A stretch of 63,343 nucleotides of DNA, taken from IMG/VR virus record IMGVR_UViG_3300027749_002909, positions 1 through 63,343 of that record; one strand, written 5' to 3'. Every line of letters begins with the position of its first letter. The stretch's first letter is position 1. The stretch comes from a virus (Duplodnaviria; Caudoviricetes). The position numbers were made by a program, and so were the translations under genes. Shown in pieces: positions 1 through 63,343 of this stretch. The notes below the pieces were generated by a model. The model made no database searches and was not told where the DNA came from. It saw only the letters and a list, made by a program, of their open reading frames with translations.

Positions 1-210
1 ACGGCTATACGCACACCAACCGAACATAACACATTGAGTAATAAAAATAGGGTACAGAATGATAAGAGGCGGAGTTGGTACAGTGAGCGCCATTGTGACC
101 GCACAGCCGATACTAAGAAACCAAGCCGTAATTTCAATGATAAAACGAAAAGCGTTTGTTGAATAGTCATGTTTGATGTAATTGAGTATATTAAGTACGA
201 TTAAATTCAT
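1..210 (-). CDS. Hypothetical membrane protein, truncated by the window edge (not in ORF track)
   Basis: Manual translation from ATG at 210: MNLIVLNILNYIKHDYSTNAFRFIIEITAWFLSIGCAVTMALTVPTPPLIILYPIFITQCVMFGWCAYSR..., open to position 1, two hydrophobic segments; overlaps the end of the upstream gene. Confidence 0.75.
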   Translation of the reverse strand, partial: MNLIVLNILNYIKHDYSTNAFRFIIEITAWFLSIGCAVTMALTVPTPPLIILYPIFITQCVMFGWCAYSR

Positions 211-700
211 GTTCGGCGATTACTTGTTGCAAAATTTCCACGACCATTTGATTCAATGTGATATCTCGCTTGTGTGCTTCCATTGCCAATTGCAACATAG
301 TATCATTATCTAAATCAATGGGTACTTGGATACGAGTATCAAACGTTTCATCATTAAAAATAGCCTCTGCCTTTTCTAGGAAATCTTCTTCTGTTTCCAA
401 GTCAATCCACTTAACGTCATCCCATGCTTGGTCAGGATCAACTTTACGTTCTGCTGACTCAATATATAATTCATCTTTGTAGTCTGGATTCAACCAACGA
501 TATGGCTTTTTATTTTCACCAGTACTGCAAACGTCTGCTTGGAAGATTTCTTGTGTCTCGGTACTGTATATTACGCTAGCGTGAGCATATTCGCTTTCAT
601 AGTCTAAGAATCGTGCTGTGGGGCCATAACAGTGCCATTGATACTCACTACCGCTAGTGATTTTGTGACTGAGTGCTTGATTAATTTTGCTTAGATGCAT
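191..700 (-). CDS. Hypothetical phage protein with C-terminal ribbon-helix-helix-like segment
   Basis: 169 aa; C-terminus IQVPIDLDNDTMLQLAMEAHKRDITLNQMVVEIL resembles RHH/HicB-type DNA-binding domains; TAATG coupling with upstream gene. Confidence 0.7.
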   Translation of the reverse strand: MHLSKINQALSHKITSGSEYQWHCYGPTARFLDYESEYAHASVIYSTETQEIFQADVCSTGENKKPYRWLNPDYKDELYIESAERKVDPDQAWDDVKWIDLETEEDFLEKAEAIFNDETFDTRIQVPIDLDNDTMLQLAMEAHKRDITLNQMVVEILQQVIAEHEFNRT

Positions 701-909
701 TATTTTTTCCCTTCAAGTTTTGTATAGTGTTCAATGATAGGTTCAATATTGTTATTATATATCTGTTCCATTGTTTTGTAAAGCATTTTGGCATCCTGGT
801 CTGTCATACCCGCTGTCCAAGATGGGTCATCAATAGGGTCTTTTCGTAATCCATAATCATGTCTGTAAGTATAGCACATGTCGGTAATAATTTGTTCTTT
901 AGTTTTCAT
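700..909 (-). CDS. Small hypothetical protein
   Basis: ORF track 700..927; start moved to ATG at 909 (MKTKEQ), which forms an ATGA overlap with the stop of 906..1217. Confidence 0.7.
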   Translation of the reverse strand: MKTKEQIITDMCYTYRHDYGLRKDPIDDPSWTAGMTDQDAKMLYKTMEQIYNNNIEPIIEHYTKLEGKK

Positions 910-1217
910 AATTTTAATAGTGCCCACATTGTGGTCTTTTCTAAATCAGTTTCAAATTCTGGATACACTTCATCCAATTTAGTTTGCTCAATTTTGGTAT
1001 AACCTTTGTCTAGCTTTTTAAGGAAAAATTTATGTACATCCCAGAGACTACCTTCAACCATTTTAGTTTGTAGCTTTTTGCCACGGCGCCCCCAAAAGGT
1101 TACATACTTACCATCATCACGGTAAGATGCGGTTGGTGTAATTAATTCAATCGCACCCCACACCTTGTCGGCATTTGTCTTTTCGTCTTTGTACCAACCA
1201 ATAAATTTATAGTCCAT
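906..1217 (-). CDS. WGR-domain-like protein
   Basis: Motifs DKVW, FWGRRG and KKLDKGY follow the WGR domain pattern. Confidence 0.6.
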   Translation of the reverse strand: MDYKFIGWYKDEKTNADKVWGAIELITPTASYRDDGKYVTFWGRRGKKLQTKMVEGSLWDVHKFFLKKLDKGYTKIEQTKLDEVYPEFETDLEKTTMWALLKL

Positions 1218-1240
1218 TATTTTTAACTTTGAAATAGTGT

Positions 1241-1450
1241 TTATTTGTTTCGTTCGTCCATTGACTTCATCATTGATTTCATCATAGTTGCCATTTTTTG
1301 CATAGCAACCTCAGGAGATTCTGTTTGACTACAAGCTGCCTTAACCTCTTGCTTTTGCCACTCTTTGGCTGCTTGGTCGCACAAGTCTTTGTTAGTATAA
1401 GTACCGGCTGTCTGTAATCCAGTTGCAGTGATAATCATTAATGCCCACAT
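1241..1450 (-). CDS. Small hypothetical protein
   Basis: 69 aa, hydrophobic N-terminus, two Cys; TAATG coupling and GGAG upstream. Confidence 0.65.
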   Translation of the reverse strand: MWALMIITATGLQTAGTYTNKDLCDQAAKEWQKQEVKAACSQTESPEVAMQKMATMMKSMMKSMDERNK

Positions 1451-1677
1451 TATTCTACTCCAAAATGTTCTTTAATGCTTTTTGATGCTAAACGTATTGC
1501 TCTATCCCAATCTTCGGCACTATCTTCTTCACCGCACTTGTTAACTTCCTTAATACATTCTGCCACAATCAGCTTGGCAAATTCTCTGTAATCAAAATCA
1601 CTCAACCCTTCACGATCACTACCATAGGGTGCAATTAGTCCTGCCTGTCTAGCAAGTTCTTTAATTCGTTCACTCAT
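1450..1677 (-). CDS. Small hypothetical phage protein
   Basis: 75 aa, MSERIKELARQAG...FAKLIVAECI...IKEHFGVE; coupled to both neighbours. Confidence 0.75.
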   Translation of the reverse strand: MSERIKELARQAGLIAPYGSDREGLSDFDYREFAKLIVAECIKEVNKCGEEDSAEDWDRAIRLASKSIKEHFGVE

Positions 1678-1877
1678 TTTGAGTCCTTATAAAATTTTGC
1701 AAGTTCTTTTTTGGTAACCAAGAAATGAAACCGTTTAGTTTCATTATAACATTGCTCATATCCCTGTTCACTGATTTGATAATTATGCAATTGAACAACA
1801 CGGTCATCGGCTAGTTCATCAGCAGTAAACAAAGGATATGAATACTCTTTACCTAGATATGTGATTGTGATATTCAT
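1674..1877 (-). CDS. Small hypothetical protein
   Basis: 67 aa, coupled by TAATG/ATGA overlaps. Confidence 0.65.
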   Translation of the reverse strand: MNITITYLGKEYSYPLFTADELADDRVVQLHNYQISEQGYEQCYNETKRFHFLVTKKELAKFYKDSK

Positions 1878-2014
1878 TACCTTACTCCAAATTGTTTATC
1901 CATTGCCTGTGCTATGTCGGCTATAAAGGATTCATAGTCAACACCTTCTTCGGCACAGACTTTTTTAGCCAATTCCACCACATGTTGAATTAACTGTTTT
2001 CTTGTTAGAATCAT
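1877..2014 (-). CDS. 45-aa hypothetical protein (not in ORF track)
   Basis: MILTRKQLIQHVVELAKKVCAEEGVDYESFIADIAQAMDKQFGVR*; fills the gap exactly with TAATG overlaps at both ends. Confidence 0.75.
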   Translation of the reverse strand: MILTRKQLIQHVVELAKKVCAEEGVDYESFIADIAQAMDKQFGVR

Positions 2015-2352
2015 TACTTAACTCCAAATGTGTTCAATGCTGGGTGCAATGTATTAATCAATAGTGTCTCACGTGCATGAGCAGGACGCTTACCACGCAC
2101 AACTTCAATAACACCGAATACAAAACGCTCGGCTCCACGTTCACGCAATGCACTAGACAGTCCCCAATCTTTGCGTTCAGTCATAGCACGTTGCATATGC
2201 TTTTGCATACGACGGACCAATGTCTTACGCACATTACCTGCAAAACACACCGCAGTCAAACCAATATAGTATTCAAGTGTTGCTGTATCTTGGATAAAAT
2301 ACAATACTTGATTACGATCAGTTCTACGTTTACGGGCGATTTTTGAGTTCAT
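2014..2352 (-). CDS. GIY-YIG nuclease family protein
   Basis: VLYFIQ...EYYIGLT, R-x-x-x-H (RRMQKH), E of ARETLLI and terminal LN match GIY-YIG motifs; start moved to ATG at 2352, just downstream of the promoter. Confidence 0.7.
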   Translation of the reverse strand: MNSKIARKRRTDRNQVLYFIQDTATLEYYIGLTAVCFAGNVRKTLVRRMQKHMQRAMTERKDWGLSSALRERGAERFVFGVIEVVRGKRPAHARETLLINTLHPALNTFGVK

Positions 2353-2358
2353 AAGTGT

Positions 2359-2387
2359 ATTATATACACAAAGCCATTTAACGTCAA
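2359..2387 (-). promoter_or_regulatory. Sigma70-type early promoter
   Basis: TTGACG-N17-TATAAT on the minus strand, 6 nt before ATG at 2352, heading the small-gene array. Confidence 0.85.
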
Positions 2388-2402
2388 GCCTGGAATTTGG
2401 TG

Positions 2403-2471
2403 GCAAAATAGGATTTTGCTATATGAAATGCTTAATTTTTAAGCAGTTTTAGACTGTTGTATTTTTACAAC
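2403..2471. repeat. Three short inverted repeats upstream of the early promoter
   Basis: GCAAAAT-agg-ATTTTGC (2403-2419), TGCTTAA-ttt-TTAAGCA (2429-2445), GTTGTA-tttt-TACAAC (2456-2471). Confidence 0.6.
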
Positions 2472-2935
2472 GGATTTTCAGGGGTTTCTTTAGGAGATTC
2501 TAGTAGATACTCATAGTTGGTAGTATCTATATTTTCTCTAAAAATGATAGCACCATTCTTAAGATGGAATCTTCGGGCCAAGTTAGTCTTAGGGCTTAGT
2601 GTCACAAATCTAGTAACGCTAGGATATTGTGATTGGATTCCCTTTACTGCTTGATACAGTAATTCTTTTCCTTTGCCGCTTTTGTAACTCCAGATAGTGT
2701 AGAATATTGCGGTAGTAGGAACTGTTGATGTTTTCTTTAACCCTTCAACATCTTCGGGAACGAAATCATGAAAGCTAACACAAACCATTGCTTCTGGTTG
2801 TTGTTCTTCGTCAGTTAGTGCTGCTACAACTCTGCCATCACTAACTCTAAAGTCAGTAGATATTTCAGGACGAACCGGATCGTCTTTGATAAAACTCAAT
2901 AGTGTGTGTGATAGGTCTGTGATAAATTGAAACAT
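2465..2935 (-). CDS. GNAT-fold protein with malonyl-CoA decarboxylase-like catalytic motifs
   Basis: AIFYTI...GKELL...RFVTLSP...ARRFHLKNGA parallels the AIFYSI, TLSP and FHLxNGA motifs of the MCD catalytic domain. Confidence 0.55.
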   Translation of the reverse strand: MFQFITDLSHTLLSFIKDDPVRPEISTDFRVSDGRVVAALTDEEQQPEAMVCVSFHDFVPEDVEGLKKTSTVPTTAIFYTIWSYKSGKGKELLYQAVKGIQSQYPSVTRFVTLSPKTNLARRFHLKNGAIIFRENIDTTNYEYLLESPKETPENPL

Positions 2936-2980
2936 GATATTGTTATTTATGCGTATATTATAAAAACAGAATTTATCTAT

Positions 2981-3006
2981 AAAAATAGGGACCGAAGCCC
3001 CTATTT
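2981..3006 (-). terminator. Rho-independent terminator after tmRNA
   Basis: AAATAGGGG-C(TTCG)G-TCCCTATTTTT: stem with C-UUCG-G tetraloop ending in a U run. Confidence 0.85.
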
Positions 3007-3440
3007 GCTATTTTTGGTTACAAGGTATAACTACCTCGGGTATCATGCCGCTAGGGCAAATACCTCGTCATTAGATGCGTTTGCATTTAAAAGGTTTTGT
3101 GTCTACGGCCGAGTCTCCCCAACCCTAACGGCTTCTACATTGCCGGACTGTCCATTTCTGTACTCTTGACCCAATCGATCCTGTGTCAGGCCCATTAATA
3201 ATATATCACTCGTGCAGTCTGTTAAATTTTTTCATTTTATCAGATGCATACGTAGTAAAAAACATTGGAAAGATTCCGTGTATCAATAAAGCGATTCCCA
3301 TTGACCACGTAAAAGCCAAATGCTCAATGTACCCCATTCCAACGTCTTTTAAGTGTTTCATAATAAATTATTGGTGGACCTGGCGGGCACTGCCCCCGCG
3401 TCTTGAATCCTTTTCTATCTACTTCATACAGTCTTAACTC
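3007..3440 (-). ncRNA. ssrA: Circularly permuted (two-piece) tmRNA gene: acceptor piece ~3440-3372, intervening segment 3371-3194, coding piece 3193-~3007
   Basis: 3' tRNA-like half GCGGG-GGCAGTG-CCCGC-CAGGTCC-A-CCA ends at 3372, upstream of the 5' half GGGCCTG-ACACAGGATCGA starting at 3193; 7-bp acceptor stem with G3.U70; tag frame 3084-3043 = ANASNDEVFALAA*; outer ends approximate. Confidence 0.93.
3206..3361 (-). CDS. 51-aa hydrophobic protein inside the tmRNA intervening segment (DUF6356-like; not in ORF track)
   Basis: MKHLKDVGMGYIEHLAFTWSMGIALLIHGIFPMFFTTYASDKMKKFNRLHE*; occupies 156 of 178 nt of the segment; H-xxx-VG-xx-Y-x-EH...IH-xx-FP-xx-F-xxx-AS pattern recalled from DUF6356. Confidence 0.75.
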   Translation of the reverse strand: MKHLKDVGMGYIEHLAFTWSMGIALLIHGIFPMFFTTYASDKMKKFNRLHE

Positions 3441-3572
3441 TTACTTAACTGTTTCTGTATGCTTGCCTTTAAAACTTTTCTTTAGTAGTTTAAGCCAAAG
3501 TACTTTGGCTTTTACTAAATTATGTTTTAACTCAGCACGGTTAAGTTTTAATATTAGTTTTTTAGTTTTCAT
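3441..3572 (-). CDS. 43-aa highly basic protein upstream of tmRNA (not in ORF track)
   Basis: MKTKKLILKLNRAELKHNLVKAKVLWLKLLKKSFKGKHTETVK*; ATG 4 nt after GATAAATA. Confidence 0.6.
   Translation of the reverse strand: MKTKKLILKLNRAELKHNLVKAKVLWLKLLKKSFKGKHTETVK
3492..3511. repeat. Perfect 20-bp palindrome
   Basis: AAGCCAAAGT|ACTTTGGCTT, flanked by TTTAGTA (3481-3487) and TACTAAA (3513-3519). Confidence 0.9.
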
Positions 3573-3576
3573 ACTA

Positions 3577-3584
3577 TATTTATC
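3577..3584 (-). promoter_or_regulatory. T4-late-like promoter (GATAAATA), likely driving the small ORF and tmRNA
   Basis: Same TAAATA core sits in intergenic gaps at 2944, 6790, 15158, 30312, 31314, 33563, 34343, 56519 and 57008. Confidence 0.7.
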
Positions 3585-3595
3585 ATGTATTGATT

Positions 3596-4183
3596 CTACT
3601 TGTTTGCAAGTGGATTGTCAATAGCTTTTTGTATCTTTTGGTCAATTTCTCGTTTCAATTGTTCCACTTCTTTTGAAATTTCTCTACGTGCCGATGCCAT
3701 TTCACTACGAACTGCTGCTGCTTCTGAACGGGCCTTATCTAAATCTTCTCTAACACCCTTACGCATTTCACGCATTTCGCCTTCAGTTTCACGTTGAGCA
3801 GTTTTTACACTGCGTTCAACTTGTTCTGTTACTGACTCATTGCGGCGAATATCACTCTTTAGGTCGTTCTTGATGTCACGAGTGTAGTCGCTGGTTTTGC
3901 CTGATGTTTCTTCAATAACTGCCAGTCGCTTGTCAAAGCCCGATAAGTCTGGTGCTGAGTATTCAGTTATCTTTTTCTTCATGCCCTGGTAGTCCTTGTA
4001 AACTTCAAAGGCACCATACAATCCACCCAGCAATGTACTTGCTAGTGTCGCTGCTACCATAAGTTTGGCAGGGGTAAATTCATATCCACCAATTGAGATA
4101 ACTGTGTCTTTGCTGGCATACTTCTTTACCGCTGCTTCAGCTTGGTCAATCTTTGCGTCAACGCTTTTGATTTCTTCTGTCAT
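3596..4183 (-). CDS. Membrane-anchored coiled-coil protein
   Basis: One hydrophobic helix (LMVAATLASTLLGGLYGAF) then long heptad-rich region ending DNPLANK; start moved to ATG 4183 with AAGGAA upstream. Confidence 0.75.
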   Translation of the reverse strand: MTEEIKSVDAKIDQAEAAVKKYASKDTVISIGGYEFTPAKLMVAATLASTLLGGLYGAFEVYKDYQGMKKKITEYSAPDLSGFDKRLAVIEETSGKTSDYTRDIKNDLKSDIRRNESVTEQVERSVKTAQRETEGEMREMRKGVREDLDKARSEAAAVRSEMASARREISKEVEQLKREIDQKIQKAIDNPLANK

Positions 4184-4187
4184 TTTA

Positions 4188-6203
4188 TTATTCCTTATTG
4201 TATTGACTGTCAACTATTTGCTTCCAACGAGTTTCATTGGCTCCGCTGAGTTGACGTTGTGCGGATCTATTATCTACTGTGGCCTTGTAGTATTGTTTTG
4301 CTACTGTAGCGCCCAGTGCGTCTGGTACCAGACTGTTTTGATATGCGCTAAAGCCCGGCACATATCCTATCAAGCCCACTAGTAGTCCTTGTGTAGCTGT
4401 TTGTGCTTCCATGGTTGCTGCCCGGCTGACATCTTTAGCTAGTTCTTTGGCTTTTTCTGTTGCTGCTGATCTAGCTGCTGCTGCATTACCACCGGCTTTC
4501 TTTTCTACACTGGCCACAGCACTGTCAGTTTTCTTGGCATCAACCTTTTGTTCTGCTGCTGCACCCGGAGGAGGTGGCGGGGGAGGTGCAGATGCTGAGT
4601 TCATTGTGCTGGCACTAGGCGGTGAATTGATTACTGATATAGGGGAAGTAACTGAAGTTGCTGATGTAGCGGATGGTGCTGCCACAACCGAATCCACTGT
4701 AGAGTTTCCCGTTGCAGACACTGCATTAGAAGGATCATTGCGTTGAACTTCCACTGTAGTGGTCAGTGCTGAATTAACAGCAGTGGTCACAGCAGGGTCT
4801 AGATTCACAAGATACTTGATAGCATAGGCTGTTTTGTATCCTGTGCATTTGTTGCTGAACAAGCTGTCCAACAAGCACTGCTGATTTAAATATGCTTCTG
4901 CATAGCCGGGGCAATCAGTTGCATATAACGGACTTGCTGTACATTGTTGATTTTTATAAGCGGCGGCGTACCCAGTGCAATCAGATGCATATAATGGACT
5001 TAATGAACACTGTTGAGTTTTGTAAGCAGCCGCATAGCCGGGGCAGTCAGTTGCATACAATGCGTTTGCTGTACATTGTTGAGTTTTGTAGGCAGCAGCA
5101 TAACCGGGGCAGTCACTTGCATACAGTGCATTTATACTGCATTGTTGAGTTTTGTATGCTGCTGCATATCCTGCACAGTCACTTGCATACAACGGACTTA
5201 ATGAACATTGTTGAATTTTGTAGGCAGACGCATAGCCAGGACAATCAGTTGCATACAATGAACTAGCTGTGCATTGCTGTGTTTTGTAGGCTGCTGCGTA
5301 CCCCGTACAGTCACTTGCATACAATGCATTTATGCTGCACTGTTGATCGTGATAGGCAACAGCGTAGCCAGGACAGTCAGTTGCATATAACGGACTTGCT
5401 GTACATTGTTGAGTTTTGTAAGCTGCCGCATAGCCTGGACAGTCAGTTGCGTAAAATGGATTAGCGTTGCACTGCTGAGTTTTGTAGGCAGTAGCATATC
5501 CAGGACAAGTGGTTGCATACAGGGAGTTTGCTGCACACCGTTGGTCATAGTAAGCCTGCTGATATCCTGGACAAGCCGAATTATACAAAGGATTAGAACT
5601 GCATTGCTGTGAAAAATATGCTTGGGCATAACCTGGGCAAGTACTGTCATACAAGGAATTAGCACTACACCGTTGAGCAAACACCGCAGCGGCATAACCT
5701 GAGCAAGTGGTAGAACTCAATGGATCAGCAGCACACGGATCAGCGGTGTATACTGCTTTGCTATACATGTCATAAATGCTGGCGTTGCCATTTATCCCTG
5801 GCGTCATTTTAAATGTGCCCAGGGTTGTTATATCTCGTGCATTGTTAAATCTATATTGATAATTTTGATTACCAGATTGCCATACACCCTGATGAGACCA
5901 GGTTTGATTATAAATGCTGATATTCCCACTGTCTCTGATGTTTATGTTAACATTAGCATAGTTTGCCATCCACCAGGAGCAACTGCCGTCCTGATTGGTT
6001 GCCGTGCATTGGGTATTGCCAAATGAGTATTTGTATCCGTAATCAAAACCGTGTATTTGTACACCGGCACCTACTGAACTCAGGGCCTGATTGATGGCAT
6101 AGATTTGAGCCCCGGTAGTTCCAGGCAGCAGATTACCACTAATAGTCTGTGCCGTTGTACAGCCAATACACAGCATTAACAATAACGCTGCTAGTTGCTT
6201 CAT
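4188..6203 (-). CDS. Exported Cys-rich tandem-repeat protein
   Basis: Signal-peptide-like N-terminus; 14 repeats of QQC-x9-C-[PTAS]GY-xx-AY; Ser/Thr/Pro linker with poly-Pro; Ala-rich C-terminus. Confidence 0.85.
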   Translation of the reverse strand: MKQLAALLLMLCIGCTTAQTISGNLLPGTTGAQIYAINQALSSVGAGVQIHGFDYGYKYSFGNTQCTATNQDGSCSWWMANYANVNINIRDSGNISIYNQTWSHQGVWQSGNQNYQYRFNNARDITTLGTFKMTPGINGNASIYDMYSKAVYTADPCAADPLSSTTCSGYAAAVFAQRCSANSLYDSTCPGYAQAYFSQQCSSNPLYNSACPGYQQAYYDQRCAANSLYATTCPGYATAYKTQQCNANPFYATDCPGYAAAYKTQQCTASPLYATDCPGYAVAYHDQQCSINALYASDCTGYAAAYKTQQCTASSLYATDCPGYASAYKIQQCSLSPLYASDCAGYAAAYKTQQCSINALYASDCPGYAAAYKTQQCTANALYATDCPGYAAAYKTQQCSLSPLYASDCTGYAAAYKNQQCTASPLYATDCPGYAEAYLNQQCLLDSLFSNKCTGYKTAYAIKYLVNLDPAVTTAVNSALTTTVEVQRNDPSNAVSATGNSTVDSVVAAPSATSATSVTSPISVINSPPSASTMNSASAPPPPPPPGAAAEQKVDAKKTDSAVASVEKKAGGNAAAARSAATEKAKELAKDVSRAATMEAQTATQGLLVGLIGYVPGFSAYQNSLVPDALGATVAKQYYKATVDNRSAQRQLSGANETRWKQIVDSQYNKE
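4823..5741 (-). repeat. Coding tandem repeat, 66-nt period, 14 degenerate units
   Basis: Units such as QQCTASPLYATDCPGYAAAYKT counted from the translation. Confidence 0.9.
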
Positions 6204-6676
6204 TTTTCACGCACAATAGCAGGGATACGAGCAGGTTCAGCGTCCCAGATTGCCTTGGCTTCTGCACCAATCTTGCCGTCAACAGGGCAGGGTGTCCCTG
6301 CATTCATCATGGCGTCAAACACTCTACGGTCTTGACACATGGCAGCAACAGCAGCCACTTTCATACCCATGTCATACAGAGTCTTGCTCAACTTTAAACG
6401 TTCGCAGTTGTAGTCAATTCGTGTGCCACCAAAGCTGATACCAAAGATTTGCGTTTGTGCTGCTCCACTAAAGCCTGTTACACAGATGTCACTATTGATG
6501 CTGGTAACGCTGGGCGCAATAGCACTAGGGGGAGGGCTGACTACAGTGGTCTTGCTGTCGCTGATGCTGCTGGTCTTGCTGTCGCTGGTGGATTGAGTCA
6601 CAATTGGGTCTGACTGTGCTTGAGCCAGCATACAAATGCCCATGCTCAGTACTACCACTAGTTGTTTTAAATTCAT
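6200..6676 (-). CDS. Exported hypothetical protein with four Cys in the mature part
   Basis: Signal peptide ending AQA; PPPSAIAPS, DIC, NCERLKLSK, CQD, GTPCP; ATGA overlap with 4188..6203. Confidence 0.8.
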   Translation of the reverse strand: MNLKQLVVVLSMGICMLAQAQSDPIVTQSTSDSKTSSISDSKTTVVSPPPSAIAPSVTSINSDICVTGFSGAAQTQIFGISFGGTRIDYNCERLKLSKTLYDMGMKVAAVAAMCQDRRVFDAMMNAGTPCPVDGKIGAEAKAIWDAEPARIPAIVREK

Positions 6677-6789
6677 TATTAATCCTTTTATTATTATTAA
6701 AAGGTAGAATTAATAGTTAGCCACCCTGGCATCACGCAGGACAGTAAGACTTATTATTTTTCTTATTGTGTTTATCTACCCTTAACTAC

Positions 6790-6797
6790 TATTTATA
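6790..6797 (-). promoter_or_regulatory. Late promoter TATAAATA for the exported-protein operon
   Basis: Exact T4 late consensus, 113 nt upstream of ATG 6676. Confidence 0.7.
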
Positions 6798-6823
6798 GCT
6801 AGTTTGAGTAGATAAATCTATGA

Positions 6824-9787
6824 CTATTTGCTGTATTTAGAATCAAACATGGCTCGTAGCCACGGCCAATCATAGCTGAGTTTTAATTTCTCAAAGTTAC
6901 CATTCACTTCTTCAAAATATTCAACTGCATGTTGTGCACCATCTGTACTATACTCATTGAACTTGCCCATACCAACAGTTAGCCACATCTCAAGTCTATT
7001 TCTGCTAATCTCGCTATCTTCTGCACGTAGCTTTAGTGCTTCCCGGAAACTAGTACGCCATGTGCTCCAAGCATCGGTGTTGAAGTTGGCGATACCGCTG
7101 TTGATTTCTACCACTTCATGCTCGTCATCCATAGTAAAGTCAAGACCTTTACCTTGATTGGCAAGAGTTAATTTCTTATTATAAGCAATCATAGCCATGT
7201 GACCATACTTTAACCCATTAACAGGATTTGCGGCATGAAATACATAATGCTTGGGTAATTGCAATCTATCTGGTTGCCAGTTCCAATCAAACTTATTACT
7301 AACTTTTAACTTGGCAAACACAGTAAACATCCAAGGGGTATTACTTGCTTCCGCTGCTGCATGATATGATGCTACACGTCCATTTACCCCGTCTACTCTA
7401 GTAACTCTGTTGGGTAGTCCATCTGTTACCTTAAGCAAATGTTGATAATTTTCTTCTGCGCCTGTTTCACCATTGCTTAAGAATACGATATCCATTGGGC
7501 TAGATTTTGCTAATTTACTGTTAGTGATAATATATGGATAATCGTATAACTCACGCTTAATATAGTCTTTAGCTTCTTTGGGCACAACAATACGTGTTCC
7601 ACCTACACTAGTAATCTGTATATTTTTAGATTCAGGGGTCCACAAACTCATTGGTTCATTATCTATTGAATCATTACTTACATTATCGCTTGACAAGAAT
7701 ACAGCGTATGGGAAATTAAATTCAGTATTAATACTACTAATATGTGAATCCCCTTCGGTCACTATCACTGGTGCTGCTAGTCTTTTTACACGCTGATGTT
7801 GATTATAATTAATCTTATTAAAATCTTGCAAGGAAGATAAATCAACTACCAACTCACGCAACTTGTTTACGTCAATTAAAAACGTGTCACCAAACTTTTG
7901 TTGATTACTCGGAAATACATGCAATTGTTCTTTTGCAAACGGATCACATATATAAGTAAAGTCAAAGCCTGTATAATCGCACACAGTACTAACTACCCAA
8001 ACATAGTGTTCTTTTTTAGTTGGTAGTTTAGTTAACAAATTTTTAAATGTGTTCAAATAACTTTCTTGATACGGTACAACAATCTCACCGTCGTTTGCTA
8101 GTTGAGTTGTGTCTGCATTACCGTGGTCAATGTAAACTATATCATACAATATATTAGTTGCTTTTGCTCTACGTTGTTTTACAAAATTTATAGATGACAA
8201 ATGTTCAATTATTTTAATGTATTTTGTATCTTCGGCAAACGTTTCTCTATTCACCATAAATGTAGTTCCCCAATGACTCCATTGAGTACCAAACACATGC
8301 ACCATTTTCATTTGCCATGGATTGGGATAATATTCAAAATCAAAGTCAGTGTAATCTAATTCACTATTAAGTATCCAACATAATTCAGTTGTACTACGAT
8401 TAATACAACGATTGATTGTGTCTACCCAACTATTTAGATAACGAGTCTTTTGTATAGTAGGAAACTTTTGTTTCAATTTCTCAAATCTTGCTTGTGATTC
8501 ATTGTTACTTCTATCAACAAAGAACATATCAGATTTTTTGAATAGACTAGCCAAATACTTTTCAGATAGTTCTTCAGTTTGTACAAATTTAAAATCTGTA
8601 TTACCTTTAAGATACATACTAGCATTAACAAAATATGTTTGTGTAATCTCACTGTCAGGAGAACCAAACACATATACATATTCATTTTCCCATTGAATAT
8701 TAACTATTTCAGGACGCCAATCAAAGTTGAAAGTATCATATTCAATGTTCTTATGCATTGCCCAGAAGATTTCATTAGGATGTTGTTTAACTAAGTCTTC
8801 CAGTGTAGTTTCAATTTCATATTTAGAAACTACAATGTCTTGAAGATTTGGTGTTTTAGTTGATTTTTCAATTCTTTCCAAATATACTATTGCACTATCT
8901 ATATCATCATATACTACATATCTAGGGCCATCATCTCTATCTAGTAATGTACCAAATTGATATATGTAGTTTGGTGCCGTATCATCTGGGTGCCAACTAA
9001 AGTCAAATGTACTAACATCTACTCCGTCAGGAATTATCCAATTTTTTTGACTAGCCAATCGTCTAGCTTTTAATACAGACGGCTTAACATATTTTACGTC
9101 AGTCACGCCCTCTTCAGCACCTTTTGGTATATATCTAGGACCACCTGTCTTTTGCCACTGCGTACTAAATTGATAAATTATTGGAGGTTCATATGGGTTA
9201 GGAACCCAACTAAAGTCAAAACTGTTTTTATCTACATCTTCGGGTACTATCCAGTGTGTACTTGTTTGCGATAGTTTTACTATCTTCTCATTTATATACT
9301 TTTTTTCTGTTGCATCTTTTACATGATATTCTGCCGTAGGCATTATCTGCGCAGGATACCATTGATTACCCCATATGTATATGTATGGTGGATCTGTTGG
9401 GTCAGGATGCCAACTAAAATCAAAAGTACTTGCATCTACTAACTCTGATAATGTCCAATTATCATTTTTTTCATTTTTGCGATTTAAAGGTGTAACATCA
9501 GCACGGTATATAATGACTTCACTTTTTTCAGACGGGCATAGCCAAGTACCACTGTCTTTTTGATGTTGACTGGGCCATACATTGTTGTGTTCTTCTGCCC
9601 ATACATCTTCGTCGGGTAGAAATTCAAAATCAAATTCCCAATCAAAATTACGATAATCACAGTATTCGTTGATTATCCAAAAATGTTCAGTGGTACATTG
9701 TTGTCTAGCATCTTCTAATGAAGTTGCCTGTCTTTCTCTTGGGTGAACATTGGGCTTTTTGTTGAAATAAAATACATCACGGAGCAT
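6824..9787 (-). CDS. Multi-module glycosyltransferase-like protein
   Basis: Repeated FDFSW[HV]P modules; C-terminal domain DIVFLSNGE...RVDGVNGR...HAAAEAS...AWSTWRTSFREALKL is paralogous to 27148..28101. Confidence 0.65.
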   Translation of the reverse strand: MLRDVFYFNKKPNVHPRERQATSLEDARQQCTTEHFWIINEYCDYRNFDWEFDFEFLPDEDVWAEEHNNVWPSQHQKDSGTWLCPSEKSEVIIYRADVTPLNRKNEKNDNWTLSELVDASTFDFSWHPDPTDPPYIYIWGNQWYPAQIMPTAEYHVKDATEKKYINEKIVKLSQTSTHWIVPEDVDKNSFDFSWVPNPYEPPIIYQFSTQWQKTGGPRYIPKGAEEGVTDVKYVKPSVLKARRLASQKNWIIPDGVDVSTFDFSWHPDDTAPNYIYQFGTLLDRDDGPRYVVYDDIDSAIVYLERIEKSTKTPNLQDIVVSKYEIETTLEDLVKQHPNEIFWAMHKNIEYDTFNFDWRPEIVNIQWENEYVYVFGSPDSEITQTYFVNASMYLKGNTDFKFVQTEELSEKYLASLFKKSDMFFVDRSNNESQARFEKLKQKFPTIQKTRYLNSWVDTINRCINRSTTELCWILNSELDYTDFDFEYYPNPWQMKMVHVFGTQWSHWGTTFMVNRETFAEDTKYIKIIEHLSSINFVKQRRAKATNILYDIVYIDHGNADTTQLANDGEIVVPYQESYLNTFKNLLTKLPTKKEHYVWVVSTVCDYTGFDFTYICDPFAKEQLHVFPSNQQKFGDTFLIDVNKLRELVVDLSSLQDFNKINYNQHQRVKRLAAPVIVTEGDSHISSINTEFNFPYAVFLSSDNVSNDSIDNEPMSLWTPESKNIQITSVGGTRIVVPKEAKDYIKRELYDYPYIITNSKLAKSSPMDIVFLSNGETGAEENYQHLLKVTDGLPNRVTRVDGVNGRVASYHAAAEASNTPWMFTVFAKLKVSNKFDWNWQPDRLQLPKHYVFHAANPVNGLKYGHMAMIAYNKKLTLANQGKGLDFTMDDEHEVVEINSGIANFNTDAWSTWRTSFREALKLRAEDSEISRNRLEMWLTVGMGKFNEYSTDGAQHAVEYFEEVNGNFEKLKLSYDWPWLRAMFDSKYSK

Positions 9788-9795
9788 GCTAATAC

Positions 9796-11277
9796 TTATG
9801 ACAAAACTTTGACCCCATATAGTTTTTCAAATCTGTCTGCATCTGCTCGGTCGTTAACCATTGGTTCACCGCGAATGTTTAAACTTGTGTTCAATAGCAT
9901 TGGGCAATCAGTCAACACATACCATTTTTCTAATAGTTCTCTGATTCCCGATCCATCTTTTGGTACAGTTTGTACACGACTAGTCCCGTCATAATGTACA
10001 ATAGCAGGAAACAATTCAGGATACTTGCAATTACTGATAACTTGCATATACCTACTATTATCCCACTGCCGAGGCATAGCAAAATACTGATGGGCATACT
10101 CCTCAAGAATGACTGGTGCAAATGGTCTAAACTTCTGTCTACGTTTAATCTCATTTACTTTGTCTTTAATCTCATCTCCTCTTGGGTCTGCAAGGAGACT
10201 TCTGTTTCCCAATGCTCTCGGGCCAAACTCTGCACGTCCCGACGCAACACCAACAATGCGATCAGTAAGTAACACATCAAGTATGTTATTAACAGGATAC
10301 TTACCAGAAATATTATGACCAAGAAAAGCATCAGTCCAATTAGTTTTGCGACCGTAGCCAAGACATGCTGCGCCGAGACTATTACCCGCATCACCGGGGT
10401 TAGGCATGATCCAAATATTTTTATAGAAGTTCCCCAGTAATCTGTTTGCTAAACAATTCAATGCTACGCCGCCGCCGTATACTAGATTTCTACTAGTGCC
10501 TATCATTCTGGCTTTACTCATTACTCTAGCAATCATGTGTTCTACTAGATGTTGACTGCTACTAGCAATGTTCATTGGATCGGCATCTTTTAAGAAATCT
10601 TTATCTACTCCAGTATGTAGATTTTGCTTGAAGGTAAATATATCTTTACTATCTACAAACTCAGTCATCATTTCTTTAATGTGTATTGGTTCACCATATG
10701 CTGCCATACCCATTAAAATATATTCTTCATCAAGTGGGCGCAATCCAACTCGTTCAGTCATTGCTGAATAGAACAATCCAATACTATCAGGATACTTCAT
10801 ACTCCACAGTTTTTTGTATTCCGCTTTGCCGGTTGTAAAATCATACCAAGCATCCCAAATAGTGATAGTATCAAACTCGCCGATAGCGTCAATCACCACG
10901 ACAGTAGCATCTTGAAAGGGACTTGTTTGAAAGCCGGCTGCTGCGTGACATAGATGATGACTGTGAGTATGAATCTTTGGTTCACTCATTTGACTATAAG
11001 TAGAACCTAATATCTTTTCCCAAGTTGGCCAAGTAAAGCCCTCACCACTACGTAACTGTCGTAATGATTTTAACCACGGACGTTCATAGTAGTGATATTC
11101 TAAGTAGTCAGAATTGACATGTTTTAGTGTGTCAGTGAGTAATTCTTCACACACATCTTTATCATGCTTATTCTTACTGTAACGTTCACTGTGCCCAGCA
11201 AATAATATGTTGCCATGGTCATCTACTACACTTATTGCAGCGTCATGGAATCCAGCTGATATACCTATATAGTTCAT
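9796..11277 (-). CDS. Carbamoyltransferase, NodU/CmcH/TobZ family
   Basis: GFHDAA, ERYS..KHD, HHLCHAA, DAIGE, GGVALN, GDAG, EFGPRALGNRSLLADP, FRPFAP, LLNTSLN. Confidence 0.95.
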   Translation of the reverse strand: MNYIGISAGFHDAAISVVDDHGNILFAGHSERYSKNKHDKDVCEELLTDTLKHVNSDYLEYHYYERPWLKSLRQLRSGEGFTWPTWEKILGSTYSQMSEPKIHTHSHHLCHAAAGFQTSPFQDATVVVIDAIGEFDTITIWDAWYDFTTGKAEYKKLWSMKYPDSIGLFYSAMTERVGLRPLDEEYILMGMAAYGEPIHIKEMMTEFVDSKDIFTFKQNLHTGVDKDFLKDADPMNIASSSQHLVEHMIARVMSKARMIGTSRNLVYGGGVALNCLANRLLGNFYKNIWIMPNPGDAGNSLGAACLGYGRKTNWTDAFLGHNISGKYPVNNILDVLLTDRIVGVASGRAEFGPRALGNRSLLADPRGDEIKDKVNEIKRRQKFRPFAPVILEEYAHQYFAMPRQWDNSRYMQVISNCKYPELFPAIVHYDGTSRVQTVPKDGSGIRELLEKWYVLTDCPMLLNTSLNIRGEPMVNDRADADRFEKLYGVKVLS

Positions 11278-12059
11278 GTATTATTTTTTATAATTTGATT
11301 CATTTCTTCTGCAAATATCTTATGCATTGCCGGGGAATAATGCCCACCTGGACCCAATGCATCTTGGTATTTACCTTCTATAACTATTGTTTCCATATTT
11401 AAAATATACTCTAGATTAAGATAATCTTTGAAACTTTTTAAATCTTCTTCTACCCGATATACATCTTCGGGTTTAATATTGATTGAGTAGCCCACAGTAT
11501 GAACCCAAAATAGTTTAATATTGTTGATTCTACAAAAGTCCTGAATTAGTATGGCATTTTTATAAAAGTTAATAAGGCAATGATAGTTTTTTTCGTATTC
11601 TGTTTTAAAACGTAACAATGAATCAACCGTGTTATTAATACTATTAATCATAGGGGAAATAGATGTCCACGGCGAATTTATGCCGGGAATCTCAGTACGT
11701 GCTATATCTGTTGTTCCGATAATTGCTACTAAATCTATATTTTTTTTCTTTAATTGAATTAAGTCTGTTACGGTAGTTCTAGCTATTCTATCCATACTAG
11801 AGCCGGCCAATGCTTTATTAATAACGTTATATGCATATGTACTAGCTAATAGTCCCGGGAAAGCCCGCTCTTTCTCTAACTTAAGCACTTTTTCTATACC
11901 TTCAATAGAACGCATATTGTTATTGAATGTACTCATGTACCAATCTTTATATGGAGTAAAGTTTTTTTGATACGGAGAATATCCGGGGAATCCATTAAGC
12001 ATGTCATCTGCTAAATCATGCCCGGCTATAAAACTATCACCATTGCAGTATACTATCAT
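11274..12059 (-). CDS. SGNH/GDSL-like hydrolase-fold protein
   Basis: N-terminal NGDSF, NKALAGSS block, C-terminal GGHYSPAMH. Confidence 0.65.
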   Translation of the reverse strand: MIVYCNGDSFIAGHDLADDMLNGFPGYSPYQKNFTPYKDWYMSTFNNNMRSIEGIEKVLKLEKERAFPGLLASTYAYNVINKALAGSSMDRIARTTVTDLIQLKKKNIDLVAIIGTTDIARTEIPGINSPWTSISPMINSINNTVDSLLRFKTEYEKNYHCLINFYKNAILIQDFCRINNIKLFWVHTVGYSINIKPEDVYRVEEDLKSFKDYLNLEYILNMETIVIEGKYQDALGPGGHYSPAMHKIFAEEMNQIIKNNT

Positions 12060-12154
12060 TTGTAAATAAACGGATCTCGTTTACGCAACTCTTTAATACG
12101 TTTACGATATTTGTATTCTCTAACTAAACTTTTAAACCATCGTATTATAAACAT
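12056..12154 (-). CDS. 32-aa basic peptide (not in ORF track)
   Basis: MFIIRWFKSLVREYKYRKRIKELRKRDPFIYK*; TGA overlaps the next ATG; AAGG upstream. Confidence 0.75.
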   Translation of the reverse strand: MFIIRWFKSLVREYKYRKRIKELRKRDPFIYK

Positions 12155-12893
12155 TTTTTACCTTTATAAAGTTATATAACTCATCGGCATATAATAGATG
12201 AGGAGTTTCATTGTGATGCCAATACTTTGCTTTTGGATTAGTATACCCGGCGTTTTTGTATTTTATGTAGAATGAGTTTTCAGCATTTTCCATATTGTAA
12301 TATTTAGTAGTATCAATTTGTTCTAGGTAAAAACTTGTATGTTTGTTTTTTTTACCAAATACGTGAGTAGAATTGCACATTAAATAATCAATATGTTTTG
12401 ATTGTAAAAAATATTGAATTTGTAATACTAAATTAGCACTTATTATTTCTAAATAATTTTCGTTTTTGGCTATGAATTTATGATATTCAATTATGAATAT
12501 TTTTTCGTCAGGATCACCACCGAGCCATCCTAAATTGATGCGATTATACATTTCACCTGTACTAGCATGATAATCATTAAAAGGATTATGATCTCCAAAC
12601 CATGTTCTTCTCTCCCAAGGAACTTCCATTCTAGTACTATCTGTCCAACTAACTAATACAAAAACTTCCATAGTTTCAGAATTGTATTTCTCATTAAACC
12701 ATTGAAGTATGCTTCGTGCAATTGTTGGATTAGTTGAACCGGGTTCTGCTGTGTTAATAGGTGTATACCCTAACTTACTTGCTAAAATATTACCAAATGA
12801 ATTTTGTCTGTTGTATGTAGAATCTTGATTCCCATCTATTTCAGAACCGGATGCGTGACTGCATCCAGCAATTAACATTATCTTTTGTTTCAT
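12132..12893 (-). CDS. SGNH/GDSL-like hydrolase-fold protein
   Basis: AGCSHASG, NTAEPGSTN, VLVSWT, C-terminal WHHNETPH; paralogous layout to 11274..12059. Confidence 0.65.
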   Translation of the reverse strand: MKQKIMLIAGCSHASGSEIDGNQDSTYNRQNSFGNILASKLGYTPINTAEPGSTNPTIARSILQWFNEKYNSETMEVFVLVSWTDSTRMEVPWERRTWFGDHNPFNDYHASTGEMYNRINLGWLGGDPDEKIFIIEYHKFIAKNENYLEIISANLVLQIQYFLQSKHIDYLMCNSTHVFGKKNKHTSFYLEQIDTTKYYNMENAENSFYIKYKNAGYTNPKAKYWHHNETPHLLYADELYNFIKVKNVYNTMV

Positions 12894-12896
12894 TTT

Positions 12897-15137
12897 TTAA
12901 CTGCGTTTTGTAATAGATGCTACATCAATTGTTACAACTTCTTGCTTAGACATAGCTTCTTTTTCGGGTATAACTACATTAGTAGTGTCAGCCACTTTTA
13001 CTTGATAATCAGTATAGTTACTCCAATCACCAGAATCGACCCAATGTAATTTGAACGAAAAATCAACTGTTTCATTTAAATGTTTTTCTTCGTTGAGCAA
13101 ATCCATAAAATCTGCGCCGCTGCGGCCTTCTTCATCACTCCATTCTGGTTTTGCTAATTTTCTAGCACGTTTTGTTGTGTTACTTTGTAATCTGCTATAG
13201 TCTTGTGCGTAGAACGGACCCTTGCGTCCGAGTGGAGGACGCTCTCTGTCATCAAAATTGTTATCTACTTGATTAAAAATAATATCAAAATCAGCATCCC
13301 ATTTACCTTCATCAGTTATATTAAACTTATAAGTAGCGTAATACATACCGGGACCAAACTGACTCCCAAACTCTTTCAAATCTATTTCAGGGTTGAATCT
13401 TACTTCGGCTTTGTAACCACCGCGTGTTTTCCATAACATTCTAAAGAAAGGCCACATTTCATTTACTAGTGTGTCAGCAAATGGATTTATATCTGCTTTA
13501 ATTATATTGTAATCAAACTTCTCATATTCAATCTCTTTGATACACAATGGATCATTTAATTCAATTTTATAATGGTCTTTAGCCAAACTATCTCGTATCG
13601 GGTAACCTATAGGTACATCACTACATCCCTGCAAAAAATCAGCAAACATGTGAAACGTTTTAACTCTAGTCATAACGTGTGTTCCGCCTATTTTAAAGTC
13701 ATTACTGATCCAATGACCCTGATACTTATGCCAACTGATATTAAACTTATGAGGATTTTGTCCTACAATAGTTTCAGGACCTAATCCATATCCTACCCCT
13801 AGTCCTGCATTGTTGATATTGTTATTACGCATACGCCATAACAAAGTCATGCTGTCAGCATAGTCTTGCCAGTCTTCTGTAGGAAATCCTACGATCCAAT
13901 TGGTTGCTGCCCATATGCCTACTTTCTTTCCGTCAATAAAGTTCTGTTCCATTTCAGCAATAGTAACACCTTTAGCCATGTCATCTAGGACTTTTTGACT
14001 ACCGGATTCTATTCCATAGTTAAACATAATACAACCACCTGCTACTAGGTCTTTGAAGTATTCTAAATCCATACGACCGTCGCATCGTGCATACCCTGTC
14101 CATTTTATCTTCAAGTCTTTAGCAGCAACGCCCTTAACAAATGCACGTAGTTCTTTTAAATTACCGTTAACTAAACTATCGATAAACCAAATAACATCAG
14201 TACCTTTATTATAATACAACCATTCAATTTCTGTAATCAAATCAACTGCTTGGCGCTGACGATACTTCCAAAAATGAGTTTCTTCACAAAAAGTACACTT
14301 AGCTGTACACCCACGACTAATTTCAGTGTTGACGCCGTTAGGTAATTCATACAAACTAAAATCAATAGATTCATAATCTGGCATCGGTAAGCCGTTAATA
14401 TTAATGCGCTGGTCTTCTGGTTGATTTAATATTTTAGGTTCAGTGTGTACAACACCTTCTTCTACTTCATCAAGCAAGAACAATAGATTAGATTCCCCTT
14501 CACCAACCACAACGTAGTCATAGTAAGGTTCAGTTTTAAACCAACTCTTATGCACGTTTGGTCCACCTACTGCAATTTTTACATTAGGTAATCTACGTTT
14601 CAGTTCACGGCACATCCATTTGCTAGGTTCTTCACTAATATAATAGATACTGAATCCCACTACTTCAGGGTTCAATGCAACAATATCATCTACTGCTTTA
14701 CTAAGTATAGGCTCTAATACAGGATGTATATCATTCATATAAGTTTCACCTAGCCAGTGCCAACTGCTACTAGGATCCCATAATCTGAATGGAAGTTTAT
14801 TATTAGGTTGCCAATCGTTTCTATACTCGTTGTACGCACGAACATTCAAGTCCATGATATGAGTTTCATATCCTGCGCTTTTAGCGATGCCACTCAATCT
14901 AGCTAAACTAAAAGGTGGCATATATGGACTCCATTCTGGGCATAACACCAACACTAGTTTTGTCTTGCGTGTTTTGTAATCTACATATACCGGGGTTAAG
15001 TTCTTTTGTTCCGTTTTTTTAGCATAAGGAGCAATTGCTTCCATCATACTACGATGACGGGCATCCGTAATGTCCTCGGTTGGTCTTTCCTTTGGTATGA
15101 GTTTATCTACCGCAAGACTTTTTAAATTAAAATCCAA
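12897..15137 (-). CDS. B12-binding radical SAM enzyme
   Basis: N-terminal cobalamin-binding-type motifs (PPFSLA, VVGFS, IAVGGP, VVVGEGE, LPMPDY) then SRGCTAKCTFC, GIESGS and IVGFPTE; TTG start with AGGAG upstream. Confidence 0.92.
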   Translation of the reverse strand: MDFNLKSLAVDKLIPKERPTEDITDARHRSMMEAIAPYAKKTEQKNLTPVYVDYKTRKTKLVLVLCPEWSPYMPPFSLARLSGIAKSAGYETHIMDLNVRAYNEYRNDWQPNNKLPFRLWDPSSSWHWLGETYMNDIHPVLEPILSKAVDDIVALNPEVVGFSIYYISEEPSKWMCRELKRRLPNVKIAVGGPNVHKSWFKTEPYYDYVVVGEGESNLLFLLDEVEEGVVHTEPKILNQPEDQRININGLPMPDYESIDFSLYELPNGVNTEISRGCTAKCTFCEETHFWKYRQRQAVDLITEIEWLYYNKGTDVIWFIDSLVNGNLKELRAFVKGVAAKDLKIKWTGYARCDGRMDLEYFKDLVAGGCIMFNYGIESGSQKVLDDMAKGVTIAEMEQNFIDGKKVGIWAATNWIVGFPTEDWQDYADSMTLLWRMRNNNINNAGLGVGYGLGPETIVGQNPHKFNISWHKYQGHWISNDFKIGGTHVMTRVKTFHMFADFLQGCSDVPIGYPIRDSLAKDHYKIELNDPLCIKEIEYEKFDYNIIKADINPFADTLVNEMWPFFRMLWKTRGGYKAEVRFNPEIDLKEFGSQFGPGMYYATYKFNITDEGKWDADFDIIFNQVDNNFDDRERPPLGRKGPFYAQDYSRLQSNTTKRARKLAKPEWSDEEGRSGADFMDLLNEEKHLNETVDFSFKLHWVDSGDWSNYTDYQVKVADTTNVVIPEKEAMSKQEVVTIDVASITKRS

Positions 15138-15185
15138 AAATAATCTCCTATATAGACTATTTAATTGAATAATAATTAGTCTGTT

Positions 15186-17486
15186 TTATTTTGAGTAGTG
15201 ATTTATGTTTGAGTAAAAATGCGAATGATTATATTCTACTATTTCTTTTATTTGATTTTGCCAATCAATCCATTCTTTGGAAGTTTTTTGCATCAATCTG
15301 GTTATCTCTGTCCAAATAGCATCAAATCTATCATTATCGTTTTCAATGGAATCGTATGATTCGTCAATCATGGGGGCAAAAGTTTTGTAACCCATTTTTC
15401 TTAATTCAGCCATAGTATGCGGCCTGCATAATAGTATAAAAGGATGTTTCATTGCAAGACATTTAAATGTTTTTTCGGATAGAAACAAACAATCTTCAAT
15501 ATTATTATTAGGAATATTAAACAAGGTTTCGGTCACTATACTAAAATAGCTATCATCAAAATACGTGATGTCAGCAAGTGTTATATCAACTGGATTGATT
15601 CTTTCCTTTGTTATATTCAATCGTATAGGAAATATATCTTTGTTTTGCTTTATAAATTGATATTCATCTGATAATGAATCAATATTGTTCACCCACCCGT
15701 TTGATCCTTCAAAGGAGTAATAACTACGTTTTAAATAATCACTTGCTAGCACTTTTTCAAGTAATCTAACTCTATGCGCTCTAGCTACTTTATTGAAGCA
15801 AAGAAAATCCTTTGATTTTTCTTTTATTTTGTAATTAACCAAGTCTTTGTAAACATGATATTGACGTTGAGTGTGAAATTGAAAAGCATGTGCTGATAAT
15901 ATTGATATTTTATTTTTCCAATTGGTATCCTTAGCTATTTTAGAAAGATAAATTCTATCATATATTTCTTGAGCATTTGGTGATGCACATAGATAAAATA
16001 AGTTCTCTGAGTCAATTATATGACTGACTAAATTTGCAATGCGGTGAATTTTTCCAATTATAAACGGCATAACTGGTTCACCTAGTTTACTGAAGAAAAA
16101 TTTACGTGCGCCATTTTTATATGCTTCTATAATTTCAGAAACAATCATTTCAGTTGGGCGTGAAATAAATGTAGTAATAGTATCAACTTCCGCAGATATC
16201 ACATGCATTGTGTTTTCATAATCTTTCATTTCTGACCAAATATCAAGTATAACACTTTTCATATAAGGGGCAGTTGTGGGTGGAGGTTGAAAATTATGTC
16301 TCTGTCTAGTATTGCCATAATGTATTAATTCTCCCCCTCTAGCTAAATCAATTTTTCGCCACGGATCTATTATTACTGACTCTAGCCTGATGGAAGATAT
16401 TATATGCTCTACCCAATCTTCCCAGTAACCTATTAGGTATACTTCTGTCCAATCTAATTTTAAATCCAAATCATTGGTATTCTTATCATAATAATTTACA
16501 TTTCCGCCGTGCTTTTCAATATAATATCCAACTAACATACTAGCACTACCGTTAGTGTAAGGAACGCTTGGCTTATATGCTTTTCCAATTATAGTTACAT
16601 TATTACCATTTTTTAAACAGCGTAGTGCCATGCGCTCTGCTTGTACTTCTCTAGCAGTCATAATACTATCAAACAAATCATAACTTAAATCTAGCCTATC
16701 AGCCAGATAACGCAATGCAATATTATCTCTGGGATGACAAGCTCCTGCATCTCCCAATCCAGCTTTCATATAAGCAGGTCCCGTAATACGATGTGTACTT
16801 TTAGCTAGTGCTTGCGTTACAACATCAACATTGATGTTGCCATTAGTTTCAGCAACATCTTGTATCATATTAACTAATGCTAACTTTGCGCTAATAAAAG
16901 TGTTGTAGAAAATTTTTATTGATTCAGCTTCATCCCATGTACTCACTTCATATCTAGGGTCGTTTTCCATAAATAATTTATAGAACTCAATTAATTCTTT
17001 TGCATCTCCGGTTAGACTACCATCATGTGTGCCAATGATAATCATTTCAGGATTTACCATATCCCATTTAATTGTGCCCATGGCAATTAAATATGGGTTA
17101 TAAATAAATCGTGCATTAGTAATGCAAGGTTCTAGTATATTACGCACTGTCCCAGGTAATACAGTACTAATAAGAATCACTAACTGATTTTTATTTACGT
17201 ATTTGTTTACTTCAACTAGAATGTCAGTAACAATAGTATAATCAAAATCTTTGTTTGGTAAGTGACTACTTGGAGTTTCTCCACCATAGATAGGGTCGTG
17301 TGGGGTAGGAGCCGCAATAAAAATAAAATCTCTATCTTTAACTGCTTCTTCAATTGTGTTTTTCATGGGAAACATTGGTAATCTCGGAGAGATATCATAC
17401 CCCACTACATTATATCCAGCACCTACCATAACTTCGGCACAGTCTTGCCCTAATTTGCCACATCCTATCATTGCTACTGATTTCAT
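15186..17486 (-). CDS. ugd: UDP-glucose/GDP-mannose 6-dehydrogenase fused to a glycosyltransferase-like domain
   Basis: GCGKLG, APTP, STVLPGT, YNP, AESIKIFYNTF, GACHPRD, AYKP in first ~390 aa; C-terminal FSIVTET...FLSEKTFK...HPFI domain. Confidence 0.85.
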   Translation of the reverse strand: MKSVAMIGCGKLGQDCAEVMVGAGYNVVGYDISPRLPMFPMKNTIEEAVKDRDFIFIAAPTPHDPIYGGETPSSHLPNKDFDYTIVTDILVEVNKYVNKNQLVILISTVLPGTVRNILEPCITNARFIYNPYLIAMGTIKWDMVNPEMIIIGTHDGSLTGDAKELIEFYKLFMENDPRYEVSTWDEAESIKIFYNTFISAKLALVNMIQDVAETNGNINVDVVTQALAKSTHRITGPAYMKAGLGDAGACHPRDNIALRYLADRLDLSYDLFDSIMTAREVQAERMALRCLKNGNNVTIIGKAYKPSVPYTNGSASMLVGYYIEKHGGNVNYYDKNTNDLDLKLDWTEVYLIGYWEDWVEHIISSIRLESVIIDPWRKIDLARGGELIHYGNTRQRHNFQPPPTTAPYMKSVILDIWSEMKDYENTMHVISAEVDTITTFISRPTEMIVSEIIEAYKNGARKFFFSKLGEPVMPFIIGKIHRIANLVSHIIDSENLFYLCASPNAQEIYDRIYLSKIAKDTNWKNKISILSAHAFQFHTQRQYHVYKDLVNYKIKEKSKDFLCFNKVARAHRVRLLEKVLASDYLKRSYYSFEGSNGWVNNIDSLSDEYQFIKQNKDIFPIRLNITKERINPVDITLADITYFDDSYFSIVTETLFNIPNNNIEDCLFLSEKTFKCLAMKHPFILLCRPHTMAELRKMGYKTFAPMIDESYDSIENDNDRFDAIWTEITRLMQKTSKEWIDWQNQIKEIVEYNHSHFYSNINHYSK

Positions 17487-18139
17487 TTTTGTTTCTCATT
17501 ATAAGGTGTAACTGTCAACTTATTTAATACATATAGTTCATCTATGTTATTGCTGTAGATTTTAATATAACCCAAGTCTTGTAGAAGTTGACTAAACATT
17601 GTATATGTCGTATTAGTATCATAGCAGTTTTCAAACTCATTAACTTCTGCCCAAATAGCCCAAGGTCTATGATTACCTATATTACTTAACACTTTGTATT
17701 CTGCCCCCTGTACATCCATATGAATAAAATTAGGAGTTACATCGTGTGTACTACAAAATGTATCTAGCCGCATTGTGTTGACTGTCTGCGGTTCTCCCCA
17801 AACAAAAGTACCAGCTGGAACTTCTGTTTTGTTTGGTTTACATATACTACCTGAATATGGCCAAGTTTCTCCATTGTATGTAGCTGATGGGTAAAAAGTT
17901 ACAGTCTCGTTAGAATCTGATAGTGCTATATGGAAGTAATTTATACCGCGTCTTTTTGCTTCGCTTGTATTACGTTCTTTCCATACATCAGCACATTCAA
18001 ATGCATATATCGTAGCATTAGGTAATAGTTGTTTAAACATTGCAGCATCTCCGTCAACTGCTGCACAACCAATATCAAATATAGACATTGCCTTGTCTCC
18101 AAAGTTTTCTATTAACCAATTGGTGTTTATGTCACTCAT
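17483..18139 (-). CDS. FkbM family methyltransferase
   Basis: IFDIGC, IYAFE, ALSD, RLDTF, FIHMDVQGAE. Confidence 0.9.
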   Translation of the reverse strand: MSDINTNWLIENFGDKAMSIFDIGCAAVDGDAAMFKQLLPNATIYAFECADVWKERNTSEAKRRGINYFHIALSDSNETVTFYPSATYNGETWPYSGSICKPNKTEVPAGTFVWGEPQTVNTMRLDTFCSTHDVTPNFIHMDVQGAEYKVLSNIGNHRPWAIWAEVNEFENCYDTNTTYTMFSQLLQDLGYIKIYSNNIDELYVLNKLTVTPYNEKQK

Positions 18140-19113
18140 ACTAAATCTTTCTTACCTAGATCAATCTGTGTCTTTATCCATTTATATGTTTCTGTTAGCC
18201 CGTACTCTAAGTTCTCAGCAGGTGACCAATCAATCGTTTTCTTAATCAATCTGTTGTGACTATTTCTTCCTCTTACTCCCATAGGACCATCTACATTGTG
18301 TATTGAAACACTCTTATTAACTAACTTTGCAATTAAGAAAACTAAATGATTAATACTAATCATTCTTTCACTTCCCAAGTTTAATGGAACTTCACAGTCA
18401 CTAGCCATTATACGATTTATGCCTTCTATACATTCATCAATATATAAAAAACTGCGTGTTTGGTTACCCGGTCCCCATATATCTACATCACCGTGATCGT
18501 TACACATTGCTATCTTACGACACAATGCTGCGGGTGCTTTTTCTTTGCCATTGTTCCAACTACCCTTAGGGCCAAAGATATTATGAAAACGTGCGATACG
18601 CACACGCATACCATAGTTACGTGCATAAGACATATATAGTCTTTCACTAAATAGCTTCTCCCAACCATACTCACTGTCAGGTGCTGCTGGGTATGCACTA
18701 TCTTCGCTTAGTATTGGGTTATTGGGATCGGTTTGATTATGTTCAGGATACATACACGCACTACTGGAATAAAAAATATTCTTTACACCCTTCTGCTGCA
18801 TCTCATTTAATATGTTAAGATTAATCATTGCCGAGTTATGCATAATGTCCGCGTCATGTTCACCTGTAAAAATGTAACCGGCGCCTCCCATGTCAGCGGC
18901 AAGTTGATATACTTCGTCAATATCACTGTTGATTAAGTATTCAACATTACGTTGATTACGCAAATCCATTATATAAAATTTGTCAGCAGTAGATTCACTG
19001 TATTCTGGATACTTTAAATCAGCACCAATAACATAATGCCCTTGACTTTTAAATTTCTCTACTAAATGTGAACCTATAAATCCACCTGCTCCGCATACTA
19101 AAATCTTTTTCAT
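18136..19113 (-). CDS. NAD-dependent epimerase, GDP-mannose 3,5-epimerase-like
   Basis: GAGGFIGSH, LAADMGGAG, YSSSACMYP, YGWEK, RFHNIFGP, KEKAPAALCRK, GVRGRNS. Confidence 0.9.
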   Translation of the reverse strand: MKKILVCGAGGFIGSHLVEKFKSQGHYVIGADLKYPEYSESTADKFYIMDLRNQRNVEYLINSDIDEVYQLAADMGGAGYIFTGEHDADIMHNSAMINLNILNEMQQKGVKNIFYSSSACMYPEHNQTDPNNPILSEDSAYPAAPDSEYGWEKLFSERLYMSYARNYGMRVRIARFHNIFGPKGSWNNGKEKAPAALCRKIAMCNDHGDVDIWGPGNQTRSFLYIDECIEGINRIMASDCEVPLNLGSERMISINHLVFLIAKLVNKSVSIHNVDGPMGVRGRNSHNRLIKKTIDWSPAENLEYGLTETYKWIKTQIDLGKKDLV

Positions 19114-19132
19114 ATATATTTCTTTTCGTAAA

Positions 19133-19738
19133 TCATGTTCTACTCAATAATACGTTGACCGGCGTTGATGCATATAATGAAAATCCATACTGCGCCATAT
19201 GATCAATAAGAGATTGTTCTTTCTGATCATGCTCAATGCAAAGTAACTTACAACTTGGTGCCAAGTTCCAGTCAGTACTAGTAATAACTGAGTGATTCTG
19301 TCCTTCAATATCAATGCTAATAAAGTCAAAGTTACGTGAACTATATTGTTTTAATAATGAGTTTAATGTAATAGCATAATGTGTTATTGGTTTCCACTCG
19401 TAGTTATGTTCTTTTTTATGCCAGTCCCAATTCTGCATATGCTCAGATGACGTTGAACTCAATTGACCATTCTCGTAAAATATTACAAACCCTTCTGTGG
19501 TATCAATGACAGCCAATACCAATTCTGATCTAGTTCCAAACTGCTCATAGTTATTAATCAATTGGCGAAATGTCTGTGATTCTGGTTCAACTGAAATGCC
19601 AGACCATCTGTCTAACAATAACTGATATACATTACTGTAAACGATGCCGTCTGCTGCACCTACATCTAAGAATGTTCCAACAGTGTCTCCAAAGAAATCT
19701 TTAATATACTGTTGTTCTTTGTATTGACTATGATCCAT
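19133..19738 (-). CDS. FkbM family methyltransferase
   Basis: FLDVGAADG..SN, WSGISVEP, DFISIDIEG. Confidence 0.9.
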   Translation of the reverse strand: MDHSQYKEQQYIKDFFGDTVGTFLDVGAADGIVYSNVYQLLLDRWSGISVEPESQTFRQLINNYEQFGTRSELVLAVIDTTEGFVIFYENGQLSSTSSEHMQNWDWHKKEHNYEWKPITHYAITLNSLLKQYSSRNFDFISIDIEGQNHSVITSTDWNLAPSCKLLCIEHDQKEQSLIDHMAQYGFSLYASTPVNVLLSRT

Positions 19739-21069
19739 TATAATTTATTCCTCACAATGTTAGATATTTTTGCAACTGCATGTCTTGTACTTGCTGTGCG
19801 AATCACTTCATAGTTATGGTCTAGTATAGGCTTCACTTTGTTTCTGAAATCTAGTATCTGCTCACTAGTCCAAGTACCAATGTATGCAGCTATCTCCATG
19901 AGTTTACGCATTCTCTCATCATGATCGGCTATATCATCATATGACTCATCCCAAAATTCACTGAAGGTTTTAAATCCTAATTCGTGCAGACCCTTCAATA
20001 CACCCTTCACTCCTACAACAATGAATGGATGCTTTTCTTTTGTAGGTTTAAAAGACTTTTCAGTTATAGATATTTCGTTGTCATAGAAATTAGTTTCCGT
20101 TACTATACTAACTAATGTTTGCTGATAAAATTGTCTAGTCTTGTTATCATAATCCTGACACATTACAGTAATGTTAGTTTCGTCATCAAGTTTCAATGGC
20201 AACCTATCAATGAATCTTTGTGTGCAATTATCATCAATTGCAAAGACATTATTCAGTCTAATTTTGTCAAAACTAGGAATAGTACTGCGTCCTGGATAGT
20301 CTTGATCTTCGTCACTAAAGCTAACCAGTGAACGGTCTACAAGATTATGTTTCTCTAAATTAACAGCCATTTCAATTCTGTGCCTGCGTATTCTACGATT
20401 CCACATTAGAAATAGTTTAGGTGGAATAATTGTTTCATCGTAAGGCGGCATATCATTTGTATTCTCTGTGTTAGGAATGAAATTTGTAAATGATGTTGGA
20501 TAAGTTACGATAGATAAACGATTGTGAGGATTATCAGGAATATTCCTAGACACACAATATTGCCCATATATTTCAGAGGCATTGATACACCCGGTGAGGT
20601 AAATAATTTTGTGTAGTGGAATTTTGTGTACATTACTGAAATAAGAGTGTAATGAATTGATATAATTATCCTGCATAAACGCTTCAATGCTATGATTAAT
20701 CAGTATATATCCGCTATTATTTCGCACATTATTAATTATGTGAAAAGGAACATGTCCAAACTCTAGTATGCCATCATGTCCGGTAAAGTATTGACTAAAA
20801 GGGATTCGCCATGTCAAAGTAAATGGTAGTATAAACGGTCTAGTTTCTGTACCGTGATCAATGGATACTGAAGGATATACTTCGTACTCACTATTATGTT
20901 CGTGAGCCTCAAAGAATTTAACTAAGTCATCTCCAAAATACTTAATAGAATCTACTTGCTTTACCCCGGTCGCTATATTAGCAAAGTTCAATATATTTGG
21001 TAGCTCAGTATTCCATATAGGCCCACGTGGGCCTATCCAATTGTACACTAATTTGATTTTGTCTGACAT
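19738..21069 (-). CDS. Glycosyltransferase-like protein
   Basis: NRRIRRHR, VSIVTET, ITEKSFKP, HPFIVVG, GFKTF, DESYD; same domain as the C-terminus of 15186..17486. Confidence 0.6.
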   Translation of the reverse strand: MSDKIKLVYNWIGPRGPIWNTELPNILNFANIATGVKQVDSIKYFGDDLVKFFEAHEHNSEYEVYPSVSIDHGTETRPFILPFTLTWRIPFSQYFTGHDGILEFGHVPFHIINNVRNNSGYILINHSIEAFMQDNYINSLHSYFSNVHKIPLHKIIYLTGCINASEIYGQYCVSRNIPDNPHNRLSIVTYPTSFTNFIPNTENTNDMPPYDETIIPPKLFLMWNRRIRRHRIEMAVNLEKHNLVDRSLVSFSDEDQDYPGRSTIPSFDKIRLNNVFAIDDNCTQRFIDRLPLKLDDETNITVMCQDYDNKTRQFYQQTLVSIVTETNFYDNEISITEKSFKPTKEKHPFIVVGVKGVLKGLHELGFKTFSEFWDESYDDIADHDERMRKLMEIAAYIGTWTSEQILDFRNKVKPILDHNYEVIRTASTRHAVAKISNIVRNKL

Positions 21070-21074
21070 AACTT

Positions 21075-22046
21075 TTATTTATTATTTAAGAATTTGGGTA
21101 TAATAATATCAGTGCCACAATGACAATGCTCTTTAGCGCAAACAATTTGTTTGGGACCTGCACGAGAAATATCTTTAAGTATGTGTCCAACAACACCGCC
21201 CATGCCACAACTTGCTAAACTCATTTCACCTGTAGGGTTAATAAATATTGCATCCCCAACATTGCATTTCCAACCACGAAAGAAGTTATTACCAGCAACA
21301 ATTACTTCATTGCTATTACAAACCTCAGTATGATTATCATCATATTTATTATAGCTAACCGTATAGTTGGTTCGCTTCTCTGGCTTTGGTATAGTTTGTT
21401 GATGTTCGCTTGTACAGTCGTTTATGAATTGAGTCTTTGCTGGGTCTTTGTAGGTCCAGGGCCCTGCATTAACACTCATTTCATCAAATAGAGGTGTCCA
21501 CTCTAAGAAGTAGTTTGGCATCACTGTTTTTAAATGCTTACCAAACTCAACTACTTCCCAAAATCTTTCTTCATGCAACAACATCTTAGTAGCTAAGTAA
21601 TTTACTTTGTCACAGAGATATATGCTATTTTCTTCGTATCGTTGTTTGTCGGCAAATTCTACGTGAAAGCTAGCAACAACATCATCAAACAGATAGTGAT
21701 TCTTTTCCCACCAAGCTAAGGGACGACTTAAGTTAGTATTAACTGCTAGAGTAGCTTGGGGCAATTCTTTGTATAACCATTCACAAATTGGTATAAAGTT
21801 GCGCCATGCAGTAGGTTCACCCCCGCTAAAGAAAAACTTAAAGTTCTTGTACCCGACCGCTTTATATCTGCCAATAATAGTTTCTAAATTTTGTATGTAC
21901 AAATCTAGATTACCGTTATTTACATCAGTACCTCCCCAATTACCCGGATTGCAATAACTGCATTTAAAGTTACAATAATTATTTACTTGCCATGTAATTG
22001 CTAGATACGGCTCAGGGGCTTCAATTGCTATTAACTTGCTGCCCAT
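21075..22046 (-). CDS. Radical SAM enzyme with C-terminal Cys-rich (SPASM/twitch-like) domain
   Basis: CNFKCSYC, SGGEP, NTN; C-terminal WKCNVG...ASC...C-xxxx-CHC. Confidence 0.9.
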   Translation of the reverse strand: MGSKLIAIEAPEPYLAITWQVNNYCNFKCSYCNPGNWGGTDVNNGNLDLYIQNLETIIGRYKAVGYKNFKFFFSGGEPTAWRNFIPICEWLYKELPQATLAVNTNLSRPLAWWEKNHYLFDDVVASFHVEFADKQRYEENSIYLCDKVNYLATKMLLHEERFWEVVEFGKHLKTVMPNYFLEWTPLFDEMSVNAGPWTYKDPAKTQFINDCTSEHQQTIPKPEKRTNYTVSYNKYDDNHTEVCNSNEVIVAGNNFFRGWKCNVGDAIFINPTGEMSLASCGMGGVVGHILKDISRAGPKQIVCAKEHCHCGTDIIIPKFLNNK

Positions 22047-23302
22047 GCGTATACCTCTTTAAGTTCTGGAATAATATCTTCTAACGTTTCATTTCTATAC
22101 TCATCTAACTCATCATTGAATTTTTTGAATTCTAATATGCCGCCCTTGTTCTCATCACCGACACTTAAGTTATAGAGTATCATATTGAAACCATTTTGTA
22201 TATCTTGATTATCTAAATACTTAGCCTGATGCTGTTTGTATTTTTCCATCAAACCTTGCTTAATGTGTTTAGGCAATATCATAATATTTGCATACCATGG
22301 ATTAGTTGCTAAGTTAAATCTAGGACTTGAGTTGGCAGTAATAAAGCCTTCATTAATCATGTAGTCAAAGAATTCAGGAAAATCAAATACGTTCCAAATA
22401 CTAATTGTAGGAGTAATTTGAAATTGTGCATGCGGAACTTGTTCTTTGATAGCTTTAATGTTTTTAACGATACGTGACCAGTCAGTACCTTTGCGTATTG
22501 CTTCTGCTACATCTTCGGCTGCATCTAGACTAGCCCAAATTTGAAGTTTAGGGAATTTCTTCCAATATCCAATCAAGTCTTTGTCTTTGTATTTTAGTGA
22601 ACTAAGATTAGTGGTGTAAGTCAATTCAATTGTTTCATTCAATCCATTTTCAATCCAGTAGTCAAGGCATTCATAGTGTTCAGGAGTAATAATAATCTCA
22701 CCGCCCGCAAAATAAACTTCAGAAACATCTTTAAGATAAGGTTTTAATTTATTCATAAAATTCATTTCTTCTGCTGCATTGATAACAATTTTCTTAGTTT
22801 TAAAATATTGTTCATATACTTCAGTACCCCGTTCGTCTACAAACTCTTGCGCCCATAGACTTGAGCAGCCCGGGCCACATGAACGACATTTCATATTACA
22901 TATATTACTAAAGCGCAGATCCATATATCTCATTTTGAAATCAGTTAATTCACCGTCATCTTTTGTAGTTTCACTGATATCTTTTACATAATCAAGTCCT
23001 CGGCGCTTATTGTGACTTTGACGCATTGTCCAAGTACCCATTAATTCTAAATCATAGCAGCGTTTGCAAGCCTCAACTGGTTCATCGTTGAGCATTGATG
23101 TACGCATTTTTTTATAATCTTCGCTATTCATCATTTGAATAATAGACTCATCATCTTTGATATTTGCTACAGGCATATTACTGTCAGCTACACAACAGGG
23201 CATTACTCTGCCGTCCGGCCATGAATGAAAATGAATCCAAGGTAATACACAAAAGTGCTTACCATTCTTTACTAAATTCTCTACTACGATTGAATCTTGC
23301 AT
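22031..23302 (-). CDS. Radical SAM enzyme with N-terminal twitch/SPASM-like domain
   Basis: FCVLPW...PCC...CKRC then CNMKCRSC and YFAGGE. Confidence 0.92.
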   Translation of the reverse strand: MQDSIVVENLVKNGKHFCVLPWIHFHSWPDGRVMPCCVADSNMPVANIKDDESIIQMMNSEDYKKMRTSMLNDEPVEACKRCYDLELMGTWTMRQSHNKRRGLDYVKDISETTKDDGELTDFKMRYMDLRFSNICNMKCRSCGPGCSSLWAQEFVDERGTEVYEQYFKTKKIVINAAEEMNFMNKLKPYLKDVSEVYFAGGEIIITPEHYECLDYWIENGLNETIELTYTTNLSSLKYKDKDLIGYWKKFPKLQIWASLDAAEDVAEAIRKGTDWSRIVKNIKAIKEQVPHAQFQITPTISIWNVFDFPEFFDYMINEGFITANSSPRFNLATNPWYANIMILPKHIKQGLMEKYKQHQAKYLDNQDIQNGFNMILYNLSVGDENKGGILEFKKFNDELDEYRNETLEDIIPELKEVYAWAAS

Positions 23303-23304
23303 TC

Positions 23305-24531
23305 TTACTCCGTTAAATCTTGTAATTTATTTAATTCAGGGAAAGTTTTCCAGAAACTTTCATTACGTATTCTATCGCCCGAATCTGTGTGCATCATAAA
23401 TGTTTCTTTGTTGTCTGTCCATGTGTCAGATTCTTTTGCAAAGTTTACTGCATCTGTTACCAATCGGGATAGTGATGTGCTATCACCTTCGTTGTTTTGT
23501 GCCCAAACTAATGCTTTGGTTGCTGCTTCAACTTTTAATTCTTTGGGTAGACTTTTACCGCTATAATAGCTAGGATGTACCGCTAGATATAAACTATGAT
23601 ACCAATCATCTCTACGAATAATACCTTTATCTTTTAAGTAAGAATAGAATTCCCCGATAGTTGAATAATTAAATATTGAGAATACAGTGTTCATTTGAAA
23701 TGAGACATAATCCAATTCTCGGAACTTTAGTAGATTGCTCTCAACAAGTCCCCAATCTGTTCCATGCCGCAACCATTCAGCACGTTCACCGTAATGATCT
23801 ACACTACAACTTAACTCAATCTTCTTAAAGTGTTTCCACATGTCTAACAAGTCATAGTCCTTAAACTTGATATTGCTAGCATTTGTGTTGTATCGTAATG
23901 TAATGTCAGTGCGACCTTTGCGAATCATTTCTTCTAACATTATATAATGTTCTTCGGTCAATGTAGGTTCACCACCGGCAAAATAAGCTAGATCAATATG
24001 TTCTACTTGATCTAATACTTCACGTAATAGATTACCCTTCTCATCAGCATGAATAACAATAGGATGCTTTGGGTCGTGATTGGCTCGCATTTCTGCTCCC
24101 CATTGACTACTAAATTCACTGCCACATGTTCTGCATTTAAAATTACATATGTTACTGAATCTGATATCAAAGTAATGCATTTTGAAGTTGGGCACAGTTC
24201 CATCAGCTAGCGTAGTAGGAACCGTTGTATCAAAATGTTTACCAAAATGTTCTTTACTATAGTTTCTAAAACTATGCGGACCTGCTTCTTCGTGCTTGTA
24301 GCAGAAGTTACATATCTTGTTTGGTTTATCGTTTAACATATCCAAACGTAATTGTTTCATCTGCTCATTATTGAAGGCATCTTTAAGACTAGTTTGTTTG
24401 GTGTTACCAAATGGTACTGTATAGTCATTACTACAGCAGGGATAGATATCCCCTTTTGGGGTAACATTTAAATGTACCCAAGGGAACATACAGAAAGTTT
24501 TACTTTCATTTAATAGATATTCTTTGTTCAT
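23305..24531 (-). CDS. Radical SAM enzyme with N-terminal twitch/SPASM-like domain
   Basis: FCMFPW...PCC...CNFC then CNFKCRTC and YFAGGEP. Confidence 0.92.
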   Translation of the reverse strand: MNKEYLLNESKTFCMFPWVHLNVTPKGDIYPCCSNDYTVPFGNTKQTSLKDAFNNEQMKQLRLDMLNDKPNKICNFCYKHEEAGPHSFRNYSKEHFGKHFDTTVPTTLADGTVPNFKMHYFDIRFSNICNFKCRTCGSEFSSQWGAEMRANHDPKHPIVIHADEKGNLLREVLDQVEHIDLAYFAGGEPTLTEEHYIMLEEMIRKGRTDITLRYNTNASNIKFKDYDLLDMWKHFKKIELSCSVDHYGERAEWLRHGTDWGLVESNLLKFRELDYVSFQMNTVFSIFNYSTIGEFYSYLKDKGIIRRDDWYHSLYLAVHPSYYSGKSLPKELKVEAATKALVWAQNNEGDSTSLSRLVTDAVNFAKESDTWTDNKETFMMHTDSGDRIRNESFWKTFPELNKLQDLTE

Positions 24532-25757
24532 AGTAATCCTGCTAGTTCTGGAAAAGTTTTAGCAAAATTCTCCACTCGTATATTATCTAATCGTTGTATT
24601 TCACTTCTAAATTTATCTTTATTTTCTTCCCATGTATTTTTAGAAAATAACCAGCCCAATGATTGTTCGGGTTGCATCAGATGTTTATTCAAAAATTTGT
24701 TATCATTTAAAATTGTAATACATTTCTCTAAACTTTCCTTACCTTTTAATTTATAATCATTTGGTAAAACATGACTTGAAATATGTTCGGGGTCAGACAT
24801 ATTATATATAGAATAAACATGGTCTTTTGGAGCATACAACTGCTTATTTATTAGATATTGGTAAAACTCATGTATAGTTAATAAATTAAACACACTCAAA
24901 ACAGTATTCATTGTCAATTGTATATACGGGGCTTTCTTTACTTGAGTAAAGTTTTCCTCTACTTTACCCCAATCTGTCCCGTTTCTTATATATTCAGCAC
25001 GAGCACCATAATGATCAATACTGGCATAAATTTGAATTTCATGTTTAAAATGTTTCCATAAATCAAGCAAATCTTTATCTTTAAATTTCAAATTACTTAA
25101 GTTAGTATTATATCGTAATATGATATCCGTACGTTTTTGTTTTATCATTTCTTCTAACAAAACATAATGTTCTTCGGTGATTAATGGTTCACCCCCTGCA
25201 AAATATGCAGTTTCCATAAATTGAATTTGATCTACTACTTCCTGTAAAAATTTTGGATTATCATTTTTAGGAATGATACGTGCATACGGTAATTTATTTT
25301 TTAAATCTTCTTGTTCCCATTGACTACTAAACGCTGCTCCGCAGGTTCTACATTTAAAATTACATATATTATTAAACCTAATATCAAAATATTTCATTTT
25401 AAATTCAGTTACAGCACCGTCTAGTGTTGTGTTATTTAATGCTTCATCGTAATAATTTCTATAATTAGTATTCATTTGTTGTCTAGAACTCCTAATATTA
25501 ACTTTTTCATGTTCATAACATTTAGTACATTCACTATTAGGAACCTCGCTAATCATATCCACTCGTAATTGTTTCATTTTTTCACTATTTACAATTTCTA
25601 TTAATGATTGTGTTTTTGTGTTACCCATCCCATTACCAGTAGTAGCAGATTCTGCAATGCAACAGGGTGCAGCAACTCCCGATGGTGAGGCATGCAAATG
25701 AATCCACGGCATCATACAAAATGTTTTGCTTTTAAATAACTGATATTCTTTGTTCAT
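24528..25757 (-). CDS. Radical SAM enzyme with N-terminal twitch/SPASM-like domain
   Basis: FCMMPW...PCC...CTKC then CNFKCRTC and YFAGGEP. Confidence 0.92.
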   Translation of the reverse strand: MNKEYQLFKSKTFCMMPWIHLHASPSGVAAPCCIAESATTGNGMGNTKTQSLIEIVNSEKMKQLRVDMISEVPNSECTKCYEHEKVNIRSSRQQMNTNYRNYYDEALNNTTLDGAVTEFKMKYFDIRFNNICNFKCRTCGAAFSSQWEQEDLKNKLPYARIIPKNDNPKFLQEVVDQIQFMETAYFAGGEPLITEEHYVLLEEMIKQKRTDIILRYNTNLSNLKFKDKDLLDLWKHFKHEIQIYASIDHYGARAEYIRNGTDWGKVEENFTQVKKAPYIQLTMNTVLSVFNLLTIHEFYQYLINKQLYAPKDHVYSIYNMSDPEHISSHVLPNDYKLKGKESLEKCITILNDNKFLNKHLMQPEQSLGWLFSKNTWEENKDKFRSEIQRLDNIRVENFAKTFPELAGLL

Positions 25758-27148
25758 AATGGGTTCAATTGATTAACTTCTTGACATAATCTATAAAATC
25801 CCATATATTCTGGGAAAATAGCTAGCATATCAGTATCTCTACGTTCGTCTAATTCATTGAACCAGTTGTAGAAATCTTTACGTCCTTCAATCAATTTTTC
25901 TTCTGAGTAGTGAGTGGATTCCATATAATCAACTACACGTTTAAACTTTTCATATTCAACAGTGGTAAATTTATTACTAGCACTATCGTCTACGTTAGCT
26001 AGCATAAATGCTAATGCATCGTGCATATAGGACATGAATTCTTCTTTAGGAAGAATGTTCATGTCATACTGAATTGGATCACGTAAATAAGGGGTATCAA
26101 AGCGAACACGATGGCTCTTAATGTCATCATACCAACCATACTGCTCGCGCCACTCTAAAAACTTAGCTAAAAAATCTTTAAATGTTGTTACACTAAAAAT
26201 ATTAAATGTAATCATAAACGTGATTGGACTATTGGTTCTATTAAGATATGTATGAAAGTTTGTTTCCCACAATTCTAAATCTAATCCAGTGCGAATGTAT
26301 TCAGCTTTAGGGCCCCATGTATCTAAGCTAGTGAATAGTTTAAATGCACGTATTTTTCCGTCATCACATAACTGTTTTACGTTGTCACTTAGTTTCTCAA
26401 CTAGTGCTGTTTTGGTACCCAAATTACTGTTGATGTTTAGTTCTAACCAAGGCATAGGATCACTGTCAATTTCTTTCAATAGCTTCCATGTGCTAGTATG
26501 CATAGTAGGTTCACCACCTGTAACCCGCATGATATTTAAAGTTTTGCGTAGTTCAGGCCACCATTTCCAAAATGCTTCAACATAGGGATTTTCTTCTTCA
26601 CGTTGATATAGTTTCATCCAGTCAACATCACAACGATGGTTCTTTACTGTTGTTACAGGACCGTTGTTTTTGATTTCATTGTAAAAACTAGTACTATATT
26701 TTGGATGACAGTAACCACACTTGAAATTACATTCGTTGCCAAAGTTAATTTCTAAGTATTCGGGATTGATGTTCTGGTCCCAAGGGCCCTTAACAGTTTG
26801 CTCATATCGTTCTTCGGTGAAGATACTAGCATTCCGAATATGACGGTCACTGACATAGTCCGATCCCATTGCTTCAATATTCCAACAGTACTGACATCCT
26901 GTGGGCTTTTTACCCTCAAGCATTTCTTTACGTTCAAGTTTCTTGTGCATTGTGTTGTGCAATGCAGAAGGGTTATCGGCTAGTTCACTTAGGGGAATTT
27001 TGTGTGGTTTGGGGTGATAGCAACTATGTGTCTCGCCTGATTGCAAATACATAGTTACATGATGCCATTTAGCTAAACAGAATGAAGTTGTAGTTTCATT
27101 CTCAATTTTAATCTTAATGTCTTGAATTCTTTGGTGTTCACTACTCAT
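25754..27148 (-). CDS. Radical SAM enzyme with N-terminal Cys-rich domain
   Basis: FCLAKW...HSCYH...CQYC then CNFKCGYC and TGGEP; start taken at the TAATG-coupled ATG 27148. Confidence 0.9.
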   Translation of the reverse strand: MSSEHQRIQDIKIKIENETTTSFCLAKWHHVTMYLQSGETHSCYHPKPHKIPLSELADNPSALHNTMHKKLERKEMLEGKKPTGCQYCWNIEAMGSDYVSDRHIRNASIFTEERYEQTVKGPWDQNINPEYLEINFGNECNFKCGYCHPKYSTSFYNEIKNNGPVTTVKNHRCDVDWMKLYQREEENPYVEAFWKWWPELRKTLNIMRVTGGEPTMHTSTWKLLKEIDSDPMPWLELNINSNLGTKTALVEKLSDNVKQLCDDGKIRAFKLFTSLDTWGPKAEYIRTGLDLELWETNFHTYLNRTNSPITFMITFNIFSVTTFKDFLAKFLEWREQYGWYDDIKSHRVRFDTPYLRDPIQYDMNILPKEEFMSYMHDALAFMLANVDDSASNKFTTVEYEKFKRVVDYMESTHYSEEKLIEGRKDFYNWFNELDERRDTDMLAIFPEYMGFYRLCQEVNQLNPL

Positions 27149-28101
27149 TACCATCCTTCAATTCTGCGAATAACATCCATCTCTGTTACGAGCGGACCTA
27201 GATTATGTTTGTCAGTGTTGTAGTGACGTTTAAAAAACTTACTTTGTTCTTTTCCTAATGTACACATGGGCAATCCAAGTTTGTCGTGTAGTGCTGCACC
27301 TAATAGTGTTGCTTCACGTTCAGGATCTCTATGTTCTTGTTCTTCCCAAAGTGTAATATAGTTGTCAAACCATTGCACATTAGTATAGTCCCAACCAGTT
27401 AACATGGTCATGTATGTGCCTAATCGTGCGCCGTAAATAGCCCACATGCCATTCTCAACATCTGCCCCAACATTGTGCCAGATAGTTAAATTGTTTAAGT
27501 TGCGACTTGCGACAGTTTCTTTGAAAGTTTCTATATCAGGCTTTGCACCTTTGTCAAGAACCATTTTCACTCCTTCACGGAATCCAGCACGCCACGCTTG
27601 AAACGGGGTATAATTAGGATAAGTAGTAGAGTAACAATCATGCATTGCCCAGTATAAGTTATCTTTGCTATCCATGCAGAAATCAGCAATACGTGTTACA
27701 TCACCGTCTGTTTGATTTTCATGTGTTTTCATATTAGCAACATAAGTCTTTGTCCAACTGCTCATGCCACCATTGCCATAGCGCAGCCCGTTGATGCTGT
27801 TGATAGCTTTCCAACGATACTGTGCTAATTTAAATTTAGAATCTTTTTCAGTAAAATCTAATTGAAGGTTGAAGAAACTTTCTTCTGGCATGTTATCACC
27901 ATCAATCAGAATAAAGCGTTCAGTACTACTTAATTCTGCTGCTGCTTTGTGTGCAGCATCACTACCCTTAACACCGTCTACACGTTGCGCCCAAGGAACC
28001 ATGTTCTTTACTTTAAGCCAGAATTCTTCTTTTTGTGGCTCATCATAACTTAGGTAGATACAATCTAAGTCGGCCATATCAATGATATCACTGTAGTTCA
28101 T
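27148..28101 (-). CDS. GT-A fold glycosyltransferase-like protein
   Basis: DCIYLSYDEP, RVDGVKG, AHKAAA, DxD motif LIDGDN, YGNGG, AWRAGFREGVKM. Confidence 0.7.
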   Translation of the reverse strand: MNYSDIIDMADLDCIYLSYDEPQKEEFWLKVKNMVPWAQRVDGVKGSDAAHKAAAELSSTERFILIDGDNMPEESFFNLQLDFTEKDSKFKLAQYRWKAINSINGLRYGNGGMSSWTKTYVANMKTHENQTDGDVTRIADFCMDSKDNLYWAMHDCYSTTYPNYTPFQAWRAGFREGVKMVLDKGAKPDIETFKETVASRNLNNLTIWHNVGADVENGMWAIYGARLGTYMTMLTGWDYTNVQWFDNYITLWEEQEHRDPEREATLLGAALHDKLGLPMCTLGKEQSKFFKRHYNTDKHNLGPLVTEMDVIRRIEGW

Positions 28102-28435
28102 AAATGTTTAATTTCCATTTAGTATGAACATCTTGCTCGCCAACTATAATACTAATATCTTCAGGGTGACAACTAACACCTTCTTCATTGTCTGGCATTA
28201 GTTTATATACTACTGCATTTGGTTTGACTCTTGAAATCCTACCATCGATTACTCTTATATCAGGTCTAGCTTCAGCAAATGTTTGTGTATCAACAACAAT
28301 GTATTTGCCCTGCATAGATTTGTCGCCGGTATAACATATAACTGCGCCGCTGTCATCATAGTACAACCTAAATTCAGGTGTTTCTAATTTGGGTGCTTCC
28401 CAAACAACTACATAATCTTCTTCGTTCGTACTCAT
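28088..28435 (-). CDS. Hypothetical protein
   Basis: 115 aa, overlaps both neighbours in the operon. Confidence 0.75.
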   Translation of the reverse strand: MSTNEEDYVVVWEAPKLETPEFRLYYDDSGAVICYTGDKSMQGKYIVVDTQTFAEARPDIRVIDGRISRVKPNAVVYKLMPDNEEGVSCHPEDISIIVGEQDVHTKWKLNIYELQ

Positions 28436-29187
28436 ACTATTATTTTATCACAAAAATTTTTCACATGATAGTGAAATGGATACTGCTGCGGAACTGTTTG
28501 AATTCTAATGTGATCTGGCAAACATTCATATACAAACGTATCTGTCCAGTTTTCTGTAGGATTACCATTAATAAAAGATTTCATATGAACCATACTCATC
28601 TCTGTAAACTTAGGCAGTGTAGTTTTATCTATGCCTATTATATGGCAAGCTATAGAATATGCCCAATCAGTGGTTGCAATTTCTTGAGGATTACATTTTA
28701 GTATGGCCTTGTATTCTGCCCAATTTTCAAACACATCTCTAACTATCTCAAAGAACTTTTCCGCAGTAGCTGACTTCTTAAAATAAGTTATGGAATTGTA
28801 CACATCAGGCAACTTGTTGTCAACTATGAATCTGCGATAGAATCTTACGTCCGATATTTCTTGGTTGAAGTTTCTGATTGTGCTTGATACTACTACATCT
28901 CGGTCTTTAAATACATCCCACCAATGATCTATATTGCGCGGTATGTACATATCTGCTTCTAATTTAATAGTATACTCGTATGGACTAGCTTCATATACTT
29001 GCCAATCGTTGATTAGTTTCCATTCACTATCAGGTGCTAAGTCACCATGAGGTAACATGTCGGTTGTGATAATAGTTACATTGGCATCAGGCATGACTCT
29101 TAATATGCTTTTACGTAATGTTTCTGCACATTTAGTATAACTGGTTTTCTCAGTATCCTGAGCCATTATAACGAAACCTTTATTCAT
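28432..29187 (-). CDS. Glycosyltransferase-like protein (GT8-like)
   Basis: SPYEYTIKLEADM (ExD variant), TTDWAYSIA, HMKS; paralog of 29180..29989. Confidence 0.6.
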   Translation of the reverse strand: MNKGFVIMAQDTEKTSYTKCAETLRKSILRVMPDANVTIITTDMLPHGDLAPDSEWKLINDWQVYEASPYEYTIKLEADMYIPRNIDHWWDVFKDRDVVVSSTIRNFNQEISDVRFYRRFIVDNKLPDVYNSITYFKKSATAEKFFEIVRDVFENWAEYKAILKCNPQEIATTDWAYSIACHIIGIDKTTLPKFTEMSMVHMKSFINGNPTENWTDTFVYECLPDHIRIQTVPQQYPFHYHVKNFCDKIIV

Positions 29188-29989
29188 AGTTAATCAACTC
29201 CATGAAGTTGTCTTTGTCCATCATATGAAAGTCCATATCTTTTATAATAGTATATTCTTTACGAATTTTGCCGCGCTGCCAGTTATCAAACATTACAGTG
29301 TATTCAGTGTTAAAATCATTGTCATTATTTCTATATACTGTAGTATTTTTACCTACATGTACCAAGTTCCATGGTATAATATCTGATTTGGGTGTAGTAT
29401 GACCATTGACAATTCTTGTAGCCAATGTTAATGCATAATCATTACGAAAAGTTGCAGATATAAATCCATATATATTAGCATAGTGTTGAAAATTATTTTG
29501 AATCATTTCTAAACACTCAAATATTTGTTTTGCTCTTTGTGTTTTTTTAAATGTAATTGCTGTAGCCCACAATGTGTTGAAACTGTATGCACTTAATACT
29601 TCTTGTGGTACATTTGAATGCATCAAAAAACTAGTAGTGTCATGGCAGCAAAAATCAGTAGGCATGTTAAATGTAGTTAGCAATTTATCTGAGTTTACCA
29701 TATAGTCAGTGTCTAGCAATAATGTTTCATCATAAGGACTGAATTGGTATGCACGGAATCTTCCTTTATTAATCCAAATGCCCCAGTCTCTTCGGTTGTT
29801 CTTGTCAGCCGGAGCCAATACAACATTATCAAATTTATAAGGTTGATAAACCGGAAGAGATTCACTATCTGTTACAATTGTAACAGGTATATCCAAAAAA
29901 TGATTGATGCGTTTGGCAGTTGCCACTGCCATATCATAGTAATTAAATTTGGGACTATTAAATGCGAAAAGTAATGCCCCTCTACTCAT
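29180..29989 (-). CDS. Glycosyltransferase-like protein (GT8-like)
   Basis: SPYDETLLLDTDY DxD motif, FRNDYA, HMMDK. Confidence 0.65.
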   Translation of the reverse strand: MSRGALLFAFNSPKFNYYDMAVATAKRINHFLDIPVTIVTDSESLPVYQPYKFDNVVLAPADKNNRRDWGIWINKGRFRAYQFSPYDETLLLDTDYMVNSDKLLTTFNMPTDFCCHDTTSFLMHSNVPQEVLSAYSFNTLWATAITFKKTQRAKQIFECLEMIQNNFQHYANIYGFISATFRNDYALTLATRIVNGHTTPKSDIIPWNLVHVGKNTTVYRNNDNDFNTEYTVMFDNWQRGKIRKEYTIIKDMDFHMMDKDNFMELINYE

Positions 29990-30294
29990 CTTTTAGTCTC
30001 TAGTTCTTTCCATTCTTTGTGCCATGCAAGCATAACAGATTCGTATGTTGTGGTTAAGATTTTTAATAGTTTTTCTCTGTCAACCATAACTGGATTATCA
30101 AAGGTATCAATTAATACAACAAACTCACTATCAGATAGTGCCGAAAGTAAAGAGATTGTTTGCGAGTCTGCACGCCAAAGGCCAGACTGATCAGCTACGA
30201 TAAATTTGCTATCATATTTGTCTTTTAAATATGATTTGGCTGAATTGTGATTGAAGCGGGCTTTGGCTTCGGTGATTAATGTCTTTGTATCCAT
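29986..30294 (-). CDS. Hypothetical protein
   Basis: Start moved to MDTK (30294) with AGGAG RBS and CTAAATA at 30312-30318. Confidence 0.75.
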   Translation of the reverse strand: MDTKTLITEAKARFNHNSAKSYLKDKYDSKFIVADQSGLWRADSQTISLLSALSDSEFVVLIDTFDNPVMVDREKLLKILTTTYESVMLAWHKEWKELETKR

Positions 30295-30343
30295 GTGTAC
30301 TCCTATCAATCTATTTAGATAGATATGAAGGCTATGAGAAAAA

Positions 30344-31297
30344 TTATGAACCTGATACTGTTCCGGTTACGCTAAGTGTGCCCCAACTATTAGCCAAATA
30401 TGTTGTTTCGGGAGCCTGCACAGTGACTGCGGTCGTAGTACCTGTACCTACAGTATATCCGTTGGGTATTTCATCCCAAGTAGTATATATAGTAATAACA
30501 CTACCCGCATCACCATTTGATCCTTGAGTGCCATTACTTTTAGCTATCATATTAATATTAGTAGCTAGATAATATGCAGGCCCAGTAGTTGCTGCTTGTG
30601 AAAATACATTTGCATTGCTTGTGGTCATTGCAAAGTATCCTAAATTAGTGCCAATAGTCGGTGTGGCTCCACCTCCGCCTATTTTAGTTATACCGTTAAA
30701 TGAAGTGCTAGCAATTGTAATTGAACCACTTGACGGTGAACTCATTGCTACTGTACCTACATTACTTGCTAAATTATTCAGCAATAAATTAATACCAGCT
30801 GTATTATTAGCATGTGAGCATGTGACTTTTAATTGACCGCCTGAATTAAAGAAATATCTGGCTGCATCTCCATTTGCAAAAGTTACAGTATGTATAAAAA
30901 CTAATGCGTTAGCCCAAGTAGAACTATATGTTGCTGCATTAGAAATACTACTTCCTTGAGTGGCTGCATTTAATCTACTGCCATATATAGTTGTTAAGTT
31001 ATTGGGGATAGCCGAAATATATTCAATATTCCCGCCAACAACGGGTGCAACTACACTTGTGATACTAGTACCTTGATGTGATGCTGAATTTGATGTTTTG
31101 TTAACCAAGTTAGCCCAATCAGTAGCATACACTGTGTTACCCGTTGCTACATTTGCTAATGCAGTCTGACCATATCCGGCAGTAGTACCACCAGTTGCCC
31201 ATACAGTGTTCAGTGCACCAGATGATGTGATTGGATTACCACCTACTAGGGTGTTATAATCTAATGCTTGAATATTTCCGTATAATGCGTATGTCAT
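30344..31297 (-). CDS. Virion structural/fibre-associated protein, paralog A
   Basis: Thr/Asn/Gly-rich; GYGQ and ARYFFNSGGQL motifs; ATAAATA upstream. Confidence 0.7.
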   Translation of the reverse strand: MTYALYGNIQALDYNTLVGGNPITSSGALNTVWATGGTTAGYGQTALANVATGNTVYATDWANLVNKTSNSASHQGTSITSVVAPVVGGNIEYISAIPNNLTTIYGSRLNAATQGSSISNAATYSSTWANALVFIHTVTFANGDAARYFFNSGGQLKVTCSHANNTAGINLLLNNLASNVGTVAMSSPSSGSITIASTSFNGITKIGGGGATPTIGTNLGYFAMTTSNANVFSQAATTGPAYYLATNINMIAKSNGTQGSNGDAGSVITIYTTWDEIPNGYTVGTGTTTAVTVQAPETTYLANSWGTLSVTGTVSGS

Positions 31298-31325
31298 AAA
31301 ATTCTCGTTGTACTATTTATTAAAA

Positions 31326-32282
31326 TTACGAACCTAATGCTGTGCCGGTTATAGAAATTGTTCCCCAGCTATTAGCTAGATAGGTTATTTCTGGTGCTTG
31401 AGCAGTAACTGTAGTTGCAGATCCGGTGCCCACTGTTAATCCGTCGGGTACTTCGTCCCATACTGTATAAAGAGTTATAACTGAACCGGCATCGCCATTT
31501 GATCCTTGAGTACCATTACTTTTAGCTATCACACGAATGAATGTTGATAAATATCCACTTGGCCCAGTTGAAGCAAGTTGTGTAAACACATTTGCATTTG
31601 ATACTGTCATTGCAAAGTATCCTGAATTAGTGCTAATTGTAGGGGCGGTGCCACCTCCGCCTACTTTTGTTATTCCATTGTATGATATAGCTGCAATCGT
31701 TGCTGTTCCTGAATTAGGTGCACTTAAAACGACAGTACCAATATTACTTGCTAAATTGTTAAACAACAAATTAATGCCGGCCGTACTGTTAGGATTGCTA
31801 CATGTAAGTTTTAATTGACCGCCTGAATTAAAGAAATATCTGGCTGCATCTCCATTTGCAAAAGTTACGGTATGAGTAAATGTCAATGAATTAGACCAAG
31901 TACTAGCATATGTTGCTGTATTTGCAACCGTAGAACCTTGAGTAGCAGCATTTAGTCTAGGGGCATATATAGTTGTTAAATTTGTAGGTATTGCAGATAG
32001 GTAACTAACTGTTCCACCTGTAACAGGTGCAGTAACGCTGGTTATAGTAGTACCCTGGTGTGACGCACAATTAGCGGTATAAGTTACTAAATTTGCCCAT
32101 TGAGTCAGTGCAGCAATAGTATTGCCTGCTGCCACATTAGCTACCGCAGTTTGACCATATCCTGCAGTTGTCCCGCCGGTTGCCCACACTGTATTCAGAG
32201 TCCCGGAAGATGTGTTGGGATTTCCGCCAACCAATGTGTTAAAATCTAAAGCTGCTATTGTTCCGTATTGTGCGTAAGTCAT
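31326..32282 (-). CDS. Virion structural/fibre-associated protein, paralog B
   Basis: Colinear and highly similar to 30344..31297. Confidence 0.7.
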   Translation of the reverse strand: MTYAQYGTIAALDFNTLVGGNPNTSSGTLNTVWATGGTTAGYGQTAVANVAAGNTIAALTQWANLVTYTANCASHQGTTITSVTAPVTGGTVSYLSAIPTNLTTIYAPRLNAATQGSTVANTATYASTWSNSLTFTHTVTFANGDAARYFFNSGGQLKLTCSNPNSTAGINLLFNNLASNIGTVVLSAPNSGTATIAAISYNGITKVGGGGTAPTISTNSGYFAMTVSNANVFTQLASTGPSGYLSTFIRVIAKSNGTQGSNGDAGSVITLYTVWDEVPDGLTVGTGSATTVTAQAPEITYLANSWGTISITGTALGS

Positions 32283-32291
32283 GCGATACCT

Positions 32292-33539
32292 TTAATTTGA
32301 TACTGAGACAGTTGCCAATACAGTACCAACGCAACTATCAACTTTATTTGCTAATGCACGTCCAATTACGTTGAACGCAGTTGCTTCACCTGCTTTAGCA
32401 GCCCGCGCTATACCATTACCTGCACTGACTAGACGATCACCTTTCTTAACTATACCAGTGACTTTAACTTGAACTCTACCGGTCATAGCTACAGGAGGAT
32501 GAGTAGAGTCAGTTCCTGCACCTGAATTCATCAAATAAGCAGCAGTATCAGATATAACTCCAAAGATATCTTCACTTAATTCGTATTTGGCACTGGTGAT
32601 TTCTTTCTCTCCGCCTAATTCTACAACAGTACCTGCGTCATAATATGCATCTGCTTCAAATCGTTCAGCCAAGTCAGCATAAGTTGCTAGCAATCTACTG
32701 CCAGATGTTAATGTCCAATTACCAGTTAAACTACCTGAAGTAGAATTTGCACCAGTCGTGATATTTGCCGTTGTAACGCTTGCAGGAGCAATACTTCCGG
32801 TAAACTGAGGAACTGCATTTGATCCAGTTAAGTAGTCATACACGTTACCGTTATTATATGTACCAGCAAAACTAATTGGATTGCCATTTGCATACATATA
32901 TCTGTCAGTTTTAATACCATACGTATTACCAGCATTATTGATAACAATGTTACCTGAATTCATGTACACACCAGTTCCTGCAACAGAATTTGCAGTTCCT
33001 GTACCATTAAGAGTCCAAGTACCAGTTAAATTACCTGATGTACCGGCTGCGCCTGTTGTGATTTCTGCTGTGTTTAATGTTCCAATATTACCAGTTGTAA
33101 CATTAGCATTTGCTATTGATGCATTGGCAGTGACAGTTGCTAGCCGAACAGTTATAGTATCTGCTGTAATACCATTAGTAATGGTTTGATTATTTGCAGT
33201 CAGATTACCAGTAATTGTTACAGCACCAAATGTTGTTGTACCACCACTAGAAGTTGAGGTCAATGCTAACCAAGCATTTGCATTACTAGTTCCGTCAGCA
33301 GGACAGACATACATGGTATTAGAATTAGTGTTATACCAAAGCTGTCCCTGTAATGGATTAGCAGGGGGGCTAGTATTAGCGTAGCTTTCCAGTTGATGCA
33401 CAAAGTTAGTATCTAAATAAGAACCGTAGCCAGCATAGTTTCTGCCCGGTAGTGCTAGTGAAGTACTAGTTGTATTAATAGTACCGTCAGCAATGGTCGT
33501 TAATACTTGACCATTAGTTTTTACAATTGTGTATGCCAT
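32292..33539 (-). CDS. Fibre-like protein with C-terminal intramolecular-chaperone/autocleavage-like domain
   Basis: N-terminal PGRNYAGYG...PANPLQGQLWY; beta-rich TGN repeats; C-terminal YADLAERF...GTVV...GVIS...PVAMTGRVQVKVTGIVKKGDRLVS. Confidence 0.7.
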   Translation of the reverse strand: MAYTIVKTNGQVLTTIADGTINTTSTSLALPGRNYAGYGSYLDTNFVHQLESYANTSPPANPLQGQLWYNTNSNTMYVCPADGTSNANAWLALTSTSSGGTTTFGAVTITGNLTANNQTITNGITADTITVRLATVTANASIANANVTTGNIGTLNTAEITTGAAGTSGNLTGTWTLNGTGTANSVAGTGVYMNSGNIVINNAGNTYGIKTDRYMYANGNPISFAGTYNNGNVYDYLTGSNAVPQFTGSIAPASVTTANITTGANSTSGSLTGNWTLTSGSRLLATYADLAERFEADAYYDAGTVVELGGEKEITSAKYELSEDIFGVISDTAAYLMNSGAGTDSTHPPVAMTGRVQVKVTGIVKKGDRLVSAGNGIARAAKAGEATAFNVIGRALANKVDSCVGTVLATVSVSN

Positions 33540-33570
33540 TTTGAAATTACTCCGATATCTGTTATTTATC

Positions 33571-34191
33571 TTAAATTGTTACTAAGTTAGTCAGACTTTG
33601 AATCCTAACTGTGTAATCTATTTGAATCTGTCTATTTAAACTCTTTTGAACCGGGTGAAATATCACATGGGTCAATAATCTGGTAATAATATTACCATTA
33701 ACATCTGCACCATAATTAGCAAGAAGTCCTAATTCATCAAAGATATAAGAACTATCTGTTTGGGTACTATTGTCAAATGCTGCTTGCCCTGAAGGTTCGC
33801 CGTAATCTAGCAAACATTGCACTAAAATATCAGTATAAACTTTACCAGTAGTATGATTTACTGTCATTTTATTGCGGGTAGGATCTAAATTGAAAACACT
33901 TGTGTCATCTACGATTTTTGCGTAAGTTTGATTGTAAAGTGCTGCATTTTGTCCGGTTACGTTTGGGGGTAGATAAGTGATAACCCCGGTATCCGAGACA
34001 CTTGCGCCGCCATTACCAAACGCCATTTGGTATATTTCCCCATACCCTCGGCTACTTAGTGTGTCAGCAATAGCTTCTGACATGGTTTCATAGTTTATAG
34101 CGTTTTTCTTATCTACAAATATTTCCCCGTTATTAGGATCATAGATTTTGATAAATCCTTCTATTTTATATGATAGTGTTATTACTGACAT
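33571..34191 (-). CDS. Virion structural protein, baseplate/fibre-attachment-like
   Basis: KNAI, MAFGNGG, LDYGEP, FDELGL, LTHVIFHPVQKS; position between wedge and fibre genes. Confidence 0.6.
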   Translation of the reverse strand: MSVITLSYKIEGFIKIYDPNNGEIFVDKKNAINYETMSEAIADTLSSRGYGEIYQMAFGNGGASVSDTGVITYLPPNVTGQNAALYNQTYAKIVDDTSVFNLDPTRNKMTVNHTTGKVYTDILVQCLLDYGEPSGQAAFDNSTQTDSSYIFDELGLLANYGADVNGNIITRLLTHVIFHPVQKSLNRQIQIDYTVRIQSLTNLVTI

Positions 34192-34337
34192 TAATTATCG
34201 CCTCGCATTTGTATCAAAACTTCATTGGTTTCTGGGTCTGTTATCTTTAAACTGGAAGAAAAATAGAAGCCACCTAATTCATTGGGTTTGGCCGCTGGCT
34301 TCTCGGGTGTTTTGTTTTCTTCTAGTTTTTCATTCAT
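34191..34337 (-). CDS. 48-aa protein (not in ORF track)
   Basis: MNEKLEENKTPEKPAAKPNELGGFYFSSSLKITDPETNEVLIQMRGDN*; 5 nt after GATAAATA and TAATG-coupled to the next gene. Confidence 0.75.
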   Translation of the reverse strand: MNEKLEENKTPEKPAAKPNELGGFYFSSSLKITDPETNEVLIQMRGDN

Positions 34338-34351
34338 ATACTTATTTATCT

Positions 34352-37300
34352 TTAACTTATATCCGTTCTTAAGAAAATTGCTCCCTGAGTGTACGCAATC
34401 TGTAACGGATCTCCCTCTACTGGGTTATAAATTCCGGGTATTGGATTCCATGTACTTTGATATAAAACGTCTGACATTCTATTATTAGGTATTAATCCAA
34501 ATACTTCTGTATACAATGGAATATAATTTTGTTCCCCTGTACCATTCGTACCCCTGATTAGTTTAGTTACGGTATTAAGTGCTAAATTGCATTCACCAAA
34601 CCCAATTTGCTCTCCGTTAATGTACAATAATCTACCTTCAACTGAAGTGATTGTCAAATCATCCCCGGTAGTAACTTGAGCAGAAATCTGCAATATTGGA
34701 GCAGTATCTACAATAATTATTTTGTAATTATTAGAATTGACTTCGGTAGCTGTAGTGTTGTTATACACAGTCAAATGACATATAACGTTTTTATTAGATG
34801 ATAGTCCAATATTATACTTACCGTCAATTATTGAAGGGGTGATTACATTTTGAACAACAGTATCAGTGATGCGAGATATATCATTTAAGTAAATTGTTTG
34901 ATCAGTATATGACAATGATCTAGTTAACCAAGTTCTAGTTTGAACATTTGCTCGGTAAACTGCGGCACGATTGGTTGTACTGACATTTAATAAATAAACT
35001 TCTTCATTTGGTGTTGCAGTTGGCATCATACTGGTTATTATGATGCTATCACCAGTAACAATAGTTGACAATATACTTAGGTTGTTATTGGCATTTAGTT
35101 TTAGCGATGATGATGGAACACGATAACCATTGATAGTTACCCACAATCTGTCTACATTCACTTGCTCAAAATCACTATCAATTGTAAATATTCCGTCTTT
35201 CCAAACATAACCACCGGATATATAATTAGATGCAAATATTACTGGATAATTAATTGCATTTAATGCAGGATTGTATGGTTCTGAATATAAATCAAATACC
35301 GTGCTGCTTATTATTTTAGCATAATATGTATTGTTGTTTAATTGAATAGACCCCAATGTTCCGTCAATACGTACTAGTGCATTTTCTGTTAAATTATTGT
35401 TTATACCGGTTGTCACACGTATAGCAGGTGACCCGCCCATGTATCCCTGAATATTATCAGATGAATTTGTCAAATTAATCAATGTTCCAAATTCGTCAGC
35501 AATAGTAAAGTCAGTTAAATTAAGTATATCTTTAATAAAATACACTTGACCTGTTGTATCTATTCCACCTACATTAGCTAGTAACGCTTGTCCAGTACCA
35601 CTTCCAGTTGTTGCCGCAGTAAAGATATCTCCTACTGCATAAACTACACCAACTGTACCTGCTGTTGTGTTCCATTGAAGTTGAGTGGTTCCGATTAATG
35701 TAGTAATTTGATATATCTTTCCTACACCAAATGAACCTGCAGCAAATATTGGTGCTTTAAATATTATATTTTGATCTACCACTAATGAAGTAGTGCTATC
35801 GCAACTTATATAATCACTTGCATCAGTACTGTTAACGTTGACTGTTGCAGCTGGAGGAGTAATAGAATTATTAATATACACGATATTAGCAACAGTTACT
35901 CCATTAACAACCCCTGTCATTGTCCCAGTATCAGTAGTTACGACTGTAGGCAAACCACCTAATTGTGTAGATACTGTAAAATCAGTAGAGCTTAAAATTT
36001 CAGTAACATAATAAGTTACACCTGCAATTAATCCACCTAAAGTAGGACTGTTAAATATTATTGGATAATTCAACAATAAGCTAGCAGTTGTGCCTGAACC
36101 CAATGTTAAGTAATTTAATTCTTGGTCAAACAATACTATTTCAGGACTATCTTCGTCAAATGTATACGTGTTGGGCGAATTTTCGTCAAAAGAAGCCACA
36201 CTGTGTACGGTATTACTTACTGTGATTGTTGTTACAGTAGAACCAGTTGAACCAGTAACACCATATTGTGTATTAAAATATTGACGTTCAGTTAAATTAT
36301 ATGATGTAACTGCAATAGAACTATCAAGTGCAGGAGGACTATTAAACAATATTGTATTTGTTACTGCACTAATAGTGTATGCTGATGCAGTCTGACGTAT
36401 GCCATTTATTTCTACAATAGCACTAGTAGTATTAGTATCTCCTACATAATTATCCAAGTAGAATAATGAACTTGACCCGTTTCCTGCAAATATCTGCACT
36501 TGAGGAATAGTATAACCGTACTGTATAGGATATGTTTGTCCAAACAAGCTGTATGATATATAGTGTTCTGTAACGTTAAAGTTATTTGCAAATATTAGCG
36601 CAGCAGTTATTCCGTTATCTGCTATACCAATAGCAAAATCATTAGTTATTAAAGTTGCCCCACCGGTGGCATTAGTCAATACTAGTTCACTTCCACCTAC
36701 TGTTTCAGAAATAGTAAATTCATTATTATCATATATAGTTTTAATATAATAGATTTGATGAGGAACAATAACTCCACCAAAGATTGTATCACTAAACACA
36801 ATAGTAGTGTTAGGGATAAAAGAACCGGTAGAATTAGTTGTTATGGTATTAGTAATAGCTTTTGTTTTGAATACCGATGCAAGTGTTCCCAATACTAATT
36901 GAGTTCCGTTATCATATACTGCAGGGGGTGTCCATACTACACCCGTACCCACTTGAATAATAGCAGTCATTGATCCAACGGCTGTGGTTAATTCAAAGGT
37001 TTCTCCTGCTGTACCAGTGGTTGAATTGTAGTATAGTGATACTGTAATTTTATTAGAAATTCCGCTTATAGATTTAACATAATAAATTTGGTCTTCAACT
37101 ATGTTACCAAATACTGCGCCACTGAATGTGATAGGACTATTTAACACAAAATCAATAACACTAGTGCATGTTATAGCATTGCTTATTCCATCAGTAGCGG
37201 TTGCAAGTATTTCAATTGGCTCAGTAGTTGGTCTTATTAGTCCAGATCCATTATATATATCTGCACTATAATTTGCATTTACATAAATCTCTTGGAAACC

Positions 37301-40300
37301 AGTAATTAAATTTAAACGAACGGGGTCAGTTTCAGTATTTGCTTTTACTAATTGATCACCGTTACCAACTTCATAAACATCAATTCGTAATATATTTGAT
37401 ACCCCCTGCGAAACAAACACTAGCGGGGTGTTTAGTATAACGAGTTTGTTTATCCAATCAATTGCGTAATCAATATTTTCATATATTGTTGTACTTACAC
37501 CAGTTGTGTAATCAATTACAAATACACTTAATTGTGCTGGGGTTGTTACTATATGAGCAAAACTATAATCAGTTTGCGAACCTGATGTTGGTGCGATTTC
37601 TTTAGAAACTACGTTATAACCAACATGTTGGTATATAGTTTCATCCCAATTTGTTCCGGGACGAGTAGCTACTGTCATCATAATGGTGTCTGAGACAACA
37701 CCCGGTACCATTTCTTCAGGACCATAACCTGAAAGAAAAGCATCACCTTGAATATTGTACGCTGATGGAGCAGTTTCAAACACTGCGGACGCTGTCCAAG
37801 TTATCGCATCACTACTTATTAAAATAGTATTATTATAACCAACTGTAACATACTGTGCTAAATCATTATTCCAAACAACACTAGTTAGATCTTGAGTGAC
37901 TCCTGAAGTTTGTGATGTCCATGTTATACCGTTAATGGGTGCTGTTTTTATAGTTCCATTTTTTCCAACTACTACAAACAAACTGTTGTCATTATCCCAT
38001 ATGATATTGTTTAAATCATCTATGCCACCTGAAGATTGTGCAAACCAAGTTACAGCATTTGTACTAGTAAATACGACACCATTGTTACCAACTATAACTA
38101 TATTTTCACTATTTGCAGCGATTGAATTAAATCCATAATTTGTAGCAGTAAATGTCACTTGATTCCAAGTGTATCCATCTGTGCTTGTAAATATTATGCC
38201 AACATCTACTGCAATGCCATTATCTAAATATTGACCGGCACCAACAGCAACAAATCCAGTAAATCCAGTAGTGCTTACATAAGCAACACTGTTTAATTGA
38301 TTAGTTAATGCACTGCTTGTAAATTGATAACGCTCTGTCCAACTGTATAAATCAATTGATGATATGATATTACTACCAACTGCTACATATACACCATTAT
38401 GATATGCTGCACTATTTAAGAACGATGAAGGAACAATCAATGATGATAAATCAAAGTTAGTTATATCATATGGAGTACTATCATACGGAGTGAATGCACC
38501 ATTAGTAATCCAAACAAATCCGTTATCACTAACAAGCAACGGGGTTGCACTGTTAGTAGATGTTAATACATATTGACTTCCTGCAAATAATATATCAGTT
38601 ATACCAATTGATTGATTTGTTAACTTAGTAATAGTCCAATTATTAGTATCAACACTAGCAGAAATTGCTGAGTAGGTAGCTGTATCTGAACCTGCTAGGT
38701 AAGTTATACCATTCCAAACTATAGTTTTTAAATCAACACCCGTAACTGCAAATGGTTGATCAATAAGAATAGTATCTAATATAAATTCGTCTGCCGGGGC
38801 AAATGCATTACCTAAATAATTGCTATTTGGATAAGTTATACCGTCTACTAGTTGAGTTAAATCTACACCGGGCATATTTACTGTAGGTTGATAGTAACCT
38901 ATAATTCTGTCTAGTGCATTTAATCTTCTATTACCTGAATCTAATAATTCCCATTTGCCTAAAATGAATTCGTTATCGTTGTTACTTATGATACACTGAT
39001 ATACTTGTTTGTTATATTTTACAATACTACTACTAAAGAAGAACGGCTCTGGTAACAACGCATAGTCACCTGACTTAGCCATTGTCATTGATCCAGACGC
39101 ATTTGTAGTAATATCAAAAACAGTTCCACCTAAAGTTTCTGAAATTGTGACAGTAGTAGTAGTTGGTTTAGACAATACATAATATGTTTGACCCAACGTG
39201 ACTCCACCAAATACGTTACCAGTAAACACTACCAGGTCATTTAAGTTAAAGCTAGTTGAACTAGTAACAGTAAATCTGTTATTAGCTGCTGTTGCAATTG
39301 TAGCAGTAGTTGAGGTTGTACCCACATACGGGAAGTTTTGACCAGTAACTGGAGCTGTTAAAATAGAATTACTATAAACAGCCATTTGATTTTCTGATAT
39401 TACTTTTAAGTAATAGTTAGTTACTGTTCCTGCAGGAGTACCACTTGCGATAGCAGAAGTTACTCCACCAATAGAATCAATAGTCAACACAGTTAATAGT
39501 AAATCGTTTGATGTGGTAGTTCCTCCAATTGAAGTTCCCAAAATAGTTATAGTATTATCAACTGCGTATCCTTCACCAGCCAATTGAATTATTGTTCTAT
39601 ACCCGCCCAAAATGTAACTTACATCAAATATTGGGGCAGTAACTGTAACTTGGGTGAATACTACTGCACCTGTCGCATTAGTTAATGTATCTGCGACTTC
39701 TATGTATGGTTCACCTGAACCGTACATCGTTCCGCTGTCAGTATTAGTAGTATAATCAGTGCCACCGGGTACTTCTGAAATAGTGAAATCAGTTGCAGAA
39801 ACAAGCTGCTTTACATAGTATATTACATTTAGTGCTACTTGTCCAAGAGAGGTACCACTAAATATGATTGGCATGCCCTCATATAGTACATTAGTATCAG
39901 CACACACAAGATAATTTGTTCCGGTCGTAGAAGTAACTGTTATTGATGTTATGCCAGAATCAGTTATAGTATAGTACGGGGTTGCTGCTAATAACCCACC
40001 AATGTTACTTGCTACCTTAAATCTCATGCCAGTGTATATGTTAGTAATTCCACCGGTATTACTTAATAAACAAACTCTGTTTACTGTAGATAAAGTTGCA
40101 GAAATTTCTCTAGTTGTCAAATTAGAAACTGTTCCAGAAACACCAGTATATTGAGATGATGTTTCATATAATGTAAACTCTTGCCCGGTTACTTGACCAG
40201 GACTTATTGGTACTGCTACATTTAATGTCATACTACCAGTACCAGTTGATAATGGTACTGCATTTATTTGACTAGTTACCGTGAACGACCCGGTATCAGT

Positions 40301-43300
40301 TGTCAATATTACAGCACTTCCGTTAACTGCTGTAGCAACAGAGAATGTTGTGTTACCACTGAATAATTCTCTTATATAATAAGTAGTACCTGCTACTATG
40401 TTTCCAATAGTATTGCCCGTAAATATTATAGGTTCATTTACTGTTAATCCCAGTGTACTACTACAGGTGACTGAATTATTAGAAGATGATGTAGCTGTGC
40501 AAGTTAGTACAGTTGGATCGCTCACTGTAGACATGGTAAATGTCTGTGCGTCAATAACGGTTGTTACATAATATTTTTCATTGGCTACAACATCCCCAAA
40601 TACATTACCGGTAAAATATATAGGAAGACCTACATAAAATCCAGTTGTTCCGGCAAGTCCGGTTGCAGTAAGCAACACAGTTACGTTGTTTGTGGTTGCT
40701 GTGGTTGCAGTTGCATTTCTTATAGCGTCATAGTTGACTGTTAATACTGCTTGGTTAGTCAACTGACCAACAAACATTGTTAATCCTGCTACAGGAACCG
40801 TTGCTGTGCTAAGTGTAAACGTAGCGCCCGGGTTACCATCAACATCTACTGTGCTAGAAATTGTAAATCCAGTATCTTCTAGTACAGATGTAGTTGGGTT
40901 TGGTAACTTTACTAGAGATTTTACATAGTAGGTAGTGTAATTAATTAGATTACCTACTGCTGCTCCCTCAAACTTTACTGGCATACCCACATAGAAACCA
41001 ATAGTAGAACCTATATTGTCATTGACATCGGCTCCGCCTACAGTAGGGTTAATACGTATAGTATTTGGATATAATGACGCTGATCCATAAGTTTGAATAG
41101 TATTTCTAGTTCTTGAAGACCAAGTAAGTGTCTGTTGATTCGCTACATCTAAAATTTCAAATGCTGCGCCGTCAGCACTCGCTAGTATTGAACTAATTGG
41201 TGGTTGAGTGCTTTCTAATGTTATAGCACTAGATGAAACCTTACTACTGTTATTAAATGATCCTGCGTAAAACGCACCATAGAATCCGGCTGCTTCCCAA
41301 GGTATTACTTGAGAAGTATATGATGTTCTGTCAAAGCGTAATGCTATAATATTTTCTCTTGTTGGAACTGAACTAGTGATGCAAGATGCAACTGCCCCGA
41401 TACTAAAGTTTTGGGTTCCGCTTCCTGCATTAACTAAAACAATACGATTTTGATCATTTAACGCATCTAAATAACTGCTATAAAGTGCAATTATTGGATA
41501 TGGTGTTACCTCTAAGAGGTTTACATAATATTTTTGTCCATCAATTAATCCGCTAATTTTAGTTGAATCTGCCGCCGCAGTATAAACAATCAAATCACCG
41601 GTCTGTAACAGTGGTGAAATTAATTGTATAGTATTAGATACTATGCTTACCTGGGTGCTATTTACCGATACAACAAGTGATGGGTCAATTATGATTTGGG
41701 GTAATACAGCATAGCCTTCACCCGGGTCAATAACATTTACACCAATGACTGCACCCAAACTCATTATGGGTTCTAACTGTGCAACAACTCTTGGTATCGG
41801 ATATGTGTTTAAATCAATATATGCTGTTACTCTAGGAGGTTCAGCGTATGCTCTACCGCTATTTAGTACTAACACCGCAGGTAAATCTATGAAAATATAT
41901 TCACCGGGTATATGAACAGATACAGTAGTGCCATTTACTCCGCGTGATAACCCGGTCAATTCATTTGTCGCTAAGTTTCTACTGTTATAACCAATCTCTT
42001 CGGTGCCAATTAATATAGTACCGACTACAGGGAAACCTGATACATTATCTACAAAACATGAACTTGAATTCAATGAAAGATAAGAAGTTAAAACTGAAAT
42101 TTGATATCCATTTTGTCCTATAATACTTAATCCATAGTTATTAAACCACTGACTATAACTAACATCTTGCCATATAGGGTCAGTATACAAATATTGATCA
42201 ACACCGGACGGATTTGCATAAACTAATTGAGGGGACACAAATTGGTCAATTGACGAATTATATTTGGCTGGCAAATCAAAATCAGTAATGTCACCTTCGT
42301 ATACATTAATTCCGGTATACTTAAACAAGAAATCTTTTATTACTACATGATAAGGTTTCACTTCATTTAAATACCCAGATAAAAAGTCTTGATTGTCTGA
42401 CTGGAATACTTCAATTGGACGTAGTTCACGTATAGTATGTGATACATCTAAGAAAGATGTTTTGTTTAACCACGGTAAGTAATTTTGATTTTCTACAGTT
42501 TCACTTTGGATGTAATCAAATAACAATATTAAACTTTTGTTTCTGAATATTAATAATTCACCTGTGTAAATTTCTTCGTTTAATGCACGAACGATATAGC
42601 GTGTTTCAACACTTGGAAATTCATCATATGGGGTAGTGTCAAAGAAGTTGTCACCAAATCCCAATCTAGCACTAGAATAATCCCATAGATAGCTACTGAA
42701 TTCAATAGTTCCATTTTCTAAACCAATACGAGTCCATACACCGGCGCCATCATAACGATATGTTTCTGAATTTCCATTACCATTTGTAGCAACAGTTACA
42801 ATTGTTCCGCTTGCTACATTTAGAGTAGACAAGTCAGCGTATATAGCAACTTGAATTGCAGATTTGGTATTATTACTATAACCGGGTGCCCACCAGTTAA
42901 TTAGACTCCAATAAGCAGCGGTATCATAAAATTCACCTGATGAATACAAAAATTGAGGATTTCTTATTTCAATAATTGGGAACTGTGATAATATTGCGTT
43001 AGCATATTGTAAATAATTCTTCAATGCACCAAATCTATTATAGAAGAAACTTTGTCTTGGCCTAGCAAGTACACCAGACTGAACTAATTTTGGTAAGAAC
43101 GGGTCAGGAACCACTGCGCCTGAATTGTCAACTCCACACATGCTGTCTAGCATTCTATTGTATAATCCAATAGGAGAAGTAATTCCTACCGCGGCATGAT
43201 TTTGATATCCAGCTGCTGAACCAGGTAGTCCATCTAAGAAATCATCTGCATAATTAGCACGAATCAAACTATATTGATTATGCGCCACGTCATCATTTGT

Positions 43301-46300
43301 ACCGGTAGCATATCCAATGTGTAGTACTGTATCAGTGGCATTGATGAAATCAAAGCAATTGTACAAGCCAAAAACACTTGGTAGTAATGGTGTGAAATAA
43401 CTAATACCCGATGCTTGTGGGTTAGCTATATAACCTTCTAACGTTGAGTCTGCTAAAGTTTTTCCCAAACGTTCAAATATTATATTGGTATTTCTAGCCC
43501 AAAAGTAATAAACAGGAGTAAGTGTACCTTCGGCATTTATGATACTCTCTATCACATAGTTATCAATATTATAAGGCGTTCCTGGACCTTGATATTGTGC
43601 AGGAGGAACATTGCTTGCTATCCAAGAATATACTGTTACTGTACTTCCCGGAAACACTCTGCCCCAATACTTGCTATTATATACAATATCATTTTGATGA
43701 TAATTAATAAAGCGAGAGTTAGCTGTGTTGAACCAAAGCTGACCAACTTTATCAGCTACCCACACTAAACCAGATTGAGTGTTACCTGAATTGTTATATC
43801 CTGCAGGATCAACATTTGATACAACATCAATGTTTTCTGCTACTGCACCTAATAATTTTCCCTGAAGTGGATCAATATAATCTAAATTTTCTAATGTGTT
43901 ATTGGTAGTTGCGCTAAACAATTGAATATTTGCAATTCCATTAATATCTACAATAGCAGATGAACTTCTATACACTGTCCAATCAGGATTGTTACTAGCA
44001 CTAATATAAGTTACTACCTGACCATTGGTATCATTCGCATTAGTAGTAGGACTAAAGTTAGTTGCGCCCACTACCACACGATTTTCATTAAAATCCAATG
44101 CTGAACCATAGTAGGGTTGTGAACCGTAGTCTAGATCTTTTGCATTTGTACTTTGTGCATATACAAACTTACCTGGATTATCTAAATTTTCATTATACGC
44201 TGACAAATAATCAAACATATATACTGCACCTGCATTAGTGAACGTATCTGTCCACTGAGTTGCATTATTGTCAAAAACAGTATCGTTATCTATCTCATCA
44301 TCAGTAAAGTCAAATGTAGTTGCTGCATATCTAGTGCCAACTGGTGCACTTACTACGATTGATCCAGAAGTACCAAATTTAACGACAGTACCAAATTGAG
44401 TGCGGCCTTGTAAATGAGGGCTATTAATTTTTTGTGTTTGCTTATATAAAACTACACCCATCTCACCTAAAGTATCGCTATCTAATATAGTTAACGATAG
44501 TTTACTTCCAGCAACTCCAAGAGCAATATCAACCAATGTTATTATTAATTTTCCGTTAGTCGCTGCTGCATATACATTAATAATTGAACTTAAATTGATT
44601 GCGTTTGCTGCGGTAGTAGCATCACCAATTGGTAGTGTAACTTGAAACCCATTCAATAAAATTGTTCTAGGTGTAGTTATGTTACAGTTTGCTGTACCAA
44701 TAATGATACCGTATTTTTCACCACCGTTGGTATATCTATGCACAGCACCTTCGTAGTTTTGTTCAGATAATTCAAACGGTGCTCCAACTAATATTTCATT
44801 TGCAAATGTATTAGTATCAACACTTGTACCAAACTGTACACCAATTCTAGGTGTTTCTTCGTTAGTTAATGTCTGAGCTAATGTAAATTCACTACTACCT
44901 ACATTTATTATATCACCCGCATTTAATGTAGGGGTTAGCCCGCTATAGACATTTAATATTGACCCCACAACTGCATACATATTATCTTCTAATAGAGTTC
45001 CGTTAACTGTTAGATACAACGGGGATATTTGACCGGTTGCGGTCATTGTTCCTGTAGAATTAGTTAATGTTAAAGTATCACCGTCTCTAGTCAATGATAG
45101 TGTAATAGTTGAACCAGAAATAAGTTTTACATAATATACTATATTAGCAGCTACTCCACCGTAAGGTGTGCCTGTAAATACGATTGGTGTTCCAGTAGCA
45201 CCGTCAGTTAACCCTGATACACTTCCCAATGTAATTGCATTACTTGATATAGAATTTGCTGTGGTTGATAATGTTGATGGTGTAAACGCTAATTGGAATG
45301 TTAATGGAGTATATGCTTGGCTGCTAGTCTGTGCTTCAAAGTTTTGAGATGTTCTTGCAAAAATATATGTGTATCCATAATTCTCAATAGTAGTATCGTA
45401 ATTTTGGTCGGGTGCGCCAACTACAACAGTGTCACCGTAGTAGTCAGTGACTAGTGAATATCCAAAATTATCTCCCGATACTAGTCCCGCAACAGTTAAA
45501 ATATTTACGAGTTCATACAATTTGGTTATAGTTGATTGACGATATACATAAACTCTATTACTTTCAATATCAGAAATGTATAGCCATTTCTTATCACCGG
45601 ACATACTTGTTGAACTACCCCAATTTCCGATAGTATTTGGAGCAACAATAGTTTGAAGTAATGAAACAGTGTCAACTAGTGTATTAGTAATTAGTTGATA
45701 GACATAAACATTAGGTGTTATTGTAGGTTCAGATATAACAAACAAATCATCGGCATATGAAATATATGAACCAAATGATACTCCGTGTGCAATAGTTTGT
45801 ACTACACGATAAGAATCTGTAATATTGTCGTAGGTATAGCGATACACTTCACCTGCTGCACTATCACCTATTAGGTAACCCATTTTAGAAGTATATGCTA
45901 CTGCACTACCAAATGTTTGACTGTTATTTCTTAAAATCTCTTTGTCATATTGATAGTTTAAAGTCTTACGATAAACAGCCCAGCTACCATCGTTATTGGT
46001 ATCAACCCATACTTTTAATTTATTAAATTCGTTGTCTAACAAAGGTAAGTTAATTATTTCAGGTGCAGTAGCAACACGCTGACTTTGCATTCTGAAACCA
46101 ATACCTAAACCAGTTATATTAATTGTGTTAGGATCAAGTGATAAGTTAATAATAACTCTAAAAGGATCTACAACACCGGCTACAATATAATAATTATTGA
46201 TACTTGCATTAAAATTGGCAATAGCAAAAATTTGATAAGTTTTTAATGTATGTGCTTGACCAAAAGTAATAGTTACCGTGCCATTTAAATTGTTCTGAGC

Positions 46301-49300
46301 ATTAACTATAGAACCCAAGCTAGCAGGGGTATATACTTGCCAGTCAGCCAAATAATTAGCTAACCAAACGTAATCACGCACATAAAATTGACTTATTGGA
46401 ATTACAGTACCGCTAGAATTTCTAGCAGTTGCCAATCCAGAGTAAAAATAACTAGCCATTTTAACGTCATTGTAATTTACATATCCGGCTGTAGGATACA
46501 ACGATGACAATTGAGTATTAGATATAGTAGGTAGAATATCTACTGTATTGATTGGTCTACCATAGTTGAACACTGAGTACAATGGCACTTCTTGCTGTAC
46601 CCCTTCGTTATATACTCCAGCAGTTAGTCCAACTATTGACGGATTACCAGTCAAGTCTGGTTGACTTAATCTGAACTCTATAAAATTATTGTTTAATACT
46701 CCGCCAAATTCTCCTGACTTAATAGCCCAGTTTTCATATATGTCGTAGTTAATTCCACCCTGTGGTAGATTAGCACCTTTAAACGCACTTGCTGCATTTA
46801 AGGTACCCTTCTCTTTTATCATGTTTTTGTAAACATTGACTTGAGTTATATCTGTTAAATCGGCCAATGCCATGTAGTCTCTTGGACGATATCCAATTAA
46901 ACTGAAACTTAGTAAGTCTGCATCGTTTTCCAAGTTAGCTTTATCAGTATCATAATATAGTGTGCTTTCGTATGAACGAGTACTGCTGTTAGGTAATAAT
47001 CCTTTTTGAATTTCGGCATAAGGAGTTTCTTTCCACTCACGCTCATTGAATACTTCTTGTGCTTGAATGATACTTAATGCTGCCCAATATCTATTTTTAT
47101 ACCGAACAATAGCCCCTTTGGTGTATTTTATTTCCTTGACCCACTCTGTTATATTATCTTGGTTTAAGATAAAGCCGGCAGCATCAACAGTACCGTTCCA
47201 GTCAGCAGATTTTGCGCCACGTAAATAAACTCTATACTGGCGTAAGCCTGTAACTAAGTTATAAATTATATCGTTGAATAAAGTTACGTTGTTAAAAACA
47301 ATACCGTGTTCAATGTTACTGATATTAAATTGTCCATAAGAAATACTATCACCCACATTCAACGGTGTTGCTGCAAACGCAGTATTTTGACGTAAGATTA
47401 ATAAATCCCTAGATTGTATAGGGTATAAATTTTGATTTAGTACAAAATTAGTTTCTCTTAGTGTCAATGGTTGAACAATATGACTATCTTTATCAATACT
47501 TAACGTATTGGCTGCTGGATTAATTGTAGCAATACTTCCAACTTCCCAGCCAATTTGCGCCCAATATAAAAATTCGGCAACCATTTGAGGCCAGTTGATT
47601 GGGATACCGTTTTCAATTTCTTCAAATTTTACCCCTTGACTTTCTAAATATTTTCCATAACTATTCAAAAAGGTTGCAACTTGTTGCACATTATAAAATT
47701 CAGTACCGTAAGGAATCAGTGCAACTTTGTCGTAGAAATCTCTAGCTAATACTGCTGATAAGTTTTCTATTGATACCTTATCAGTATTATTATTAATCTT
47801 GGGAACTAGTGTAGTAAAGTACGCATTGGTCTGCGAATTACCATATACTTTAAAGCCGTTTTCTGTAATTTGAATAGCCACCGAACTATAAACAATTCTA
47901 TCAAACGGTTGATTTTCATATAATAATACCCCGTAACTTTCGTCAGGTATTAATAAAGAACTGTTGTTGCTATTTGCAGAACTCTTTTCAACATAGAATT
48001 TCAATAGATTTTTATCACTAAATCCAGCCAAACGATAGACTAAACGAACATCTAAATTATCTAACAATGTAGTAATGTTTGCAGTTGCATCAATACCAAC
48101 TTGTTTTTCAAAATCAACAATCCAGTTAATGTAACTGGTTGCAGGAGTACCATTTCCGTAAATTGCTACATCAGCGACTACTAAATGACTTCTATCATTT
48201 ACTAAATATTGATTAAATTCTACGTTGTATTTGTAATTGTCAACATCAACGCCTAAGTTAAAAAACTCTGCTGGTTTAGTCAATGCTAATATACGCATCA
48301 AGTCAAATGGCCATGTGCTACTTCTGCGATAGCTGAATTCTGCGGGACCTACATCGCCAACTTTCCAATCACGGTTAAATGTATTTTGATTATAGTTACC
48401 CAATATAGAAACAAAAGGTGATACTAAATTACCGGCTGAATCAACTGGTAGTACTTTTAATAATTGAGGGCGAACAAATCTAGGCAATACTATAGGATTA
48501 CCATTGTTCCAATCTATACCCGCTGCTAAATCTCCCCATAGCACTAAGTTTTCACTAGTGTAGGGTGCTGCACCATATCTAGCAGTCCACCAACTTGGTT
48601 GCTTAGTAAATCCTAACATTTCCCAGGGAGTTACATTTGGGGTAGATGTATCATAATAGTATAGATATAATCCTCTAAAATAACCTTGTTCAATTGGTTG
48701 TTGATTTATCTTGTTACCACTGTCTCTGTAATTGAAAGTATATTGATTATTTCTATTATATACTTGTCTCTTGTAATCAATGCGGTTTTCACCAACCCAA
48801 TTTAAAAATGATTCAGAATATATTTGTAAAAATTCATCGTATGAATAACCAGTGTCTCTGAAAAATCCCGGTAACACTTCATATAGTTGTACCGGAATAA
48901 CGTTACTTAATTTTAAATTATTGTAAACACGAGTCTCGTATTCTAATAAAACTTGATCTCTATAATCATTTAACTGACCGGTTGTTGTGTTATAAGTACC
49001 GTATAATTTATTGTATGAGCCATCATGACCTACAATAAAGTATGTTTCTGGAGTATATGCAGTATCAAGTGTAATGCTTGGTATAGTAGCAGGGAACAAA
49101 CCCAATTTAGTGGGAGTATTTGGTACATAACTACCGTATGTTTGATTATACTCGTTGATTGTAATAATGTCATTGGCTAATAAATCTAAAGTAACAGTCA
49201 ATGATGGACTGTTAGTACTTACTGTATAATCAATCCCAGTAGTCAATTGTGTTACTGAAGTAACACCGTCGGTTGTTCTTGTTAAGTATACTAATACACC

Positions 49301-52300
49301 ATAATAATTTGATGTAGTAAAATTATATATTCTGCTCAACGGATAGATACTAGTGTCTAATGTGTTAGCAAATGAATACGTATTGGAAATGAACGGTGCC
49401 TTTGACGGAACCATGTCGCTCCAGAAAAACGACTGACTATCAGATTTAGATGCTGCTATCTTATCCATTGCCCCGTCAAAAATTTGTGCCGGCGTAACCG
49501 CAGTTGCGTATGGTGTTTTATTAACTGTATCAATCAATAAGTTTTTAAAATTTACATACTGTCTGCTGTTGTATAACAACGAATTAAACAAATTGTGATT
49601 TTGTTTACGCAAGAAAGTTCCGGGGAGTACCAAGCTGGCACTATTTTGAATAATTCTAGTTCCCCATGGAACCAAGTTACCCAAATCACGATAATTGTTT
49701 GAACCAAATACAATACCAGTTGTATTTGGATTGTTGAAGAATATACTTTGATATTGTCCTCGTATGTCACCGACACTTGCTGTAGTGATATCTTCATTCA
49801 ATGGATTGTTGCTTAAGTTAGTAGGTACTTGATAATAACCAGTTGCGCTAACTTGGTCGCTCAAAACAAGAATTTGAATTACTGTGCTAACTGCATCAAT
49901 TGTAGGTATTAATACCTTAGTTGAATTTTCAGTTACTGTTACTGTGTATAGAGTTGAATCAAGATATGTATTATTCACATATACTTGTACAGTAGGCCAG
50001 TTAGTTGAACTAGAACTAACCGGAGCAACATCACACGTAAACTCATTTACCGGTGATACAATGGTCCAGTCAAAATCAAAAATTTGATATTGTACGCTGG
50101 GTGAAACCGCAGTTTGCCAACCCAATTCTCTTACAAAGTCTACTCGTGATTGATAGTTATAGACATATCCGGTGTTTACTTTTTGTGTTATTGGTGTTGT
50201 TCCTGTAACATAATTAAACGTTTGAGAATTCAATGTTACGTCAAAACTTATGTCACCCACGTTAGCTACTGCACTATAACGAATGGGGAATCCTAATACA
50301 GAATCATTTGCACCAATACCCAAACCATATGAGAATAATGTACTACCAATAAATGATGTACCTACATACACTAATTTGTCGCCAAAACTTATCCCGTTGT
50401 GGTCAAATATATCAAATCTAGGTGCTTGATTAATTTGTGTTTTTTGTTGCCCTGCATACCAGTTAACACCATTAAAGTAAAAATCTTTACCCCTGTTATA
50501 GTAACCGCGATAGATTGCAGTTTGCTCATCTGGTAAAACTGCTCCATCTTCTGCTTCAGTCAATGTAATTACTGGAATAGAAGATGTGCTAATTGTAGAA
50601 AAGCGAGAAACATAAATTTTGTTTCTTACTTCTATGTTTGTATCTGCTGCGAATACAACTCTTGAACCATCAAACAATGAGTAATTGTCTAGGGTAGTAT
50701 CCGCAGATACTACTGACGCTACTGAGGTTGCAGCAATAATTGATTGGTTATCCCATGATACAGTTATTACAGTATTATATCCAACAGTAGTTACATTGGT
50801 TATATAAGTAACTCTAGGCAATACTTCTGTACTATCAGTGATATATTGACCTGCTTCAAACAATCCAAAAACATCAGTACTAGGTATTGTAATAGTAGTG
50901 CTATATGGATAGATAGAGGTAGACATTGTACCACTACCATTAACCAATACAAATGCACTACCCTGTTTTGTAGTAGATATTGTTACAGTATTACCTGATA
51001 TACCAGTAATATAATATTTGGTTCCTGAAACAATATTACCAAAAACACTTCCACCAAATGTTATCGTATCGTTTACAAATAATCCGTTAACGGAACTTAA
51101 TGCCACTTGATTAACTAATGAATACGTGTTGGTTGCTGTTACTGTAGTTACAGCACCTGTTACAGGGGCAATCACTGCATTATATGCAGTGTATCCAGCA
51201 GTATCCGGATAGTAGTTAGCTTGTCCTGCAACTAGACTAAATGCATCTGTTGTTCGTGTATCTATAAAGTCTATTGGATTTTTACCCAAAGCCCCTGCAT
51301 CAAACATTCTAAGATTTGGATAGAATTCAATGATGGGCCGTTTTGCTTTATTTGCATCTACCGTATATGTAGAAACCAATAATGGATTATTATTGTATGC
51401 TGCGCTTGCATTAATAACATCAATATGAAACCAACGATTGCTTCTTGACCAGGCATTTCTATTAATTGCATTTCTGGCAATTGTGATATATTCGGGTGTT
51501 ATTGGTATATATAGATTGGAATCATAATTACCCACATCGTATGCAGTAGTATCGTATGGTATGTATGCACTTTCTGAAAATTGACCCGGTGAGACTAGTG
51601 TTGCAACTGGTATTAACTCAATTGCAGTTCCTACACCTTCAACATAGTATTCAACATTATTGAAACTTGCGGGAAATATATCTCCCTGAAATAAAACTTT
51701 TAAACCATTGGTGAATACTACTCCATTAGATGCAGTATAATTAGTTTTTCCTAAAATATCAGTTATAACATTAATTTGATTTGTTTTATTATTTTGAATT
51801 AAATTAATAATCCCTACTTTGTTAGGAGAAGTACCGTCTTGGTAATACAGTGTGTCAAGTATAGCACTGTTATAAGGAACTAGAGAAATAAAGCCTGCAG
51901 TATTTCTATAAAATCTTCTGTTTATCCATTCAGTTCCAAATGAAGGTATTATGTTTTGATTTGTAGGGATAACTCCTGCAGGGGTTAGCTGAATTATAGG
52001 GTTATCAATTTCACCTATTAGAGTAATAGTATAAAAATTAGCATTTACTTCGCTATAAAAACCACCTTCATAGTTATTATAATTTGCAGAAGATCCGGGA
52101 TAGTCAGTTGCTTCATTATATGCAACGCCACCGTCTTGATCGTACAATGTTTGATCGTAAAACTTTTGAACATACCCGGATTCGTTTTCAACTCCTGTGT
52201 TATAAAACATAACGGTTAATCCGTCTAATGCAGTTACTCCGTCAATACCCCCAATAGAATTCACTAAAGCACCGTTAACTTCACTAAAAGGTAAAGTAGA

Positions 52301-53080
52301 TACTACTCCAACTGGATTATTGCCGGGAAAATTATATTCATCTAATGCATTTTTTTTCGGTACTGTAAAAGTTACAACACCTTGTTCAGCACCATTATTT
52401 GAAACACCATATACATCACGTGTCTGTACGTTTGGTTGGGTTGGACTTAGTCCGGTTACGCCCGGGGCTCCCTGAATCCAAAACTGAGAGTTTTGATTTA
52501 CAGCAAAAGTATAAGTACCTCCTCGTAACAGAGTTAATGTAGGATTAGCACTAGGTACAGGTTGTGTCTCTGATGAGATGAGATAGTAATTAGGATTGCT
52601 TTGAACAATGTAGTTGGCAGTATTGTATACAATACTTGATGAGACAATTACACGTTCAGGACCCGTTGGCAACCAATAATATTGATTAAAATTAATTATC
52701 TTATCTAAATCAGTAAATGAATCCCATGAATAAAATTGGCTAGTAAATAATCTACTATTATTTTCAGTTATACCACCCTCAAGATTTAACCCATCAACTA
52801 TGCCAGGATAACTAATAAAATCATTAGCAGTTGTTTCGTTTTGTTTTAAGAATACAACACCCGGATCTAATTGATAATCTTTTCTAGTCTTATTAGGTTC
52901 AGTTACATAATAATCATTAGCATTTACACCGTATCCAAATCTACTACCTACATAACCCTGAATCTGTTTAGTATTGGGTTGTGCTACCAATTGGTCAAGC
53001 GTTGCTGCTAGAAATTGACTATTGGTTGTGGTTTTAAATATTTCTGGTAAAAAATCTAATGTTCTAATTCTTGTTGCCAT
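34352..53080 (-). CDS. Giant 6242-aa baseplate wedge/adhesin-like structural protein
   Basis: Uninterrupted ORF after the gp6-like gene; EVKPYH motif like gpI/gp7-type wedge proteins; FG-GAP-like blades, Asp-box (SxDGxTW) repeats, ~14 repeated beta-domains ending YY[VI]. Confidence 0.8.
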   Translation of the reverse strand: MATRIRTLDFLPEIFKTTTNSQFLAATLDQLVAQPNTKQIQGYVGSRFGYGVNANDYYVTEPNKTRKDYQLDPGVVFLKQNETTANDFISYPGIVDGLNLEGGITENNSRLFTSQFYSWDSFTDLDKIINFNQYYWLPTGPERVIVSSSIVYNTANYIVQSNPNYYLISSETQPVPSANPTLTLLRGGTYTFAVNQNSQFWIQGAPGVTGLSPTQPNVQTRDVYGVSNNGAEQGVVTFTVPKKNALDEYNFPGNNPVGVVSTLPFSEVNGALVNSIGGIDGVTALDGLTVMFYNTGVENESGYVQKFYDQTLYDQDGGVAYNEATDYPGSSANYNNYEGGFYSEVNANFYTITLIGEIDNPIIQLTPAGVIPTNQNIIPSFGTEWINRRFYRNTAGFISLVPYNSAILDTLYYQDGTSPNKVGIINLIQNNKTNQINVITDILGKTNYTASNGVVFTNGLKVLFQGDIFPASFNNVEYYVEGVGTAIELIPVATLVSPGQFSESAYIPYDTTAYDVGNYDSNLYIPITPEYITIARNAINRNAWSRSNRWFHIDVINASAAYNNNPLLVSTYTVDANKAKRPIIEFYPNLRMFDAGALGKNPIDFIDTRTTDAFSLVAGQANYYPDTAGYTAYNAVIAPVTGAVTTVTATNTYSLVNQVALSSVNGLFVNDTITFGGSVFGNIVSGTKYYITGISGNTVTISTTKQGSAFVLVNGSGTMSTSIYPYSTTITIPSTDVFGLFEAGQYITDSTEVLPRVTYITNVTTVGYNTVITVSWDNQSIIAATSVASVVSADTTLDNYSLFDGSRVVFAADTNIEVRNKIYVSRFSTISTSSIPVITLTEAEDGAVLPDEQTAIYRGYYNRGKDFYFNGVNWYAGQQKTQINQAPRFDIFDHNGISFGDKLVYVGTSFIGSTLFSYGLGIGANDSVLGFPIRYSAVANVGDISFDVTLNSQTFNYVTGTTPITQKVNTGYVYNYQSRVDFVRELGWQTAVSPSVQYQIFDFDWTIVSPVNEFTCDVAPVSSSSTNWPTVQVYVNNTYLDSTLYTVTVTENSTKVLIPTIDAVSTVIQILVLSDQVSATGYYQVPTNLSNNPLNEDITTASVGDIRGQYQSIFFNNPNTTGIVFGSNNYRDLGNLVPWGTRIIQNSASLVLPGTFLRKQNHNLFNSLLYNSRQYVNFKNLLIDTVNKTPYATAVTPAQIFDGAMDKIAASKSDSQSFFWSDMVPSKAPFISNTYSFANTLDTSIYPLSRIYNFTTSNYYGVLVYLTRTTDGVTSVTQLTTGIDYTVSTNSPSLTVTLDLLANDIITINEYNQTYGSYVPNTPTKLGLFPATIPSITLDTAYTPETYFIVGHDGSYNKLYGTYNTTTGQLNDYRDQVLLEYETRVYNNLKLSNVIPVQLYEVLPGFFRDTGYSYDEFLQIYSESFLNWVGENRIDYKRQVYNRNNQYTFNYRDSGNKINQQPIEQGYFRGLYLYYYDTSTPNVTPWEMLGFTKQPSWWTARYGAAPYTSENLVLWGDLAAGIDWNNGNPIVLPRFVRPQLLKVLPVDSAGNLVSPFVSILGNYNQNTFNRDWKVGDVGPAEFSYRRSSTWPFDLMRILALTKPAEFFNLGVDVDNYKYNVEFNQYLVNDRSHLVVADVAIYGNGTPATSYINWIVDFEKQVGIDATANITTLLDNLDVRLVYRLAGFSDKNLLKFYVEKSSANSNNSSLLIPDESYGVLLYENQPFDRIVYSSVAIQITENGFKVYGNSQTNAYFTTLVPKINNNTDKVSIENLSAVLARDFYDKVALIPYGTEFYNVQQVATFLNSYGKYLESQGVKFEEIENGIPINWPQMVAEFLYWAQIGWEVGSIATINPAANTLSIDKDSHIVQPLTLRETNFVLNQNLYPIQSRDLLILRQNTAFAATPLNVGDSISYGQFNISNIEHGIVFNNVTLFNDIIYNLVTGLRQYRVYLRGAKSADWNGTVDAAGFILNQDNITEWVKEIKYTKGAIVRYKNRYWAALSIIQAQEVFNEREWKETPYAEIQKGLLPNSSTRSYESTLYYDTDKANLENDADLLSFSLIGYRPRDYMALADLTDITQVNVYKNMIKEKGTLNAASAFKGANLPQGGINYDIYENWAIKSGEFGGVLNNNFIEFRLSQPDLTGNPSIVGLTAGVYNEGVQQEVPLYSVFNYGRPINTVDILPTISNTQLSSLYPTAGYVNYNDVKMASYFYSGLATARNSSGTVIPISQFYVRDYVWLANYLADWQVYTPASLGSIVNAQNNLNGTVTITFGQAHTLKTYQIFAIANFNASINNYYIVAGVVDPFRVIINLSLDPNTINITGLGIGFRMQSQRVATAPEIINLPLLDNEFNKLKVWVDTNNDGSWAVYRKTLNYQYDKEILRNNSQTFGSAVAYTSKMGYLIGDSAAGEVYRYTYDNITDSYRVVQTIAHGVSFGSYISYADDLFVISEPTITPNVYVYQLITNTLVDTVSLLQTIVAPNTIGNWGSSTSMSGDKKWLYISDIESNRVYVYRQSTITKLYELVNILTVAGLVSGDNFGYSLVTDYYGDTVVVGAPDQNYDTTIENYGYTYIFARTSQNFEAQTSSQAYTPLTFQLAFTPSTLSTTANSISSNAITLGSVSGLTDGATGTPIVFTGTPYGGVAANIVYYVKLISGSTITLSLTRDGDTLTLTNSTGTMTATGQISPLYLTVNGTLLEDNMYAVVGSILNVYSGLTPTLNAGDIINVGSSEFTLAQTLTNEETPRIGVQFGTSVDTNTFANEILVGAPFELSEQNYEGAVHRYTNGGEKYGIIIGTANCNITTPRTILLNGFQVTLPIGDATTAANAINLSSIINVYAAATNGKLIITLVDIALGVAGSKLSLTILDSDTLGEMGVVLYKQTQKINSPHLQGRTQFGTVVKFGTSGSIVVSAPVGTRYAATTFDFTDDEIDNDTVFDNNATQWTDTFTNAGAVYMFDYLSAYNENLDNPGKFVYAQSTNAKDLDYGSQPYYGSALDFNENRVVVGATNFSPTTNANDTNGQVVTYISASNNPDWTVYRSSSAIVDINGIANIQLFSATTNNTLENLDYIDPLQGKLLGAVAENIDVVSNVDPAGYNNSGNTQSGLVWVADKVGQLWFNTANSRFINYHQNDIVYNSKYWGRVFPGSTVTVYSWIASNVPPAQYQGPGTPYNIDNYVIESIINAEGTLTPVYYFWARNTNIIFERLGKTLADSTLEGYIANPQASGISYFTPLLPSVFGLYNCFDFINATDTVLHIGYATGTNDDVAHNQYSLIRANYADDFLDGLPGSAAGYQNHAAVGITSPIGLYNRMLDSMCGVDNSGAVVPDPFLPKLVQSGVLARPRQSFFYNRFGALKNYLQYANAILSQFPIIEIRNPQFLYSSGEFYDTAAYWSLINWWAPGYSNNTKSAIQVAIYADLSTLNVASGTIVTVATNGNGNSETYRYDGAGVWTRIGLENGTIEFSSYLWDYSSARLGFGDNFFDTTPYDEFPSVETRYIVRALNEEIYTGELLIFRNKSLILLFDYIQSETVENQNYLPWLNKTSFLDVSHTIRELRPIEVFQSDNQDFLSGYLNEVKPYHVVIKDFLFKYTGINVYEGDITDFDLPAKYNSSIDQFVSPQLVYANPSGVDQYLYTDPIWQDVSYSQWFNNYGLSIIGQNGYQISVLTSYLSLNSSSCFVDNVSGFPVVGTILIGTEEIGYNSRNLATNELTGLSRGVNGTTVSVHIPGEYIFIDLPAVLVLNSGRAYAEPPRVTAYIDLNTYPIPRVVAQLEPIMSLGAVIGVNVIDPGEGYAVLPQIIIDPSLVVSVNSTQVSIVSNTIQLISPLLQTGDLIVYTAAADSTKISGLIDGQKYYVNLLEVTPYPIIALYSSYLDALNDQNRIVLVNAGSGTQNFSIGAVASCITSSVPTRENIIALRFDRTSYTSQVIPWEAAGFYGAFYAGSFNNSSKVSSSAITLESTQPPISSILASADGAAFEILDVANQQTLTWSSRTRNTIQTYGSASLYPNTIRINPTVGGADVNDNIGSTIGFYVGMPVKFEGAAVGNLINYTTYYVKSLVKLPNPTTSVLEDTGFTISSTVDVDGNPGATFTLSTATVPVAGLTMFVGQLTNQAVLTVNYDAIRNATATTATTNNVTVLLTATGLAGTTGFYVGLPIYFTGNVFGDVVANEKYYVTTVIDAQTFTMSTVSDPTVLTCTATSSSNNSVTCSSTLGLTVNEPIIFTGNTIGNIVAGTTYYIRELFSGNTTFSVATAVNGSAVILTTDTGSFTVTSQINAVPLSTGTGSMTLNVAVPISPGQVTGQEFTLYETSSQYTGVSGTVSNLTTREISATLSTVNRVCLLSNTGGITNIYTGMRFKVASNIGGLLAATPYYTITDSGITSITVTSTTGTNYLVCADTNVLYEGMPIIFSGTSLGQVALNVIYYVKQLVSATDFTISEVPGGTDYTTNTDSGTMYGSGEPYIEVADTLTNATGAVVFTQVTVTAPIFDVSYILGGYRTIIQLAGEGYAVDNTITILGTSIGGTTTSNDLLLTVLTIDSIGGVTSAIASGTPAGTVTNYYLKVISENQMAVYSNSILTAPVTGQNFPYVGTTSTTATIATAANNRFTVTSSTSFNLNDLVVFTGNVFGGVTLGQTYYVLSKPTTTTVTISETLGGTVFDITTNASGSMTMAKSGDYALLPEPFFFSSSIVKYNKQVYQCIISNNDNEFILGKWELLDSGNRRLNALDRIIGYYQPTVNMPGVDLTQLVDGITYPNSNYLGNAFAPADEFILDTILIDQPFAVTGVDLKTIVWNGITYLAGSDTATYSAISASVDTNNWTITKLTNQSIGITDILFAGSQYVLTSTNSATPLLVSDNGFVWITNGAFTPYDSTPYDITNFDLSSLIVPSSFLNSAAYHNGVYVAVGSNIISSIDLYSWTERYQFTSSALTNQLNSVAYVSTTGFTGFVAVGAGQYLDNGIAVDVGIIFTSTDGYTWNQVTFTATNYGFNSIAANSENIVIVGNNGVVFTSTNAVTWFAQSSGGIDDLNNIIWDNDNSLFVVVGKNGTIKTAPINGITWTSQTSGVTQDLTSVVWNNDLAQYVTVGYNNTILISSDAITWTASAVFETAPSAYNIQGDAFLSGYGPEEMVPGVVSDTIMMTVATRPGTNWDETIYQHVGYNVVSKEIAPTSGSQTDYSFAHIVTTPAQLSVFVIDYTTGVSTTIYENIDYAIDWINKLVILNTPLVFVSQGVSNILRIDVYEVGNGDQLVKANTETDPVRLNLITGFQEIYVNANYSADIYNGSGLIRPTTEPIEILATATDGISNAITCTSVIDFVLNSPITFSGAVFGNIVEDQIYYVKSISGISNKITVSLYYNSTTGTAGETFELTTAVGSMTAIIQVGTGVVWTPPAVYDNGTQLVLGTLASVFKTKAITNTITTNSTGSFIPNTTIVFSDTIFGGVIVPHQIYYIKTIYDNNEFTISETVGGSELVLTNATGGATLITNDFAIGIADNGITAALIFANNFNVTEHYISYSLFGQTYPIQYGYTIPQVQIFAGNGSSSLFYLDNYVGDTNTTSAIVEINGIRQTASAYTISAVTNTILFNSPPALDSSIAVTSYNLTERQYFNTQYGVTGSTGSTVTTITVSNTVHSVASFDENSPNTYTFDEDSPEIVLFDQELNYLTLGSGTTASLLLNYPIIFNSPTLGGLIAGVTYYVTEILSSTDFTVSTQLGGLPTVVTTDTGTMTGVVNGVTVANIVYINNSITPPAATVNVNSTDASDYISCDSTTSLVVDQNIIFKAPIFAAGSFGVGKIYQITTLIGTTQLQWNTTAGTVGVVYAVGDIFTAATTGSGTGQALLANVGGIDTTGQVYFIKDILNLTDFTIADEFGTLINLTNSSDNIQGYMGGSPAIRVTTGINNNLTENALVRIDGTLGSIQLNNNTYYAKIISSTVFDLYSEPYNPALNAINYPVIFASNYISGGYVWKDGIFTIDSDFEQVNVDRLWVTINGYRVPSSSLKLNANNNLSILSTIVTGDSIIITSMMPTATPNEEVYLLNVSTTNRAAVYRANVQTRTWLTRSLSYTDQTIYLNDISRITDTVVQNVITPSIIDGKYNIGLSSNKNVICHLTVYNNTTATEVNSNNYKIIIVDTAPILQISAQVTTGDDLTITSVEGRLLYINGEQIGFGECNLALNTVTKLIRGTNGTGEQNYIPLYTEVFGLIPNNRMSDVLYQSTWNPIPGIYNPVEGDPLQIAYTQGAIFLRTDIS

Positions 53081-53108
53081 CTTTATAATCTCTGTGGTTA
53101 TATACTAC

Positions 53109-56100
53109 TTATGCTATCTGTAATTCAGCGGGTGTAAGTGCTGCAATGACTATAACATCATTGGCTGTGGCAGCATTTACAAATATTTCGTAAGGAGAAC
53201 ATTTTATTTCATATAAGTCACCAAATGCCATTGTGGGGTCGTTTGGTACTAGTACACAAGAACTAACTAGTTCACCAATAGCATTATGAATGTATGCGCT
53301 TAATTCACTGAAGTAAAAAGTATCTCCAAAATTCCAATTATTAATATTAAAATAATTATTCATTTGTGTTAGTACAGCACTGCGAATTTCACTATCACTA
53401 GCATTGGTGTTAGAGTTCTTAATAACCTTGATTGTTCCTCTAAGAGCAGCAGCAGCCTTAGCACCAAACAATGGTTTAAATATAACGCTGTTTATGATAA
53501 CACTATCACTAAGCATTTTAAAATCTTGTACTTGACTATACTGTGTAGTTAGTTCACTGATAGTTGGACGCATAGGGATAGGTACTGTGTTTGTACTATC
53601 TTGAATATAATTCTGATATTGAGTGTAATAAGCCTGAGTAACTACATACAAGTCAATGATGTTTGTCGTAGCAGGATCAATACGAGTAGTATTGTTACTG
53701 TTGTGACGATACTGAAATTGTAATCCTTGACGACCTGGTTTCATTGAATATTGTGGTTGTGCCACTAAAGTATAGTATGGTGTAGTAACTGTAGGATCCT
53801 GTACCGTAATATAGAATACATTATATTTTCCTGCTGCGTTTATTTCATTATACGCATAGAACAGTTGACCCAATGGGTAATCATATTTTACAACTTCAAT
53901 CTGATTGGTAGTTGCATATTGATAAGAAACTGAGGTACTAGCAATCAATTGCTCACGTGTTAGATTAACTGCATCTTGTAATTGCTCAAAGAACGTATAG
54001 ATACCGACGTTGGTATTACCTGTTATATACCCGGTTACTTCATTGAAGAAATCAGGATTCTTTACGATTGTTCTGTCATTAACGTCAATACTAGCAACTT
54101 CAACTTCAAAGTCATCAATGTAGCCGTCACTTTGTACAGTTTGTCCGACTATACTAGCAGTAACAGCTTCACTTAATGGGTAATTAGAACCTGGTTGTGT
54201 ATTAGTAGTCAATACCTTTACAAAGTCTTGCAATATTACACCAGAGAAAGGATCATATACAAGTTTGCCGGCTTCATACGTGAATCTAGTATCTGCTACA
54301 CTGCCAAAATAATATGCTAATGAACGATAGGTAACAGTATATCTGTTATACCCAACACTTTCAAAATTTACAAAATAATTAGCATCATTGTATCTTCCCA
54401 CTGACCAACGCTTTTGAGCAATGGTTAATGAATTATTGAATATGAGCGAGAAATTTTGTTGCAGTTCTAATTTGATTCTAGCTTCTGATATTACAGAGTT
54501 AGGTAGCACATTAGAGAACACCGGTATTACTGTAGTTATTATTGCGCCTGCAGGGACATAACCATTTAATGTTATAGGTCCTGTGCCATTAGCAAATTGA
54601 CCTGTACCATTATTATATCCATCTCCAACAACATTCAATACAGTAGTCCATATGTAAGTTATATCAGATGGACTAGCTATTCCACTAACTAATCTGTTGT
54701 TAGTGTCAAAATAATAACCAGCCGGGGCGATAAATTTTATCGTTGCACCTTTTGTTATATATTTTGCATTGTATGTAGAATAAGTGCCTGTTGGCACAGG
54801 AGTTTCTGCACCATTAGTAATATTGTAAAAATAACCGGTTAAACTATTAGCATCTACTGTGCTTGTTTTCCAATATAGTGTGCCATCACCTGACGCAGAA
54901 TCAATCGTGTACCTAGGGTAATTTTGATTATAATATTGAACAGAACGATTATCCGAAAGTATAGCAGCTAATGTATCGGTTAGAAAGGTGATGATATCGG
55001 TTGAGGTGTTAATCACTAATAAAGCATTACCGTCAGTATTGTTTAACCAAATACCACCGTCATTTGAAAAACTATTAGTACTGGAATATTTTCCAGTAGG
55101 GTCAAGTAAATCTAAATTTTTACTTACACCAATACTACTGCGATTAATTGCTTTACTCTTAATAATAGAACTATACAATGTATAAGGGAAGTTGTTATAA
55201 TCTTCACCATTAACCATACGATTTTGAGTATAGTAACGACTTGGGGCACGTTGTTTTATATCAGCTAGTGATTCACGTACTTGTGCATTTGTTACTGGAG
55301 TTTGCAATCCCAAACCAAGTGTGAGTGTTTCAATGCGACCTACTCTACTTACGTAAGATATTGAAATAGAAATACCTTGCATTTCGTTTGGATCGATTGT
55401 GTAAGTTAATGCATTGCCTGCACGTACATATGCTCTGAAGTTGCCTACAGGAATATTACTGAATACACCATCACCAAACACATAACTTACCTGGTCATTA
55501 AATCTGCTGTTGACAGAGAATATATTCTTAACACTAGACTCAGTTTGTAAATATGCATCTGCATAAACATTGTCTACTTTTTTCCATATACCAAATGAAC
55601 CATTAGCTTGACTTATTTGATATAACCAAGTGTCTGTGTTGTTGATACCTTGAATATCAATATCAACAACTTGATTAGCTATTTTTTGTTGCAATGTAAA
55701 ATCAAAATTCTGTAATGTTCCTTGTTTAAAGTAAAAGAAGAATCCTGTATTTGGGCTGCCGTAACCTAATTTGTCATTACGATATAGCATATTAAATTTA
55801 TTTGTGGGCGCAGGGGGGATTTCATAAACATAATCTTCTCCCACTGTTGTGACACTGCACAACTCAAAGTTCATGTTTAGTCCACCTATAATAGATGTAA
55901 ATGGTATTGCAGGCAAACTAGCTGCGGGTATTTGCATGGTGTATTCTTCTGTTTTCACACCAAGAATTTGTGCAGTATTACCCGGAGTTCCTATTCGTTG
56001 AGTATTAATCAATGTGGCATTAATAATGGTATTGAACTGATCTAGCCAATTTGAGTTTGCAGGATCATTCCAAAGTACAGGAATATTACTTAAATTAAAA

Positions 56101-56501
56101 CCGTTAAGGTCAGTCAAATTCTGAGTAGTTCTAACGCTAGTTACTTTTAAATAACCCTGCCCTGCTAAGTTTCGCTTAGGAGTATAGCTTACTAAATTAG
56201 CTAATTTGATAACGCTGTCTCTACGTTCAGCAGTATCAATAAAGTTTTCACGGGTATTTAAGTCGTTACGAAATGCAAGACCCTGACCCATAAAGGCCAT
56301 TACGTCTAATAGTGCAATAAATTCTGAACTTTCAATATAGTCATTGTATGTTTCAGGATAATACACACGCAAATAATCAATGAAACTTTTACGTAATGTT
56401 TCATAATCATAGCTGCGGAAATCTGCTTCACGGAAAGTTTGGTAAATGGCTTTCCAGTCATTTACTCCAAATAATGCTGATTGTCTAGATGAGGTTGCCA
56501 T
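53109..56501 (-). CDS. gp6: Baseplate wedge subunit, T4 gp6-like
   Basis: DYETLRKSFIDYL, NDYIESSE, ENFIDTAERRDSV..LA..VSY.P, FGDGVF, QNRMVNGEDY. Confidence 0.85.
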   Translation of the reverse strand: MATSSRQSALFGVNDWKAIYQTFREADFRSYDYETLRKSFIDYLRVYYPETYNDYIESSEFIALLDVMAFMGQGLAFRNDLNTRENFIDTAERRDSVIKLANLVSYTPKRNLAGQGYLKVTSVRTTQNLTDLNGFNLSNIPVLWNDPANSNWLDQFNTIINATLINTQRIGTPGNTAQILGVKTEEYTMQIPAASLPAIPFTSIIGGLNMNFELCSVTTVGEDYVYEIPPAPTNKFNMLYRNDKLGYGSPNTGFFFYFKQGTLQNFDFTLQQKIANQVVDIDIQGINNTDTWLYQISQANGSFGIWKKVDNVYADAYLQTESSVKNIFSVNSRFNDQVSYVFGDGVFSNIPVGNFRAYVRAGNALTYTIDPNEMQGISISISYVSRVGRIETLTLGLGLQTPVTNAQVRESLADIKQRAPSRYYTQNRMVNGEDYNNFPYTLYSSIIKSKAINRSSIGVSKNLDLLDPTGKYSSTNSFSNDGGIWLNNTDGNALLVINTSTDIITFLTDTLAAILSDNRSVQYYNQNYPRYTIDSASGDGTLYWKTSTVDANSLTGYFYNITNGAETPVPTGTYSTYNAKYITKGATIKFIAPAGYYFDTNNRLVSGIASPSDITYIWTTVLNVVGDGYNNGTGQFANGTGPITLNGYVPAGAIITTVIPVFSNVLPNSVISEARIKLELQQNFSLIFNNSLTIAQKRWSVGRYNDANYFVNFESVGYNRYTVTYRSLAYYFGSVADTRFTYEAGKLVYDPFSGVILQDFVKVLTTNTQPGSNYPLSEAVTASIVGQTVQSDGYIDDFEVEVASIDVNDRTIVKNPDFFNEVTGYITGNTNVGIYTFFEQLQDAVNLTREQLIASTSVSYQYATTNQIEVVKYDYPLGQLFYAYNEINAAGKYNVFYITVQDPTVTTPYYTLVAQPQYSMKPGRQGLQFQYRHNSNNTTRIDPATTNIIDLYVVTQAYYTQYQNYIQDSTNTVPIPMRPTISELTTQYSQVQDFKMLSDSVIINSVIFKPLFGAKAAAALRGTIKVIKNSNTNASDSEIRSAVLTQMNNYFNINNWNFGDTFYFSELSAYIHNAIGELVSSCVLVPNDPTMAFGDLYEIKCSPYEIFVNAATANDVIVIAALTPAELQIA

Positions 56502-56553
56502 AGTTGTTCTCTTTTAAGTATTTATCATACCTGAGAACACGGTTTTTTAAGGA

Positions 56554-57003
56554 TTACTGCAAAACTGCAATATTAGTAGAACTATTAAAGAATACGTTTA
56601 ATAATAGTGCTTGATTGAAGGGAGCAACAGCCATCTCTACTTCAAGCAATATTCCAAGTTCTTGCGGGTATGCTCTTATTGAATTTAATATCAATCTAGG
56701 GTCTAAATTAGCGATTCTACGTATTTCATTTTCTATTTGAAACTGTACGTCTGCGGTGTTTGGTTCAAATATGAATGACCACAATGTAGTTCCATATTCG
56801 GGTTTACCGACTTTTTCACCCTGTCTAATGTTTAATGAATTAACAAAATCTCGTAGTACTAACGGGACATCTACTAGTCTAAATTTATTTCCAAGCTGAA
56901 CTGGTTGGGTAGTTGAACCCACTCCACCGCTAGTACCTGTAGGTAAATTAGTAGACCTAGGTACATTTGTGTTTATAGTGCTGAATCCGATATATGAGGG
57001 CAT
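56554..57003 (-). CDS. gp25: Baseplate wedge subunit, gp25/GPW-like
   Basis: IRQGEKVGKPEYGT...FEP...DPR. Confidence 0.9.
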   Translation of the reverse strand: MPSYIGFSTINTNVPRSTNLPTGTSGGVGSTTQPVQLGNKFRLVDVPLVLRDFVNSLNIRQGEKVGKPEYGTTLWSFIFEPNTADVQFQIENEIRRIANLDPRLILNSIRAYPQELGILLEVEMAVAPFNQALLLNVFFNSSTNIAVLQ

Positions 57004-57010
57004 GACGTAT

Positions 57011-60000
57011 TTATGCTGACACAGTAGTTGAGCTTGGCGGTGGTTTACCGGTAGTTAATGTGTATAGTTTATTTCGTGCAGTTAGTAACTTTTTATCTAA
57101 TTCGTCTAGATTGTTTTTAGCTGTTGCAACTGCTTGTTCTAGTGTAGATATAGCAGGATCACCCTGTGGTAAATCTTGTTTAGCTGTGCTAAGTGCATAT
57201 CTCGCATTTGCTACAGCCCTAGATAAATCAAAACGAGAATCAGCTAATGTTGCAATTTCTTTTGAAGTTGCATCATATGTATCAATTTCAGCTTGTGATA
57301 GGTCGCGACTGGGATTAGCAACAAGTCCTGAGAAGTTTGGTCTTGGTATCTTTGGATCACCTAATAATGAGTTAATCTGTGAAGTAATTTCACTTCTATC
57401 TACAGTATTTGTGGCAACAGTTGGTAACTTTATTGATACCGGGCCAGCTGCACTTAATGCACTAATATTAGATTGCAACTGTGCCGATGCACCAGCTGGT
57501 AAGCCAGCTGATACTAGGGCTGTTAAACTTTCTTGTCCACCTGCTATTTTATCTGATAATGCGCTTAGTGAACTTGGTATACTTGGAATAGCTGAACCAG
57601 TAAGACTTGCTAGACTTGGTAGTCTACCGGCTGACGCACTTACTAGACTGCTAGCTGCACTTGTTGCTGATGAAATTCCATTAACTGCAGCCGCAGATGC
57701 ATTTGACGCAACGCCAGATACACCTGCTAGTGAAGGTAACTTATTAACAGCGCCACTAGCAGAATTTACAAGTGAAGAAACAGCTCCGGCTCCTCCGGGT
57801 AGTGCATTTACTCCACTAGCAATTGAATTGGTAATTGATGATGGAGAGATTACTATAGCCCCTGCAGTGGTTGCCGGTGTACCTGCCGCAACGCCAACAG
57901 AAGATGCTATTGCAGCAGCACCCGATGCAACACCGGCTGTTGCCGCCGTAACACTTGCTGCTGCATCTGCTATGATTGGTGTTGCGGCTGCTGCCTCAGT
58001 CTTGGCTTGAGCTTCTGCATTGCTTTTGGCAATCGCTTTTAAATCTTGAGGAACACCGGGTTTAAATGCTTTAAATGACGCTGTAATTGCTGAGAATGCT
58101 GAACCAGCAATTCCTTTTGCAGCATCAATTACTCCGCTCAAGCCTTCGCTTGCTGATTTGCTTAGCCCACTCAGTGACAACGCTATTGAACTTAATCCAC
58201 CCGTTGCGTTTGTTGCTAAATTAGCAGCAGATTTTCCGCCGGCAATTGCATTAGATACTGCACTTGGTACTCCACCTGCTGCTGCTGCCGCTAATGTACT
58301 AGTAACACCCGTAATATTATTAGTAGATGCTGCGTTCTTCACAAAGTCTGTTGTAGAACTTAGGCCCACTTGTGAAACAGAATTTACTAAACCAGCAACT
58401 ACTGCAGGTGATTCATTACCAGTAATAAGTCCTGATTGTTGTAATGAAGTTTGTGCTTGTTGGAAGTTTTGAACCTGTGCTGACACTTGAGCAGGTATGT
58501 TTTGAGTAAAAGCTGCAAGTGTTTCTGCACCGGGTTTCCCTGTAAACAAATTATCAGTCATTGCAGCTTTTACAGTTGAACCTGATTGTACTAACCCAGT
58601 AACTAGTGCGGCTGAACCGGTTTTTAGTACGCCGGCAGTTTCCATTTGTTGTGGTGTCATTGCTAATTTACCTACCGCTGCGTTTACTTGCCCAGTTGCA
58701 TCAGTAATAACTCCCGATCCACTTGTAACCACCTCTGGATTTGCAGCCGCTGCTTGAGTGGCTACTCCACTGACCATAGAACCAGTTACGTTTTTGTCTA
58801 ATGCTTTACTTGTAGCTTCAGTAACAGGTACCGTTGATGCGTTTGCTGTACTAGTAGGGTTAGTTGGTGTAGCTGGCGTACTGTTATTTGTAGCAGCAAC
58901 AGCCGGTGGAGGAGGTGTTGGCAATTCTGAACTTGCATTGTTGCTAACTTTGACATCAACTCCTTGGTTGGCATTTGCCCAAGGTGCATGAGCCGGTGCT
59001 CGGCTCACAATAGATAATAATTTGCCTGGTGCTGCTGCATATCCCTTCACTGGATCTGACAATGTATCGGCGTGTGCTACAAGAGGTATCAATGGAGTGA
59101 ATGCTGGTGTGACTGATGTAGACCCAGTATTAAGATTTACTTTTTTACCATTAATATACATGATGCCCTCGCTAGCGTAAGAACCTTCGCCAGCTGCTGC
59201 CATACTCATGGCACCGGTAACTTTAACAGTATATTTACCTATTGTGTATCCACTAAAATTTCCGCCTGCTCTCCAAGCTATATTATTTTCAGCATTTATG
59301 TTTATGTTATCTGCTGCAATGTTTAAATCTTTTTTAGCATTTATATTAATATTATTATCAGCATGTAAGTTCAAATCACCCTGAGTTCTAATGTTAACAC
59401 TGTTGGTTGAGTACATATCAATAGTACCCTCTTTACCCAACTCTATCCAACTTTGTCCATTACTATGAATTATATGCAGACACTGACCATCATCACTCAT
59501 CAGTATTTGATGACCCAATGCAGTTCTAAGTCGTATCAACTGATCTTTACCCAATACAGTGCCGTCATCCATTACGATGCTGTGTCCACCTCTACGAGCA
59601 ATAACAGCTAGTGTTTCTTTTTCTCCCTTAATACCCTTTGATATAATATCATCATCATTATATCCACCTTGAAAAATAGGTCTTCCTGGAGTACTAACTC
59701 CCCAACCAACACGTGATGGACTTTCACGTAATGCGCTACTTGATACTGGTCCTCTAATAGGATCTCTAATCAACCCTTGCTGAGTATAAATGCTTGCAGA
59801 AAAACTATGTACAGGTTTAGCTTTATTTAAAAAATCTGCACTATTGGTAATTGCCGGATTATTTGTGTTTAAATTAGTTGTGGGTAGTTTAGTAGAGCCA
59901 CCTAAACTTTTTGCTTCACCCTCATTCAGTGTAACATTTTCTGATGATCCTATTGCAGGGACCATTTGTAACACTTCTGGTTTGGGAACTCCGCCTATGT

Positions 60001-60364
60001 AATAACCATAACTCATATCACCGTTGATGAATATACAAATTACTATGCTACCTATGTCAGGTGGACTATACCACATACCGTAAGAACTCGGATTTTCTGT
60101 ATAACTTCCATAAGTATCTTTACCTCCGCTAGCCTCAGTGTTGCCAAAAAACGGAACCATCATGCCCACTGTAGTCCAACTGGAACTATCATCTGGGTCA
60201 GGTGCACCAAAGTCTGAAATATAAACTTGTAATCTACCTGAACGAACAGCGTCAATGTTATTCTTTACTACCCCCAGTACCGGTACTGAACGTATTACGC
60301 CGCCGCCGGCATCGGGTTTACTTTCTTTGGTTGCACCAATTGGTTTAAAATAATTTTGTGGCAT
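57011..60364 (-). CDS. gp5: Baseplate central spike, gp5/VgrG-like, with long low-complexity C-terminal extension
   Basis: OB-fold motifs GVVKNNID...GRLQVYI...PPDIGS; beta-helix region GHSIVMDD, GHQILMSD, GDLNLHAD; then Ala/Ser/Gly-rich tail and coiled coil. Confidence 0.8.
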   Translation of the reverse strand: MPQNYFKPIGATKESKPDAGGGVIRSVPVLGVVKNNIDAVRSGRLQVYISDFGAPDPDDSSSWTTVGMMVPFFGNTEASGGKDTYGSYTENPSSYGMWYSPPDIGSIVICIFINGDMSYGYYIGGVPKPEVLQMVPAIGSSENVTLNEGEAKSLGGSTKLPTTNLNTNNPAITNSADFLNKAKPVHSFSASIYTQQGLIRDPIRGPVSSSALRESPSRVGWGVSTPGRPIFQGGYNDDDIISKGIKGEKETLAVIARRGGHSIVMDDGTVLGKDQLIRLRTALGHQILMSDDGQCLHIIHSNGQSWIELGKEGTIDMYSTNSVNIRTQGDLNLHADNNININAKKDLNIAADNININAENNIAWRAGGNFSGYTIGKYTVKVTGAMSMAAAGEGSYASEGIMYINGKKVNLNTGSTSVTPAFTPLIPLVAHADTLSDPVKGYAAAPGKLLSIVSRAPAHAPWANANQGVDVKVSNNASSELPTPPPPAVAATNNSTPATPTNPTSTANASTVPVTEATSKALDKNVTGSMVSGVATQAAAANPEVVTSGSGVITDATGQVNAAVGKLAMTPQQMETAGVLKTGSAALVTGLVQSGSTVKAAMTDNLFTGKPGAETLAAFTQNIPAQVSAQVQNFQQAQTSLQQSGLITGNESPAVVAGLVNSVSQVGLSSTTDFVKNAASTNNITGVTSTLAAAAAGGVPSAVSNAIAGGKSAANLATNATGGLSSIALSLSGLSKSASEGLSGVIDAAKGIAGSAFSAITASFKAFKPGVPQDLKAIAKSNAEAQAKTEAAAATPIIADAAASVTAATAGVASGAAAIASSVGVAAGTPATTAGAIVISPSSITNSIASGVNALPGGAGAVSSLVNSASGAVNKLPSLAGVSGVASNASAAAVNGISSATSAASSLVSASAGRLPSLASLTGSAIPSIPSSLSALSDKIAGGQESLTALVSAGLPAGASAQLQSNISALSAAGPVSIKLPTVATNTVDRSEITSQINSLLGDPKIPRPNFSGLVANPSRDLSQAEIDTYDATSKEIATLADSRFDLSRAVANARYALSTAKQDLPQGDPAISTLEQAVATAKNNLDELDKKLLTARNKLYTLTTGKPPPSSTTVSA

Positions 60365-60366
60365 GA

Positions 60367-62901
60367 TTAATAAATTCCCCCAGTAGAATTGTATCCACCG
60401 TCATCATCTTGTACTCTACCAGTTTTAGTAGGTACAGTTTTCGTTTGATTTTGAGAATATTTTAAGTTGGGAGAATTAAAAGCAACTACTCCATCAATTG
60501 TATCCTCCGGAGCAGTATAAGGAGTATTTTGAGTAAAGCCAGTTTCAGCCTTTGCCAAAAGGGAGTTTGCAGCCTTTAATCTATTTATTTCAGCTTGACT
60601 TTGAAATTGATCTGCAACCAATCCAGTTGGACTAGCAGTTGGACTAGCAGCTGGTCTACCGGCATCAGTCTTAGTTTCATCAGTTTTTGACAAATCACTT
60701 TGAGTCAAATCTAACTCTTGTTCAAATTTTCCACCTTGAAATGTGCTACGTGCAACTTTAACCAGATAGCTTATACCGCCTCCTCGCTTGGCTATTTGTG
60801 CCTGTATATCATCGGAGTATTTATAAAATAATATTGAATCATTAATACTCATCAAACCGGTAGAGTTTTTATAATCTTGTGGTTCTTTGAAATTGATTTC
60901 TATAAAAACCTGTCCTCCGTTTGGATTTACTGTATACCCGTCAGGTCCATAAAATCTATTATATACCTCTCGTACACTGCTTGCTGAAGTAGTCATTAGA
61001 AAATCAGGATCTCCTAAAATTTTTATTTTACCTTCGGCATATGCACCGGGCTCAAACAGACTAGTCAAATATGAGTTTTGTGATTGTTTTCCATCACCTT
61101 GTGCACCTGTTTTGGATTGATTTTGTTCTTTATTAGCCTTAGTAGGTATTTGTTGGCTTCCAACATGTGATTGTTCATTTATAGAAGGAGATATTGCAAC
61201 GTTAAAGTATGCTTGGTCAAAAGTTAGTTGAAAACTCAACACCTCACTATTTTTTCCAGTAAATGTGTATTCATATCGCTTGAACGGTCCATAGTATGGA
61301 GGAGTTTTTTTAATGTAAGGACTAGTGACTACTGGTGTTGAGTAGGGTTGAAAGACATAATTGATTTCATATGCAAAATCACTTTGTTTTTCATCCCAAC
61401 CTAAATTTGTTATTTCGGGTGTTACATTATACCAAGATATATTATTCTTTCCTGCAGTAGGTACCTCACCTTCAGATTCGTCATTTGATTTATAAATTAC
61501 AGTCAACGCATTTTCTAAAAAAGCACTTTGTGTTATAACTTGCTGTATAGCTTGCAATATTGGAGTACCGCGCATAATAGTAATTTGTCTTTCATTTGGC
61601 ACGGGTTTGGCAGATTCTTCTGTTATTATATTTGATTCTGCTGTATTTGCAGCATTATTCATTTTCCATTTTAATTTATCTAAATCAGCCTCGCTAACAA
61701 TACTAGCTTGTCCTATCGTTTGATCAGTGTCTCCTAAGTAAGTAACTTTATACCTATTGGGTTTTTGAATCTTACCTTCATTAAATAACTTTATTTGGTC
61801 GTTATTGAGTTTGGTAAACATACCTATTTTACCATCAGAGTTGCCCATAAATGCATCATCAACTGTGCCACCTATCATGGTTACACCGTTATCTAATATA
61901 CCATTTTTAGTACCAAGTACTTCGCTTATTATTGGGGGGACGGCTGTACAATGATAAACCACGGCTTTCCCATCTAGTTTAAATTTAAGATCTTGTATTT
62001 TAATATCATAGAACCGTTGATAAACTCCATTAGCATTACCAGCTGGATCACCGTTATATCCTATTTCATCCTTAGAACTTATTAAGTTGCCATCTTTGTC
62101 GTATCCTTGAAATCTGATACCTAATATAAAAAATTGTCTTTGTGGATTTTCTACTTTGTTTGAGTTTGAAGGAGTTGTATTTGATCCGGCTGTTGGCGCG
62201 GGTGTTCCTTGGCTAGCTAATAAATCATCCCGTGCATTTTGACCGGTAACCGGCGTTCCTTGGCTAGCTAATAAATCATCCCGTGCATTTTGACCGGTGG
62301 CTGAAGAAACCGAGCTAGCTGAAGAAGTCGGACTAGCCGAAGCTGTTGAACCAGCATTAAGAGCATCTAATGCTTTTTTTAAATTTGATAAAAAAGAGAA
62401 TCCATATGGTTCAATAATATCAAAAGTTATTTCTTCAATGCCAGTTGATGTTTGAGTTGTTTTACCACTGATATTTGAGAGAATTTTTAAATTATCTATA
62501 TAATAATCTAACTCAAAACCAGAGGCACGTTTAGAAGTAGAATTATTAATACCACCACTTTGTGCAACCAAAAAAACGCCTTTATTTGGATCAGCGGGTG
62601 TTTGAAAAGATGTAATATCTTTTCTACCTGATAATATAAAGTCATTATAAGCAGTAGGTGTTATCATGTATAATGATATTTGATACGTATAATTGCTAAA
62701 GTTTCCTAGGGGATTTTGTAGTCGCTTGCCGGGTGCAGAGTTGGAAGTAGGACCGGGGCGGGCAGCGGCTGTGGTTGGAGTTGCTAGCGCCTCTATTCTA
62801 GCTTGACCAAGCTGCGACGGGTCAAGAAATTGATTTGGTGGATTTTGTTTATCATCATTCGCCCCGCCGGAAGCTATATATACTTCATCGTGAATTGCCA
62901 T
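60367..62901 (-). CDS. Probable baseplate hub protein
   Basis: NPLGNFSNYTYQISL, IIEPYGFSF, IKILGDP, STFQGGKFEQEL; lies between gp53-like and gp5-like genes. Confidence 0.6.
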   Translation of the reverse strand: MAIHDEVYIASGGANDDKQNPPNQFLDPSQLGQARIEALATPTTAAARPGPTSNSAPGKRLQNPLGNFSNYTYQISLYMITPTAYNDFILSGRKDITSFQTPADPNKGVFLVAQSGGINNSTSKRASGFELDYYIDNLKILSNISGKTTQTSTGIEEITFDIIEPYGFSFLSNLKKALDALNAGSTASASPTSSASSVSSATGQNARDDLLASQGTPVTGQNARDDLLASQGTPAPTAGSNTTPSNSNKVENPQRQFFILGIRFQGYDKDGNLISSKDEIGYNGDPAGNANGVYQRFYDIKIQDLKFKLDGKAVVYHCTAVPPIISEVLGTKNGILDNGVTMIGGTVDDAFMGNSDGKIGMFTKLNNDQIKLFNEGKIQKPNRYKVTYLGDTDQTIGQASIVSEADLDKLKWKMNNAANTAESNIITEESAKPVPNERQITIMRGTPILQAIQQVITQSAFLENALTVIYKSNDESEGEVPTAGKNNISWYNVTPEITNLGWDEKQSDFAYEINYVFQPYSTPVVTSPYIKKTPPYYGPFKRYEYTFTGKNSEVLSFQLTFDQAYFNVAISPSINEQSHVGSQQIPTKANKEQNQSKTGAQGDGKQSQNSYLTSLFEPGAYAEGKIKILGDPDFLMTTSASSVREVYNRFYGPDGYTVNPNGGQVFIEINFKEPQDYKNSTGLMSINDSILFYKYSDDIQAQIAKRGGGISYLVKVARSTFQGGKFEQELDLTQSDLSKTDETKTDAGRPAASPTASPTGLVADQFQSQAEINRLKAANSLLAKAETGFTQNTPYTAPEDTIDGVVAFNSPNLKYSQNQTKTVPTKTGRVQDDDGGYNSTGGIY
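62204..62298. repeat. Perfect 44-nt direct repeat, 51-nt period, in frame
   Basis: 62204-62247 equals 62255-62298; encodes TGQNARDDLLASQGTP twice. Confidence 0.92.
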
Positions 62902-63213
62902 TTAAATTCCCAATACTTGTTTTAATGCATCTAACTTGGGCAAGTAGATACCAACGCCTTCAATGAAATCAAAATATGGATCTTTTAATCTATTTGGATT
63001 TCTACTTGCAAAAACCCACCACAATCTACTATCACTATATAAATCATATGCCAATGTGTCAGGTCTAAATGCATATACTGAAGTTATTTGCCAGTATATA
63101 TCAGAGGGTTCAAGTGGTATTTGTCTATTGATCATAACGTCTAAAAAGGTGTTATTGACTATTCCAGTATTATAATAGGGGCTACTTGCTGGATATAAAT
63201 TATTAGCTGCCAT
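62902..63213 (-). CDS. gp53: Baseplate wedge subunit, gp53-like (LysM-like)
   Basis: RPDTLAYDLYSDSRLWWVFASRN; start taken at TAATG-coupled ATG 63213. Confidence 0.85.
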   Translation of the reverse strand: MAANNLYPASSPYYNTGIVNNTFLDVMINRQIPLEPSDIYWQITSVYAFRPDTLAYDLYSDSRLWWVFASRNPNRLKDPYFDFIEGVGIYLPKLDALKQVLGI

Positions 63214-63343
63214 TACCAAATTCCTCCACCGGCACGTTGAGTGCCTCTTAATAATGCACCAGTGGCATATTCTTTTAAACTAAACTTATTACTAATGTCA
63301 TTTCGGGTAACAATCGGTGCTGCTGTTAATGTTATACTTATTT
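63213..63343 (-). CDS. C-terminal end of an upstream tail/baseplate gene (partial)
   Basis: ...ITLTAAPIVTRNDISNKFSLKEYATGALLRGTQRAGGGIW*; coupled to the gp53-like start; role inferred from position only. Confidence 0.6.
   Translation of the reverse strand, partial: ISITLTAAPIVTRNDISNKFSLKEYATGALLRGTQRAGGGIW

What the first reader, a model, noticed from the sequence alone, without database searches (positions are those of the whole stretch)
3194..3371. A protein gene nested in the excised intervening segment of the tmRNA
Seen: the 178-nt spacer between CCA (3372) and the 5' G (3193) is almost filled by a 51-codon ORF (3361-3206), starting 10 nt after CCA and ending 12 nt before G1, with three spaced His and a hydrophobic core. 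Established: the intervening segment is removed by RNase P and 3' trimming and is usually short. Inference: tmRNA maturation would release or destroy a mini-mRNA, coupling this DUF6356-like protein to tmRNA processing. ORF-containing spacers may have bacterial precedent, so novelty needs checking.
Basis: partly seen in the sequence, partly recalled or inferred. Interest (0 to 1): 0.85.

Follow-up and report, generated by a model that had tools for sequence, protein, structure and literature searches.

The report
Protein gene inside phage tmRNA spacer
A jumbo phage carries a two-piece tmRNA gene whose discarded spacer holds a real small protein gene, and related phages use the same spacer as a swap-in slot for many different small genes.

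Summary
A permuted tmRNA gene lies on the minus strand at 3433-3043 (Rfam RF04321, 93 bits). Its 178-nt intervening segment (3371-3194) holds a 51-codon ORF (3361-3206). The ORF passes Pfam's threshold for DUF6356 (E 7e-10).

The case is not isolated. In 165 unique spacers from related IMG/VR phages, 31 of 38 spacers of 120 nt or more carry a sense ORF filling at least 80% of the spacer. The 44 ORF-bearing spacers give 30 protein clusters, four with family matches elsewhere (DUF6356, DUF2061, CxxCxxCC, HNH). Start and stop positions are stereotyped, and each spacer has its own matching closing helix. Spacer-borne pairs show dN/dS of 0.06-0.38 in 10 of 11 informative pairs. A contig with a 98% identical coding piece carries a different cargo. 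All 47 bacterial beta-type permuted tmRNAs examined have spacers of 3-42 nt and no ORF.

My best reading is an accessory gene cassette in the loop of the tmRNA precursor hairpin, transcribed with the tmRNA. Translation and processing were not tested. I found no report of this arrangement in the library searched.

The parts
3593..3621 (-). sigma-70-like promoter candidate (TTGACA-17-TAGAAT, 11 of 12) upstream of the 43-aa ORF and the tmRNA gene
   Evidence: This is a consensus match only: 4 promoter-like sites were found in the region against 2.9 expected from shuffles.
3441..3572 (-). 43-aa basic ORF in the slot directly upstream of the acceptor piece
   Evidence: A 70% identical copy sits in the same place in L044. 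No Pfam family.
3372..3433 (-). tmRNA acceptor piece: 5' pairing region, T-arm, 3' strand of the acceptor stem, encoded CCA ending at 3372
   Evidence: Rfam RF04321 alignment, model positions 1-62. The sequence is 98% identical to many relatives.
3194..3371 (-). intervening segment (IVS), 178 nt, 31% G+C, absent from mature tmRNA
   Evidence: It is the insert between model positions 86 and 87 in the alignment.
3206..3361 (-). 51-aa DUF6356-family gene (the cargo), stop codon included
3359..3371 (-). 5' strand of the IVS closing helix; it includes A and U of the start codon
   Evidence: The duplex is -4.7 kcal/mol, and 0 of 153 foreign 3' ends pair as well with it.
3194..3209 (-). 3' strand of the IVS closing helix plus the leader up to U(-1) before the RNase P site
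3043..3193 (-). tmRNA coding piece from G1 (3193) to the tag stop codon. The tag frame is 3084-3043 and reads ANASNDEVFALAA*.
   Evidence: It is 98% identical to L096.
2983..3006 (-). G+C hairpin followed by a T run: the likely 3' end and terminator of the coding piece
   Evidence: One search lists the hairpin on the + strand; on the - strand it is also followed by TTTTTAT. The same terminal hairpin aligns to the 3' end of RF01850 in relatives.

Best explanation
The 51-codon ORF is a functional accessory gene for a small, His-rich, partly hydrophobic protein of the DUF6356 family. It sits as a cassette in the loop of the hairpin that forms the intervening segment of a phage-encoded, betaproteobacterial-type two-piece tmRNA gene. 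Shown: the tmRNA parts are intact. The ORF belongs to a real protein family. In this clade of roughly 350-kb freshwater phages the spacer is a hypervariable slot, holding at least 30 unrelated small ORF families in a stereotyped layout, each with its own matching closing helix. These spacers are exchanged between otherwise near-identical tmRNA genes. Inferred: promoter, acceptor piece, cassette and coding piece are one transcript. The cargo is translated mainly on the nascent or unprocessed precursor, before the 3' strand of the closing helix has been made. That helix hides the start codon here, and the AAGGA Shine-Dalgarno-like motif in most relatives. Once the helix closes, the tRNA-like domain folds. 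RNase P then cuts at G1 (3193) and 3' trimming back to CCA (3372) removes the cassette. One transcription event would therefore yield both a tmRNA and a short burst of cargo protein. What the DUF6356 protein does is unknown. Three invariant His residues in a two-helix model make a metal- or cofactor-binding small membrane-associated protein my best guess.
For: tmRNA integrity: RF04321 at 93.3 bits, all 213 model positions aligned, a G3.U acceptor stem and an ALAA-ended tag.

Gene reality:
- Pfam DUF6356 at E 7.3e-10, above the cut-off.
- Database homologs at 78% and 76% identity.
- H3, H14, H28, G29 and P32 are invariant in 21 aligned members.
- All 30 ESM-Atlas feature hits fall in the DUF6356 set.
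- The AlphaFold model has mean pLDDT 89.4 with two helices.
- Against free-standing homologs, pN is 0.19-0.31 and pS is 0.72-1.0.

The slot is general:
- 237 phage tmRNA genes gave 165 unique spacers of 20-489 nt.
- 31 of 38 unique spacers of 120 nt or more have a sense ORF covering at least 80% of the spacer. The antisense strand gives 1 of 38, and shuffles give mean cover of 0.32-0.37.
- 44 ORF-bearing spacers fall into 30 protein clusters.
- The start codon lies 8-12 nt after CCA in 37 of 44. The stop ends 1 nt before G1 in 30 of 44 and 12-15 nt before G1 in 14 of 44; the window belongs to the second class. An SD-like motif precedes the start in 34 of 44.
- Other cargoes match DUF2061 (3.5e-20), CxxCxxCC (1.3e-6), a homing endonuclease family (phrog_655, 5.7e-14) and Oxidored-like (1e-11).
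- dN/dS between spacer-borne copies is 0.06-0.38 in 10 of 11 informative pairs.

Exchange:
- L096 has a coding piece 98% identical to the window's and a 100% identical downstream protein. Its spacer ends with the 123-aa cargo family instead of DUF6356, and identity with the window resumes exactly at G1.
- Of 39 pairs with near-identical mature parts, 31 have spacers under 60% identical.

One RNA:
- The two spacer ends pair with each other at a mean of -9.5 kcal/mol, against -3.6 for mismatched partners.
- In 107 of 154 spacers fewer than 5% of foreign 3' ends pair as well; for the window the figure is 0 of 153.
- The folded precursor shows acceptor stem plus closing helix, z = -3.5.
- The only terminator-like site in 2800-3800 lies after the coding piece.

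Ancestry: 47 bacterial beta-type permuted tmRNAs have spacers of 3-42 nt. Most of those of 23 nt or more begin AAGGG/AAGCG-like, the likely source of the phage SD-like AAGGA.
Against: - No direct evidence of transcription, translation or processing. The four RNA-labelled runs I laid covered only the conserved mature parts, from relatives with other spacers, and none covered the window's spacer.
- The window's ORF has no SD-like motif. However, only 15 of 40 window genes have one.
- No second copy of DUF6356 inside a tmRNA was found. All other family members examined are free-standing: 0 of 14 loci and 0 of 20 loci lie inside a tmRNA, although one lies 19 nt upstream of one. Selection on the window's copy since it entered the spacer therefore cannot be measured.
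- A promoter-like site (TTAACA-16-TATTAT, 10 of 12) ends 5 nt before G1. It could allow separate transcription of the coding piece.
- One spacer-borne pair has dN/dS of 1.40, from 1 synonymous and 6 non-synonymous changes.
- Sense orientation is weak evidence, because nearly all genes in this window lie on the same strand.
- Hydropathy peaks at 1.57, which is borderline for a membrane helix.
Confidence: 0.72

Rival explanations
1. The cassette is an ordinary gene between two separately transcribed half-genes. The acceptor piece and the coding piece would each have their own promoter, the ORF would be a normal small phage gene lying between them, and nothing would link its expression to tmRNA maturation.
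For: A promoter-like site ends 5 nt upstream of G1. Spacers reach 489 nt. Genes of the same families also occur free-standing, often directly upstream of the acceptor piece.
Against: Promoter-like matches are no more frequent than in shuffles: 4 found against 2.9 expected. Each spacer's ends are specifically complementary and extend the acceptor stem, which has no purpose for separate transcripts. In most cases there are only 8-12 nt before the start and 1 or 12-15 nt after the stop, leaving no room for a terminator or promoter. No terminator-like site lies between the halves. The bacterial relatives have 3-42 nt hairpin spacers that can only be co-transcribed.
Confidence: 0.12
2. The ORF is a silent passenger or decaying relic. 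A DUF6356 gene recombined into a tolerant loop and is no longer expressed. This resembles the S23p ORF of the Coxiella 23S rRNA intervening sequence, which appears not to be made in vivo.
For: No SD-like motif is present, and the start codon lies within the closing helix. This arrangement was found only once. The Coxiella precedent is from the abstract read.
Against: The frame is intact and all five family-invariant residues are kept. pN is far below pS against homologs. Most window genes also lack an SD-like motif. Other cargoes measured while inside spacers are under purifying selection. The closing helix here is weak, AU-only, at -4.7 kcal/mol.
Confidence: 0.1
3. The cassettes are selfish mobile elements that home into the tmRNA spacer. 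They would spread by recombination or nuclease-driven homing between co-infecting phages, using the conserved tmRNA halves as homology arms, without benefit to the phage.
For: One spacer (L441) encodes an HNH or homing-endonuclease-like protein. Whole spacers are swapped between near-identical tmRNAs. L210 carries a fossil cassette flanked by degenerate tmRNA fragments.
Against: Only 1 of 30 cargo clusters looks like a nuclease. The window's cargo has no nuclease or recombinase signature: DUF6356 was the only family listed up to E 10. Purifying selection on diverse non-nuclease cargoes suggests they are kept for their own function. This rival explains how cargoes move, not what they do, so it is compatible with the best explanation.
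Confidence: 0.06

Closest known systems
Two-piece (circularly permuted) tmRNA genes of Betaproteobacteria such as Rhodocyclaceae (Rfam RF01850, RF04321)
   Same: Gene order of acceptor piece, spacer, coding piece; T-arm; G3.U acceptor stem; ANDxxFALAA-type tags; a terminal hairpin; and a spacer whose two ends pair.
   Different: The 47 bacterial spacers examined are 3-42 nt and hold no ORF. The window's spacer is 178 nt and encodes a protein, and related phage spacers reach 489 nt. RF01850 itself did not reach its gathering score in the window, although it did in 10 of 14 relatives' loci.
Intervening sequences of 23S rRNA that carry the S23p ORF (Coxiella, Leptospira)
   Same: A protein ORF lies inside a hairpin-closed segment that is cut out of a stable-RNA precursor and then degraded (abstract of PMC4990558).
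   Different: That element is excised by RNase III from rRNA, carries one conserved ORF family, and according to that abstract is apparently not translated and is decaying. Here the host RNA is tmRNA, excision would be by RNase P plus 3' trimming, and cargoes are many, unrelated and under purifying selection. The Leptospira case is recalled, not read.
Group I introns in the tmRNA T-loop that carry LAGLIDADG homing endonuclease genes
   Same: A protein gene is nested in a removed part of a tmRNA gene (passages of PMC11915505: 36 of 883 intron-form genes carry such genes).
   Different: Those are self-splicing introns in standard-order genes, and the cargo is the intron's own mobility enzyme. 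Here there is no intron: Rfam finds only tmRNA_permuted. The removed part is the permutation spacer, and the cargo is not a nuclease.
PeSL promoter-stem-loop cassettes that shuffle small genes in T4-type phages
   Same: Small accessory ORFs bounded by conserved short regulatory or structural motifs are swapped between close relatives (titles and abstract starts of PMC2839356 and PMC4122927).
   Different: In PeSLs the conserved flanks are promoter and terminator motifs between genes. Here the flanks are the two halves of a functional RNA gene, and each cassette brings its own complementary helix strands.
Other known contents of permuted-tmRNA spacers
   Same: The 2025 tmRNA database paper notes one spacer with an intact tRNA-Ala gene and one with a repetitive element.
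   Different: The passages I read mention no protein-coding cargo. That database held only 79 phage tmRNA sequences.

Membership tests
Permuted (two-piece) tmRNA, Rfam RF04321 | Score at or above the family's gathering score over the whole model | tested here: met
   93.3 bits against 47, E 9.5e-17, model positions 1-213 of 213
Permuted (two-piece) tmRNA, Rfam RF04321 | Circularly permuted order: T-arm and 3' acceptor strand with CCA come first, and the 5' acceptor strand and tag frame come after a spacer | tested here: met
   Alignment: CCA ends at 3372 and G1 is at 3193
Permuted (two-piece) tmRNA, Rfam RF04321 | Seven-pair acceptor stem with G3.U70 (alanine identity) and a tag frame resuming at GCA and ending ALAA | tested here: met
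   GGGCCUG pairs with CAGGUCC, read. The tag is ANASNDEVFALAA*. That G3.U is the alanine identity element is recalled knowledge.
Permuted (two-piece) tmRNA, Rfam RF04321 | Precursor is cleaved into two base-paired RNAs, and the spacer is removed | not testable with these tools
   The RNA contigs laid cannot show ends and did not cover the spacer
Betaproteobacterial subtype, Rfam RF01850 | Score at or above the gathering score (84 bits) | tested here: inconclusive
   Not listed for the window at gathering, but listed for 10 of 14 relatives' loci and for L467. The 178-nt insert probably costs score.
DUF6356 (Pfam PF19883) | Score at or above Pfam's gathering score | tested here: met
   39.3 bits against 24.4, E 7.3e-10, residues 2-47 on profile positions 6-58 of 64. 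A six-frame search of the record gave 37.5 bits.
DUF6356 (Pfam PF19883) | Family-invariant residues present | tested here: met
   H3, H14, H28, G29 and P32 are invariant in 21 aligned members
DUF6356 (Pfam PF19883) | Full-length architecture of the cellular form (about 62 profile positions, scores near 100 bits) | tested here: not met
   The window protein and other short phage forms lack about 7 residues of the hydrophobic stretch and the C-terminal part. Cellular matches cover profile positions 2-63. The window protein is therefore a shortened phage variant of the family.
Intron-encoded or free-standing homing endonuclease | Nuclease domain (HNH, LAGLIDADG, GIY-YIG) in the ORF, or a group I or II intron around it | tested here: not met
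   Pfam up to E 10 lists only DUF6356. No PHROG family matched. Rfam finds no intron.
23S rRNA intervening-sequence protein (S23p) | Sequence membership in that protein family | tested here: not met
   No such family appears among Pfam matches up to E 10. The resemblance is in arrangement only.

The most novel reading that the evidence does not exclude
The tmRNA spacer in these phages is a purpose-built expression cassette site, not merely a tolerant loop. The ancestral spacer stem (AAGGR...) has been co-opted as the ribosome-binding site. Cargo is translated only in the time window before the closing helix forms, so translation gates folding and RNase P cleavage of the tmRNA. After cleavage, the leftover message has its stop codon 1 nt from the new 3' end in 30 of 44 cassettes and 12 nt from it in the window. 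It would then be a near-non-stop mRNA whose product is tagged for degradation by the very tmRNA it was cut from. That would be a self-limiting, dual-output gene.
Probability: 0.2. Interest if true: 0.9.

Novelty: new variant of a known kind. Interest (0 to 1): 0.74.

Why it matters
tmRNA spacers have been treated as short throw-away linkers. These data suggest that a widespread clade of freshwater jumbo phages uses the spacer of a stable-RNA gene to carry and exchange small accessory genes. If so, one promoter yields both a ribosome-rescue RNA and a protein, and RNA processing necessarily ends the life of the message.

This has three practical consequences:
- It provides a natural system for studying competition between translation and RNA folding or RNase P cleavage.
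- It provides a defined recombination hotspot bounded by an RNA gene.
- It points to small phage proteins that gene callers and RNA annotators may each mask or skip.

It also shows that ARAGORN-based surveys can miss such genes. ARAGORN found none in this window and 87 of 150 relatives when given trimmed flanks.

Tried and rejected
- ARAGORN on the window found nothing.
- blastn of 2900-3700 against cultured-phage records found no match, so no isolate is at hand.
- Expression: the look-up of sequencing runs listed 20 runs, all kept as contigs. I laid three RNA runs and one run labelled RNA but probably DNA. They covered only about 3094-3195 and 3372-3440, with other spacers joined in between (for example 56 letters in place of 176), and did not cover the window's spacer. 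This says nothing either way about expression of the ORF.
- A closer copy of the same arrangement was not found. The peptide and a 3-sequence alignment were scanned against IMG/VR and JGI metagenome contigs, and the protein database was searched. All relatives whose DNA I could see are free-standing.
- Link between DUF6356 and tmRNA in cells: 0 of 20 alphaproteobacterial DUF6356 loci have a tmRNA within 1.5 kb.
- PDB sequence search with the family profile gave 0 hits at E up to 1. I did not run a fold search on the 51-residue two-helix model, because I judged matches to such a small fold uninformative.
- SmpB was found in 0 of 5 near-complete relatives, so the phage tmRNA would have to use the host's SmpB.
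- Literature: searches found no report of protein genes in permuted-tmRNA spacers. Sharkady & Williams 2004 was not held and Mao et al. 2009 was not searched successfully, so older subscription papers remain unchecked. Supplements of PMC11915505 were not seen and may list spacer contents.

Full report
**1. What is in the window**

The minus strand of 3433-3043 matches Rfam tmRNA_permuted (RF04321) at 93.3 bits against a gathering score of 47, E 9.5e-17, over all 213 model positions. It is the only Rfam family found in the 63-kb window. ARAGORN finds nothing.

Reading the alignment against the sequence gives these parts:
- The acceptor piece runs 3433-3372 and ends GGUCCACCA.
- An unaligned insert of 178 nt follows (3371-3194).
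- The coding piece starts GGGCCUGA at 3193.

The acceptor stem GGGCCUG/CAGGUCC has G.U at the third pair. The tag frame starts at GCA (3084), reads ANASNDEVFALAA and stops at 3043. A G+C hairpin with a T run follows at 3006-2983.

The ORF 3361-3206 (51 aa, ATG) starts 10 nt after CCA and ends 12 nt before G1.

**2. Is the ORF a gene?**

ORF length alone is weak evidence. 49 of 2000 dinucleotide-preserving shuffles reach 51 codons.

The protein evidence is stronger:
- It passes Pfam's threshold for DUF6356 (PF19883): 39.3 bits against 24.4, E 7.3e-10. It is found again in a six-frame search of the record.
- The protein database holds relatives at 78% and 76% identity.
- IMG/VR and metagenome contigs hold about 40 more at 35-71% identity.
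- In an alignment of 21 members, H3, H14, H28, G29 and P32 are invariant.
- All 30 ESM-Atlas feature hits fall in the DUF6356 set.
- AlphaFold with that alignment gives a confident model (mean pLDDT 89.4) with helices at 11-30 and 38-50.
- Hydropathy peaks at 1.57 over residues 15-35, which is borderline for a membrane helix.
- Against free-standing homologs, non-synonymous differences (pN 0.19-0.31) are far below synonymous ones (pS 0.72-1.0, saturated).

The ORF has no Shine-Dalgarno-like motif, but only 15 of 40 genes in the window have one.

**3. The organism and its relatives**

The window is an IMG/VR virus record estimated at 18% complete. Neighbouring proteins have hundreds of relatives in IMG/VR, on contigs up to 352 kb, some with terminal repeats.

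RF04321 hits in relatives:
- Over threshold in 13 of 25 relatives' records.
- In 7 of the 8 records that are at least 90% complete; the eighth has a 38-bit match.
- In 5 of 50 further, mostly short, contigs.
- Ten of 14 of these loci also pass the betaproteobacterial model RF01850.

Tags are of the ANDSQFALAA or ANDEQFALAA type. SmpB was not found in 5 near-complete relatives.

**4. The spacer is a cargo slot**

Parsing all loci held gave 253 loci with an acceptor motif and 238 spacers; 15 mostly ran off contig ends. That is 237 instances without the window's duplicate, and 165 unique spacers of 20-489 nt, median 87.

ORF content:
- Among unique spacers of 120 nt or more, 31 of 38 hold a sense ORF filling at least 80% of the spacer. 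The antisense strand gives 1 of 38, and shuffles cover 0.32-0.37 on average.
- 35 of 165 unique spacers hold an ORF of at least 30 aa covering at least 70% of the spacer.
- Two more examples, L185 (83 aa) and L188 (49 aa), come and were missed by my motif.
- The 44 ORFs of at least 20 aa fall into 30 clusters.

The layout is stereotyped:
- The start is 8-12 nt after CCA in 37 of 44.
- The stop ends 1 nt before G1 (UGA-U|GGG) in 30 of 44, or 12-15 nt before G1 in 14 of 44. The window is in the second class.
- An SD-like motif, typically UAAGGAAGU, lies between CCA and the start in 34 of 44.

Cargoes match real families:
- DUF2061 at 3.5e-20, CxxCxxCC at 1.3e-6 and a weak HNH match.
- Homing endonuclease phrog_655 at 5.7e-14.
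- Oxidored-like at 1e-11.

Copies of the same cargo in different spacers differ mostly at synonymous sites. dN/dS is 0.06-0.38 in 10 of 11 informative pairs. One pair gives 1.40 from 7 changes, and one pair has no synonymous change.

**5. Exchange of cassettes**

L096 shares a 98% identical coding piece and a 100% identical downstream protein with the window. Its spacer ends with the C-terminus of the 123-aa cargo family, and identity to the window begins exactly at G1.

I compared unique-spacer genes whose acceptor pieces differ by at most 3 nt and whose coding pieces are at least 95% identical. Of 39 such pairs, 31 have spacers under 60% identical, 7 are at least 80% identical and 1 lies between. 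Because identical spacers were collapsed first, this overstates the rate of difference but still shows that replacement is frequent.

Cargo families also occur outside spacers, often directly upstream of the acceptor piece:
- DUF6356 in L467 ends 19 nt before a tmRNA that passes both Rfam models.
- Other families show the same placement.
- In L210 the upstream copy is flanked by degenerate acceptor-end and coding-start sequences, which looks like a fossil of an older tmRNA copy.

**6. A closing helix travels with each cassette**

The first 14 nt and last 16 nt of a spacer pair with each other at a mean of -9.5 kcal/mol, against -3.6 for mismatched partners. In 107 of 154 spacers fewer than 5% of foreign 3' ends pair as well.

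The window's helix is AU-only (-4.7 kcal/mol) and unique: 0 of 153 foreign ends match it. It includes A and U of the start codon. Folding 3400-3170 gives the T-arm, the acceptor stem and this extension (z = -3.5). No terminator-like site lies between the halves.

**7. Bacterial comparison**

A pattern scan of GTDB genomes returned 120 loci. Of these, 47 have the coding piece downstream; by record title they are Rhodocyclaceae, Accumulibacter, Dechloromonas, Azonexus, Thauera and similar. Their spacers are 3-42 nt and hold no ORF. The eight spacers of 3-4 nt were confirmed as true permuted tmRNAs by Rfam.

Most of the longer bacterial spacers (23 nt or more) begin AAGGG or AAGCG and end in a complementary strand. 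This is a plausible ancestor of the phage AAGGA motif, which would then serve both as a stem strand and as a ribosome-binding site (inference).

**8. DUF6356 elsewhere**

The family was found in 37 of 201 sampled genomes of the class of G076, an alphaproteobacterium by the record title of L548. None of 20 such loci has a tmRNA within 1.5 kb. An Lrp/AsnC regulator lies beside the gene in both loci I examined. The only paper in the library that holds the name mentions it once.

**9. How it most likely works**

Shown: an intact tmRNA gene; a real protein gene inside its spacer; a clade-wide, structured, exchangeable cassette site.

Inferred:
- There is one transcript, running from the promoter-like site at 3621-3593 to the hairpin at 3006-2983.
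- Translation of the cargo occurs on the nascent precursor, before the 3' helix strand exists.
- The helix then closes, RNase P cuts at G1, and the 3' end is trimmed to CCA.
- This severs the cargo message and probably destroys it.

Rivals are separate transcription of the halves, a silent relic, and selfish homing. Each is weighed in its own section.

**10. Literature**

- The 2025 tmRNA database paper (passages read) lists a tRNA-Ala and a repeat element as unusual spacer contents, homing endonuclease genes only in group I introns, and 79 phage tmRNAs.
- The Melnitz phage paper (passages) reports two-piece tmRNAs in aquatic phages but no spacer genes.
- The huge-phage and phage G papers (passages) used ARAGORN only.
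- Searches found no report of protein genes in permuted-tmRNA spacers. Older subscription papers and supplements were not seen.

**11. Verdict**

The arrangement is a new variant of the two-piece tmRNA gene and is general across a phage clade. The coupling mechanism is reasonable but untested.

Noticed in passing
L177:1631-1810 (-); also L186, L337, L419, L429: A 115-nt spacer encodes an Oxidored-like domain (PF09791, E 1e-11) in a frame with no start codon inside the spacer. The only in-frame ATG lies at nt 7 of the acceptor piece, 4 nt after the stop of the upstream gene. The stop lies inside the coding piece. If this ORF is real, it overlaps mature tmRNA sequence on both sides. All three unique variants keep the frame open.
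   Followed up: partly
L210:4650-4930 (-): A 52-aa gene that is spacer cargo in 7 other loci sits upstream of the live tmRNA here. It is flanked by degenerate copies of the acceptor 3' end and the coding-piece 5' start. This looks like a fossil of an earlier tmRNA copy or a tandem duplication.
   Followed up: partly
L309, L313, L342, L374, L330, L349 (spacers of about 100 nt): A recurrent hydrophobic micro-ORF family of 32-41 aa starts 10-11 nt after CCA and runs past G1 into the coding piece.
   Followed up: no
L183:1563-1638 (+): This 76-nt spacer contains a T-arm-like stretch (AAGGTTCGAATCCTT) and may be a tRNA-like fragment inside a tmRNA spacer.
   Followed up: no
L466:1501-1800 (+): A free-standing DUF6356 gene (71% identical to the window's) is followed directly by a homolog of the L238 spacer cargo. 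Genes from the cargo pool therefore cluster outside tmRNA too.
   Followed up: no
window 34352-53080 (-): A single ORF of 6242 aa.
   Followed up: no
window 4188-6203 (-): A 671-aa ORF with a signal-peptide-like start and many tandem repeats of a CPGYAxAYKTQQC-type unit. It has only a weak sub-threshold Pfam match.
   Followed up: no
window 2465-2935 (-): The 156-aa protein just downstream of the tmRNA matches the malonyl-CoA decarboxylase C-terminal domain (E 2.1e-7). It is 79-100% identical in 80 IMG/VR loci.
   Followed up: no
L591, L608 (bacterial genomes G255, G093): Cellular DUF6356 genes lie next to an Lrp/AsnC-family regulator in both loci examined. A conserved neighbouring stretch is shared by 15 of 20 loci.
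   Followed up: partly
L186 (G006) and L185 (G012): Some relatives have unusual tags. L186 reads ANVNKTVTVSGKNIKFSARSAKEALAV*, far longer than the 10-13 residues of the others.
   Followed up: no
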